Shown one piece after another: positions 1 to 64,000 of a stretch of DNA of 64,000 nt. The DNA comes from Podarcis filfolensis (lineage: Eukaryota), in NCBI GenBank assembly GCA_964270895.1, contig OZ185435.1; one strand, given 5' to 3'. The notes under the pieces were generated by a model. That model did no database searches. It saw only the letters and a program-made list of their open reading frames with translations, and was not told the DNA's origin. Within the stretch, counting starts at the first letter, position 1. Each line of letters starts with the position of its first letter. A program made the translations under genes and the position numbers.

Positions 1-3000
1 CTCTGGCTAGCTACTCAAGGCAGCTGGAGGCCAGGCTCCCTCTGGCCTCACTCTTGGAGTAAAGACCTTACTGCAGATGCAAAGTGAGACCACCAGAAGC
101 AAATGTGGCTACCTTTCTTGAAGAGATTGAGGCGCGGAAATATTTTGTGCAATAAAAGCAGCAGAAAGGCGGGTGGGTGGGTGGGGAGTCTCAATGTTGT
201 GCTGTGATGCACCAAGCAAGATTCCCGCGTGCGCAAGAAATAGAGGCTCCCGTTAATTTGGCAGCCAAGCTCTCCAATGGTAAAGACTAAACTAACCCTT
301 TGGGGGGCTGATGTTCGCTCAGGGATGAGCTGCTACTACTGAATATAGTATTGGGAGCTTCTCTGCTGCGTGGAGGGGCGGGTTGTGTTGTGTTATCAGT
401 ATTACCATCCCCAGAGGTTTAAGGTTTAATTACTTCCAAATCACAGAGTTTTCAAAGCTACAATTATTAAAAGGCCACCACTCTGTTTGATGTTAGCGGA
501 GATCCTCACAGAGGCTTGTGACTCTCGAAGCAGGATCCTTATGGAAACCACCAGCTGTGTGTAAAACGACACATATTTCTTTTGGTGCTGTTCTTCCAAG
601 CCCTTTGGAGAAGAGCTATTTCTCATGGTGCATGTTTGGAGAGTTTGCCACTTGGTAGTATAAAAAAACCCATTTCTCTGATGAGTCCAGGGGGTGAGAT
701 TTGTGGATAGATCTACGTGTATCCAGTTGCAAGGAGAACAGTCCCTTTTCCCTAATCACTTTGATGCTGCTTTCCCTTCCTTCCTGGAGTTTGGGCTGCT
801 ATTATTCCTTATCCTTTTCTATAGGCTAGTTTTTATGCCACACAAAGCCTTGGGAGGTTACAGATAGTAAAACAGACTAAATGAATGGATTTTGAGAAGG
901 TAAGAGGAGGGAGCTGGCTGCGAAGGCGGCAGAGAGAAAAACCAACTAGAGTCAAGGTAACTGAGAACACAGAAGGCTGAAGGAATCATCTGTGCTTGAT
1001 GAGGTAGGGAAGGAACAGGGCACAGGGAGGAGTCAGATGAGTTGGCTGCACATCTCTGAATCCCCACCTGTCGGAGGACTTGCTCCATTCTCTCCTGAAA
1101 CCTTCCAGCATGCCAACCTGGGAAGAATGGGTTTATCCTGTAAGCTGCTGAAGCCCTAGGGCAGGGATGGGGAATCTGTGGCCCTCCAGATATTCCTGGG
1201 CTACACTTTCCTTCATCCCTGTCCATGGGCTGTTCTAGTGGGAGCTTATGGAGGGGTTATGAAGACCAACAAGTTCCACTAGGCTAAGTGCCACATTGGT
1301 CCATTGTGGTTGCTTAGAAAGGCCATGTACATAAGCCCTCCAAAGTTAATAGCTTGCTGTGGGTTGGCAGATGACAGGTGAAAGGCAGTTAATGCAAAAT
1401 ATGTCTCTTTATCCTGCTTCTGCTAGCAGTAGGAAAGGGGTAAAGAGGTGGATAAAGTATTGCAATCCAGTCCCCAAAGGGTTCAAATCTTACTCTGCCC
1501 ACCTTCTGAGACATCTTTGGCCATTACCCAGGTATTTGTAAGCATCTTTTCATAGCCTATGGGGCTAGGGACTTAATTTTTTTTAAAGAAAAATACAGCC
1601 AAGATTCTCAGGATCCTGAATTCTTTGTCTACTATCCATTTCTACGTTTGTGTAATATGAGGGGAATTATATTCAACTATGCCTTCCTCTCTAAGCACAA
1701 AGGCAGCATTTTTCCCTATTCCAGGCTATTTTGGGGTTTTCCACTTTCTTTTTCAGCTAGGTAAATCAAGCTGCCAATCTGCTCTGACCTACCAAGGTTG
1801 AATTTCAAATCTCTTGTCCAGTCCACTCAGTAAAACCCAAAGAATCTGGAACTTTTCCTCTACAAAGGATTGTCCAATCAGGGATCTCGTTTCCACACTC
1901 CCATCCCTTTGTCCCGGGGAATGCAAATAAAGTAAGTCACACCTGTCTGAAGAAGCCATCCAGTGATGTAATTATAATTGCTTTCTTTTTTATTGAAGCG
2001 AAAACACAAAAGCCACAGTTCAGGGTTTAGCAGCCACCTCTTTTCTCCTGTAAGGTGCCCACCCAAATATCCTGTGCATGTTATGTAGTTACATCAGCAA
2101 GGCTGGACAGACTGTCTCACCATTCTGTAGTTTTGAAAGAGAAACATTGCCTTAAGACACCAGACTGAGTCACATTAAGAGTTCTTACCTCTTTGTTTTG
2201 GCCCTCACCAGGTTGCAGAGTGGAACAAAGACGACTAGTGAACTTGATATTCCCTGTTTGGTCTGATACATACTAGAACCTTCTTAGTACACCTTCCTGC
2301 TTCCCAGTCCTTAGCCCTGAACTACTGCTCTGTCCTGGCTCATGGGTTGCTGCAGGCAGCTTAAACCCAGTTAGAAGTATAACTTCCATTAATTCTATTG
2401 CAGATTTCCTTCTGCTCTTTTTGTTTGTTTAATTTGTAACTGGCTTTACAAGATGGAAGTTTAATAAATTATTGGATTGGAATTGTTTTTCTTTGTTTCA
2501 GTACCTCACTCACAGGCTCACAAGACATTTTTTTGTAGAATTCTTTCCCATTTTTTATTTTTTCCAAATTCCTTGGATTGTTTGTAACAGTCCATGCACG
2601 GGTGGAATGAACTTGCATAGCGGAACTCCATCTTCATCTCCTTCCCCCTGCAGTCTTCCCACAGTTTTAGGAACCATAGGGGCTGCAGAGGTGAGGAAAA
2701 CAAGGTGGAAGTCCTGTTGTGCAAGCAGATGTAAACTTTCACAACAGTGAGTTCTGTCAATTATTAGTAACAGACGACCAAAAAATAATAATTGAGCAGA
2801 AAAACCTGCTTATGGGTATCCAGCCCATGGGCTAAAGCTTTTCATGTTTCAGAAGTGCTCTATTCCTTCCTGGGCTGCTTTATAAAATTTCTATCCCATC
2901 ACTAAGGGGAGGGATTAGGCTACAGAAAGTCAACTGAACAGGGTACAATAATTTTACTTACAAGGCTGTGCCTGGGTTGATTTCCTGCGCCAACTCCTTG

Positions 3001-3554
3001 TTCAAGCCATTGAACAGGAGAGTAGGTATGCAGATGTTTCAACTTTCCTTTATACCAAACTACTTGTTTTCATTCTTGGAAGAAAAAGTTGCAATTTTCC
3101 TTACTGACGGCAATTCAGAGGTAAACGGGGGTCTAGACTAAGCACACCAGTTTTTAATCTTCTGGCTTCTTTTCTAGTTTCCATCAGGACCCAAAGATGC
3201 CAGAACTGTCACCAAATTGCTTTTGAATATGATTTTTATATAAACGAATACCATACACTTGAACCTGCAATATAGAAACACAATGATGATTTTTAAAAAT
3301 TATTTCCCAAAGATTTTGTGTTAGCCAGGCTTGTCTTCTGCGACTGATTTGCACTAGCAGTACAGAGACTTTGATAGGTGTAGCATGAGACTCAAAGCTG
3401 ACCAACAAAGCCCTACCTCCTCCAAATATAGATATGGTCCGGAAAAAAGCAGTACAACCTTTGTAGCTCAAAGACAGGTAACGTACAATAATCTAACCAT
3501 TAAAAAACATAAGCAAAAACATTTTCTTGCAGTACTTTGTGGTAGAGAGGAAAC

Positions 3555-4006
3555 TTTATTGTACAACTCTGAATTCTACTGGTAGTTATTTAGATGACCG
3601 TTACTGAGCACAATCTACTGCCAAGTTCCCCAGTGTAAGAGCCGCTGAACTGAATGGGAGCTGCACAGAAATAATAGATTGTGCCAACTGTGGCGTTCGA
3701 TCCCACATTCTCTGTTCACCCACTTTATCCCTAGGGGCATGTGCTAGGCTAAATATACACTGGGTAGCAAATTTTAAAGCCACAGAAGGATGAACAAAGT
3801 GTTCCTTTCTGCTTGGTTCATGACATTTCAATTTTGATTTGGTATGGTGTTTGGATGATATCCCATTTTCTCTGCAAGTGCATGTAATATCAGGACAACA
3901 ATGGGCTGCCCTCTGGAGTAGAAGTTGGAGTGTACAGGCACACAGTACTTTGAAAAAGCAAGGTGCCTTTTCCCTATGGGACACCTTGACAGCTACAGTT
4001 TTTAAT
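3555..4006 (-). terminator. Candidate AIP polyadenylation signals (ATTAAA 4001-4006, AATAAA 3555-3560)
   Basis: These are the first canonical hexamers found downstream of the AIP stop (6027), implying a 2-2.5 kb 3' UTR. Confidence 0.35.
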
Positions 4007-6026
4007 CCAGCTATACAGACCGTGCTATGCACACTGGTGCTGAAAACAGTCTGGAGGAGGGTCTGCACTGTGTACAGATGTATACTGAAGAGAGACAGCA
4101 CAGACCAACAAAACAGAATAAACTGATTTGAAAGGAAAGGTAACTGGGAAGATGTAAAAAAATTAAAATCATACATTATTATTGGCTCTGTAGATGTATT
4201 TGGTAGGAACACAAGTAATCCAATTTGAATTGGGTAGGTAAATGGTATCTCCCACTTTTAGGGCCAGTTTCACAGTCCAGGCAAAGACTGCAATCACACT
4301 CACCATACAACAGGGATTCAAGGCATTATAAGAGCCCATTGTCCTGACATTGCTCAGGTATGAACTCCACTGATTCTGTACCCAAGATTGCAAACCAAGT
4401 ACAAAACCCTTTCTAACAAGCAAATAACCTTGGTGGGTTGGGGCAAAGATCCTTCCTCACGGAAGAACGCCCTGAACAAGTGTTCTTTGCATCCTAAGTC
4501 TTTCAGTGAATCTGACTGTCTTTGATTCACTTTCTGAAATAATTAAAGGGAAATAGCTGCTTATGACGGCATGTCCACCCATCATCTTTTCCTACACAGA
4601 AGGAAGGGAAAAACACTCTCTGAGCCTTTGACATGATCCCCCTACTGTTGGCTGCTGTACTCACAGGGAAAGTTGGTGCTTATGAGGCACTGCCCTCCTG
4701 GTGTGCCCTTGGCCTTAGGTAAGTCACTGGCGTCAACAATTACCTGTGCTACTTGATGTGGCTTAGAGGTTTCAGAAGGTGGCAACAGTCACCCTTAATC
4801 AAAGTCACCCTTGGAGTTTCAGAATATGCTGCACAGTATATTGCTCGAATCTATACATTCTAGAAGGGGCTGGTTGGCTGGCCTCACCTTTTGCTGTTTG
4901 CTCCCAAGCCCTACCTCTCAGAGAAGGGAGGAAGGACTGAGGCCTGTTGCTGTGTTGCATCAGTTTGGAATATTTGCTATTGGAGGCATCAAGAAACAAC
5001 ATGCACAAGACTCCTCTCTCTCAGTCATGTACTAAAGGCCCAAAGAAATGAAGAGTTCTACATTTTAGCAGATTTTTTTTTGAAAGTGCCTCTTCCTCCA
5101 ACCAGCTACAAAGCACCAGGAACAACAAGGAATGTTGACAGCAGCCATTACATCAAGTAACAGGGAAGCTGGCATTCGGCAGAGCCTCCTAGTTTGCAAA
5201 GCAGCACAGGGCACCACATGTCTATGGTTGACCTATCACACCACAACACACTTTAACTAAAGAAGCCAAGGGTTTCCAACACAACAACCACAATGCAGTA
5301 GGCGCAGTCTCTCTTTTTCCTTTAAAAAGACCTGCTGGATGGAGCATCCAACGGTTTGGTTCCTTCTTACTCAGCAATACACCACTTAAGGTTCCCTCGC
5401 AAAGGGAGATGTATTTGGATCCTGGGGCATCATCCCACACAGCCAGAAAAGGGCAACCTCACCTGCACACTAGCCAGGATGGACTGAGTACAAGCGCAAA
5501 CACATGCACTACTGCACACAGAGGGCATGGCAAGGAGGAATGGCACTCAAAGGGAGAACTGATCACCTTCATGCAACTCTCATCATAAATGGCCCATTCA
5601 GCCTTGGCCCACAACACAAAGCATACCTCACAGTATCTCCTGGCAGCTCTCACACAAGCTAAGTTTCTCTCTTCATGAGCAACACAGGAAAAGGCACTGT
5701 GTGCAATGGAACAGGGTAAAGGGTCACTTGGAGGGATAACATAAGAGGCTCACACCTAATCTGGCAGACACATTCCTCTTTGGCCTGGGAAATCAGAAAG
5801 CCTTCCCTTCTCTCTCCCTCTTCCCTTTGGCAAATACTGCTATTTGCACAGAGGCAACATACTTTGCTGACAAGAAAGGGCGGCTTCCCCAACATGTGTG
5901 CAAAGGGGAGGGCCGCACTAGCCCTGAGCCAAGGAGTCTCATGGTCCATTGGCGCTGCCTGGCCATAGAGCACCGACAGCAAAGCCTCAGCTGTCCCGAG
6001 TGGGACAGCAGCAGGCGGCATCGTGG

Positions 6027-9000
6027 CTACTGGGAGAATATGCCTTTGAAACGGATCTTGTCCTCGTCTTCTTTCTGACGTAAGCGGGTCTCCAGGCTAC
6101 GCAGCTCCCGGGCAACCACAGGGCCCAACGACGGATCCAGCTGCAAGACCTTGGCAAAGTCAGCCTGTGCTTCGGTTGCATTCCAAACAGCAGCATGGGC
6201 CTTGGCTCGCTTGAAGTAGGCTTTGACGTTATCTGCGGGGAGAGCCAGCACCTGAGTAATGCAGGCAGGCTCCGTACACTCTGACCAGGCCCACCCAGTG
6301 GTCTATTCCACTTTCAACCAGGGCACAATACAAAGCTCCCCCCTCAGCCCCAGTTACATGCAAGGACTCTCTTATTTATTTAAAATGACACATACCACAA
6401 CTATCCCCCTAGGTGGTGCACCAGCGTTCTCCCCTTCTCATTTTATCTTCACAACCCTGTGAGGTTGGATAGGCTAGGAGACAGTGACTAGCATAGCACA
6501 AGGTCACCCAGTGAGCTTCATGTCTGAGAGATTTGCACCCTGGTCTCCCAGGTCCTAGTCCAACACGTTAACCACTATACCACGCAGGCTCTCTAAAACC
6601 ACAGTAGGTCTCCTCTGCCCCCACATGCAGTCCCTCACAACACAAAGTTAGATTGATCAAATCCCACAACTCCCTATTTTCAGAGCTGCTTCCCAGTCCC
6701 CACTAGGGCATGGTGTGGCCAGCAAAATGCCTTACCTTCATACTTGTTGAGAATAGAGGAGCAGTGATCCAGCACCTCGTAATACTCCTCATTCAACAGC
6801 TTACACTGGCAGTAATTCAGCAGCAAAGGGGTGATTTGTTGGTCCAGCTGGATCCAGTCTGGGGATCCGGGCTGCTCCTGGGGTACAGGACAAGGAAAGG
6901 AGTGTGAGGCACAGCTGGAGGATTTCAAAGGTTCCCCTACATATGAGAACAGAGGTGCTATGATGGCTGGGCAGCACAACCAAGGGCCCTGTTGACTGAA
7001 AAGGAGTGGCCTCCTGGAAGCTCTGCCATCAGAGCAGACCTTATGGAATGAAAGACAGGGGAGGAACTGCGCAGGAAGCAGGGCTGCCCTTTATGCGGTG
7101 CCAACCCTGCTTATCAATCCACAACTCACATCTGCCTCTGCAGCATGATGCAAGGGAAGTGGGATCCCTGCTACATCCGGAGCTGACACACCCACTCTCT
7201 TAACACAAATGTGGAGACAAAACTGAAGCTGCACTAGGGTGTGAGGAAGACGCGCCTTCACTCACCTTCATCTGCAGGTTCTTGAGGCAAGCGATGGCAT
7301 CGTAGTACTTGGCAGCCGCCTCCTGCACTTTGCCTTCCTTGTAGAGTTCATTGCCTTCCTGGTGGATCAGGGGCACAGCCTTCACTTTCTCGTCATCTGA
7401 CATGGCCCAGGGATCTTGCCGGTATGTGCCAGGAACTTCCACCTAAGCGAGGCACAAAGGCAGCAGGCTGGGTTAGATAGCAGGGGCAATGTGAGCACTG
7501 TAAGAGCCCATCTGACTGTGTGCCTTCTGCATCCCAGGGCACAGGTAAGAAAAAAACACGTCTTTGATGAGATTTATGAAAGTGGGGGGAAGTGAAATAA
7601 TAGGAGGGTTCTCAGTAGGCAGCTGCTGCTTCATCCCTGTGTGGTACCTTTAAAAAGCTAGCAAAATCATCTCATGTACTTAGCCAAGAAAATAAAAGCA
7701 GACACCAAGACAGATCTGTTGGGAATCAGCTTTCTCCTCCCTTCTTGCACATCCATACACCCACATACAGGAGAAACTCCCAAATACACAAGAGAGCCAT
7801 CACTCTCCTGATTCTGACTGTCCCAGAGGACCTCACCTTTCCTTCCCCTCACCTTGAGCATCTCAATGGCAAAGATGAGGGGCTGGGGGTTCTGCTGCAG
7901 CTCATCGAGGTCTGGGTAACCCAGGGAGTGATGCTCATGCATCTGAGCAATGCCACAGCAATGCCGTTGTCCCTCCAGTGGATCCTTCCCAGCCGCAATG
8001 TTCCTCAAGCTCTTTGACACCATTGGGTACAAGACCACATGCTGGAGAGAAAGAAAGAAAAGATCAGGCATAGTCCTTCTTGCTAGGAGAGAAGAACCTC
8101 TCCCAGGGAATACCATCAGCCCCAAAGATATGAGATAAAATTTTGTGCACGTGCTGAAATGGTGTATTGTCTCTCCAAAAAGAACAAATCTGGCATTCCA
8201 TCACCTGTGCCAGATCCAAATACTTAGTTGTGAGTTGTGGAAGGAGAATCCTGAAAGCTGCAGCCAAGGAAACTCCAATTCTGCACCAAGAAAGCATAAG
8301 GATGTGTTAGGGAAACTACAGATGCCAGGGCTAGGGAAGAGACCTCTCCTTGCCTGGTATGTCTAAGCCACTTCCCACACTAGACCAAGCTAGCTTGCTG
8401 CAGAAGTGGGGGTTCTGGGTTCAACTTAAAAACAGGTATATAGAAAGAAGAGTACCTGGATGCCAAGATCCAAGTCTGAGGCAAGTACTGTTTAGTGAGA
8501 GAACCCCAGCAGATTTAAAATAGCAAAATATACAGCAAAATAAAGTGTGGAAATATAAGTTGTTAGACCTTCATAATACACCCTTCCAAGCTCCTTCCAA
8601 AGTTTTCCTCCTCCCCTAACACAGAAAAAGACCACACACTGGGTAAGTTAAAAATGGTTTACTGACTTTGAATGGCTTCATAAAGTTGCACAGACACTAA
8701 AAGTTGGCTAAGTTACAAAGTGGTTAAAGTTTCTAAATGATTGGTCTAGGAACTCAAAAGAGTGGTTTGTGAGAGCCATGCTGAGCTTCTCAGGTAGATG
8801 TACGTGGAGGTTAGAACAATAGGCTTGATGACCTAAGGGGAAGTGACCTAACTAAGCCTGGCAGGACAGCTTATTCTGTGGTATTAACCCGTTCATGCAT
8901 TAATTAAGACTTAAGAATGTTGGTTCTATGATAGCTCAGTTGGTAGAGCAGGAGACTCTTAATCTCAAGGTCATGGGTTTGAGCCCCACTTCCTGCATTG

Positions 9001-11233
9001 CAGGGGATTCGACTAGATGACCCTCGTGGTCCCTTCCAATTCAACAATTCTATGAGGCTGATCATCCCACAAGGATTACCTTTGTGTCACACAAGAACTC
9101 AGCCATCTCTCCCTCTCTCATGGTGTGCAGGATAGTCTCCCAAACGGGCAGCTTGAATTTCTTGCCAATGATGAGCTCCATGGGCTTCCCTCGGGTACGG
9201 CTGTCATCCAAGACTCGCTGGTCCGGACTGCAAAGCAGTGTGCGGTAGTGGAAGGTCACCTGAAGAGAAGGGGAAGCAGAGTGGTTGGATCAAGGGACTG
9301 ACGTGGTATTACACCAACTTCTAATATGACGAATAAAGCTAATAGCACAGTACATTGCCCTCACTGTATACAAGTGAAAGAGTTAGTGTAATCAAGCTCA
9401 GAACAGAGTTTGTAGAAATTTCAGCTTATTAGCTGATCCATTCCATGCACTGTAGGAACTGGACCTTTAACATGGTGGTACGTACCCTATGAAGCTCCAT
9501 TTCATGGCATCAAGCAGGCACCAACTCTTTCATCTTTTCGGTGCCTATCAAATAACCTTCATTTTCTACAATAAGCTTTTCAAGTGGCGTTCCACCACAC
9601 ACACCCCGTCTGTATCTGTCCTTGACATGTACACACACACACACACGGATGTTGCTAAATCACTTTGGGATTTTATATGGGAAGCATTAAATAAATACAA
9701 ATTTGATTCTCAACATCCATTTAAATAACTGGTCAAATCAACCAGCAAATAGATATAGAAAGTCCTAGCCCAGGGTTTTAAATAAGCCCAGAAAAGTTAC
9801 CTAGCCTACAAAAATGTTTAGTAGCCAGCTGGGAGCTGGCAAAGAAAGACTGGAGAGTTGTAGTACCAAGCTGGATGCAGAGGAACAGAGCACTCCATTC
9901 CCTCCTCTGCTAGCCCATTCACTCACCTACATGCAAGTCCTGGCCACCCATGGCTACGACTTAAACACAAGCCTGTACCAGCCCACTCACCATACCATAC
10001 TGCTATGCGGGTGGATTTAGCAGCAGGTCTCACAAGCTACTGAGCCAGAAGAAACTGTTATTCATGAAGCTGTAGGGGAATTATACAGCAAATAAAAACA
10101 ACTTGTTTAAATATCTCTGTCCCCCAATTTCTCAGGCAGAGAATAAAGGGGGGGAGTTACTGCATTAGGAAGTGTAAATATAGGAAGGGGCTTCAGCATC
10201 TTATAAACACAGATCTGCTACTAGCTGAAGGTGGCTTAGGTGACTTTTATCCCAGGAAGCTACTTTATAGCAGATCAGACTATTTGCCCCCTAGTTTAGG
10301 GTTGCATGCTCTGACTAGCAGCAGCTGCTCAACAGGGTCTCGGGAAGAGGAGGCCCTTTCCTCTCCCTTCCTATCTGTTCCTTTTAATTGGAGATGCCTG
10401 GTGCAGAACCTGCATACAAAGCACCTGATCTGCTACTCACCTATGGCCCTTCTTAAAGGAATAAAGGTTTCTCTCACACATACTACGACTGGGAGAAGCA
10501 ACACATGTCAAGTGTCTTCACTATCCAATTATGCAGATTAATCTGTAAACTGTTTACTGATAGCACAGATGTGGCTTTATCCTATTTTAATGCACATATT
10601 CAGTTTACAAGCACCAAGTCTGTTCTCACTGCAAATATGATCCTGTTTTGAAGGTTGAGGCAGGGTCTCTTGTATCAATTGATGCTTTGGGGAACCGCCG
10701 ACCTTCTGATCGGCAAGCCCTAGGCTCTGCGGTTTAGACCACAGCGCCACCCGCGTCCCCCAAGCAGTTGTATACATTTTATTAAATAAATAAGACCCCC
10801 CCCACACACATACTTCCTTCCCCCCCTCGGGATTAACCCGTCACATATTCGAAGTGGACTTGGAAGCACAGCTTGCAAAATGCACATTTATGGGCGGGGT
10901 GGGGGAAGAATCCCTCCATCTCGAAGGCAGGCACGAATCAGCCTCGAGTTAGCAAAATTCTGGATGTATAAAGCGTGGGTAACAAACTCAACTCGCAAAC
11001 CCCGCACCCCACTATCTTCACCGCGCACGCGTATTTTAGCCTCCTCGTGCGTCATCGCCGCTCGCTTGCGCATGCGCGTTCCTCCGGCCTCGTTCCGTTA
11101 TTTGCCTCAGCCCTGAGAAACCGTCCTCTCTCACCTTGGTACCATCTTGGTAATCTGGTTGGGGCCCTCGGCCTTCCTGCACCAACCGCTTCTGGATGCC
11201 ATCCGCCCGGAGCTGCTCGACCTGGTCCGCCAT
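6027..11233 (-). CDS. AIP: Aryl hydrocarbon receptor-interacting protein (FKBP-like + TPR co-chaperone), complete 6-exon CDS, 330 aa
   Basis: Exons: 11135-11233 (99 nt, [33 protein letters not shown]), 9080-9259 (180, VTFHYRTL...[23 protein letters not shown]), 7853-8041 (189, [30 protein letters not shown]...), 7266-7442 (177, [19 protein letters not shown]...), 6736-6877 (142, [25 protein letters not shown]...), 6027-6232 (206, [18 protein letters not shown]...FKGIFSQ*). All introns are GT-AG and phases are consistent; the total is 993 nt. The peptides closely match vertebrate AIP. Confidence 0.97.
6436..6592 (-). mobile_element. MIR/Ther1-like CORE-SINE fragment in AIP intron 5
   Basis: cacaaccctgtgagg...caaggtcacccagtgagcttcatg...ctagtccaacac...aaccactataccac resembles a reverse-oriented MIR-type SINE. 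Confidence 0.55.
8929..9055 (+). mobile_element. tRNA-Lys(CTT)-derived SINE with CR1-type 3' tail
   Basis: Head tagctcagttggtagagca-ggagactcttaatctca-aggtcatgggtttgagcccc is similar to tRNA-Lys-CTT (A and B boxes). It continues into gactagatgacc...cccttccaa...attctatga, typical of a CR1 3' end. The 8-mer ttctatga flanks both sides. Confidence 0.75.
10693..10759 (+). mobile_element. Sauria SINE 3' fragment
   Basis: aaccgccgaccttctgatcggcaagccctaggctctgcggtttagaccacagcgccacccgcgtccc matches the 3' end of the full copy at 22741. Confidence 0.8.
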
Positions 11234-11600
11234 GATGGCTCCTCGCCCGAGTTTTGCTTCGAGGCAACCTTCGTGCGTCTCCGTAGCCTACGGATGTGCC
11301 GCCGAAGCTCCCTTCGGCGGATGCCGGATGTCGTCGGTTATTTCCGTATCCGGCTTCGGACGCGGCTGGCGGCAGCCGAAGTCTTTCGGAAGGACTCGGG
11401 CTCAGCCTCGGCCGGCTATACTTATTGTAAACAAAGGGGCGGGCGGCGCTGCTGCGTTGCGCGGATCTGGGCTCTCAACTCCTGTCCCAAGTAGCGTCCT
11501 GAGCCCAGTCTGCGCCTGCGCGTTTTTCTTTGCGCGCCTGTTGCGTCTCCCTACTCTGCGGGGGAGCTCCTTGCCTTCGTACAGGAGCTACTGAGTCTGC
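10880..11600. promoter_or_regulatory. CpG-island promoter of AIP, possibly bidirectional
   Basis: CpG-dense stretch spanning AIP exon 1. It contains an NRF1 motif TGCGCATGCGC (11067-11077), ETS-like CGGATGT sites, a forkhead GTAAACAA (~11427) and a GC box GGGGCGGG (~11436). Confidence 0.75.
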
Positions 11601-13396
11601 ATATAACGTAGTAGTTATTGCATACTGCTAATCATGTCACCAACATGAAAAGTTTGGAAAGCTCTGCCCTAGTAATTGCACTTCGCATTGCATCTTTACA
11701 ATGCAATCCTATATGCTCCATTGAGTTCAGTGGAAATGACATCCAGGTACGTGTGCCTAGGCTTTGTCAATTTCCTCAGGATAGCTAGATTGCAAATAAA
11801 AGGGTGGTGATTAAATTATGAGTGTCTCAGTGATTACAAAAATCATGGGAAGTGAGTGAACTAAAGACAAAATGTAATTATGTAAGAATTTTGCATATTT
11901 ACATTTTACATACTATAGTAGGATTGTGTATAAAATTGATCTTTTTATTTTTATATATCCACACACGGCTGATATTTTCACTAGATAGATGGATAGATAT
12001 AATTCAAATATATTGTTGTGCACTTTTTAAAGTAAATAAGGGTCCTTCTGAGAAGGCCTTGCTAAACATGTGTGACCTTTGGAGAACACCCCCCCACCTA
12101 CAATGCATCATTTGCAGGTTTTGTTCATTTTCTGATTTTGTCCTGGTCCTCGTTTGTCCTAGATGGCTGCTGGCCATGAATTTCCCATTTCTCCAGCTTC
12201 AGTTTTTTCTGCTTTGTTATTTACAGTCTCCTTCACCTTAACTAGGATGTTAGGGATGTGTGTTTTTTAATAATTAACCAATAAATAAATAAAAATACAT
12301 GTTTGACAGGGACAGGATAACTGTTTCCAAGCTGGGTTGAACCATTTCCCCTGTGGGCTCAGAAAATGTGAGAATGAATCATTTGTCTGCTGCATGAGAA
12401 CAATCTGGCAGAGGACTCTCCACCTTCTCGCTTCGCCCCTAACTGCCTCTGATGACTGTGTAGTAGACTGACAAGAGGACTCTAGCCCTTTCCATTCTAC
12501 CTGGCAGGTAAGAGGCCCTGCTGAAGAAAATACTTCCTTTCCCTTTTGCAAGGTCCCCAGAACTGGATCCAGAAACATCCTCATATCATTTTGCAGACGG
12601 TAAGTGCCCAATTAAGGAAGAGATGGGAGCACTACAGAGCTCCACACACCACAATTAGGTATTTTGGTTTTTTAGTTCAGATCTAAGCTGCCTTTCTAGC
12701 ACTGACAGCTGCTGCTTCTCCTGCTAGGTTTTAATATGATAAGTTATACTTTTGCTTTTTGATATATTCAACAAGGTTGATTTCTGCATATCTGGGTCTT
12801 GCTTCACCGTTACAAAGAAATCTGATCGTGCCAAGGGTCCACACTGGAGCGAGAATCTTTTATTGACTGGTGTAGGGTTGTCAGACACACAGGACAAGCA
12901 CCTTATACCTTTAACAGCTGAGTAAGAGAGAATTGGGACAGATGCCGTTCGTTATGGAGAGATAAGCAGAAGACGCATTGGCTGATGCACACATGCCCCA
13001 ACCATGTGCAAATAGTAAAGGCCCAGGACCCTAGCTCTAAGGGCATTCCAAGTCCTGTGCTTGGCATTTGGGAAACACTGAACACTGCCGTCGATGCTAG
13101 CGCACCTGCAGAAATGTTATTCCTGCATGAATGTTGTGTGACAGATGCCAGTGTAAATTAACATGAAAGGCAATCGATGAAAGACTTGAATTCTGAAATT
13201 TCTCCAGAGTGATCTGGTGCTTCCTTCCTCCACTTAATACATTGTCCTCCTTTCTTCTGTTTGAGAGCACTTGGGAGAGTTTAGAAAAATAAGATGCCAT
13301 TTGATTTACTCTCTATTCCAAAATCCAGGAAAGTTGGATGCAGGGTGCTCCCAGCAGAGCATAGGTGTATTGCAGAAAGGTGGGTTAATATAGAAG

Positions 13397-13677
13397 CAGG
13401 GGCATAGGAAGGGGGTGCGGTCCACCCCATGTGTCATCCCTGAGGGGGTGACAAAATGGCACACCGTGGGCGGCAGCACTTACTGCGGGGCCTGGTCTGC
13501 AGTGTGCCTGAGCCACACATCTGTCCTGGGAGTGACACAGGGGCTTGGGAGCCTGCACTGCCTGAAACAGCAGCATGGGGCTTGTGTCTGCCAGGCGGAC
13601 TTGCTGGCCACCCCCCTGGGTGGATTGCTGTTGCGCCCCCGCCACTCTGGGTGCTGGAGCCGCTAGCTACGCCCCTG
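13397..13677. mobile_element. Non-autonomous DNA transposon (hAT-like MITE), aged
   Basis: Termini caggggcatag... / ...ctagctacgcccctg are imperfect inverted repeats, similar in style to the element at 54082. Confidence 0.5.
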
Positions 13678-14181
13678 CAATGAAGTAGCTCCAGGTGATT
13701 CTCTCAAACAAATGAAGGGGAAGGCCTCAGGAACAAGCTAGCTTGCTAGATGATGTCCCAAGATGACTTAGTCAAAAGTTATTTTGCCTTGGACTTTGAA
13801 TTCATCAGGAACTCCTGACTCTGTTGAGACAGAACCCTGTTACTGATCAAGCTGTTACTAACCTTGAATGCACTTACTCCAATTTCCAAGTGCCCAGGTG
13901 AGTCCACCTTTAAGATTGGGGTGTGAAAGGAGGCACAGCAGTGCCATTTTGTACAGCTCATTGTCTGTGTTCTGTGGCATTTACCCAGTCATATGACCCA
14001 AGTAAATCTGAGACTGGCTAACTTCTACATCCCAGCATCATTAAAATGTGTGTTGCTTTTTCTGCCATGGCAGATTTTTGCTGAAAGAGAAGTACAAGGG
14101 AAGGTTAGATCCTTTCACCCCAAGCACCATTGGTCTTTGTCTTCATTTCTGGAGCATCTAGAGTCCCAGCCTACTCTGAGG

Positions 14182-17100
14182 ATGCTGGTGTTAGTCAACA
14201 AGGATGAGCTTCGAGTACTGAAGAAAGAGCTGAGGAGCTGCTTCCCCGAATCTCTAAAGGTGAGATGGCATCCTCCTCTGCTCTTTGCCAGGCAGATGCA
14301 GAACCTCTGCTTGGGCGATGATTCCAACCCAAAGCTTAATGTGAACACTACCAGGAGCCCAGTCTTTGACAGATACCTCTTCAAGAATCTGAGGGAAGGG
14401 AGTAGTGGTTTCTTTCTTATCCTTTAGAGCTGGAAATGTCAGGGGATCAAGGAACTGTACTCTGGGCACAAGGGCTTTCCAGAAAATGGCAGATAAGGTT
14501 GGGCTGGCAATGTCATGACTCACTGTTGGCTTCATGGATCAACTGACCACTGACAACGTTAATGGCAAGGCTGGCCACAAAACTGACAGGCGACATTTGA
14601 AAGAAACCAGGAACACATCTGAATTCTTTTAATGTTCCTGTTTCTGTTACATCAAGATAGCTGAAATGGCCCTGCCGTGCCTCCTCCCTCTTGTCCCACC
14701 AGGTCCATGGGGCTGTGCTGAACGTGTGCCAGGGAAACACTTTCCATCAGGAGATACTGGTAGATTCCTGGCCCAGCTTCCAAGTGGTCATTGCACGGCT
14801 CCAGAGAGAGGTATTGCTGAGATGGGACACCTAAGAGAGGGATGTTTGTCTTGGTTCTGTGAGTAGCATCAGCAAAGTGCTTGAATTGTGAGGACGAAGA
14901 AAGCACTACCAGTGGGAAGAATCATTTTGCATGTTAGCCTTAACCTCAATTTAGTGCTGATAGCTTGGTAACTTGTACTTATGCTCTCATAGTGTGGGGT
15001 GTGGTGCATTGTTGCTGGGGCAGCAACATGTCTGCCCCATTATTTTTAAAGGGGGGTGATGCACACTTTTACCCAAGGGAGAGTACAGCCACATACAAAG
15101 AGTCATAGTGGGGAAGATAGGATTGGGAGGTGGAGCATTCCTGGTGCAGGAAATTATCTCTTGCCAGGGTGCCAACAACACCCCAACAGGTGCCTAACTC
15201 CTTTGCACAAGTACTTTCCACAGCACACTCATAAATGAGGTACAAGCTGGGGCATATTTTCCTGGCAATGAAATATTGTCAGCTGAATGCTAGGGAAATG
15301 CTGTTCTCTACATCAGATATGCTAGTGGGGGGAGTCATTGAGCCCCCTAAAACAGAAAAACTGCACATATTTTGCATAGTAACACTTAATTAGTTTAAAA
15401 CAAGGGTGGCAAACCCCCAACCCAGAGGCCTGATCGGATCAAAGACCTCCCCGATATTGGGAGCAGGAGCAAAAAGAGGGGAGAAATTTTAAAAATGATG
15501 AGATTGATCATCTGAGGCTGGATGCAAATTGCACCTCCATCATCTGAAGAGGGGCATTTGTCACTGATCAGAGGAGCAATCTGATGTGTGCTTTCTGTGG
15601 TTGCCTATGTCTTGCAGAGGGTTTGCTATGATAAAAATCTTATCCACCTGTTTTAAAGCTTTTTACGCCTGCTCTTTAGATGAAGACTCCTAGGTGGGCT
15701 AGTGTGTGCAAAGGAATGACCTCTTCCCATCTTTCCTGCTTGTATTTGCCTAGAAAGTGCCTTCAGAAAGGAACTATTTTACCCAATCTTGTGCAGTTTT
15801 CTATAAGGACCTAGATGCCTATGAGAAATTGGTGAAAGATTCTGATGCCATTGATTGGAAACAAGAATTCTTACTTCAGGGTAAGACACCTCAACACCCA
15901 AAGTTCTGTGCGTGTGCCAGTGTTACTAATTTAGAATTCTTTAAAAAGGAATATTGTATGCACAAGTTTTAAGAGTGTGTGTGTACTTTTCTAAACTGTT
16001 TCAACATTGGCATATGCATTTAGAGAAGTGTTATTGTCACCTGTTCTGCATCTGTGGAAGAAAATCTTAGTTTTGGTGCTGCTGAAATCCTCTTCACTAG
16101 TCAGAGCAAGGCTTCCTTAAGGTGATCACCATTTTACTTTTCCCATAATAAGAGAGTTGTGGTCTATGCTTCTGCGACTTCTGCCCCTCTCCTCTGAGCA
16201 CCTCAATAATCCCCTCACCATTTTCCACACCCAGGTCTGCAGGATGGTGTGTATCAGACATCTCAAAACCTAGCAGCTGCCAAGCATTTCTCCGCAAAGC
16301 TGGTGACTCGGACCCAGGTTTTTGTTGTGCAGAAACCCTTGAATTTGTCTTCTTCCACACCCACGTATGTCACGCTCTATGACTCAGGGGTTGCAGGTAG
16401 CAAGCAATACAAGGAAGGCAGGAGACATTTGCCAGTGCACTAGTAATATAGAGCATGGTGCCCACTGACTGGAGACCTGTAACAGGGGGAAATATGTGCA
16501 AGAGGAAATAAACTCAAAGCCAAGAGGTGACTCTTATGCTAGGCAGAGTTATCTTTTCAGGAAGAAAGGACAAGGACCTTGGCAGTTGTAACTGCAGAAA
16601 GACTCAATGTTTCTGATTTTTTTCCATAATTCAAATGAGAGATGATCCCTGTTTCTTACCCAGGTATTCTGCACATGCCCAAGGACACAAGCAAGGTGAT
16701 TAGGAACAAGCACAAACAATAGCTGGCTAGTAAGCCAATGTTTGTGTATCTCTGTAAATCATATTTGTAGGCTTTACAAAAGGCAGTTACTTAGTAATGT
16801 TCATCAGGGCCACTGGATAAGTCCTCTGTAAAATGGGAAGGGGAGGGGAGGGCATTCAACTGGGCAGGCAGTGAGGTTAGAATGTAACATCACTGTTGAT
16901 AAATATTACAATAAAGGATTGTGCTTTCATAGGGTTAATATTCCTGAAACATTTCATCTGCAGAGTGGGATCAACTTACCAAAAGCATACCTGTAGTTTA
17001 TAGTACTATGAGTCCACTGGGCTAATAGCAGCTACACAAGGTAATGAGCTCCTCTGTACTAAATCTTTGCCGGTACTAAATCAGGCTTCCTCAAACTCGG

Positions 17101-18070
17101 CCCTCCAGATGCTTTTGCCTACAACTCCCATGATCCCTAGCTAGCAGGACCGGTGGTCAGGGATGATGGGAATTGTAGTCTCAAAACATCTGGAGGGCCA
17201 AGTTTGAGGAAGCCTGTATTAAATATTCAAGATTTAACTCTGTTGCAGCAAGTACAGGAACAAACAACATTAGTGGCATTTAATAAGTCTCATAACAATG
17301 CCACTCATCATTCCCTCTTAATTAATTTTGGAAAAATGTAGCCCAAGTAAGGAAGTCAGCATAAAAACTGGGTCCCTCACTAATAACGGTAGGGAATAAA
17401 TTTAATAAATAATAAACTAGCTAGGGCCTCCCATTCTCCATGACTAGAGATCAAACAAGCACCACCATGTGCTCGTAGATCTAGGAAACCCACAGAGGGC
17501 TCAGTTACACCTGTCATGTTAACCTTCAGGTGGTTGCAGGGCACCCCAGCTCCATCTGCAGACTTCAAGCTTGACACTTGGGTGCTGTAGCTGGCTGGTT
17601 CATCATGCCTTAAGTGTTACTTCTGAAGATAGGCCTTAACCTTTCTTTCATTCTTCAGGTCAGGATCAGAACTGAAACTCTCATCTCTCAACACCACTCA
17701 TGCTGCCCTGCTGAATGAGACCTGGAGTGTAGGTGGCAATGAGCAGAGTCTCTGCTATCTGACTCGGCTAATCGACTGCTTCCCTAGTAGTTGCCTTCTG
17801 GATGCTGGAGGATGTCCTATCTCTTGGGTCCTACTGGATCAATTTGGGTGCCTGACCCATGCTTACACCATGCCAGCACACCGTGGCAAAGGCTACATTC
17901 AGCTGGTGATAGCAGCACTAGGCAGGAAGCTACAAAGCCTCAATTACCCAGTCTATGGTGATGTCCTGGAAAACAACACATCAATGCAGAGAGCCCTACA
18001 ATGCCTTGAAGCCAACTTTACTAGTTGCTTTCTGTCCTATGACCTGCATACACCCATTTCTCTGCTGTGA
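14182..18070 (+). CDS. GLYATL3: Glycine N-acyltransferase-like protein (GLYATL3-like GNAT), 5 coding exons, 284 aa
   Basis: Exons: 14182-14259 (MLVLVNKDELRVLKKELRSCFPESLK), 14703-14810 (VHGAVLNVCQGNTFHQEILVDSWPSF...), 15754-15880 (KVPSERNYFTQSCAVFYKDLDAY...), 16235-16364 (GLQDGVYQTSQNL...), 17659-18070 (...LLNETWSVGGNEQSLCYL...DQFGCLTHAYTMPAHRGKGY...ISLL*). All introns are GT-AG, 855 nt in phase. Motifs SCFPESLK, DSWP, AVFYKD, GGNEQ and HRxKGY resemble GLYATL3 most. Strict orthology versus other GLYAT paralogues is not established. Confidence 0.88.
17082..17216. mobile_element. Palindromic hAT MITE (135 bp)
   Basis: Long TIRs caggcttcctcaaactcggccctccagatg / catctggagggccaagtttgaggaagcctg. 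8-bp TSD tactaaat/tattaaat (one mismatch). Confidence 0.85.
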
Positions 18071-18099
18071 CAGGCTATTCAAAAGCTCTGACAGTAAAA

Positions 18100-18105
18100 A
18101 ATAAA
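18100..18105 (+). terminator. Candidate polyadenylation signal AATAAA of the GLYATL3-like gene
   Basis: AATAAA 30 nt after TGA 18070. Confidence 0.5.
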
Positions 18106-20091
18106 CCAGTGGTAGCAAAAACAGATGGTTTAAATGAAAAAATTCCTATATATATATATTTTAAGTTGTATGAAGTTTCAAGAACTAGGTTCACATTTAA
18201 TAATCTGGACACAAGCACATTGGCCCTACAGTTAACATCTAAGCTGAATCAATACCTTTCCAGCTAAAACCGATTTGATCCAGACCTCAAACAAATAGCC
18301 AGCAGATGAAGGATAGATTTGATTTTCACCGATTCCATCTGTGCTCCCGGAAGAGTTTTATCTGACAGTTGCTGGGCCATCCAGAAGCATACAAACTCCC
18401 AGGCTTCAGAACTGTATCATGATGAATCAAAATGACTGAAGGAAGTCTACTGAGAATTTTTGACAGGTTTGAAGCCTCCAGTTGGCTAACCTAATAGTGC
18501 TGCCCTGACAAAACATTACTGTAGACCTCTTGTAGAGGCTCAGTAAAGTAATCGAAATGATAACATCTGTAAACAGAACCTTAAATGAAGTATTGGGAGA
18601 AGCTATGTGCAATCGCTGCGGATAACCGTTAAGGCATGTGCTATACAATATTTTACTTTAACACCAGAAAATTCCAATTAAAGTATATCACATTTGTAAA
18701 ATGCACACTGGCCTGAGGACCAGTAGATGATACATAGGGCCAGAGTCAACGAACTGGTCCCCCATCAGAAGCCCACACAGGAGTTCTGCTAGCACAATAG
18801 GGCTTTCTCCTTGTGCCATGTGTCCCCTGAAATTGGCTCACAGGGTGGAAGGTGTTGAGAGAACCCCAAGAACAGAATGTGGTGGGAGGAGAGGAGAGAT
18901 TGGTCTGTCTGGCAAGCAGAAAGAGTGACAGAAGAGTGTGAAGCTCAATTCTTCCCATAGTTTCTAGTATTCAACGCAAGAGGGCACTTCCAGCAGTATA
19001 CCACAAGGACTACTGTTGGGAGCCCATTTCTCATGCCTGTTCATCATTGCTGAATGACAGCTTCAAATAACAACTCAAACTTTACTGATACCAAGGAATA
19101 AAATAGCTACATTTGAGCAAGTACAAAGTATTATCTGGGGCATTAAAAAAAAACCCCACAAACCCACCCAACAACCCTGTAATAATGCATTTAGCTGTTC
19201 TAGGAGCCAAGAACAAGAGGTCCTACCTAAGCTTGGGGGAACACACACATTGTCTGGTACAATGTTAATAGTTTACTGGAAAATTGCACAGGCGTGTGTG
19301 TGTACTCTTAGTACTTGTGGGCAATTCTCTGCATCATCTTCACTCCTATCCTCTTTATCCATTTAGACAAGATGTTTCTTATTCCTGATCCAAAAACATC
19401 TGAAGGGCACAACTCCCATCCATCCCAGCTAGCATGACTAATAATCGGTGATGATGTGAGTTGTAGTCCAAAATATCTGGTGGGTACCATATTGATGAAG
19501 GCCAATTTAGGCTCTTAGAAATGTAAGTATCTTACCTATACTACTGGCCCCACCAGCATAGTAGATATGCAGCTGCTTTTGCATTTCATGACATTATGTT
19601 CACCTATGTTCATCACCCTAATTCATATTCATATCACATACTAGTGCAGTTTGATCCATTCATCCTCCAAGAAATGGCGGCCTTGCTCCAATCCACAAAC
19701 CAACCAGCCCCTAAATGCCATCTAGAGTGAGTGTCAGATGAGAGCCAAGAAGAAAAATGTGACTGGAAATGTAACTGCCTTTTATAATTTGCAAATGAGT
19801 GTACAAAATACCCCCATCTAAAAGCTATATCTTTAGGCAGTAGACAAATATGGCAAACCGCCACCTCCGTCCCTCACAAACCTAGCATTTCTTTTTGGAG
19901 ATGGTAATGTAACGTGAGTAGCAGCAACCGTGCTTTTTTTGTGAAATCATGAAAGGTCCAAGAGCGAGTAGCACAGATTGTACAGGAATGAGGACAGGGG
20001 GCTTACCTCACCCTCTTCTGCCTTAGCTGGCTGGTTTGTATGAGAACAAAAGCCTACAGGAGTTATGCCTTCTGGTTACACTGTCTACAAC

Positions 20092-20097
20092 TTTATT
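20092..20097 (-). terminator. Candidate polyadenylation signal AATAAA of MTCH2
   Basis: tttatt on the plus strand, ~1.2 kb after the MTCH2 stop. Confidence 0.45.
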
Positions 20098-21287
20098 AAC
20101 AAAGAATGCTAATAGAGACTTTCCTAATAGCATACTGAGTTAACACGTCACATTCCGCACTGCCAGTGGTTTCACGGTCATGCTTTCAAAGAGCAATTTT
20201 GCTAGGCACAGACACATAAGAACTCTCCTCTTCTAGAACCTCTTATGGCCAATAGACTGCATTTGACACATTTCAATCCTCTTGGAAAAACACTTTCAGA
20301 AGACAGTTGCTTTCTATTCCCCCCCCCCCCAGTTTGTTCAGAACCCCTGAAACAGTAGCAGATGAGATGCAGGGACTTGTTCCTCAGAGTGCCCCAACAT
20401 TTCGTCTGTGGAGGCCCGATTCACAAATTACTGTGACCAGAGAGAGGCCAATTTGGATCACGATATGGGAGCCGTCACTGTGTGGGAGCCTTGTGCACAC
20501 CACCTCTTAATAGCCAGACTCGGTCATTTCCACCACATATCTGACTGCTTGCAGTGGCTTGATTGGGTAAGGGGAGGAATCCTGCCTAATCCACATAGTG
20601 AGCATCTGCCCTAAAACACCCCCCTCCATGCAATGGCAGTGTGGAACCATTTCAAGCAACATTCTCCGTGGTGGCTATCACAAGAGTGTTGCCAAGGAAA
20701 TTTAGAGGCACACTCCAGATCTGACAGCATACATGCTTGATTTGCCCACCACAGCTTCCATAATGCTTAACTCCCTGCACAGCCAAGCAGGGCTAGCAAT
20801 TTGCCAGCAATCTTTTCATGCCTGAATATAACAAAATGTTTGAGGGGGAGAAGGCTAAGAGCTCTACTGTCTGGGGACAGGAGGGGAAAAAATATTGGTC
20901 CACTTTCCCCCAGCAACCCACAGTAGTCCTGGGATGGTACCATCAGAAGGTAGGAGTTGGGGAGAAAGATAGCATTCCCATCAACACAGACACCAGTGAT
21001 CTCTGGAAAAGGAAAAGAACTCTCCACATTCCCAACAGTGTAAGCCGTCTTTTTTTCTTCTTCCTCTGACAGGGGTAGCTTTCCTGTCATCCTTGCCCCT
21101 GCTGCCTTCCACCGATCTGAGAGACAGAAATGAAACTCCCCCCATCACACTTGTCATTAAGTCATGCTCACAGCCAGGTCCATTGCCCAAGATTAATTTG
21201 ATTATTTTTCTTTTTTAAAAAACTGTATAGAAATCAACACACTGCCATCATTCTGTGCATCTGGAGCGGCCGCAAGAGGCCCAGGGC

Positions 21288-24200
21288 TCAGTGAAATCTC
21301 TTCTCTTCCCACACATACCGCTTCCCTGCAGGCACCTTCCGGAAAAACAGGCTGTTCCCTCTGCTCATGTTACCCTGAAAACACGAGGAAAAAGGAGGCA
21401 TGAGAGGGAATGTGAATAGAGATTAAGACTTTGGGGACAGAGGTCCAGCATCTTGCCAGCAACAAATACAGAGGGGTTTTTCCTCCCTAATTGAGGGTCA
21501 AATTCTGTCTGGGGTAATCTGTTTTAATTGGAGTGGGGGCAGAGTCTCTCTTTCTCTCTTCTTTTCTGAAGAAAGAAAGAGCTTGGAGAGGGCTCCCTAT
21601 TTCAAGGCTCTCCCAACCATAAAATTAAGTCCCAAGAGATGAAGCTTGCCCACCCTGGAATATCAACACTTGGTGTGGCAGCAGGAATGCACCCAGAAGA
21701 GGTGAGGGCACCCGAAGCCACACAGTGACATCTTGGTCTGGCATCCTTGCTTGGGAGGCTGGTACACCCAACAGCCGAAACTCCTGGAAGAATTGGAGAG
21801 GGGGACTCTGTATTGCCAATTATTCCTCTCCCACCCACATCAAGGGCAAGATGCTATGGTCCTCTAATGAAAGGGCAGACAAGACAGACATACCTCCCCC
21901 TGTAGCTGGCTCCAGCAGTGTAACCAGGACGAGTAGGCTGGGGCATAAGGAGGGAGGCCACCAGCGAGCCTGAAAAACAGCAAGAGACCAGGGTAATTTA
22001 CCAAAATGGCTCACCAACAATATCCCATGTGCAGAACATCCATTTCTAGCTTCATAGTCACTTGGGAAACAGTAGCCCAGATGCAACTTCTAGACTAGAG
22101 CAATTACTTCGAAGAACATTCAGGCTGAGCTTTTATATTAAAAAAGAGAGAGAGAGAGAGATAGGTCTGAATCAATGAGCAAAGTAAAAGGTCTGTTTCT
22201 TCTAGATAAAAATGCATTTGTACACCAGCAGTTCAGGCTTGCAGCCAGCTTTTTGCTGTGCTGTACAAGGCAAGGCACCCAGACAACCAAAGCCCATCTT
22301 TACTACCATGATGAGTCAGCTCTGGTGTAAAGCAAAGCAAAATTATTTGTCCAGAGGGTGTAAAAAAAAAAAGAGAGAAAGCTCACAAAAGAATGCAAGA
22401 GGTTTATAAAATCTTGAATAATGTAGAGATAAGTGGAGAAAAATATAAACCTTTCTCCCCTTCTCATAGATTTGCACTGCAGTGGGGGAGAGTAAACACA
22501 GTGAAACAAGCTGGCAGGGCATTCAGAACTAACAAACAGAAATGTTTTTTCACATAACTGATACAGAGGCTAATAGAATCCCCATGTTTAGAGGCAGACT
22601 CTATTAATATCATATGCTGGAGACAAATGACAAGGAAGGGTTGTTGCTTTCATGCTCTTCTTGCAAGTTGTCTCTGAGAATATGACTACCTGTTGTTGGG
22701 AACAGAAATAATGACAGGTCTGACTTGCACGTAGCCATAGGTAAAGGTACCCCTGACCGTTAGTTCCAGTTGTGGACGACTCTGGAGTTGCGTGCTCATC
22801 TCCCTCTATAGGCCGAGGGAGCCCGCGTTTGTCCGAACAGCTTCCGGGTCATGTGGCCAGCATGACTAAGCTGCTTCTGGCGAACCAGAGCAGCGCATGG
22901 AAACACCATTTACCTTCCTGCCAGAGCGGTGCCTATTTATCTACTTGCACTTGGCATGCTTTCGAACTGCGAGGTGGGCAGGAGATGGGACCAAACAATG
23001 GGAGCTCACCCCAGCATGGGGATTCGAACTGCCAACCTTCCAATTGGCAAGCCCTAGGCTCTGTGGTTTAGACCATAGCGCCACCTGTGTCCCTGCACGT
23101 AGCCATAGTTAATGCTTAAAAGCATGGTTTAATGCAAGTTTAACCATGGTTTATTGTGAAAGTGCAGTGGGCTCAGAAGTCCTTACTTCACTTCTCCTCA
23201 GCTTCTGTCTGCATGGGGAGCAACAAACCACATGTCTTGGCTTGTTGTGTCTGCTTGCTTCTCTCCAAACCAAGCAATAAGCCCATAACATGCTCATTCA
23301 CATTAACTATGGTTTCATGTGATGCGTGAGCCAGACCTATAATTTAAGTATTTTCTCAAGAGACTCCACAGTTCTCAACATCCTGTCTCCTAGTGGCCAG
23401 AAGGTACATCCCAGTGTCTAACCCAGGCTTCTTCAACCTTGGCCCTCCATATATTTTTGGCCTACAACTCCCATGATCCCTAGCTAGCAGGACCAGTGGT
23501 CAGGAATGATGGGAATTGTAGTCTCAAAAATATCTGGGGGGCCAAGGTTGAGGAAGCTTGGTCTAACCCATCAAACAATGAAAGAATCACAATTTTCTAC
23601 CTCTGTGTGATCAGACTCATTAATAAAATCAACACCCATAAACCATGTACTGTAGTAAGATAAAATGAATAAAAAAAGCTTGACAACCACAGGGAGAAAC
23701 AGGACAGATCCCTTATTTTCTCTTGAGATTGGAAATCTATTGAATAGACCTGTAGTGTCCACATGAATTTAAAAATATTTACTGGATTTGCAGATGACCA
23801 CAAGATTGAAAGCCAGGTTCAAATTTTTAGAAGTCCTTAGCTGCATCTCCAGCCACAACTATTTTGAACATAGGCAGGGCGCAGTGAAGGAGATGGCTCT
23901 TTGACCACTGAACTTTTAAATTAAACCCTTAAGAGCTATTCTAGGAGACTTTCCATGTCAGATGCTTTATTTTCAAGCTCTGTGGGTTGTGGTACCTAAA
24001 CACTGGAAAGCAGCTGCTGAAAATATGAAGAGAACAGATGCGAGATGCAGCACATTGCTAAAACTCTCATTGCTTCATGAAGGAAAGGGACCTGACAAAC
24101 CAAGACTAAAGGAGACTGAACTGCTTGTATTATACATTTGAAAACACACAATCAAAAGCCAAGTTAGAGAAATCAGACTCTGCACTCACCCACAACTATT

Positions 24201-27200
24201 AATGGCCATCAGGTTTGAGACGAGTACAAAGGGGTAAGTCAGCATACTGGCAAAGAACTGCAGATACAATACAGCAAAATACACCAATGAAAAGAGTCCC
24301 TCAGTTTTCCTTCACAAGCCCCACCCAGCTGATGGCCTCTTAATGGCAGAACCTTCTTAGAGCTACAGCAAATCGAACAGTCACCCTGTAGTTGCAGGGA
24401 GTATGCCTTAGGCTAGAGAGAAGGAGCTCCACAGGGCAGTGAAGCGTTATTGCAGTCGCAATTCTGTTTCAGGACAGGAGTTCACAGCAATCATGAAGCA
24501 GATAAAATGAAACGGCTGGTAATTGTTCAGCTTAAGCCGAACAGTAGTTTGAGCCAAGCAACAGCACCTACTTAAGAGCTCAGCACTAGAGATCAGACGG
24601 ATCTCACAAGTATTGAACAGAGATCCTGAGGTGTGAAGCTTGCAAGGCTTCTTGCACAGGACATCACCAGCATCACCCCCAGCTTCAGGATGAAGTGCTC
24701 AAGCCTACACTCACATCCTCAGGACACAACCCACCCCCTCTTCCCACAGGAAAGAGAAATGAACTGTAGACTCACTCCAGTGACAGCCTGAGAATAGCTT
24801 TTCATCTCAGTCATGGTGGAGACCTAGAAAGAAGAGAAACAAAGTAATTGACCCCTGTTCCTCTATTAAGAGTAGTCATTCCCAAATTCATCATAATCCC
24901 TGCACTGGAGCAAAATCTGAAGGAGCTGCCTGAAAGTACTAGATGTAATGGAGGTAGCAACAGGCAACCACATTCAGAGGTTGGGGGCAAAAAAGATATA
25001 CAGTGGTACCTCTGGTTGTGAACGGGATCCGTACAGGAGGTCCAGCCGTATCCCAAAGTTTTCGCAACCGGAGAGACCGCTTCTGCACATGTGCGCGCGG
25101 CGAAACACTTCCAGGTTTGCCATTTTCACAACCCGAAGTTTACATTACCTGAGGTTTACATAACCTAACCCGAGGTTCCACTGTATTGCTCAGGAGGATG
25201 TGCAACAGGACCACAATAGGGACCCTTCAAGCTGACCAAGGCTAGGGGAGGAAACCTTTCACACCTGCCTACCTGAGCTCAGCACTCCATTGTCTACACC
25301 CCATACATCACACTACCTGTAGTCTACTTACCCCATTCTCCAGTGCATAGGTATTGATGAGGTAGGCCAGCATGTTACAGAGCCACAAGGACAGGATGTC
25401 CCCAAGCAGGCGGGGAATAAGGCCCCTGGAAAAGGAAGAAAACCCTGATAAGTGAGGCCACATACTGCCTGGAAAAAACATCTTACATACATATGCATGT
25501 TTCCCTCCAGTGTGTGAGGCAGAAAGTCTGGCTGTATTTCCATGATGGGAGGCTGATCAACTTCAGTGCAAAGCACAATGTTATACATTCTCCCAAGAAA
25601 GATCGCAATCTGCTTAAGAAAATCTGGGCTGAATTAGTCCAAGGTTTCAACTAGTTGAACATTCTGCCTCCCATGAGCTCTGGCCATAATTAGACTCGCC
25701 CTCTGTCCCTCCCTGTTCCCCATGTCCCCCGTGAACCAACAACCATGGCAGGTACAAAAGGAAGTTCACCCCCCCCCCCACACACAAGCAAGTACTCACG
25801 CAAAAAATCCCAAGATGCCCTCTTCCCGGTAAATGGTGACAAAGGAGCTCAGCACCCCACTGAAAATTAAGAAAGAAATTCATTTACTCTCAGAAATCAA
25901 GAAACAAGTGGCTCTTCCTGACCCCCTCCCCGTTTTCAACTTCAACTATGACAGGAAACCTCTGTGCTCACACACTAATTGCTCCCTGGCCTCTTTTTAA
26001 GTTCTCCTATAAAAAAGGCATTGGCCTTGTGGGCTAAAGTCCAAAGGAAGCCGCCTGGTCACAAATATGCACATACCTGTACTTGGTCTCTCTGCCAATG
26101 AACTGCACCATACACCTCAACGTGATCACTGAAGGACAAGGACGGAGGGAAAAGGGAAATGACATCAGCAAGGATCCTCCCCACTCTCCTTCCCCTACTC
26201 AGGCCAACACAGGAACACACTACTTCGCCACTCTCCTAATTGAAGCTTAACTCAGACAGGACAAATATGCCCCTGGTTCGGGAACAGGGGTTCAACCACA
26301 GTTAAATGGAATAGAATGCCCCTTGAAAATTCAGGCTCATGTTAAGGAGCTATGACCTTGGATGCCCAAGTGACAGCTGTGGCCAGAATGCCTTTGCCTA
26401 GCTGACACCAGTGTGCCCACTATGCCCATTCTTGGTCACGACAACACTTGCCTCATACACATCACATTTGGATTACTGCAATGCTCTCTGCATTGGGCTG
26501 CTTTTGAAAGCTACAACTGGCAGAATGCTGCAGCCAGCCTGTTAACAGGGGCTGCGTACAGGGACCACGTGACCCCCTTACTGAAACAGCTGCACTGGCT
26601 TCCAGTGTGTTTTGACTCATTTTGTTAGGCACCTTCAGCTGATTAGGAAAAGCAGAGTATAAATGTCATCAGGAAATAATTACATATCAGATAATTGATC
26701 AAAGCCAGCACTGTGCAAGATGGATACCCGAAGCACAAAAAACAATGACCATGAAGGGACCTGAATGTAACAGGGAAAGGCTGGTGAATGACTTTCTTCT
26801 TTCTTGTTGCCAGGGGGGTAAATGTGTGCTGGCAGTGACCAAAGGGCTACTGGCCCCTACTTACCATGGAAAGGGTGGGTGACTAGCGTAGCAGCAGAAC
26901 GTGCAATCATCTCTTGAGAAGTCTATGACCAAACGGAATGGCAAGAACATCAGCAGAAAGCCAGCCAAGGAAATGGCAAGATTTAAAGTGACAGAATGCT
27001 CCCCATCTGACCAGGTTCCACTAAAGCACCTAATGACTGTCACTTAGTGTGAGTTACAACTCGAAGCATTTGTGTTAAAGAGCTGCACTTTGAGGTTAAA
27101 ACTGAGTTTATAATTGCTCTACCAATCAAAGCTAGTTTCAGCCGAGCCACAGGTTTCAGCTCATTTAGAGACAGTGCTTTGCTCTATTATCACGCTAGGC

Positions 27201-30200
27201 ACAGACTTTCCAAGTGCATCCTATTGCCCACTACAGCACACTGGAAGGGCTCTTTCTAGGTGCTTCATCTCTCCAGTTCTAGGACTTCTGTGCCTGGATG
27301 TACACTCCCCTTTAAACAGCTTGCAGACATCCTGTCATATTGGGTGGGATTCACCTAACAAACTCATGTGTGCTCCCCCCCCATGGAAGCCAATGCAAGG
27401 ATTCCCACTCACATAACAGGACTTTCCCTCCCTCTCCTCCTGCCACATCCTCCTAAAATCTGCTCTGGAGGATTGGGAGAACTCCCAGGACAGTGCACAG
27501 TGGGAGGAGAGAATAAATTGCTCCTTCGGGCAAGCAGAACCCTCCTTAATGCTGGGTTAATTAAAACCCAATATTGCATGCTTAAAGTCAGTTCTCCTGG
27601 CCTCTGTTCACTGATATGGAACAAAACTGGCAGGCTGCAATGTGGGACACTTCTGCACCATTGCCAGGCACCAACCAAGGGCCCCATAGGCTCTAAAGCA
27701 GCCTTTCTCAACTTGTGGGTCCCCAGACGTTGTTGAACTACAACTCCTATCACGCCTAGCTGGGAAGGCCAGAGCTCAGGGATGATGGGAGTTGTAGTTC
27801 AACATCTGGGGACCCACAGCTTGAGAACCGCTGCTCTAAAGGGTTCCCCACTGCCTGACCTGTCTGTGCCACCCAGTCATTCACCTCACACACCCTGCTG
27901 CTCCCCCAGCATCTTTTAGCAGTGGGTAGGTGGCAGTGCCTCTTTTGAAGGGGAGCCAAGCTTGGCTCCTATTCCTGGAGGCTGCCCATGTTAATTTAAC
28001 CAAAACGCAATGCCTGATCAGTTCTGTCAGTGAACAAATTGTCACCGTTCAACCCTGGCACCTGTGCATGTGAAATCCTAATACATCCCAGCTTAGCCCA
28101 TGAATGAATCCATCTCTTACCTCCTTAACAACTTGCTCCAAGGAGGACGCAGATTCCTTGGGGCTGATCCCTGGGTCCTGGAGAGAAAAGTGAGCATCAG
28201 AAGTCATGGGGTGATGGCATTTCCAGAGCTGTCTGTAGAAGGTATCTTGCTGTGCTGTCTAATTCTGGATGGAAGATATTCTGGAGAACCCCAGAACTCC
28301 CAGAGAACGCACTACTCTACATACCATCTGATACAGGCAGCAGCCACCTCCCAATACCCATGAGCTCAGGGAAGGGAAATAGAGGAGAAATCACTTGGGT
28401 GGGAAAGGGAGAAGCAACTCATGCAAACAAATAAAAGCTAAGAACCTACTTACCTCAACTTGATCAGCTTCCTGGCAGTGCTAGAAGTAGGAAAACAGAG
28501 AAAAATGAGCCCATGGCTTATCTTCTCATTCTCAGCATTTTAAGCATACGTAATTGTCTTTGCATTCACTTTCCCATTCCCACGATTGGATTGCAAGAAA
28601 TGGTGTCTAATAAATTTAATTAATAAGAATATTCCATGCTTCTAGATTCAGGTAGGTAGCCGTGTTGGTCTGACGCTGTCAAAATATATAAAAAAATAAT
28701 AATAAATGTCCACCAACTAAGTTTGTTCCTGGTATAAGCATTTGTGTGCATGCACACTTCTTCAGATACAGTGTATCTCAAGAAGTGTGCATGCACATGA
28801 AAGCTTATACCAAGAACAAACTTAGTTGGTCTCTAAGGTGCTACTGGACAATTTTTTACTTTTTAAAAATATATTTCAATATTCCATGCTGTCTGCCTCA
28901 AAAATGTCCTCAAGATTGTTACTTGAATTATTCCCAATGAAAAGAAAGTACATATTACTTCTTGTACTCTTATTGCAAGCCAGCTGGGTTTTTGGGAAAA
29001 AGTAATACATACTATATTTTTCCATGTATAAGACTATATTTTCCCCCAAATTTTTAAAATTTAAAATTGGGGGTCGTCTTATACACAGAAAGTTTAAAAT
29101 ATTTATTTCTTAATTTTGGGCTGAAAAAATAGGGGTCCTCTTATACATGGGGGCATCTTATAGATGGAAAAATACGGTACTTCTGAAGGATTTTCATATA
29201 CCTATAAAAACCTGCATGTTACTCTGCAACTATTATCCCACAATATGTTCAGTGATTTCTCCAAGATGTATTCTAAGTCAACAACACTACTTATATATGA
29301 GTTATATAGGATTCTTCACAGATTAATTATTGAAAGCAATGTGCATTTGAGTCATCTGCCAATCTAGTTCTTCTGTGTAACTAAAAGCAGAGAAACAGCC
29401 TTAAAAAACTGAAACTGCTACTTACAGGTTGGCACAACCAAGTGGCCACAGTAGCAATCCAGGCAGTCCACAGAAAACAAGGCTAAACTAAATTTAGATC
29501 AAAATGGTGCATCCTATAAATAAACAGTTTTGATGCTCAGAGACCTGATTGTATGGTCAAAACCATGTGTCGTATCCAAAACAGTAGTTCTGTTAGTGCA
29601 ACAGAACTTCATCTCACTCTCCTCACCCGTGCACCCTCCCAAAATCTGCTTCAGAGGATTGGGGTAACCCCTGGAACACATTTAGAGGATGCATGGGGAG
29701 AGGAGATGGAAGGGAAGTTCTGCTGCACAGCCAGAAGCCCTTGCACTGATAAAATACTTTGCTGGAAACCACCCCATGAAACTGTCAAGTATCTTCCCAT
29801 TCACTCTCAGCATCAATCACAATAATTATTGGCAGCAACCAAAAAGTATAACTAGCAAATACCTTTATTTGGAACTGTTGTTGGCTTGGGCCATAAAATG
29901 CCAAGCTATGCTTTGGTGCTCTAAGAACAAATTTTGTCTGCCAAGGCTTTAAGCTAGTTTACAACCCCTGTGTGAATGCTGAGTGCATACCATACCCTGA
30001 TTATTTGAAGACAACTGGAAATTTGGCCTTACACTGAAGAGGATGCAATTTAATGAATGGGAGCACACAAGAGGAGGAGGGGAGCAGATAAAACTCATTC
30101 AAGTGATACATTCCATGTGGAAACAGCCCACTGTGTTTACTAAGGCTTAATCCTAGACAACTACAAACACCCTCCTCATATTTGCCATAGCAAGCATTCC

Positions 30201-33200
30201 TTCCAATCTCTGACAAGCCACAGAACGCAACTTGAGTCTAGGGAAGGTGGGAATAATACCTGAAGTTGCACACTGTTCTACAGGTGTTCCAAATAACGAC
30301 TTTCACTGCCTTAAAAGGGCAACTAACACCTTATTGGCAGGGCTTAGCAGGGCATGGCTGACTTTATCAGATTGTGAAATGTTTAGCATACTAATGTTGC
30401 TATAGAATAAAATTATATAGTACCTGTAAAACCTTACTGTGCACTATAGTGCCGATAGCTCCTGAGCAGAGTCTAGGAGTCAAACCTTTGAAGAGTCCAG
30501 CCCTTCCATCAATCTTCATAATGTGTTTAGCTGAAAACAGAAGTCAATACAGATTAAAGGATCATACTCAACATTGACTCTCACCCCATTCACACACCTG
30601 CCTAGAGGAGATTCCAGCACCCAAAAATGTGTTAAAAAAAGAAGAAGTTAGGGATGCAAAACTATTTAAAACTCGGCCTATCCCATGCTAGAGAAAACCG
30701 GGCCTGATGCCAAGTTAGAAACTTCAGTACAAAGGTCACGATACACAGCTGCAGGCATAATCTCCTGCACAGCAAAGCATGCACATGTCCTATTTATTTC
30801 AGCATGCTTAACTGAACATTGGACTACACTTAAAATAATGTCAGCATGCACCAGAACCCGGCTTGCCCTTCCCAAACTCTGCCATCCTCTACAGCAAGAA
30901 GGGAAAGTCACAGGTTTCCCAGATATTGCCAAATGGTTAGGAAGTTGAACAACATCAAGAGGGTCACAGCTCCCCCATCTCTGGGTTGCAGTAACAAGTT
31001 ACTTGTTAATGATCCTAAGTTTGAGTAACAGTGTGCAAGAAAGCAAGCAAGCTCAGAGCCAATAATATACAAGTTGGAGCATGAAGTGTGGCATTGCTGG
31101 GACATGCACATGCATGCACAGGCTAAATCATATGAAGGATACTTGAAGGGCAATAGGCTACAGGAAGAGAGAGGCTCAAATGCCCAAACATTGTACTTTC
31201 CTGTTATTCTAACTCTGTCTCACTGCATGAATTCAAAAGCCAATGATCATGGCTGTAGCACTGAAGCTTCTTGAGAGTTGAGACTCACCACTTTACCTAT
31301 ATAAACTGCCACTGTTCCAACAGTTGCAGGATCTCTAGCTAATCCTTGTACACATGAGAAGCTCTGCTTTAAAGGCATAGGCACCGCCAAGTGCAGTGCA
31401 GCACAGCAATTACAGCAATCCAATCCTGCTTTAAGTCTTTCTGGCTCATTCACAAATCTTATACATTATGCACTCACCATAAGCAAAGAGACCAGGCAGC
31501 TGATAGACCTGTCGCCCAAAGATATTTCTTCCCAGAGTTGGAGGGAGGGGTTCATATCCCACCTTCAAAATAAAGAGACAGCCTGCAGCAACCTCTATAG
31601 TGTGAACAGCATCCCAAGGAATAACCCCAACATTCCCTAGCAGTGAACAACTACAGCTGTTCCACTCACTGGACATTTGAAAACTGAACCATAAGAGAAA
31701 ATATGATCGATTTTTTGTTCTTAGAATTCTATGGCTGTGCTACTAACTGTAAGTTTAAAGTTCTAAAACCACTATATTCAGAAGATGGTAATAGTTCGTA
31801 GCTCACATTAAATGTCTGGGTGGTCTGCAGCTCAGCAGAAAGTCTGGCAGAGTCACTGGATACCAGGTGCCATCTCTTAGTGCTATACATATATATGTCT
31901 TACTAGTGATTGTCGTAAGATGTTCTGGGAATCTTTTTGGCTAAAGAACAGGAAATAAATACTTTAAATAAAATTTGGAGCTACAGACCAAACATATATC
32001 TCCACAGACACCACACTATATTCCCCCACTTCTTTGCTCCAAAGTGATTCCCCCTTGCATTTTTTCCAACCAGGTAAAGTTATTTTAAAATTGTTGTCCT
32101 TGATGTGATCTAGGTGACTCTGAAGATAAGTTTGCTGTGATTAAATGTTAAACAACTAGTTGAGAACATGGAGCTATTTTGTTTTTTATGCTGTGAATAG
32201 CCACTTGATTTGTCACAATATATCATACTAGGCAACATGTTTTCCATAGTTTATAACTCACATTATCAAGGTCTGCAATTTAGCAAAAAGTTTTACAGAC
32301 AAATTGGATACTGTGTTTCACAAGTCCAATTTACCAAAGAAGACAATGTGCTTTCTTGGCAGAGGTAGGCGGTATTTATTTTTGAGATAGATATCCCACT
32401 ACATAGCTCCACATATCCTCTGTGTAGTGAATCATATGAGAACCACTGTGAGGTTAATAACAGGAAGCCTCACAATTGTCTTTTGTCCTTAAATTCTGAA
32501 CCTTATATTATAGGAATTTGTGTATCCAAACTCAGAAATGCTAATGTGCTTCCCGTTCCTGCATTTTTTATTAGAAGGTGGATATGCAGGCTGTTAAATA
32601 TTTTAACAGACAGGGCTGTTGTACCTGGGGCAGCTATGCTTTTCAGCCAATGATGATACAAGTACAAAGCCACAGCTGGCCAAAAGCAACATGCAGCCAA
32701 ATATACTAAATAAAGAAGTTCTTGAGGCTGGAACTACTGGGAGTGTCCAAAACGCTACCAATAAAAATGAGAAGAGGACAAATTTGAATACGAGGCACAC
32801 ATAAAACCAGCGCAGAAAACTGATCCAGATTCAGAAATCAGCCAGGCTCACAAAAACATTTGAGTGAGGTACGCCAGTCTGAAACTGGCTAAAATTAAAC
32901 ATTGGCTTCTGCAATGAGGATTGTTCTGTGGCTAGCACTGGCAATTTTGTTCTCTCAGGAATGTGGACACAGCAAAGGCAGCAAGCGAGAGAAACGCAGT
33001 GTCTTGGATCTGATTTTGACCCTCTGGTGTTACCGGCACCGGTTGCAAATCCCACTGCTAGGACTCAATCTATATGGCTGCTACTGTGGAACTGGTGGTT
33101 CTGGAAGCCCCGTGGATGCAGTGGATCAGTGCTGTTTCATTCATGACTGCTGTTACCGCCACGCCAGGGTCTCCTTAAAGTGTCACCGCAGGGTAAAGTG

Positions 33201-34085
33201 GCAGCGGTACAAACTCTCGTGCAACGGATCAGAGACGGAATGCCAGTCCACGAGTATCTGTGGCAGGATGGCATGCGAGTGTGACAAGCAGCTGGCGGAG
33301 TGCTTGACAGCAGCCAAACCCCGCAGGAAGCATTCTTTCTACAACAGGGAGGCTCTCTGCAAAGGACCCAGGGACCCTTGCCCAGCCGTTCACCGCAACT
33401 GGACTGAAATTCTACCCTGGGGAAGTCTTTCCCCTCGACCAGTCTCGAGGTGGGGCTCGTAAGTAACCATTCAACTCTGGAAGAGAACAGGCTGCAGCTG
33501 CTGATTCCCAAAGGCTTCCCTCGCCGGACCCACCTCAGCACCTGCGGTACTAGGCAGCGCAATAAAGAAAGACTCAAAAGCGAAGTTGCACTGCAAATGA
33601 CGGCGCCTGCTGTCTGGATGGTGCGAAAGTGAGGAAGCGCTTCCCGCGTCCCTACGAGCGGCTTTCTTTTTCCTCCGCCGGGGCGGCGGCGCTGCTGCTA
33701 CGCCTCGGGGTAGGGAGGCGAGCAGCCGCCGCCCTGCGAAAAGGAAGTCTGAAGCAAAGCAAGGCCCGAATACGACCCAAGGCGAAGGGCGACTCCGCTA
33801 CTTCGAGGGGCTGCTGGCTACGCGGGGAGGGGGGGCGCTGCTATGGAAACGCGTTTGGGAGCGAGGAGGCAACTTCTTCCCCAGTGAGCGAGGGCGGGAG
33901 GCGACCTGGGGCTGCTTTGACCTCCTCCCACCCACTCAGTGCCGCCCCCTTCGTCGCCCTCACGAGCAAGGAAAACCTGCCAAGACTGAAGGCCTCACCT
34001 GCACGAGCACCTTCACGTACATGAGCGGCTGCGAGAGTACCGTGAGGCCGGAGCCCAGCAGCATCTGAGAGGCCGTGTCCGCCAT
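21288..34085 (-). CDS. MTCH2: Mitochondrial carrier homolog 2 (outer-membrane insertase, SLC25A50), complete 13-exon CDS, 301 aa
   Basis: Exons: 33999-34085 ([29 protein letters not shown]), 31478-31562 ([28 protein letters not shown]), 30424-30530, 28454-28480 (27 nt), 28121-28177, 26865-26922, 26077-26128, 25800-25859, 25332-25425, 24776-24823, 24190-24257, 21894-21969, 21288-21374 ([28 protein letters not shown]). All introns are GT-AG and in phase; the total is 906 nt. Exon sizes agree with the mammalian MTCH2 structure as recalled. Confidence 0.97.
22741..23093 (+). mobile_element. Full-length Sauria SINE with 15-bp TSD
   Basis: Runs from gtaaaggtacccctgacc through cagcttccgggtcatgtggccagcatgac to agcgccacctgtgtccc. 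TSD tgcacgtagccatag at 22726-22740 and 23094-23108. Confidence 0.9.
23424..23560. mobile_element. Palindromic hAT MITE, same family as 17082
   Basis: Near-identical internal sequence (ctacaactcccatgatccctagctagcaggacc). Perfect 8-bp TSD gtctaacc at 23416-23423 and 23561-23568. Confidence 0.88.
25001..25183. mobile_element. Tc1/mariner (Tigger-like) MITE
   Basis: TIRs cagtggtacctc / gaggttccactg flanked by TA. Confidence 0.75.
26450..26612 (+). mobile_element. L2 LINE ORF2 fragment
   Basis: Degenerate translation LDYCNAL...[29 protein letters not shown] is typical of the L2 RT C-terminal region. Confidence 0.75.
27699..27833. mobile_element. Palindromic hAT MITE
   Basis: TIRs cagcctttctcaac / ttgagaaccgctg. 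Perfect 8-bp TSD ctctaaag at 27691-27698 and 27834-27841. Confidence 0.85.
28650..28850. mobile_element. Penelope-like element termini in inverted arrangement, with degenerate minimal hammerhead motifs
   Basis: ~58-bp inverted repeat at 28713-28829 (ccaactaagtttgttc...cttcttcagataca / tgtatctcaagaag...aacaaacttagttgg). It is flanked by gtagccgtgttggtctg and tctctaaggtgctactgg, typical of reptile Penelope pseudo-LTRs. Confidence 0.65.
29012..29177. mobile_element. Older Tc1/mariner MITE related to 37629 and 51490
   Basis: Termini ctatatttttccatgtataagac / tcttatagatggaaaaatacgg flanked by TA. Confidence 0.6.
32800..32806 (+). promoter_or_regulatory. TATA-like element (CATAAAA) upstream of the nested sPLA2
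   Basis: Lies ~110 nt upstream of ATG 32914, implying a TSS near 32830. There is no strong splice acceptor just before the ATG. Motif only. Confidence 0.35.
32914..33462 (+). CDS. Intronless secreted phospholipase A2, group X-like (prepro-sPLA2, 182 aa), nested antisense in MTCH2 intron 1
   Basis: Single ORF from ATG 32914 (the ORF track starts at an upstream TTG, 32902) to TAA 33462. It has a hydrophobic signal peptide ([20 protein letters not shown]), a basic propeptide ending in a furin-type site (KGSKREKR), the Ca2+-loop [11 protein letters not shown], the active-site [11 protein letters not shown] (His48/Asp49/Tyr52) and CECD (Asp99). The mature chain has 16 Cys including Cys11 and a C-terminal Cys, the group X pattern. 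Confidence 0.92.
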
Positions 34086-34750
34086 GCTGCAGCCGCGCCG
34101 GGCTCCGCCGAGGGGGTGGGGGGGAGGTGGAAGCAGAGGCTACCGCGCCACCTCCACGTGACCTGCGGTAGAGGAAGATACGGCTCGAGCCGCTGCCTCC
34201 ACGTCCTTTCCCTCCCCTCCCACTCCAACTACTTCCGGTTCCAGCTAGTCCCTTGTTTCCGCCACTTCTAGAGCGCGATAGGCCTAGCCTTTGGTGTGGG
34301 GGGCAGGGAAGCAATATTGACAGTGACCTGCAGCCTGAACTTCCGGTAAAAACCAACCAACCCGAAAGCTATGATTCTCTATGGTCGCCGCTCTATAGCT
34401 TTGCAGCTCGGTGGTAAAAAGGGTCTAGAACTGAAGTGTCCGCGAGGATCAAGGTTGTACACAACTCTACATCCCCCCGTCCCATTGAATTTCTCTTGGC
34501 ATTTCTCGACGTGCTTCTTAGATCTGTTTCTGACAGCCAGTAAGGGAAAAAAATAGGCTTTTGCGTCACACGGTAGGTGGGCTAAGAATCTTCTGACCTA
34601 GAGGTAGGAAATTGTAGATTGTGTATCGGAGCCGAATGAGAGGCCGGGAAGAAGCTGTCGCGAGAAGAGTACGCTATCCGCGCACAGTTTTAGCTACATA
34701 AGTAAGTCACTGGCAGGCGCCGGATGTGTAGTAGAGGGCATTGAAGTCGG
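33500..34750. promoter_or_regulatory. CpG-island promoter of MTCH2
   Basis: CpG-rich region around MTCH2 exon 1. It has two ETS/GABP motifs ACTTCCGG (34231-34238, 34339-34346) and a near-match to TCTCGCGAGA (tgtcgcgaga, 34656-34665). Confidence 0.75.
33561..33566 (+). terminator. Polyadenylation signal AATAAA of the nested sPLA2
   Basis: AATAAA 99 nt after the sPLA2 stop codon. Confidence 0.65.
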
Positions 34751-36855
34751 GACAGTCAGCGAGTGTTTAATATAGTTAGTTTATTCGCCAGTACATCAGG
34801 TTTTCAGCAATCGTTAGGTTTTCTTCGCTCTGTGTACCATTAGATGCTTACTAGTTAAAATGTTCATGGCTAATGAAAACTCAGGGTTGTTGTTTTTCTT
34901 CTACTTCCATGCCTTCCTGGCAGAACTGTAGTACAATTGACATTGACTACAAAGGACTTCTTCAGTAAGCATTTGCAGGATCACTTTCCTAGTAGAAAGT
35001 CAAACTAACTAACAAAGCAAGCGCTGCCGCTGCCGCCGCTCTATTTAGTTTGCAATTCAAGTCTCATCTTACTTTGGACATCCTTGCTCTCAGGGAAGCT
35101 GCCTAGACCAAAATCAAGCATTCATTTTAAAGTGCTTTAATTATTACCCAGGAATTTTCCACATTCGGTTAATATGCAATACTACCAAAGCAAGTAATGC
35201 TTCTAGCATTTCAAAACTTCCAGCTTGTGTTAAGAGAAGAGCTTATGCGTTGTTGCTCAGCACCTAGACTCTTGTGCAGTCTCAAAATGTAATATCCTTT
35301 CAGCCCATCCCCACTGTAATTTTCCCTTCATCATCTCTCCCTTTCCCACTTTCCAGAGAAAACGAAGCCTTGTCTGTTTAATTTTTAAAATGTTGCTGGT
35401 GCACATGCCTGCCCTTTTACAAAAAAAACAAAACTGGTTCCCTCATTCTCAGAACAGCAGCAGCAATAGCAACAAGGAAAATGGAGTGGGCAGGTGAAGT
35501 ATTCCCAAAGTTTTGAAACCAACACATCCCTCCCATTATTTGGACACTGAAGGAAATTTCCAAGGCACTTACATATAGGGAAGAAAGACAGGAGGTGACA
35601 GTGAACAAGGTAAAATTATAGCTGTATATAAGGTGCATTTTAGTTCAAATATGCTTTCCTGCCAGAATAACTGATTAAAAAATATATGAAATTGTACTTT
35701 TCCTAGATTTTTTGTGTATTTTGGGACAAAAATAGGTAGTCAAAGAGTTACTTGACAGAAACAAATTGTAGCAGATGCTAAACTAGTAGATCCTAGTTTA
35801 ATACTAAAGAGAGGAAGAGGAAAATGCATGTAGATTTGCCAGTCTGTTTCTCATTTGCAGTTCAGACACATTTAATGTGAGATTTCTTCGTTCCTTCCTG
35901 GATTATAATCCAAAATCTTCATAGTGAGAATAAATTATAGCTTAATGGTAACACAACTGACTTGTTTATAACAGGTCATCAAAGTTTGCACCCGAGTGGA
36001 TGGATTCTTCACAGAAATAGTTTTTAGCTACATTATGCAAAATGAAATATCATTCAATAGATTTCTACATAAATATGTTCTGTTTGGGTGTGTTTTAGAA
36101 CACTAACAATTATTTTATGACAACTGAAAACTTAAAAAAATAGAATTGCACCTTCAGTACCTTTACTATGCCGTTTAATGTTCAACAATACATACTTTTC
36201 ACTCACAAAGAGTAACAGTACCACTTTAGAGGTAAAAACGCAACAAAACTTGTACCTGAGTATTGCATTTTTTCCTTGTGTGGTTCCAACATTACAGCAA
36301 CAGAATTGTTTCTGTTATTATTGTGCCCACTGCTACACAATCATCTATTATTAATTCAACGTAATAGTTTTCAGATATTCACCCTTCATCATTAAAATAA
36401 TAATTCATGTACACATTTGATAGGAAACTTTTTGGGGGGTTTACAAAAAGAAAAAAATGGTGGAATGACATGCAACCTCAGTAAATGTGAATTTGGGAAG
36501 TAATGGTGGAGGGTTGGGGAATGTGTGTCTGATGGTAGAAGTGGAATTTATAGAGAATTAGCATGAGGGAAATGCTGTTTAACCCCTCACACTCACTGAG
36601 TCATCCTATGCCCACTGGATCTTTCCCCTCTTCTGATTTTCAACCCTGACTTGGTGGGGAATAATTAAAAATAGCCATGTGAGGCATCTGCAGAAGCTGC
36701 GGGCAAGGAGGTTCAGCACCTCCTACCTGCCAGTACTTCCTTGCAAGTACTTCCTACATTTTCACTTTATGAATAAAATATAGGAGTGGAAATTATGTGT
36801 TCTTCCTGAAATGCATTGTACTAACCAAAGGTCTTAACGGGGGAAAGCTTTGCCC

Positions 36856-36861
36856 TTTAAT
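36856..36861 (-). terminator. Candidate AGBL2 polyadenylation signal ATTAAA
   Basis: Lies ~180 nt after the predicted AGBL2 stop at 37043. Confidence 0.3.
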
Positions 36862-37042
36862 ATTAGTTAATCTCAGCTACAAACCTATAAAAATAAGACA
36901 ACTGAAATCTCCCATCCTCTTTATCAACACTCCAAATTCTCTCATCATCAAAATGCAGTAGACTTTGTGCTAAACATTTGTAATAGGCCTGCAACAGGAG
37001 AGTGCCAGCTTTCCTTCTAACAAATTAACTCTTTGTGAGTTA

Positions 37043-40000
37043 TTAAAAGTCTATGGCTTCATAGGAGGGCACAAGATGTTCCTTGTGCACAAACTTTGCC
37101 TTTGGATTACCCTCTCTGTTCTTCAGTAATGAATATTTTTGTCCAATCATGTTTGGAGTTCCCCTGACTTTGGCATGATGTTCATTTTCCGACTTCAGAA
37201 CCATGTAGTCAATTTTGAGTGGTTTCCATTTGTATTCTCGGTAGGGAATAATCTGTGACCTGCTTTGGTTCAGATTCCACAGGTTTTTGTTGTCAATAAT
37301 GCTATGAGATTTCAAAGAAAGACTTCGACGCAGCATTAAAGTCACAGAAGGCACTTCAGGATTCCACCACATGGACCTAAAAAAAGGGTTGGGGGAGAAA
37401 AATAGTTCTTTTAAATAATTAAATTTCAAATACTGTATTGTAGATAAAAAGTGGTATACAAGCACTTGTAATTAATTAATAAATTGAGAGTGAAAGAAAT
37501 TCATTTCACAAAGACATAGTAGGGACCAAGACTTAACCACAACCTAAAGGTATTAGCATTTAATGCAGTTCAAAGCAGGAAAATGTCAGTTATCAGGGTT
37601 AGACTCTTAACTTGAGCAATTGTATTTACCGTATTTTTCGCCCTATAGGACGCACTTTTTCCCCTCCAAAAATGAAGGGGAAATGTGTGTGCGTCCTATG
37701 GGGCGAATTCAAGCTTTCGCTGAAGCCTGGAGAGTGAGAGGGGAGAGCCCCAGCGCCAGCCCCACAAGGTCGGGGAACAGAGGGAGGCGGAACGCCGCCA
37801 TCCCGCTGTCTCCCGAAGTGGTTTGGAGGCTGACGGCGGGGAGACCCCGCCGCAAGCCCCGCAAGCTCCGGGGACAGTGAGGAGGCGCAGCGCGTCTCCC
37901 CGCTGTCCCCGGACCTGATCTGAAGGCGGGCAGCGGGGAGAAGAGCGCTTCTCCCCGCTGCCTGCCCCGCAAGCTCCGGGGACAGCTGGGAGGCGCAGCG
38001 CGTCTTCCCGCTGTCCCCGGACCTGGTCTGAAGGCGGGCGGCGGGGAGAAGAGCGTGTCTCCCCGCTGCCTGCCCCACAAGCTCCGGGGACAGCTGGGAG
38101 GCACAGCGCGTCTCCCCGCTGTCCCCTGACCTGATCTGAAGGCGGGCGGTGGGGAGAAGAGCACTTCTCCCCGCTGCCTGCCCCGCAAGATCCGGGGACA
38201 GTGGGGAGGCGCAGCGCGTCTTCCCGCTGTCCCCGGACCTGGTCTGAAGGCGGGCTGCAGGGAGAAGAGCGCTTCTCCCCGCTGACGGAACCACAAACGC
38301 CTGGGGGGGGAAATAAAATTTTTTCCCTTTATTTCCCCCCCAAAAAACTTGATGCGTCCTATGGGCCGGTACGTCCTATGGGGCGAAAAATACGGTAACA
38401 TGTCTGGTTGTTTGTTAAATAACAGTTGCAAGGACCCCTGAATAGAAACAGGACCACAGTATACAGGGAGGGGAGGGGAGGAGCTTCTCCCTAACAACAG
38501 AAGCAGTTTCCAGGAGCAAATTTCATTTAGACTGCAACACAGTAGAAAATGGGCCCTACCATGGTCCTAATCCCAACAAGTTTCCAGCGGCCATTTAACT
38601 AAAATTCTTAGACATATGCAATAAAGCATAATAAAGCATGTAGTTTGGCCTTGATTTCTGATTTTCATTCATGTTCTAAAAGGTGAGAGAATACAATACA
38701 GTGGTGGTTGTTTTACCAAGCCGGATTAGCAATCGCTGGAATGCTGACAAAGATTACCGGTACTTTTGTGTGTCTCAACCAAGTAGCCTTTTATTAGTTG
38801 AATTATCATATAGCTCAAAGATAAATGAAGGGCAACTAGCCAAGGCTACTTTCCAAGTTTCACCTTGCATGAAATAGAAACTACATCACACCACACATTA
38901 GCCACCCAGCCTCAATTCACCTAGTTTAACCTGATTATAATACACACACACCAGGCAACAGTCAGTGAGTACAGAACATGCCCTTTACACAGCCTCAGCA
39001 TGTAAAGAGCATTCACATCACACTACACACATAACTGTAAACCTTACACCATAAGCGTCTTGTGGCCTCTTAAACACTAAACAATTCCTTATGGGAACAA
39101 TGCATACACATGGTTTTCTTGGGGTGGGAGAGGGGTTGTATACATGATGAGGGTGGCTGTAAATGAGGTCCAAAAACACAGATGAAATACTTATTTGCAG
39201 TATACTGTATTCCACAAAAGCTTATGCCACAATAAATGTATTTGCCTTTAAGGTGCCACAAGACACTTGTTGTTTTTGATGCAAAAGACTAATCCACCTT
39301 GCTTCCTGGAAGTACATGTAATGTTTTCCTGCACATGTATCATCATGTAAGTAAATTGTAAGTGAAAAGGCCTAAAGTTAGACAATTAAATCAATGCCAT
39401 TTCAGAAGGCTGTCATGGTGCCCAGGAGGAGTTCTGACCCGGTAGTACCTGTGTCGTTTGACTCCAAGACCACGAGGACATTCGGATGAAACACAAGTGC
39501 CTGTAAAGAAGTAAAAGGAAACACAAATGCCAAATCAAAACGAAACAGCAGTAGTGCATTTCTGGCTGGACTAAAGTCAGCAATGATGTGAATTTTCCTT
39601 AATGTCTTGTTTCACTTAATACAATGGTTTAGATTTGGTGTCTGACATACATTCCAGTTAAAGAGAACAAGTACCCATCTTGTCCAGATTCACATCTAAA
39701 TTTGTCTTCTTCATCTGGCAGAATTTTCTTATTAGGATCATTCACTCCTAAGTGCTCATTCTGTCCCTTAACCTCACAGGTAAATTTGTCTGCTTAACTA
39801 CCCCAGTCCTGTACCTGCATTCTGTTTCTCATGAAGTTCTTCATCAGGCTGTAAATGGAAGGAAAATGGGTGCTGTTTGATGGGTGACTTTGTGAGGCTC
39901 CGTCGCTGTTCTATTGATGGAATCATAGCTACGAGGAGCGGCTGGGGACCCTTGATCTTGATCTCAGGTTCAATTATTGGGATGTTCTGCTTACCCAAAG

Positions 40001-43000
40001 TGAGTTCTACAGAGTGGAAAGACAGAGGTAAGATGAAGGAACGTAAAATGTCTTCAAAATATCCTCTGCAACCAGAAAGCCTATATTCTGCCATGAATTC
40101 AGTACATTGCAAGATAAATGTCTGTTACAAATACTCTGATATAGCTCAATATTGCCCCCTAGAGTGTCTGCAAAGAAAGATATGGGCAAAATCCAATTGT
40201 GGCATCCTGCTTCCACAACTGCCAAGTGGCGCTGAATAGCCCTGTTTTTTCAGTCAATTTTAATTGCGATTCCATACCAATGGGTAGAGCTTGGTAGAAT
40301 GCATCTGGGCTGCCTGAGTTTTATGCCCCTCCCTATACTCACTCCTCCCATACATTCCACTATCTTTTTCTTTTCTGGGCATGGGGTGGTGGTGGTCTGC
40401 TTACCTTAAAAAAAGAAAAAACCCAGAAAGTGTGCAAAAGCACAACAGTGAATATTGCCAGCCTTATTTATCAAGTGGATGCCAGTTCCCATTTTCTTTT
40501 TTGAATTTTTAAAATACCACTATCTTGCAAAATTGGTAAATGGGTCCTGAAAGTGCTGTACTGGTTATAAGTGAATGATGGCACCTTGAGACCCATGTAC
40601 CTAAAAGAGACCTCTCCTACTATCAACCATCTTAGTCCCTACAACCAGTAGTATAAACTCTGTTGGTGGTTACACCTCTGGCTAGTGCCCAGTTGGTGTT
40701 GACCCATGTTAGAGCCTTGGTGGCAGTTCAGTATTTGTGAAATGCCCTTCTGAGTGAGGTGCATCTGTCTCCCTCCCAGTACTGTACATTTCCGAGCACA
40801 ATTCAAAGTGATGTTACTGACATTTAAAGCCCTAAACAGCCTCAGCCCAGTATACCTGAAGGAGCGTCTCCACCCCCATCATTCAGCCTGGACAGTGAGG
40901 TCCAAGGCCCTTCTGGCAGTTCCTTCACTGCGAGAAGTTACAGGGAACCAGGCAGTGGCGCCCTTCCTGTGGAACGCCCTCCCATCAGATGTCAAGGAGA
41001 TAAAAAACTACACAACTTTTAGAAGACATCTGAAGGCAGCCCTGTTTAGGGAAGTTTTTAATGTTTGATGTTTTATTGTGTTTTTAATATTCAGTTGGGA
41101 GCCACACAGAGTTGCTGGGGAAAACCAGTCAGACAGGTGGGGTATTATTAATTAATTATTAACTTTCAGATGGAACTTTAAAAAGTTTCTGTATATCCAG
41201 GTATTTGATGGCTGAAAGACACTTTTTGGTAACGTTGAAATTATTAACTGAAAAGCAGCAACATGGTCAAATCCACACTTTACATTTTAAGGAACATAAC
41301 ATCCTCCAAAGAATTCTGGAAACTGTAGTTGACCCTTCAGAGAGCTGCAAATCCCAGTACCCTTAACAAACTACAGATACCACTCTTCTGTTAGAAATAT
41401 ATGCCATCCTCTCCCTTGTACTTGCAAGTATACAGAAACTATTTTAAAATTCCTGTTTATGTATACAGTACAGGCAATCCTCATTTTGCAGAGGTTACAT
41501 TCAGGATCCCCTGCATGTTAGTGGGGCCTGCATAAAGTTTTTCACCCCACCCCTATTCCACTATGTTAGTGATAGTTTAATGACATTTTTGGGTCACTTC
41601 TGGGTTAGGCACTGTGTGCACGTGTGCAATCACACGTTAGTTGGCCGTTGCCTGTACATGAAAAAAAACAGGTGCATATCCATATATGTGCTCATGTACA
41701 CTACTGTAAAAAAGGGCAGTGGACACTTAGTTTCGCTTAGTTGAGAATTGGACTAGGCTTTGATTATAATGTAATCCAGAGAAATTTATCACTTGATTTA
41801 TATGGGCCTAGGTACAGGTGCAATTTGGAAATTAGGGAAAAGGAGTAAACTTTTGCCTTCTGTCCCCATCATGTTTGTATATTTATAAAGCAATAATAGT
41901 TAATCATGGTGGCATGGTAATGGCTCCTGTCTGCCACAACTTTCTTTCGCCATAACACAGACATGTATACACCCCCCCAAATAAAGCCATTTTCTGCAAT
42001 GTGTGTAAGGATAGATTCCTCACCTTGATACTTCTTATCTACGTTTTCTTCTTGCGCAAATGTAGAGAGTGAATTTTCTAGATTTCGGTTCTGTATAAAA
42101 GAAATGTAGAGAATAAATCAGTATCTGACTTTCTTATTTTTATATATGCCTCATAATATGAGTATTAAAGTGCACCATATCTCTTTTTTTTTTCACCGTG
42201 TAGGCACATTCATTGCCCATGTGTGTCCAAGTGTTGCTCACCAAAACATTTCCATACCCTATTTTACCTTTCCCGTTGATAAACAGACTTTCTTCTCTTC
42301 AGTCAACCAGGAAGACTGCCTTTGTCCTTTTGCAAGGGTCTGTTTTCTGCTTTTGATCACATATTTATTTTATTCAATTCACAAACTAAGCTAAGCAATG
42401 CTGAAAAGGCTACCTTTCAGTATGGACTGATACTTACCTCAAAGCCTCCAACACCACTTTATTTTAGATGTACCTCATAGGCAGCATTTTTCTTACATTG
42501 GTTTGCATAAGTATAGGAAAGAGTATAGTACACTTGTGTACATCTATCATGTGAAGATCACACATATGCCTGTTCTGCTGCATGTTCGGAAGCAGTGATC
42601 CCTTTATCCTTTTCTCTGTGTTTTCATATTAGAAGTATGCACTCAAACCCAAGGGACTACCATTGTAAGTGTTCCTACCCCATTATTTCCCTCCAGACAT
42701 ATTTTCCAGTAAATGCCCACTAACTGTATTAGGTCCTAAGGTTTCTAGTACCCTTGACAGTAAAATTTGGTTATTTTTATATCTTCTCATCTCTCTTTGA
42801 TGTGTCCAAAGTGTACTGTAGGATTTCTCCAAAGCATTTTATCAGCCCTCTAATCTTGTTAAATTTCCTTGGCAATATTAAAAGAGCTCTTGGTTCAAGC
42901 ATCTCTCTTTGTAGTTTCTTATATGCTGTGATGTCAGTCATCTTTGTGATACCCTATATCAGTGGTTTTCAACCTGAGTCCACGGCTCCCTTGACCAACC

Positions 43001-46000
43001 ATGTTCTTTTTGCTGCTCCTCCGTGGAAGTCACTTACACTGGGGTTCCATTAAAGGACATGCATAAGTGGGGGTTTCCCCGTTCCGCCCCCACTCCATTC
43101 CGCCATGCCCCTTTTCGGTGCCCTTTTTGGGGCACGTGTAAGTGGGAACGCATGTGTCGACAGGAACCCAAGTAATGCCACTGCTCTGCAGGACCGAGCT
43201 GATGCATCCCGCAAGGCATCCCCAGCATGCCTTTTCCTAAATTACCGGTAATGTGCAAATGGGGGGAGGGAGGGCGAAACAAGATTAACATCAGAAGGAG
43301 AAATATTTTGTTATTATTCCGGGAATCCTTGTCACGTTTTAAGTTCTTTTGTCTGACACCGGCATACAACTGTATTTTGCAAAGGCACATGTTAAGATCT
43401 TTCGTATCCTTTGTCTTATACCTGCATACAGCAGCTGCATACAACAACCATACTTTGCAAAGGCAGATGTGGAACATTACAAAGAAAAGTTCATCTTTTG
43501 CAAGCCTACTCCTTAAAGTTGTTGCATTTGACACTTGTATTTGCTAAGACATACGTGGAACACAAAAAGCTTTTATTTGGATATTATGCTTAAAAAATTG
43601 ATTCATTTGTACATACGTGGAACACAAAAGCTTCTATTTGGACATTACGTATATAAGAACTGATCTATTTTTATTTCCTGTTCTAAATGTTGGTCCTTAA
43701 TTTCTTCTACTCAATTAGATAATGTGAAAAGAGTTGTTTATATGATGTATAAGGAATTTATATAGTTAAACACAGCTAGTTACGTTGTGGGTATATTTGT
43801 TAGTTGAAATTACGTAACTATCAGTTTGACAGTGTTGTGTAAGTTGACACTGTCCTTTTCTGCAACATTCTCCCTGTCCTGATAAAGTTTGGTGACTGTT
43901 AAGGAAGAGGGGAGTGCCTGTGGCGAGATGTAGAGAAGAAGAGGGAGGGAGGGATGTTGGAGGTAGGAGAGGGAAACACAGACACTTTCAAGGTTATTTT
44001 AAATCCCTTCTTATAGAGCACACACACATCTTGGCACACACACCATAAAGCTACTTTGCTATTTTCTTGCATTTCTCAAGCCCTCTGTGTAAAACTAAGG
44101 AACTGTTACTTAGTGAAGCTGAGAGGAGGATTTTTGTTGGGGGGGGCGGTAAGATTTTAAGAAGATAAACAGTTTTGCTGTTGTTTTATTTCGGGAAGAT
44201 AATGGGCTGCAAGTTAATGCTGCCAGCTCCCCTGAATGTTCCTAAGAAGGAAAGAGAGAGATAATGAAGGAAGATATGAGCTATAAGTTAATGAAAGGAC
44301 AGCTCCCCTGTCTCTCCTGAACGTTTCTCAAGTCACTCCGGAGTGCCACGGCACATTGGTTGAAAACCAAAGCCCTATATTAAATTCTTGTTATAGCTCT
44401 CTAAATGTATGGTCGCCAAATAACCACTGAAATGGTCCACCGCTCACATGTTATTTTAGTAATTAAGATAAAATGTTATGCGTAGTGTGGCAATATGTTT
44501 TGTGCAGCCACCTACAACATATGCACTCAAAAGGGAACAAGTTTATGCTTCAACACTATATCCAATCTAACATTTCCTTAAAGTATTTTTCAAATATTTA
44601 TTTCAAGCACATTCCTTTATTATTCATATCATGGGTCAGTCTCCAAGATGAATTGTGTAGTGCAGTTCTTTAGTGTACTAATACACTTATAAATTTCATC
44701 TGAAAGGCACTGAGCATACGGTGAATTGTAACAGAAAATTAGATTCCACAAACCAACCTGACACACACAGAGTACTTGATTCATTTGCTTGTTCTTCTGT
44801 TCTGAACTGTTGTCTCTCCATGATCTCTTGGAAAGGCTATGATTTTTTTCAACACTTGGAGAAATTGTGCTTTCCTAAAGGAATTTAATAGAGAGATGGT
44901 ATCTTGGCTCACTCTGAAATCACAGTGAAAGGATTCAATGGGATGCTGTCCAAGGTCTCTTAACAGAGACTCCTTATTCCACTCAAACAGGAAAAGCAGA
45001 GGAGAGTCGAGAAATTCAGAGGAGGAAACGGTCACACAGAGAGAGTCCCATTCAGCACAAGATACTTCACACATGGTTGAAGGTTGAATAGTCTCTGCAG
45101 TTACAGAAGTGAACATTTATCAATTTAATATTGTACATATAGGCAAATATGTATGCCTGCCATCTGATCAATATAATAAACATGAGTTCTGGAACATCAT
45201 GCATTCTAAATCAATTCAAATAGTTGGATATGGGTGGTCTATTGATATAATGTGCCTTGACAAGTAGAGTTCTTCAAACACAATCCTTGCTAATGGTCTT
45301 AAAATGCAAAATAATGAAAATGTCCTTTCACCAATATCTTTTTTATAAAGTCATTTCATTGATTACTCATCCATTAATCAGATCAGGATGACCAACCAGC
45401 AGTTGGTAAAGAACATCGGCATGGTTTTGTCTGGGCCTCACAACCTGCTACTAATGCTAACAGATTTGGAGTACAGGACAGGGTGACACAATGGTGAAAG
45501 TTCATTGGCTTCCTCTTTCACAAGCAGAGATACAATAAAAGAAGTCAGTTATCTAATGCCATTGATGCTATTGCAGCAAGAAGCTAGTACCCTCCACTTT
45601 TTGCCCCCTCAGTGGAACTTATTTGAATCCAGAAACTACTTGTAGGTCACATCCACTCAAAACAACTCTTTCACACCTGCAGCAAAGGTTTGCCCCTTCC
45701 CACCATCTGACAAGAAAGCCAAATAAATTGATTTACACCTCTGGTCCCATCTCCCTGTGCCATTGGCAAATGCTAATGATCAAATTGTCTCTGTATATGT
45801 GATGGATCTTAGGCATGCCAAGCTGAGCTGGCTACAGAACAGGCAGATTGCCTTCCTATCTAATTATACCCTCCCACAATCTTCAGGAAATAAGAAAGTA
45901 GATGCCTCTTTTTGATGACCTACAATGTGCCATTTAGTTGCCTTGTTTCAGCAGCATATTTAGGGAGGGGTACAGGGGGCAGGCCACCCCAGGCGGTGCT

Positions 46001-49000
46001 TGGCTGGTGGGGTGGATGTGTGCTCCTTCCGTCATCCTCCCTCGCTGCGCCTCCTCTCACCTGGCAACTAACTCTAGCCGCACTTTGCTGGCAGGATGGT
46101 GCCTGGTGCCCCGTAGCGATTCTGCTTCCCCTTTCCTTTGCAGATCCTCCTTCCCCTTTCCCCGTGAAGCAGAAGATGGGCTGCTGCCCAGTCTGGTTTT
46201 GCAACTGTGTGAGAGAGAAAACCTGGAGAGAGGAAGGGTTGGGGGAAGGCTTCCCTCCAAGCAAAGCTGGAGTAAGCAATAATGTGCACACAGCCCAGCC
46301 AACCCCCTTATTATTTTCCTCCCCTCAACGTCTCAGAGATCAATTAAAAGTGGTGAAGAGATCAGACTACCATCTCCCGTCCTTTTTGGAAACAGGATCT
46401 TTTATCAGGATTAAACCATTTAAATGGCAAGTTTAGAAGATAAGCACTTTGGAGTATTGCTTGCTTATAATGTGTGTGTGTGTGTGTTTGGATCTAGAGG
46501 GCAACTTACATGTTTATGCCATGTGTATACAACCAACTACAAAAGCAGAGTCTCATTTACACTGAAAATAAAATACCATTGACCATTGGATAAGCTGAGA
46601 AATAGTGACTGGCCCAAGGTCAGATGGTCAATTTGTGGCTGATTGAATATCTGAAATTACATCTCTCCAGTCCTACAGAACAATGCTAACTGTGCCCTGA
46701 AGGATGATGAGAGTGGGAGATCCACTGTCAGTTTGAATTCCTTCTGGTTCCTGCAGTGAAGGGTGGATGGTGGGAAGGGCTATTTTCTTGAGGTTTTGCT
46801 GCACCAAGCTGGAACAGTAGAGAAACACAAATTAGATCTCTAATCTTAGTGTGCTTGTGTAGGATCCAATGGATCCTTTGGTTGCCCAGTTCAGCCTCCA
46901 CTGGGCCCCATTCTGGGACTCTTAATGTGGTCTGCTGATGGTCTTAAGTGGAAGTCGGGCTTCAGCTGCACTGAAGCTGATGGTGGAGAGGAGTCAGCAC
47001 TTCATCTTAACCCACCACCCCTGCATCATAAGGGACTGCCCCACAGGCTGCCAGGCTCTGTAGCTGATGGAGGTGGGGCTCACAGATGATGAACAGTGAG
47101 AGAGGCAGCAAACTCAGTGACTGCCCTGGGCAGCAAAAGCCCTAGCTACACCACTGCCTTGTTTTGCATTCTTTCTGTACTGTCTTTTAAGAAAATGTAT
47201 GTCTTTGAGTTTATCATTTGTGTATGATATATTCTTAATTTAAAATATTTACTGCCTGCCCTTCCAATTCTTATAAAAGGACAGGCTGCAACAAAAAATA
47301 AACTATAATAACCATATCAATAAAACAATGAACAAACTCATAAAAAATGCACAGAGGTAGCCAAACAAACAAACAAAGCAGAGAAAGACATTAAAACAAA
47401 ACAAAAAATTAAAATGCCTGAGCAAACAAATACATCTTGGCTTGGTGCCAAAATGATAGGAGTATCAGTGCATGTCATACTTATGAACAGTGTGAAAGCG
47501 TGTGAATGAAGGCACACACAACACAAACATGGGAACAGTGCCCCATATATATATTGACACCCTAGTGTAGACACAACTATAAATGGAACACTTTGTGAAA
47601 GAATACTCCTGTTTTTTGTTTGACTTATGTATTTATTTTATTTGGTGTATCTAGTTGAACATATGAACCTTCTTAAACTGAGTCAGGCCTGTTTACTCTG
47701 ATTGGCAGCAACTTTTCCTGGTCTCAGGCAGATCTTTTTTTCAGCCTTGCTATGAGATTATTTTTCTGAAAATAATCAGGGATTAAATATGGAACTCTTC
47801 ACATCCAAAGTAGATCGTAGTGAATTTCAGTCCACAAAATGCAATTACCCCCCATGCTTTTCTGTAAAGAGGGGGGATTATGACAGAATCTTAGGGTCAT
47901 ATCCAACTGTGTCACTCCTGCTGATGGAAAGCTCTTTGATTCAGTGGCTACTTCTGTCAATGGAATGAGGATAGAACCAATTTGTGCTGATTCCACCTTC
48001 TTCCTGCAGACCCCTACATGCCTCCAAAATCTGTTCCAGTAGATTGGATGACCCTTTCAAACACTATGTGCAGGTGGCATGGGTACTGTAGTGAAGGAAT
48101 TGACAAAAATCCCCCCCTAACTTGGCTAAAGCAAACCTCCAATGGATTAAATAATCTTCTGTTATTATAAGATATACCATTGGATGCAACCTTTAGGTAT
48201 GCATTGGATGACGTTGCTATATGTGCAACTAAACTATCTCCTGTCCAGGAAAAGAGTAGGCAGCCACTTATTGACAGTTGAAGAAAAACAGCATACCCAC
48301 TAACCATTTTGAAATATGGCGACCCTTGCTACTATTATCATTACTACCACTACTAATGAATCACAATCTAGTTAATTAGACCACAGCATATAAGAAATGT
48401 TAACAGCTGTGTGCTGGACAGATGGATGTTAAGGAACTATAATTAACCTGCAAGGGTATAGTGGATAGTGCCCATAATGATGACAAGGAACAACTACCTT
48501 CATCCCCACTCTGCTTTGTAATCTTTAAAAATGTCACATTTATAATTGTGGAGTTTAAAAAAAAAATTAGGTGTAAGGTCTCCTATTGTACCCTTCAGGT
48601 ACAGATCATTCATATGACCCCTTAAAAAGAAAAATAATTATGTGTCAGACACTAACAAGGCTACCTGCTTCCTCACAGCAATCCTGTGCCATTAACAAAC
48701 TTTTGTATTCCGTACAGTTGAACTTTAAACAGTATTTGCTGTTGAAAAATGGGGGAGGCACAGATGCTCTCTGGGGTCACCTTGCCCGAGGTGCTTTACA
48801 CTAAGGAAGGACATTCCAGAATAACTCAGCACTGCAGTAGAAAAGCAGTGGTGTTCCTAAAATGCTAGGTAGTGGGTGCCACTGGCTGCTGCACAGTAGA
48901 CAGCAGGAGGGTAGCTGGAAGCTGGGCAGGCCGGTGGCAGCAGGCAAAATGGTGGTGGGTGGGTGGCCAGGCCAGAGGGAGCATGTAGATTCTCTTCTCC

Positions 49001-52000
49001 CAATCCACCTCCTGAAATAAAGGGCTCAGCGTGGCTAATAGGTGGGCTGCCTTAGAAGTCACGAACAAATTATAACAAAACAGTGATTGTTTCTGCAGAA
49101 TACTGAGGCCCTGCCCAATACATTTTGCTACCTGAGGCAGAGCAGTAAATGGTGCCTCTGCCACATTCAGGGTGCTCTCACACACCTCTCATTCATAAAC
49201 AGAGAGAGATTAGCCATCACTCCTACACACTGCTTAATTTCCAACATAATCTATTGTCCTGCCCCCATATTCTCTCACAAACACTAGAAGGTTAACAAAA
49301 AAAGATAAAAGGACCCCTGGACGGTTAAGTCCAGTCAAAGGCAACTATGGGGTTGCGGCGCTCATCTCGCTTTCAAGTCGAGGGAGCTGGCATTTGTCCA
49401 CAGACAGCTTTCCAGGTCATGTGGCCAGCATGACTAAACTGCTTCTGGCGCAATGGAACATCATGATGGAAACCAGAGTGCACGGAAACATCGTTTTCCT
49501 TTCTGCCACAGCGGTACTTATTTATCTACTTGCACTGGCATGCTTTCAAACTGCTAGGTTGGCAGGAGCTGGAACTGAGCAACAGGAGCTCACCCTGTGA
49601 TGAGAATTCAAACAGCTGACCTCCTAATCAGCAAGCCCAAGAGGCTCAGTGGTACCCCTCTACAGCTGGGTTATGCATGCCCCATTGTTGACAGATACAA
49701 TGTGAAAGACATAGAGCATGGCATATTCATTGTCATACCCACACTCACTGACTTATGTTTATCACTGCCAAAGTTCTTCATGGTATTGTTTGACAACAGC
49801 AGCTCTCTCACTCTTGCTCTCTATTATTCCTCATACACTAAATTTTCCAGAGGGGGAGTCTTGTGGCACCTTCAAGACTGCATCTGATGAAGCTGACTAT
49901 GATCTATGAAAGCTCTACTCTGGTGCACAACAAGATTGAAGCTGGTCTGTAGGAACTGGCTGAGTGTGTGATTATATATAGTCTGCTATTGGGATAGCAC
50001 AGCTATGAAACATCATTGTCTGGATTCTGGCACACACTCGTCCTCTCTCTTTCCCTTCTTCCCTTTCACGTCAGAAGTTTTCTTATTTGGACAATGTTGC
50101 AAGGTCAATGGCTTCAAGAAGGAGTACAGGTAGGAAAGAAGAAGAGGTGTAAGGAATAAGAAAGAAGCGTTCTCTCTCAGTCTCCTTCTGCCACTAGGTC
50201 AGACTGGAGTAGGTAGGTGTATAGGCATGGGAACACACACTTCCCTCCACTGCTGCTATGGACTTGCACAAAACACAGCAATAAACCTGCTCATTCACTC
50301 TCCCTTCTGCTGCTCAGTTGAACTAGCACGCTCTACCTGGAGGAGTGAATTGCAGGAAAACCAAAGGCACAGAAAGAGGCAGGATGCTGCCAGCACCTCC
50401 ACTTTTTTCTCACTGGCACTCACTCCCAGCCAGCAGAAAGTGGGAAAGGAGTGTGGAGACTTAATGTTCAAAGCAGGAAGCAAGCTGGCTGTAGAGCCAA
50501 AAAGTGACAGAGTGAGGTAGCTGGCTGAACAGCCAGATTTGGGGGCATGTAGGACCTCAAAAATCTTCCACTCTAAAAAGTGCACCTCCCAAACCACTAC
50601 ATGTCTTGCCCAGGCTAGTTAGTGCAGTCATGTCAATGATGAAGGACTGAGGAAGATGAGAAGCTTCTGCTTGTCTTTCTAACAATGAAGCTCTACTAAG
50701 TTATGTCAGTAGACAGTATCAGACAGCCAACCCAACAAGCACTGGCAACCCCTGTTGCCACCTGGCAGCCCAAGAAAGCCAGACCTTTCCATGAGACAAT
50801 GAGTGACCCACCTAGATTTCTCAACAAATAGCAGCACTGACCAGGCTTGCTGCAGGACAGTAGTGTGGTAAGTGACCAGTCAGTCAGTAGAGGCCTGGCT
50901 ATGGCCAGTAACAGAGGAGTAGGAGGAGTGGCACCAAACTTAAAAGACGTATGGAGGCAGCGCACCATCAATTTACTGTGTAGGACAATAAACAAAAAAT
51001 GAGGATGATGTGAGGTAAGAGTAATCACTTGTGGGGATGGGGTGGGACTGTGAGGGGGGAGAAAAGGGACTGATCTGTCACCCATGGCCTGAGGCTTCAG
51101 GCAAGTGTCTCATTCAGCCCCATAAAAGTGTCAGTCATGAGAATAACCTAGACCACTTCAACAATACAGGAATTAAAAAAAAAGAAAAGCAACACTCACT
51201 AGACAGAAAACTAGTGAAATATCCAAACAGTTGAACTGCATTCCATTGGGAAACATTTCTAGCTGGCTGTCCTCCTCCAGCAAAGGCACTTATCTGGTCT
51301 GTTTTAATTTGCCTCTTACCAGGATATCTTTCTTATGTTTTGGTGTTTGACTCAGAGTAAGTTTCTGATGCAACTCATTCCTTTCCTTCCTTGTTCTGAG
51401 TTGTTTCTTTTTCTTCTTTTTCTTCTTCTCATTAAAATCCTTCAGAGAATAAAAACATAACAACACAATTGTGAAAGTGTTCCCAATTACCGTATTTTTC
51501 GCCCTATAGGACGCACTTTTTCCCCTCCAAAAATGAAGGGGAAATGTGTGTGCGTCCTATGGGGCGAATGCAGGCTTTCGCTGAAGCCTGGAGAGCGAGA
51601 GGGGTCGGTGCGCACCGACCCCTCTCGCTCTCCAGGCTTCGCGGACCTCTCTACAAGCAGCGGGAGCGCTCCCGCTGCTTGCGGAGAGTTGGCTGCATGC
51701 TGAAGCCTGCGCGCGCTGAGCTCAGTGTGTCGAGGCTTCGCGGACCTCTCCGCAAGCAGCGGGAGCGCTCCCGCTGCTTGCGGAGAGTTGTCTGCATGCC
51801 GAAGCCTGCGCGCGCTGAGATCAGCGCGTCCAGGCTTCGCGGACCTCTCCGCAAGCAGCGGGAGCCAGCACTGGGCTCCCACGGCTTGCAGAGAGCTGCC
51901 TGTTTGGGGGCTGGGGTCGGGGGAAGCTCGGGCCTCCCCCGCCCCAGCCCCGCGCCTGGGGGGGAAATAATTTTCCCCCCTTTATTTCCCCCCAAAAAAA

Positions 52001-55000
52001 CTAGGTGCGCCTTATGGGACGGTGCATCCTATAGGGCGAAAAATACGGTACCACCTAAATGCAGTCAAAGAATGGTTTTGTTTGTATGCTAAACTAAACT
52101 AAACAAGCATAAAGATTCCGAGAGGAGATTTCAGCAACTTTGCTTCTCCCTAGTCATTCTGCTGATCTGCAATCCTGAGCTAAGCCATGGCTTGGCATAA
52201 CATTTTGCCAAATCCAGGCTTGTGGTTTAGTTCTCCTCCAGTGAAAATAAGGGCATCCCATTCCATAATGATAATTTTACTATTTATACCTCACACATCT
52301 TACTGGGTTGCCCCAGCCTTTCTGGGCTGCTTCCAACATATATAAAAACATAGTAAACATTAAACATTAAACAACCTTCCCTATACAGGATTGCCTTCAG
52401 ACGGCTGGGGGATCAGATAACTCCATACCCTCCAACATTTCTCCACGGAAAATAGGGACATCCTAAGGAAAAGTGGGACATTCTGGGATCAAATCAGAAC
52501 CCAGGATGGTTTCTCTAAATCAGGGACGTCCCTGGAAAATAGGGACACTTGGCGAGTCTGCTAATCACAAGCTGCAACTGATTGTCTTATGGCTTGTCTG
52601 AGAGAGCTAAGGCATGAGCCTGGGTTCAGACAGCATGCTAAACCAAACCGTAGCTTTGCACAGCAGCAGAATGACCAGGGAGCAGCAAAGTAGCCAGGGT
52701 TTCCCCTCAAACAGCTTGTACACCTGCATGTTCATGCTAAACTATGGTATGGTTTAGTGTGACATGCAAACCAGGCCTTAAAGTCCATATCTATTTCCTT
52801 CAGCGACCAAAGTATTCCTAGATTCCAAATAAATAATAATTTAGAAATTATTGAGATTGCTCTGTGGCATTTAGGCTGTAATCTTGTGCACATTTACATT
52901 TGAGTAAGTTCTGTTGAACACAGTTGTATTTACTTCTGAGTCAACAAGCATAGGAAATACAGCTTATCTCCCAGTGTTTGTTGTATTTTTCTGCTCAGTT
53001 CTTAAGTCCCACCCACAGTATAATTCTTGTTCTTTTTCACAGCATAGTCCTAATAAGTTACCTATCCAGGCTCCAATAGCAACCAGTAGCATAGTTTTCT
53101 TAGGACTTGTACAAATTGTCATCTTCCGAAAGACAGAAGTGCCTGCTTTACTTATTTGTTGCAGGCAGTCCAGTTATCTTCATTCAAAATATAAATTTTG
53201 TGGCTGCATTTTCCCAGCACTAAAACCATACTACATTATTGGCAGGAAAATGCAATTCTCCTTCCAGTTCATGCATGTTTTACTCTAGCAACTGCTATGT
53301 GGAAACAGGTCTCAAAGGCATCTCACAGAAAACAACTGACAAAATCAACTCAACTATGGGGTGTGTGTAGATTTTTAAAATATTTAGAGACTGAGCACTC
53401 CTTGCTATATCACTGAAGAACTAGGATATTAATTGTGTCCTTTAAACAGAAAAAGGCAAATGGAAAGCACCTCCTTCTCTTGCAGAAATGCCTAGCCTTT
53501 TAAGGCATGTTTAAAAGAACTTGCTGAAATGTGTTTTCCAGAAACAGCCAGTGTGACTATACAATGTAGAATTTCAATTGCTAGTATCAAAACAAGCTTA
53601 GTATTGAAAAAAAACATCTTTGCATAGATTACAATACCACTAGCATACTTTTCATTGACAATAAATTAGTACAAAAAGCATGAGGAAAATAAACTATAGA
53701 AAACAGATACAGCAACAAAATAAAAAAGCCTCATCAATCAATTTTTTCCATTTTCCATTAAATCCTTTGAAATATGTGCATTTTTTCTTTCCAGTAACAG
53801 AATGCACATCTCCTGTAATGGTCTCTTTCTGAGCCACTAACATCAATACCAACCCAATCTGTAGTAAGGTTAGTGTCCCCATTCCATTACAAGGGACCAG
53901 GATATTGAAGTTTTTATATTTTTCCAGGTAGATTTGTTCACCAAAAAATGAATAACTCTCACCTTCTCATCCATGTTGAGCAAATGTGCAGGGGGGCCAT
54001 CTGACTGGGAACTGTCTGAGCCACTTGTGCTAATTAAAGGAAAAGGAAACCATTGGTGTGATGCAGGGCAACATAAGAACACAGTAGCGTAGCGTGGGTT
54101 GTCAGCACCCGGGGCAAGGCAAGTAATTTGCGCCCCCTAACCCGTGGATTTGCGCCCCCTAACCCGTAGATTTGCCCTAACCCCAGATGTTGCGCCCGGT
54201 GCGGCCGGCCCCCCCTGCACCCCCCACGCTACGCCACTGTAAGAACATAAGAAGGACCCCCAGGATTAGGCCAATGGCTCATCTAGTCCAATATCTTGTT
54301 TTCACAGTGGCTGAACAGTGGCTGGAAAACATGCAAGCAGGTCTCAAGCACAAGAGCACTTTTTCCTCCTGTGGTTTCCAGCAACTGCTATTCTGCCTCC
54401 TGTGCAATATATGTGAAATAGAGATGATCCAGTTGACATTGTGTACTTAGAATTTGAAAAAGCTTTTCATAAAATCCTAGACCAATGTTTCCTGGGTAAA
54501 CTTAGCAGGCATGGAATAAGAGGAGAGATCCTCTTATGAGTCAGTAATTAGTTAAGAAACAGGAAGCAGAGAGTAGGAATCAATTATCAGTACTGGAACA
54601 GATGGTAAGCTAACTGGCCTGTAATATCCCAAATCATCTCTGATCCTTTAAAAAAAAACTGGTATTACATCTGATCCTTGGGTATGGGGACTGATCTTAG
54701 GGACAAATTACATATTTTTTAAGAAGATTAGCAATTTCACATTTAAGTTCTTTAAGAACTTTTTAGTAGATGCCATTTGGACTGGGTGATATGTCAGGTT
54801 TTAATTTGTCAATAAAGCCTGGAACATCACCTGCTGTCAGCACTATTTCCTTGTCATTTCTCTAAGGTTCGAGTCAGTAAAAGCTTGCAGACTTGAGTTA
54901 CCTGGATTCAACATCTGATAGAGAGATGTCACTCCAAGTACCATCTATGTTTTGTACATGGCCCAGCTCTGAGAGCTTTCTCTGGATTTTTTGCTTCAGT

Positions 55001-58000
55001 AGTTCCTTAAGTTCAGATAGGCATTGCTGAAACTAAGAGAAAGGGTAGAAAGCATGGACGAACTGCCGATTAAAAACTTACATAATGCAGTTTTTTGGTT
55101 AGCAAATATCTCATCTGAGCAGAATTGAAGCACTCAGGGTAGAATAGATTTGCTAACCATTTCAAGGTTTTTTTAAACCACTTTCGGGGGGTTTCTTACA
55201 ATCAAGCAGTATATAAATTTATGAAATAAATAATAACTACTTGAAGATTTTTGCACATCTCAGATATATGAGCAGCCGAGAGGAAACTAGGAGCTTTGCT
55301 AAATGCATGTCTCAGATTTGTATCCGACCATGCTTCCATTACAAATCAAAATATCTCTGGCTTTCGATAGACACCTTTTCAAAATGTGAAAAGTAAAAAA
55401 GGCAGTATCAGAGGCTGGTCTCAGAAAAACAGGAAATAGTTAAAGACACTGGCTGGTCCATCATTGTCCTTTGACCCTGCTTAGCAGTAACAGGAAACTC
55501 TTACCTTAGAACGGTCAGGGTCACAAAAGTCCAATAAGGTGTCACAGACATGGTAGCCCAGAGATTTGAGATCCTCATAGGTAAAATGAGAGTTATTATT
55601 ATTGCCTGAGAAAGACAAACAGACAAGTAGTTCTTCAGTCTTTAGCAAATTACACTCCAGTACACAACATCCAGCATGGAAAAATTATATGCTGAATGTC
55701 TTTTAAAACTATTAAATACATTGATGATTGAAACAGAGGTTATAACTTAACCTCTTTCTTTTCTTTCTTCCTACCTTTCTATCCAGTGTTATGACAAGCC
55801 AGAAATTACAGAGCATGATAATGGAAAAATAGATGTGATGGAGGTGATAATGGATCAGCTGAGGGGAAAGGCTCTGCGTGCCTCTGTGTGTATTCTGCAT
55901 GCATGTGCCTGTATGTGTCCTGTGGTTGCAATAATGTGGGGCAGCTACACTCACAGCTGCTATGTGATCCCTGGAAGGCTGGCCAAAAGTGAATGTCGCC
56001 CCCCCCCCCAAGTCAGTCACTCCTTTGCTACATCCCACTACTGTACTGCGGTATACCACCAGCTTTTCATTGACGGATAATGTCTGCTTTGGTCTTGGAC
56101 AAAAATGTACACTTACCCAGAGTTGTCCCACTGAATGTAGATTCCATAGTATAGCTATTCACTATCCCCATTCGCCACATCACAACCCGTCCTGTTCCTT
56201 CTTTGCACTTTTGGACTTGAAACTTACAGCTGTTGAAAGAAAACTAAACATCCAGATTGGTAAAATTAAATTGTATTTTTAGAACTAATTTCTTATCTCT
56301 CTTTTGAACATAAGACAAGCCCTGGTGGATCAACCAAGGGTCCATCTAACCCGCAGTGGCCAAGCAGACACCTCTCGAAATACTAGAACATCTTCTCTAT
56401 TTACATTACTATATAGGACCGTTCTTGGTATTTTAAAAATTCCTGTATATTCAACATATATTATTTCCCAGTCAATTCCTAAATTATCATCACCCAAGCC
56501 CATTTTATGTATACATTAACTAATCTGGACATCTAATGTTAGTCATTGAACAGACAAACTAACATCAATGGACTTTAGCCCATTGATTTTAGTGACTCTA
56601 TTCCGAGTATGACTTAGCTGGATATCACCCAATGTTTTACTAATCTCATATTGGAACCAAATGAAGAGTTTGTTTGAAATTATATTTTAGCTCAAAGCAG
56701 GAAAAAACAACCTAGATTCAATATGCATCATCTGCTGTCATATCACTTCAAGTGTGGAATGACTGAATCTAAAAAATATAAGCCAGAATGTTTACTTCAG
56801 CTAAGTGATGAAAAATCTGGGCATTATAATGTAAATTGTTAGGAAGATAAAAGTATCTTCCTATCATGATAAGAGTAGTAGGCCAGATATAATAGCCAGC
56901 TTTAAGGTAATTTATAGACACTCTCATTAAAAAACCCAGGAGATAAGGAAATGTGGAGACATGCTTTACTCAGAACTGAGTGAAGAAACTGAAACAGGAA
57001 AACACATTGCAACAAAAGGTAATTTCCAACACATAATTCATAATGAACTAAGATCTTCCTATAAACTATACCCCACCTTGTCAGGAATATTCTTGCTTAA
57101 CATAAGAGGAAAGATTCGTTCATGGAATAATCGCTCTTGTGCATATTTGTTGTTACAGCCATACATGAATATATTATTCTTCCGGCTGTGTCCATGGAAG
57201 TCACAGTACAACAGAACTTCACGATCCTCAAGGACCCTTGCAAAGAAATCAAACCCAATTAAACATATAAACGGCTAGCTGGCTGCACACTAATAACCAT
57301 ACTGTTCTATTTCTTTCCCACCGATGTGGAAGAATTAAGTAGTTGGAACAAGTTCTAGAAGCATTCCTGAATGAATGAAATCCCTTAAGCTAGGCCTCTA
57401 TTCGATGCTTCATTATTTAAGGTAAAAAGGCAACCTGATCCTATGTTCCCAGTTAATGTTGTATTAATGTAGTTGCAATACCATGGAGTTGCAACAACTA
57501 AGCAGAAAGCACAGTAACAGCTGTAGGAACAAAAGAAACCACAGCAACACTGGCAGACATTCCCACAGCTTTCTGGGTAACTCTATCACCATTCATCAGT
57601 CACAATGTTGCCCACCAGTGCCATTCACACATTAGCCATGCATGAAAAGCACCAAACAGCATGTGGTACTGGCACAAATGGCAAAATAACATCATTTCCC
57701 TTCATTTCCCCACCCATCTTTCCATATGTGAATATTATATCCTCTTGTGCAAACTGTATGTGCTATGACATTCTTTCCTCCTCCAACAGCAGAAAGCTGT
57801 GTCCTACACACAGGAGGTACTCAGCCCCATACACAGGTAAACTCTCTTTTGGCAAAGGCCAGGCACTGCACTGCAGCCATTGCCACTGTTGGCCAAACGC
57901 TCATGAGGATCACAGATACACAAGGAAGATCAGCCACTGCATCCACAGAGCTCCCATGGGACCCCCCAAGAGAAAAGGGGTAAATATAATCACAGTTACT

Positions 58001-61000
58001 GCAGTCTCCACCTCTCTCCCATGTTCAGGGAGAAGGGACTGAAGCATGAACACTACTGTGCAGGTTTAGAGACCATGTGCTTCAATCTGATTATTGCTCT
58101 CCTTAGTTATAATGGAAGTATAGGAATGCTCTGTTGCGACTATAGTTGCATACACTACACAAAACTGCCATGGAAATTGTCTATGGACAGATCTCTGTTC
58201 ATGCACAGCATTCCCCCTCATGTTCACAGTAACTATCTTTTTATGTTTCCCAGGAAAGACAAGTATGCAATTTTTAAAGTTGTCTCAAGAACTATTTCTT
58301 TTCCTTCCTGATCTGCATTTGCAAACATTCCCAAATCAAGAGCAACAAACCATGATAAAACAATAAAAACAGATTAAAACACAATTCCAGTGCAGACTCT
58401 TAAACCAATGTACATAATCTTTTCAATTTGAAAAATATATATAGATTACTAAAAATGCACATTTAGTCACAAAGGCTCTATAATGGTTTCCTTTGTGTGG
58501 TTCTGAATTTCACCCACTCTGCTCCCAGGTATTCAGATCCAGTTCATAAAATGGTTTGTCACACACCTTTTGATCATGGCTCGAGTGTGCCAAATGCAAG
58601 GAAAGGATTCCTTCAGTACTGTTCTGTAGTTCCTGTTCAAGTCCCTTCCTGCCAGTGAGCAGCGGTAATTTCCAACAATTACTCCATCTGGGTTTAGCAT
58701 GGGCACAACCTTGAATATGAAGAGATCCCGAAGGAGTCGAGCATCAGGGGAATCACTTAAGATGAAATCAAGGAAGCCTCTCATCACCCACGAACTGTTT
58801 GTTTCCCCAGGATGAACTCTGGCACTTAGTACAATAGCTTTCTTTGCAGCAGCAGCAACGGCACTTTTGGATGGATTGGTAATAGTGAGGAGGTAGACTG
58901 TGTTCCCAGCTAGACTGCGGCATAGAGGGCGAAGTTTGCAATACTGAGAACAGAGTGGATTATTTACTAAAGTCATGAGGTAGTGCTGCAGATCTGTATA
59001 GGTGTAAGGATAGAAGTGAGCAAAATAACATGTATCATGGCTATGTGGAAAACGAAATGTCCAGGTGAGGCAATATAGGGTCTGACCATCTTCTGTGTTA
59101 TATTTATAATATTTAATGTTACTGCCCTCTCTCCTCCAGCCAATACCATGAGACTCGGCATCCTTTTCAGAGTACAGGAGAGGCTTCATCCCTACACTGT
59201 AGAGACTCTTGGCTTTCATCAGATTAACAATAGTGAAGCGATAGGTGACATCCTTTCTAGTGTTTTGTACTCTGAAATAGTACCATTGCGTGTACTTGCT
59301 GGTATAAAGATCTGTCCGCAATGTGAGTTCATATTCATACTTGCCTCTGAAATGCAGTAATCAAGAAAAAATGCATAAGAAGCCATCAGAAACTTTCCAG
59401 TCCATGGAGGGAAATGTTACATATCATCAAAATTCTACAGACTAAGGGTGATTCCAGACTATCACTATTTTCAGGTGGGATTCAATAACATACAAAAAAA
59501 AATTCAGGTTGCACAATTACAATTGATTGGGTGGTCTTGAGCAACAAACCCACTTCCTCATGACTGGACTTTTTGTAATAAGGAAAGTGACAGGAAAATA
59601 CACTGGAAAACATGAGATAACACTTCCTTGATGCAATATTGTATAACCTCAATCAAAAATTGTATAACAATCAAATCAGGATGAATGCTCACTAAATAGC
59701 TAACAGCATCTAGCCTCCCTGCAAACAGATTGGGATAACTGCTCAATAAACAGAGCATCTGAAAGTCCCCTTACTTCACTTAATTGAATTGAATTGAATC
59801 AACTGGGTTGGTGTGGTTATAGCTATTGGCCAACAATTCCTTAGGGAAATGAAGTGATGATTGCTTACTAATAACCCTGAATAGTTGGTTGATAGGAGAT
59901 ACAGAAAGCAAAGAAGCCCTGTTGATCTATGAGAAGAATTCCAAAATGCACATTACCTTCCTTAGAACCAACAAAATAATGAGGAACTTTTGAGTTCTAC
60001 AGAAGCTTCATCAGGCTGAATGGAAGTTAAGCAAAATGGAAGTAGAGAGAGAGAGAGAAGAAAAACACTTGGCTTGATGTTGAAGCCCCAATGTCTGCAT
60101 TCAGATCTAAATTAGACATGAATTTTGGCATATAGTTTTACAAAAAAAATTAAATAGCTACTAGTGTTCAAGGGTCAGGTGGGGACTAAGGCATGGATTT
60201 AAGCCCAAGCCATTGTGTGTACACATATTAATAATTGCCTTAACTTCATGAGCTGATTGCTTTGGCAATGAATTGGGCATTAGCTAATAACCATGAATGG
60301 ACAAGATTGGAACAGAACCCCACACTTTGAGCTTAAATCGGTTTAGAGTTGGTGTGAAAACTGCTGAACTGAAAGCTCAACAGAAAAATTGCATGCAGTT
60401 GGGAAAGTGGCTGCTCTATCAAAACTACAAAGAACTGATAAGCTAAGTGCAGTATATATTTTAAATATTATTTCAATGCACTCACACAAGCTCACTGGTG
60501 AGGAAATGCTTACCTAATAATTTGATGCTGTTTAGCAAATTCTGTTAATATTAAATATCCTCAGAACACAGCATGCGTAATATGTTTCTTATTCAGCTTC
60601 AACATTTATTTTATTGATTATTTGGAACATAAGATGCTGCCTTATACTGAGTCACGCCATTGGTCCATTTTGTTCAGCAATGTCTTTATTTGCTTGAAGT
60701 GGCTCTCTAGGGCAGAGCTTCCCAAGCTTTCCATGTTGGTGCCACACTTTTTAGACAGGCATCAATTCATGACACAGTTTTACTAGCAAACCAGAGGTTA
60801 AACTAACCCCTTCCCAGCCCTGGGAGGAGTGCAACACACCTACACACAGCAGCCGACACACTAATGTGTCAGGACACACAGTTTGAAAATCTCTGTTCTA
60901 GGGTTTCATGTAGACATTTTCATACACACACATTTTCAAAGCACTGGAAACCTCAGCAAACTAGCAGTCATACTTTAGTGATGTTGAGCATAAGATAAAA

Positions 61001-64000
61001 TGCCAAATTCACAAAGGACATTTCAGAGGAGACTTTGCTGTAACAGAATTATACAATAATTTATTGTGGCAATTTAAAGACTAACAGAAATTTTATGCCA
61101 CAAAAAATCTGTTAGTCTTTAAGGTACCATAAGACTTTTTAGGGGGTATTGAGGGAGCTGGTCAAGTTGCCCACATATGTCTACAGAACTGCAATAATTA
61201 AAGGTATTTGGAATAATGTAACATAATAAATACAAGCTATCCATAATATATTCAATAAATTTCTGGTCATAAGATACCCATAATATATTCAATAAATTTC
61301 TGGTCATAAGATATTCAAAAACTGTTTGACCTGTTTAGGATTGCATCAGATGGATGAGCAGCACTTGAAGATCTAGGCATGTATGATGGGCACGCTAGTA
61401 CTTAAAGAAAGTCTCAAAAAGTGATATACCAATGCAAGATCATAGAAAAAGCTAAAGAGAACTGTCAGTTGATGACCCAAACCCAGGGTGGGGAATCTTT
61501 TCAGCCTAAGAGTAGGCAAGTCTAGAGGCAAAAATAGGCAAAACAAAAAATATGACTCTTACCTTTGTACAATACAGTGGTACCTTGGTTCTCAAACCTA
61601 ATCCATTCCAGAAGTCTGTTCAACTCCTGAAACAGTTCAAAAACTAAGGTGCGGCTTCCGATTGGCTGCAGGAGCTTCCTGCACTCAAGCTGCATAGGAC
61701 ATTCAGCTTCCACAAAAGGTTCGCTAACCGGAACACTTACTTCTGGGTTTGTGGGGTTTGGGAGCTGATTTGTTTGACAACTAAACCATTCGAGAACCAA
61801 GGTACCACTGTATGCTGCATTCCACCTGTAGAAAAGTTTCTACACCCCCTCCCCATCTCTCTCCAGCCAAGCAAGCAAGACAAATAATCAAAGTCCAAGG
61901 ACACAGTTCAAACAAAAGCACTTGAGGAGGAAGCAGTGAAGAACCAGTGAGGAGTGGGGCTGAGGAAGAATGCCAGGGCCAGTTAGAGTCCTGGAGGGCT
62001 GTATGTGGCCCCAGGTTTGAGGTTCCACACCCATTATAACCATAATATTAAAAGGTTTTTCCCTCTTTTAGTTCCAGATAGTTCCTCTTACTCACACCCT
62101 GACGGCTTTCTGGAGATTCCCACTCTCAAAGCGTGATTCAAACAACAGCGTGGTGTCTTCTGGATCTCTTAAGCTGACTGCAGCTGATTTGATGGGCTCT
62201 TTCGACCCTCCAACTCGGGAACCAGTGAAACAGGTACCCTTGGTTGCTGCAGAAGAGGAAGCATAGCTATCACTGACTTAGCATTGCAGTTTTGTCTCAA
62301 TTAGCAGGTATGTGTGCCAATTATGCAAAACCAATTACTCAGTCCTGAGCAACCATGAACAAATAGCACTGAAAACTGGCTGCAAATAAAAAGATGACTT
62401 CAATTTGGCTTCCATTACTATTTTCTAAGAACAGGGCAAAGAACTAAAGATGCTGTAGCTTCACAGGTGCTTTCCCCCATAATGGCTACCAATGGAGCTG
62501 TTAGAAACTTTACAAATTGTTCACTATTTATAATAATTTCAGGCTGTTTAAAAGATCAGACTTCCGAGTTTACATTTTTAATGCCTGCATTCTTGTTTAC
62601 TGGAACGGACACTATATGCAATGTACTATATCTTTTATTACAGTTTATTGTCAGTGTATATATGCAAATACCTGGATCTATGACATAGACAACAGTTCCA
62701 CGATCCTCTCCCATTACATCTGGAGCCATTTCATTTTCTGTTGGCTGATAGAAAGGTTCAGGTTCAGGGGGAACCCACTCTAACAAAATACACAATGACA
62801 TTTATTTCCATTGTGGCCTTATTTGTACTTTTAGAAGAAAAAAAATAAGACATTAAATAAGAATTGAAGTATTTCCCCTCAATCTCTAGTTGTATGACAA
62901 GGAAAACAAATAAGTAGGAAGAATGGAATGCAAATAAAATTACTTAATTACTTAAACTGAAAACTATATGTGCTGTAACATGAATTAGAGTAGTGATAGG
63001 AAAACTTTGGCCTACAAGCCAAATTAGGTCCAGCACTGGTCCTAATTTGGTCTTTGTGGTCTGTCACCTGATGCCATGGTAAATCATGGGATTAACAGAT
63101 GGGTGGCCCTGCCCACCTATTAAAGTAGCCATGGGAGATGTCAGGATTTGGCCCACCGGCTGGATCAAGTTCTCCAGCCCTGGGACTCTGGAGAAAGGAA
63201 AGCACACAACATAAAAGCCAAATCAATGAAGGTTCTAAGAGATCGGACTCTTGGGGCTTATTTTATAAACATTTTCATTAGAGACCATAGTAATGATTTG
63301 CTGATAATGCCAAGTTATGAGTCACAGCTAACACATAGATTTCCCCCCACAATATTAATTTTATGACCTCATTAACTCATCTTATTAAATAAAAAGTGAG
63401 TGACAGTCAATATTAAACTTACACTCCGCCATCTGGTGACAAACACTGAAATGGCAGTGTATTTGGCTTCACAAATATACTGATACCACTATTCACACAT
63501 TATATTTTACATATTTTCCTAACATAAGTATTGATTTCTTTGCTATAACAAGGGAATGTGAGAAATGGTCTTAATTAAATCCTGCCACCATAATGGTTAT
63601 TTAATCCACAATACATTTATAACAACAAATTTGGGAATCTCATCTCCATAGAGCCAACTGAAATAATGGTTTATTTGTTTTAGTCTGGAAGAACTATGAA
63701 AAGTGATTGAGTATTATTCACATTTTTTATAACTGCCCAGGAGAATCTCAAACTTACATTGTTCATTTTGGAGTGGGTTATCTGGATTTGTGCAAATGAA
63801 AAAGTATTCAGTCACAGTCCTTGTATAGCCATAAAGCTTTAAAGCAAAACATTATCAACCATGTAAAACATTGATTTCAATCCAAGAAATTACCAATGTG
63901 GTGGATATAATCCTTGATCACTTCACATTCTACTGGCCAGAGTGGAGCCAACAGTGAATCATTGGAAACAGAAAAAAGATTCCGAGGTTCTCTCAAGCGC
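37043..64000 (-). CDS. AGBL2: Cytosolic carboxypeptidase 2 (AGBL2/CCP2, M14D tubulin deglutamylase), 3' portion; 5' exons lie beyond the window
   Basis: Exons in transcript order: 63894->64000 (RLREPRNLF...[15 protein letters not shown]), 62672-62779 ([13 protein letters not shown]), 62096-62246 ([18 protein letters not shown]), 58567-59346 ([24 protein letters not shown]), 57077-57236 ([10 protein letters not shown]), 56117-56243 (SYTMESTF), 55505-55605, 54902-55032, 53963-54029, 51320-51439 (poly-Lys), 44776-44874 (tentative), 42024-42090, 39815-40006, 39449-39500, 37043-37376 (stop). All phases chain. Zn ligands and the catalytic Glu motif are intact. Adjacency to MTCH2 in the same orientation matches mammals. 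The last five exons are less certain. Confidence 0.94.
37629..38395. mobile_element. Tc1/mariner (Tigger-like) non-autonomous element with an internal 108-bp GC-rich tandem array
   Basis: TIRs ccgtatttttcgccc(t/c)atag / ctatggggcgaaaaatacgg with TA TSD. The internal unit recurs at 37921, 38029, 38137 and 38245 (period 108). Confidence 0.85.
40780..41160 (+). mobile_element. L2 LINE 3' end
   Basis: Frame [19 protein letters not shown]...[14 protein letters not shown]...[10 protein letters not shown] is followed by a 3' UTR and a (tatt)-like tail. Confidence 0.8.
42960..44372. mobile_element. 1.4-kb non-autonomous hAT DNA transposon
   Basis: TIRs cagtggttttcaacc / ggttgaaaaccaaag (2 mismatches). 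Perfect 8-bp TSD ccctatat at 42952-42959 and 44373-44380. No recognisable transposase. Confidence 0.8.
49304..49653 (+). mobile_element. Sauria SINE (diverged)
   Basis: gataaaaggacccctggacggttaagtccag...ccaggtcatgtggccagcatgact...tatttatctacttgcactggcatgctttc aligns with the copy at 22741. Confidence 0.85.
51490..52048. mobile_element. Tc1/mariner (Tigger-like) non-autonomous element with an internal 99-bp palindromic tandem array
   Basis: The first ~110 bp are nearly identical to the element at 37629, with TA TSD. The internal unit ggcttcgcggacctctc... recurs at 51635, 51734 and 51833 (period 99). Confidence 0.85.
52424..52560. mobile_element. DNA-transposon MITE (hAT-like)
   Basis: cataccctccaacattt... 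with repeated aaatagggac units, ending ...acttggcgagtctg. Confidence 0.45.
52618..52776. mobile_element. MITE with imperfect TIRs (PIF/Harbinger-like)
   Basis: Termini gcctgggttcagacagcatgctaaacca / tggtttagtgtgacatgcaaaccaggc. A related element spans ~22716-23338. Confidence 0.45.
54082..54239. mobile_element. hAT-like MITE with 8-bp TSD
   Basis: TIRs cagtagcgtagcgtggg / cccacgctacgccactg. TSD taagaaca at 54074-54081 and 54240-54247. Contains an internal ~22-bp tandem unit. Confidence 0.8.
54421..54590 (+). mobile_element. CR1 LINE reverse-transcriptase fragment
   Basis: Degenerate translation [16 protein letters not shown]...[15 protein letters not shown]...[10 protein letters not shown] matches the CR1 RT motif VDxVYLDFxKAFD. 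Confidence 0.8.
60713..60895. mobile_element. hAT (Charlie-like) MITE
   Basis: TIRs cagagcttcccaagct / agtttgaaaatctctg. TSD ctctaggg/ttctaggg. Confidence 0.7.
61241..61313. repeat. Perfect local tandem duplication (36-bp copies, period 37)
   Basis: ccataatatattcaataaatttctggtcataagata occurs at 61241-61276 and 61278-61313. Confidence 0.9.
61575..61810. mobile_element. Tc1/mariner (Tigger-like) MITE
   Basis: TIRs cagtggtaccttggttctc / gagaaccaaggtaccactg flanked by TA. Confidence 0.85.

Follow-up and report, generated by a model that had tools for sequence, protein, structure and literature searches.

An intact, intronless gene nested antisense in MTCH2 intron 1 of Podarcis filfolensis, predicted to encode a secreted phospholipase A2 and probably of ancient origin

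In a 64,000-nucleotide stretch of DNA from the lizard Podarcis filfolensis (the window), we identified an intact, intronless gene nested in MTCH2. We regard it as probable that this gene encodes a secreted, Ca-dependent phospholipase A2 (sPLA2), belongs to a branch of its own that extends from sharks to squamates, and arose by ancient retroposition. Proteins related to it, in animals as distant as sharks, turtles and snakes, group on a separate branch, so the gene likely represents an old, overlooked sPLA2 line rather than a reptile novelty.

The open reading frame (P0001; 32914..33462, plus strand) encodes 182 residues plus a stop in a single exon, as an earlier note on this DNA had described, and contains no internal stop or frameshift. 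Its product matches the Pfam profile PF00068 (E 2.3e-27) continuously over profile positions 16-108, and its DNA is single-copy in a whole-genome search. A chance ORF was considered as a reading of this stretch and rejected. Approximately residues 1-20 (32914..32973) are a predicted signal peptide, with a Kyte-Doolittle window peak of 3.08 at the hydrophobic N-terminus, and a hydrophobic start is also found in relatives. Furin-type convertases have the consensus R-X-X-R, and residues 24-28 read KREKR, of which REKR (32986..32997) closes the propeptide; of the 84 alignment rows with a leader, 81 have R-X-X-R immediately ahead of the mature domain, and the three exceptions are all Anolis. All 16 Cys of the mature PLA2 domain (32998..33381) fall in columns shared with group X, and the earlier count of 16 holds for the mature part but not for the whole ORF, which has 17. 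The domain includes the calcium-binding loop YGCYCGTGG (residues 54-62; 33073..33099), the active-site residues His48, Asp49 and Tyr52 (33142..33156), and Asp99 of the catalytic dyad (33283..33285), four residues that are given in pancreatic numbering and correspond to ORF residues His77, Asp78, Tyr81 and Asp124. These elements, together with KREKR and the predicted signal peptide, had been named in the earlier note and are confirmed. A 26-residue tail past the last Cys (33382..33459) carries an N-glycosylation sequon at Asn162, and a tail sequon is present in 58 of 94 rows.

The available text of PMC10135803 characterizes sPLA2s of groups I, II, V and X by a catalytic dyad of His and Asp, a loop that binds Ca, 6-8 disulfides and low mass, and the lizard protein has His77 and Asp124, the YGCYCGTGG loop, the 16 Cys, a mature part with a computed mass of 17.5 kDa, and the PF00068 domain. 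From its sequence, the mature protein is basic, with a pI of about 9. An AlphaFold2 model had moderate confidence (mean pLDDT 64.7), and a Foldseek search with it gave sPLA2s as all 50 of the 50 matches listed (best E 9.8e-7); in the ESM Atlas, the matches were to generic PLA2 clusters only.

The nesting in MTCH2 is seen in both translation and transcripts. Coding exon 1 of the host gene (33999..34085, minus strand), which lies in a CpG-rich stretch, was recognized by its translation and a splice joint, and exon 2 (31478..31562, minus strand) by its translation, the splice joint and a protein search in which the frame containing it retrieved proteins named MTCH2. In all four sequencing runs, a read joint with CT..AC ends skips 2,436 nt, indicating that MTCH2 intron 1 (31563..33998) is spliced out. 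The PLA2 ORF lies wholly inside this intron on the opposite strand, so the antisense nesting proposed earlier stands. Misassignment of the MTCH2 exons was rejected; both exons translate in the way the earlier note had given. An Rfam search over 28000-36000 had 0 matches. On the plus strand, a candidate polyadenylation signal, AATAAA, is present at 33561-33566, 99 nt past the ORF stop, and CCAAT (32758) and CATAAAA (32800) are speculative promoter elements (32758..32806), named by motif only, without a chance control.

The coding region lacks introns that are regular features of other sPLA2 genes. Codon 43 in pancreatic numbering (33127..33129, plus strand) is their phase-2 intron site; it is present in all 11 of the other sPLA2 domain exon ends examined in this genome, each with GT after two bases, whereas the nested gene is uninterrupted there, with its next motif in frame. 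Likewise, a phase-1 intron after Cys84, found in six of the eight other sPLA2 exon ends tested, is missing. Both losses are exact and leave the frame intact, the mark expected of a retrogene, and the intronless state put forward in the earlier note is upheld. No A-run of 7 or more was detected across MTCH2 intron 1, and no flanking direct repeat pair resembling a target-site duplication was found around the PLA2 ORF, in agreement with the earlier note, which saw neither mark; given the age proposed for the insertion, neither would be expected to survive. An intron-bearing twin or parent of the nested clade was not found in this genome. Judging from the sequence, the nested gene was likely born by ancient retroposition.

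The protein resembles several known sPLA2 groups without falling into any of them. Group X is defined by eight disulfides, including 11-77 and 50-133, and all 16 Cys columns are shared with the nested PLA2 in 12/12 group X rows, so that the group X pattern recognized earlier is borne out, with the pairing inferred from columns. A propeptide with a basic end is also common to both; in the alignment with 6g5j, a group X structure and the first unengineered PDB match of the family profile (E 2.3e-26), the nested REKR stands where the propeptide of that protein closes. However, the nested PLA2 has longer loops than group X, by 3 residues (Cys11-27), 1 residue (Cys51-61) and 2 residues (Cys61-77), and differs from it in the 26-residue tail, the absence of coding introns and the location in MTCH2. 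It also falls outside the group X (PLA2G10) clade. The possibility that it is the ordinary PLA2G10 orthologue, which the earlier note wished to see checked, was rejected, as group X-type genes with introns occur separately at two other sites of the genome, on C14 and on C4. Group IB is defined by seven disulfides, without 50-133, and by a pancreatic loop. The nested PLA2 shares with group IB (PLA2G1B) the Cys11-Cys77 pair and similar PDB search scores, but it has the Cys50-Cys133 pair, which occurs in 0/6 IB rows, and its Cys61-77 spacing is 13, compared with 16 in IB, and therefore it has no full pancreatic loop; group IB is represented by two separate genes on C16 of this genome. Group II/V, whose members lack Cys11-77 and belong to an OTUD3-linked cluster (bioRxiv 583344), shares the Cys50-Cys133 pair, a C-terminal extension, Lys at position 69 and a basic charge. 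By contrast, Cys11-Cys77 of the nested PLA2 is found in 0/13 group II rows, the nested PLA2 also has a propeptide, and it lies on C1 and not in the group II/V cluster on C8, in keeping with the earlier placement outside the usual clusters. Otoconin-90 and otoconin-22-like proteins have the same fold, and domain 2 of OC90 has 16 Cys, but the nested PLA2 differs from them by its one domain, its full catalytic set and its separate clade, with 25-36% identity.

Protein database searches identified members of this lineage in 68 named species from seven vertebrate groups, with sharks, rays, sturgeons, coelacanth, amphibians, turtles, lizards and snakes all represented; the reptile lineage of the earlier note was thus drawn too narrowly. 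The databases searched name no member among birds, crocodilians, mammals or teleosts. In nine of ten comparable reptiles, the PLA2 record shares its contig (by length) with MTCH2, at accession gaps of 1-74, which shows adjacency and not nesting and supports the reading of an ancient retrogene; the mismatch, Terrapene, has a MTCH2-like fragment of 89 aa on a 17.9-kb scaffold. In a tree of the kind the earlier note had called for, with groups IB, II, X and OC90, the 21 sampled members form a clade (95/93; 99/93 when the ray paralogue is included) separate from group X (96/93), IB (98/90) and OC90 (97/96), in an alignment of 125 columns with 22 of the 75 inner branches open. The order within the clade roughly follows species relationships, and this lizard's gene has a short terminal branch (0.055). 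As to the sister of the clade, AU tests rejected none of group X, IB or II (p-AU 0.61, 0.34 and 0.44, respectively), and three short constrained searches on the parent spread over only 2 log-likelihood units.

Across this range, the catalytic machinery is conserved. In an alignment of 96 rows, which are redundant and not independent species, His48, Asp49, Tyr52, Tyr73, Asp99, the Ca-loop glycines Gly30 and Gly32, and 12 of the 16 Cys are kept in every row, and Lys occurs at position 69 in 94. The lizard protein is 55-57% identical to shark and skate rows, compared with 32-43% to group X. As far as aligned proteins can tell, the gene is under long-term constraint, and the earlier suggestion that it stayed under selection holds in that form.

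RefSeq and UniRef already predict the gene in other species, as the earlier note had anticipated, with inconsistent labels and no record uniting the proteins as a group. The labels include "phospholipase A2, minor isoenzyme-like," "crotoxin basic subunit CBd-like," "otoconin-90-like" and "Group 10 secretory phospholipase A2"; the venom-like ones (crotoxin-like, taipoxin-like) are source labels and are misleading. A MTCH2-nested phospholipase A2 gene was not found described in our literature search. Among more distant sources, a metagenome scan for relatives produced a single match, 19 residues long and located where a contig ends, and a viral scan gave 0 matches among 45 candidate stretches.

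In the furthest-reaching account, which we find credible if slightly short of probable, these proteins are an unnamed vertebrate sPLA2 group as old as IB and X, descended from an antisense MTCH2-intron-1 retrogene that predates the jawed-vertebrate split; the gene would be intronless there in sharks, sturgeons, coelacanth, amphibians and reptiles, its sister paralogue would survive in rays and a sawshark, and independent losses would have removed it from teleosts, birds and mammals. It is unlikely, by our assessment, that the lineage is old and the intronless nested state younger, the gene having been retrocopied into MTCH2, or having lost its introns in place, toward amniotes, while the parent copy vanished. 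That course would suit the fact that adjacency to MTCH2 was checkable in turtles and squamates only. It would also suit frog records that carry isoform X1/X2 labels, and therefore have introns somewhere in those genes, but the two isoform records differ by N-terminal extensions and not inside the domain, the members form one clade roughly tracking species, and no second, parent-like copy was found in squamates or turtles. A retrocopy confined to reptiles, made from PLA2G10 or PLA2G1B and perhaps linked to venom origins, would account for the group X Cys pattern, the basic propeptide and the venom-like database names. We consider it extremely improbable and rejected a reptile-only origin, since the lineage also occurs in amphibians, coelacanth, sturgeons and cartilaginous fishes, unless those fish and amphibian proteins should turn out to be another gene. 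A reptile group X copy was rejected by the AU test: forcing the seven squamate-clade rows to join the group X gene of this genome lowers the log-likelihood by 105 units (p-AU 0.0016). According to the part of PMC10321490 available to us, snake venom PLA2s were recruited from groups IB and II, and the nested clade lies outside both; no result links the gene to venom, and the venom relevance raised in the earlier note is not sustained.

Two further readings concern the gene product. That this lizard no longer expresses the gene, or lost its function a short time ago, with the ORF as a leftover, seems very improbable, even though no plus-strand reads over the PLA2 ORF were seen in four runs (of unspecified tissues, with filtering that removes some records), a result that also counts against the preferred reading. 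An index of 24 runs listed none with RNA of the gene, which speaks neither for nor against transcription. Depth over the ORF was 0 in three of the four; X1 was indexed as sharing 0.51 of the words but had no record placed on the ORF, so that its zero is not readable as silence; in the raw-read runs X23 and X21, the MTCH2 exons were well covered and the ORF had 0 reads, but these are only two samples, tissue unspecified, at 12% and 6% of each run. In X5, from a related organism, one contig covers the ORF at a depth of 8.7 and continues into MTCH2 exon 1, and may thus be pre-mRNA or DNA; all three differences listed within the ORF are synonymous, which, with the intact frame and the short terminal branch, argues against decay. 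It is somewhat less improbable, yet still very unlikely, that the protein is mainly non-catalytic, serving as a ligand for a receptor or, in the manner of otoconin-90 or otoconin-22, as a structural component of a matrix. The second domain of OC90 has all 16 Cys columns (in 4 of 8 OC90 rows), and the long tail of the nested PLA2 is likely glycosylated, but no row of the alignment departs from the full catalytic set or the Ca-loop glycines, and the clade stands apart from OC90 and the otoconin-22-like gene.

Under the preferred reading, that of an ancient retrogene for a secreted enzyme, a group X-like ancestor with 16 Cys and a propeptide would have supplied a spliced mRNA that was recopied into the genome before the shark/bony-fish split, and the copy would have been kept under constraint; teleosts, birds and mammals would have lost it, or it has been overlooked there. 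The signal peptide would route the protein into the secretory pathway, where a furin-type convertase would cut after REKR and free the N-terminal helix. The basic, eight-disulfide enzyme would then bind Ca2+ via its YGCYCG loop, and His48/Asp99 would cleave extracellular phospholipids at the sn-2 ester. As to its role, our tentative best guess is that the enzyme takes part in defence or in lipid signalling, at a surface of epithelial or reproductive tissue.

The surprise is limited because the chemistry expected is ordinary sPLA2 chemistry. The vertebrate sPLA2 list of 11 or 12 members is, in the portions of PMC10135803 and PMC13620184 available to us, drawn from mammals, and a conserved group that is seemingly missing from mammals changes the reconstruction of the ancestral set. 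The enzyme would have a basic surface and a tail together with the disulfides of group X, and if the nesting is true in fishes, the gene would be unusually old for a nested retrogene. In addition, names such as crotoxin-like and taipoxin-like can mislead when toxins are counted in the genomes of reptiles, frogs and sharks.

On the plus strand, positions 32914-33462 hold a stop-free ORF of 182 codons whose product matches Pfam PF00068 (E 2.3e-27). The product has a hydrophobic N-terminus, KREKR at residues 24-28, a YGCYCGTGG loop, and His77, Asp78, Tyr81 and Asp124, which correspond to His48, Asp49, Tyr52 and Asp99 in pancreatic numbering. The single-exon ORF with a basic propeptide, Ca-loop and catalytic residues described in the earlier note is thereby confirmed; the 16 Cys ascribed to it hold for the mature part (154 aa, 17.5 kDa, pI 9.0) and not for the whole ORF, in which 17 were counted. 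The predicted structure is moderate (pLDDT 64.7), and all 50 of the Foldseek matches listed for it are sPLA2s. The ORF-bearing stretch occurs once in the genome, an AATAAA sits 99 nt 3' of the stop, and a fragment from Podarcis muralis is the nearest sequence with a species name.

MTCH2 exons 1-3 translate from the minus strand of the window, and the frame containing exon 2 recovers proteins named MTCH2. The joint between exons 1 and 2, which skips 2,436 nt with CT..AC ends, is present in reads or contigs of all four sequencing runs, and therefore the ORF sits, antisense as had been proposed, within a real MTCH2 intron 1. In other species, adjacency was judged indirectly, from a same-size contig and the gap in accession number between MTCH2 and the relative of the ORF. 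The records match in nine of ten comparable species, all turtles or squamates: Mauremys reevesii (gap 2-4), Mauremys mutica (1), Gopherus evgoodei (13), Gopherus flavomarginatus (72-74), Thamnophis elegans (22), Crotalus tigris (2; 1.70-Mb scaffold), Rhineura floridana (5-8), Ophiophagus hannah (3; 0.66-Mb scaffold) and Paroedura picta (6). Terrapene, the tenth, gave no match; its MTCH2-like record is a fragment of 89 aa, and the scaffold is 17.9 kb long. The comparison shows that the sPLA2 gene adjoins MTCH2 across turtles and squamates, which is distinct from nesting.

A genome-wide PF00068 search gave 32 matches (40 candidates scored), and the window locus is the only one where an unbroken match spans profile positions 16-108; most of the other matches begin or end near positions 41 and 80. 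Among 12 fetched stretches, GT follows two bases of codon 43 in all 11 Ca-loop exons, whereas the window's gene reads straight on in frame from codon 43 into the following motif. A phase-1 intron after Cys84 was found by script in six of eight paralogues checked, and it detected none in either group IB gene. Neither a poly(A) run nor a target-site duplication is left at the window's gene, as the earlier note had observed. Retroposition is the simplest account of two exact intron losses and an antisense intronic site, and its date would hang on fish gene structures.

By sequence and tree, the same genome also carries two group IB genes (C16, 23.09 and 25.48 Mb), a group II cluster and an otoconin-22-like gene (C8), OC90 (C7), and two group X-type genes (C14, 43.58 Mb, and C4, 72.42 Mb); these group labels derive in part from source names and in part from known group motifs. 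The ordinary PLA2G10 is therefore elsewhere in the genome, and the window's gene was rejected as that gene. In a tree of 78 of 295 domains picked for spread (IQ-TREE, LG+G4, 125 columns), the 21 sampled members of the ORF's own group form a single branch (95/93), and a wider branch (99/93) adds three paralogue rows from rays and a sawshark. Group X (96/93), IB (98/90) and OC90 (97/96) stand apart, and the base of the tree is unresolved. Grouping seven squamate-clade rows with the C14 group X gene cost 105 log-likelihood units (p-AU 0.0016), so the suggested group X retrocopy is rejected for that gene. The best-scoring tree placed the clade as sister to group X (p-AU 0.61; log-likelihood 6.4 units higher than in the free search), and sister positions to IB (p-AU 0.34) or II (p-AU 0.44) were likewise unrejected, the short constrained searches differing by 2 units; the parent may belong to group X, IB or II. 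Group X and the members have all 16 Cys in common columns, but three loops are longer in the members, and identity is 49-83% inside the clade versus 32-43% to group X.

A second 16-Cys paralogue of rays, skates and a sawshark (P0240-P0242, P0261, P0408-P0412) branches as sister to all members of the clade (99/93); in Leucoraja, Hypanus and Mobula its contig differs in length from that of the main gene, and its top match in the Podarcis genome is the window's ORF. Second, faster-evolving copies occur in paddlefish (P0259/P0404, both on one 1.7-Mb scaffold) and ranid frogs (P0257/P0397). The member P0008, sister to the turtle row (100/97), is possibly crocodilian, and the member P0022, of biased composition, was placed among squamates.

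A search with the ORF protein gave 34 matches among 69 candidates, and a profile search 57 among 1,347. An exhaustive profile search (E up to 1e-30) gave 13 representatives: ten members, one ray-type paralogue, and two multi-domain group II and IB proteins with scores summed across domains. Cluster look-ups for 30 proteins placed members in at least 68 named species among the cluster members listed, including at least 8 lizards, 9 snakes, 16 turtles, 21 amphibians, the coelacanth, 5 sturgeons and paddlefish, and 8 sharks, rays and skates; the proposed reptile lineage is thus not borne out. No bird, crocodilian, mammal or teleost is named among the members listed, yet birds supply 87 of the 120 MTCH2 rows among matches listed. 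Such absences could arise where annotation overlooks a single-exon gene nested in another, and two divergent members recovered by the exhaustive search had escaped the word-based one; loss in these four groups is therefore inferred.

Across 96 member rows (redundant, with partial Chelydra and Varanus models excluded), His48, Asp49, Tyr52, Tyr73, Asp99, Gly30, Gly32 and 12 Cys are invariant, and the remaining four Cys are present in 93-95. Of the 84 rows that include a leader, 81 have R-X-X-R ahead of the mature start; the sole exceptions, which lack the basic propeptide motif, are from Anolis (P0006, P0226, P0228). Run X5 comes from a related organism, and all three of its ORF differences among the best-supported ones listed are synonymous. 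Each of the four elapids seen has a model of 135 aa that begins from an internal Met and lacks a signal peptide, and a further model from cobra carries an unrelated leader (P0043, P0229, P0231, P0232 and P0041 in all); leaders are intact in five colubroid and viper records. The elapid pattern may reflect an annotation artefact or a loss of secretion in elapids.

Runs X1, X23 and X21 had zero depth across the ORF, and the stranded-looking X23 gave no plus-strand signal there, in each case after record-dropping filters upstream. One X5 contig runs unbroken from 32802 through the ORF into MTCH2 exon 1, at a depth of 8.7, where the remaining intronic pieces reach 2.6-4.6 and MTCH2 mRNA reaches 331; it is strand-blind and may represent pre-mRNA or DNA. 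Four RefSeq accessions for one Rhineura protein, and isoform labels on records from two frogs, suggest transcript-backed models with variable 5' ends.

Elsewhere in the window, reads from both strands pile up very deeply at 28660-28860 and 29010-29185 (MTCH2 intron 3), with numerous loose ends, which likely marks a short repeat of high copy number, and the GC-rich 37630-38400 and 51475-52090, with tandem units and similar long frames, are likely copies of one repeat element. Exon-like frames at 6030-8200, 11100-11500, 17600-18100 and 58536-59360 are presumably AIP, TMEM134, a glycine N-acyltransferase-like gene and AGBL2.

The protein is already predicted in databases, with labels that include "minor isoenzyme-like", "crotoxin basic subunit-like", "otoconin-90-like" and "Group 10". 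A search of the non-subscription literature found no description of the gene among the papers listed, and MTCH2 does not occur in the main texts of PMC9680080, PMC10321490, bioRxiv 583344 and PMC10797961 or in two supplement files.

From what is known of the family, the signal peptide would route the protein to secretion. Group X sPLA2 is processed by furin-type enzymes, and a furin-type convertase would here remove the propeptide at REKR, after which the His48/Asp99 dyad would carry out Ca-dependent sn-2 hydrolysis on extracellular membranes. The domain has a net charge of +8 (median +7.5 across member rows), and of the 96 rows, 72 conserve Trp10 and 86 conserve Trp70. These features would be favourable on anionic as well as choline-containing membranes; our best guess, at low confidence, is therefore a role at a body surface, in defence or in lipid signalling. 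Overall, the gene is real and conserved and is predicted to work like a group X sPLA2, while lying outside group X by orthology and gene structure; it is a separate, old sPLA2 branch, unusual in being intronless and nested.
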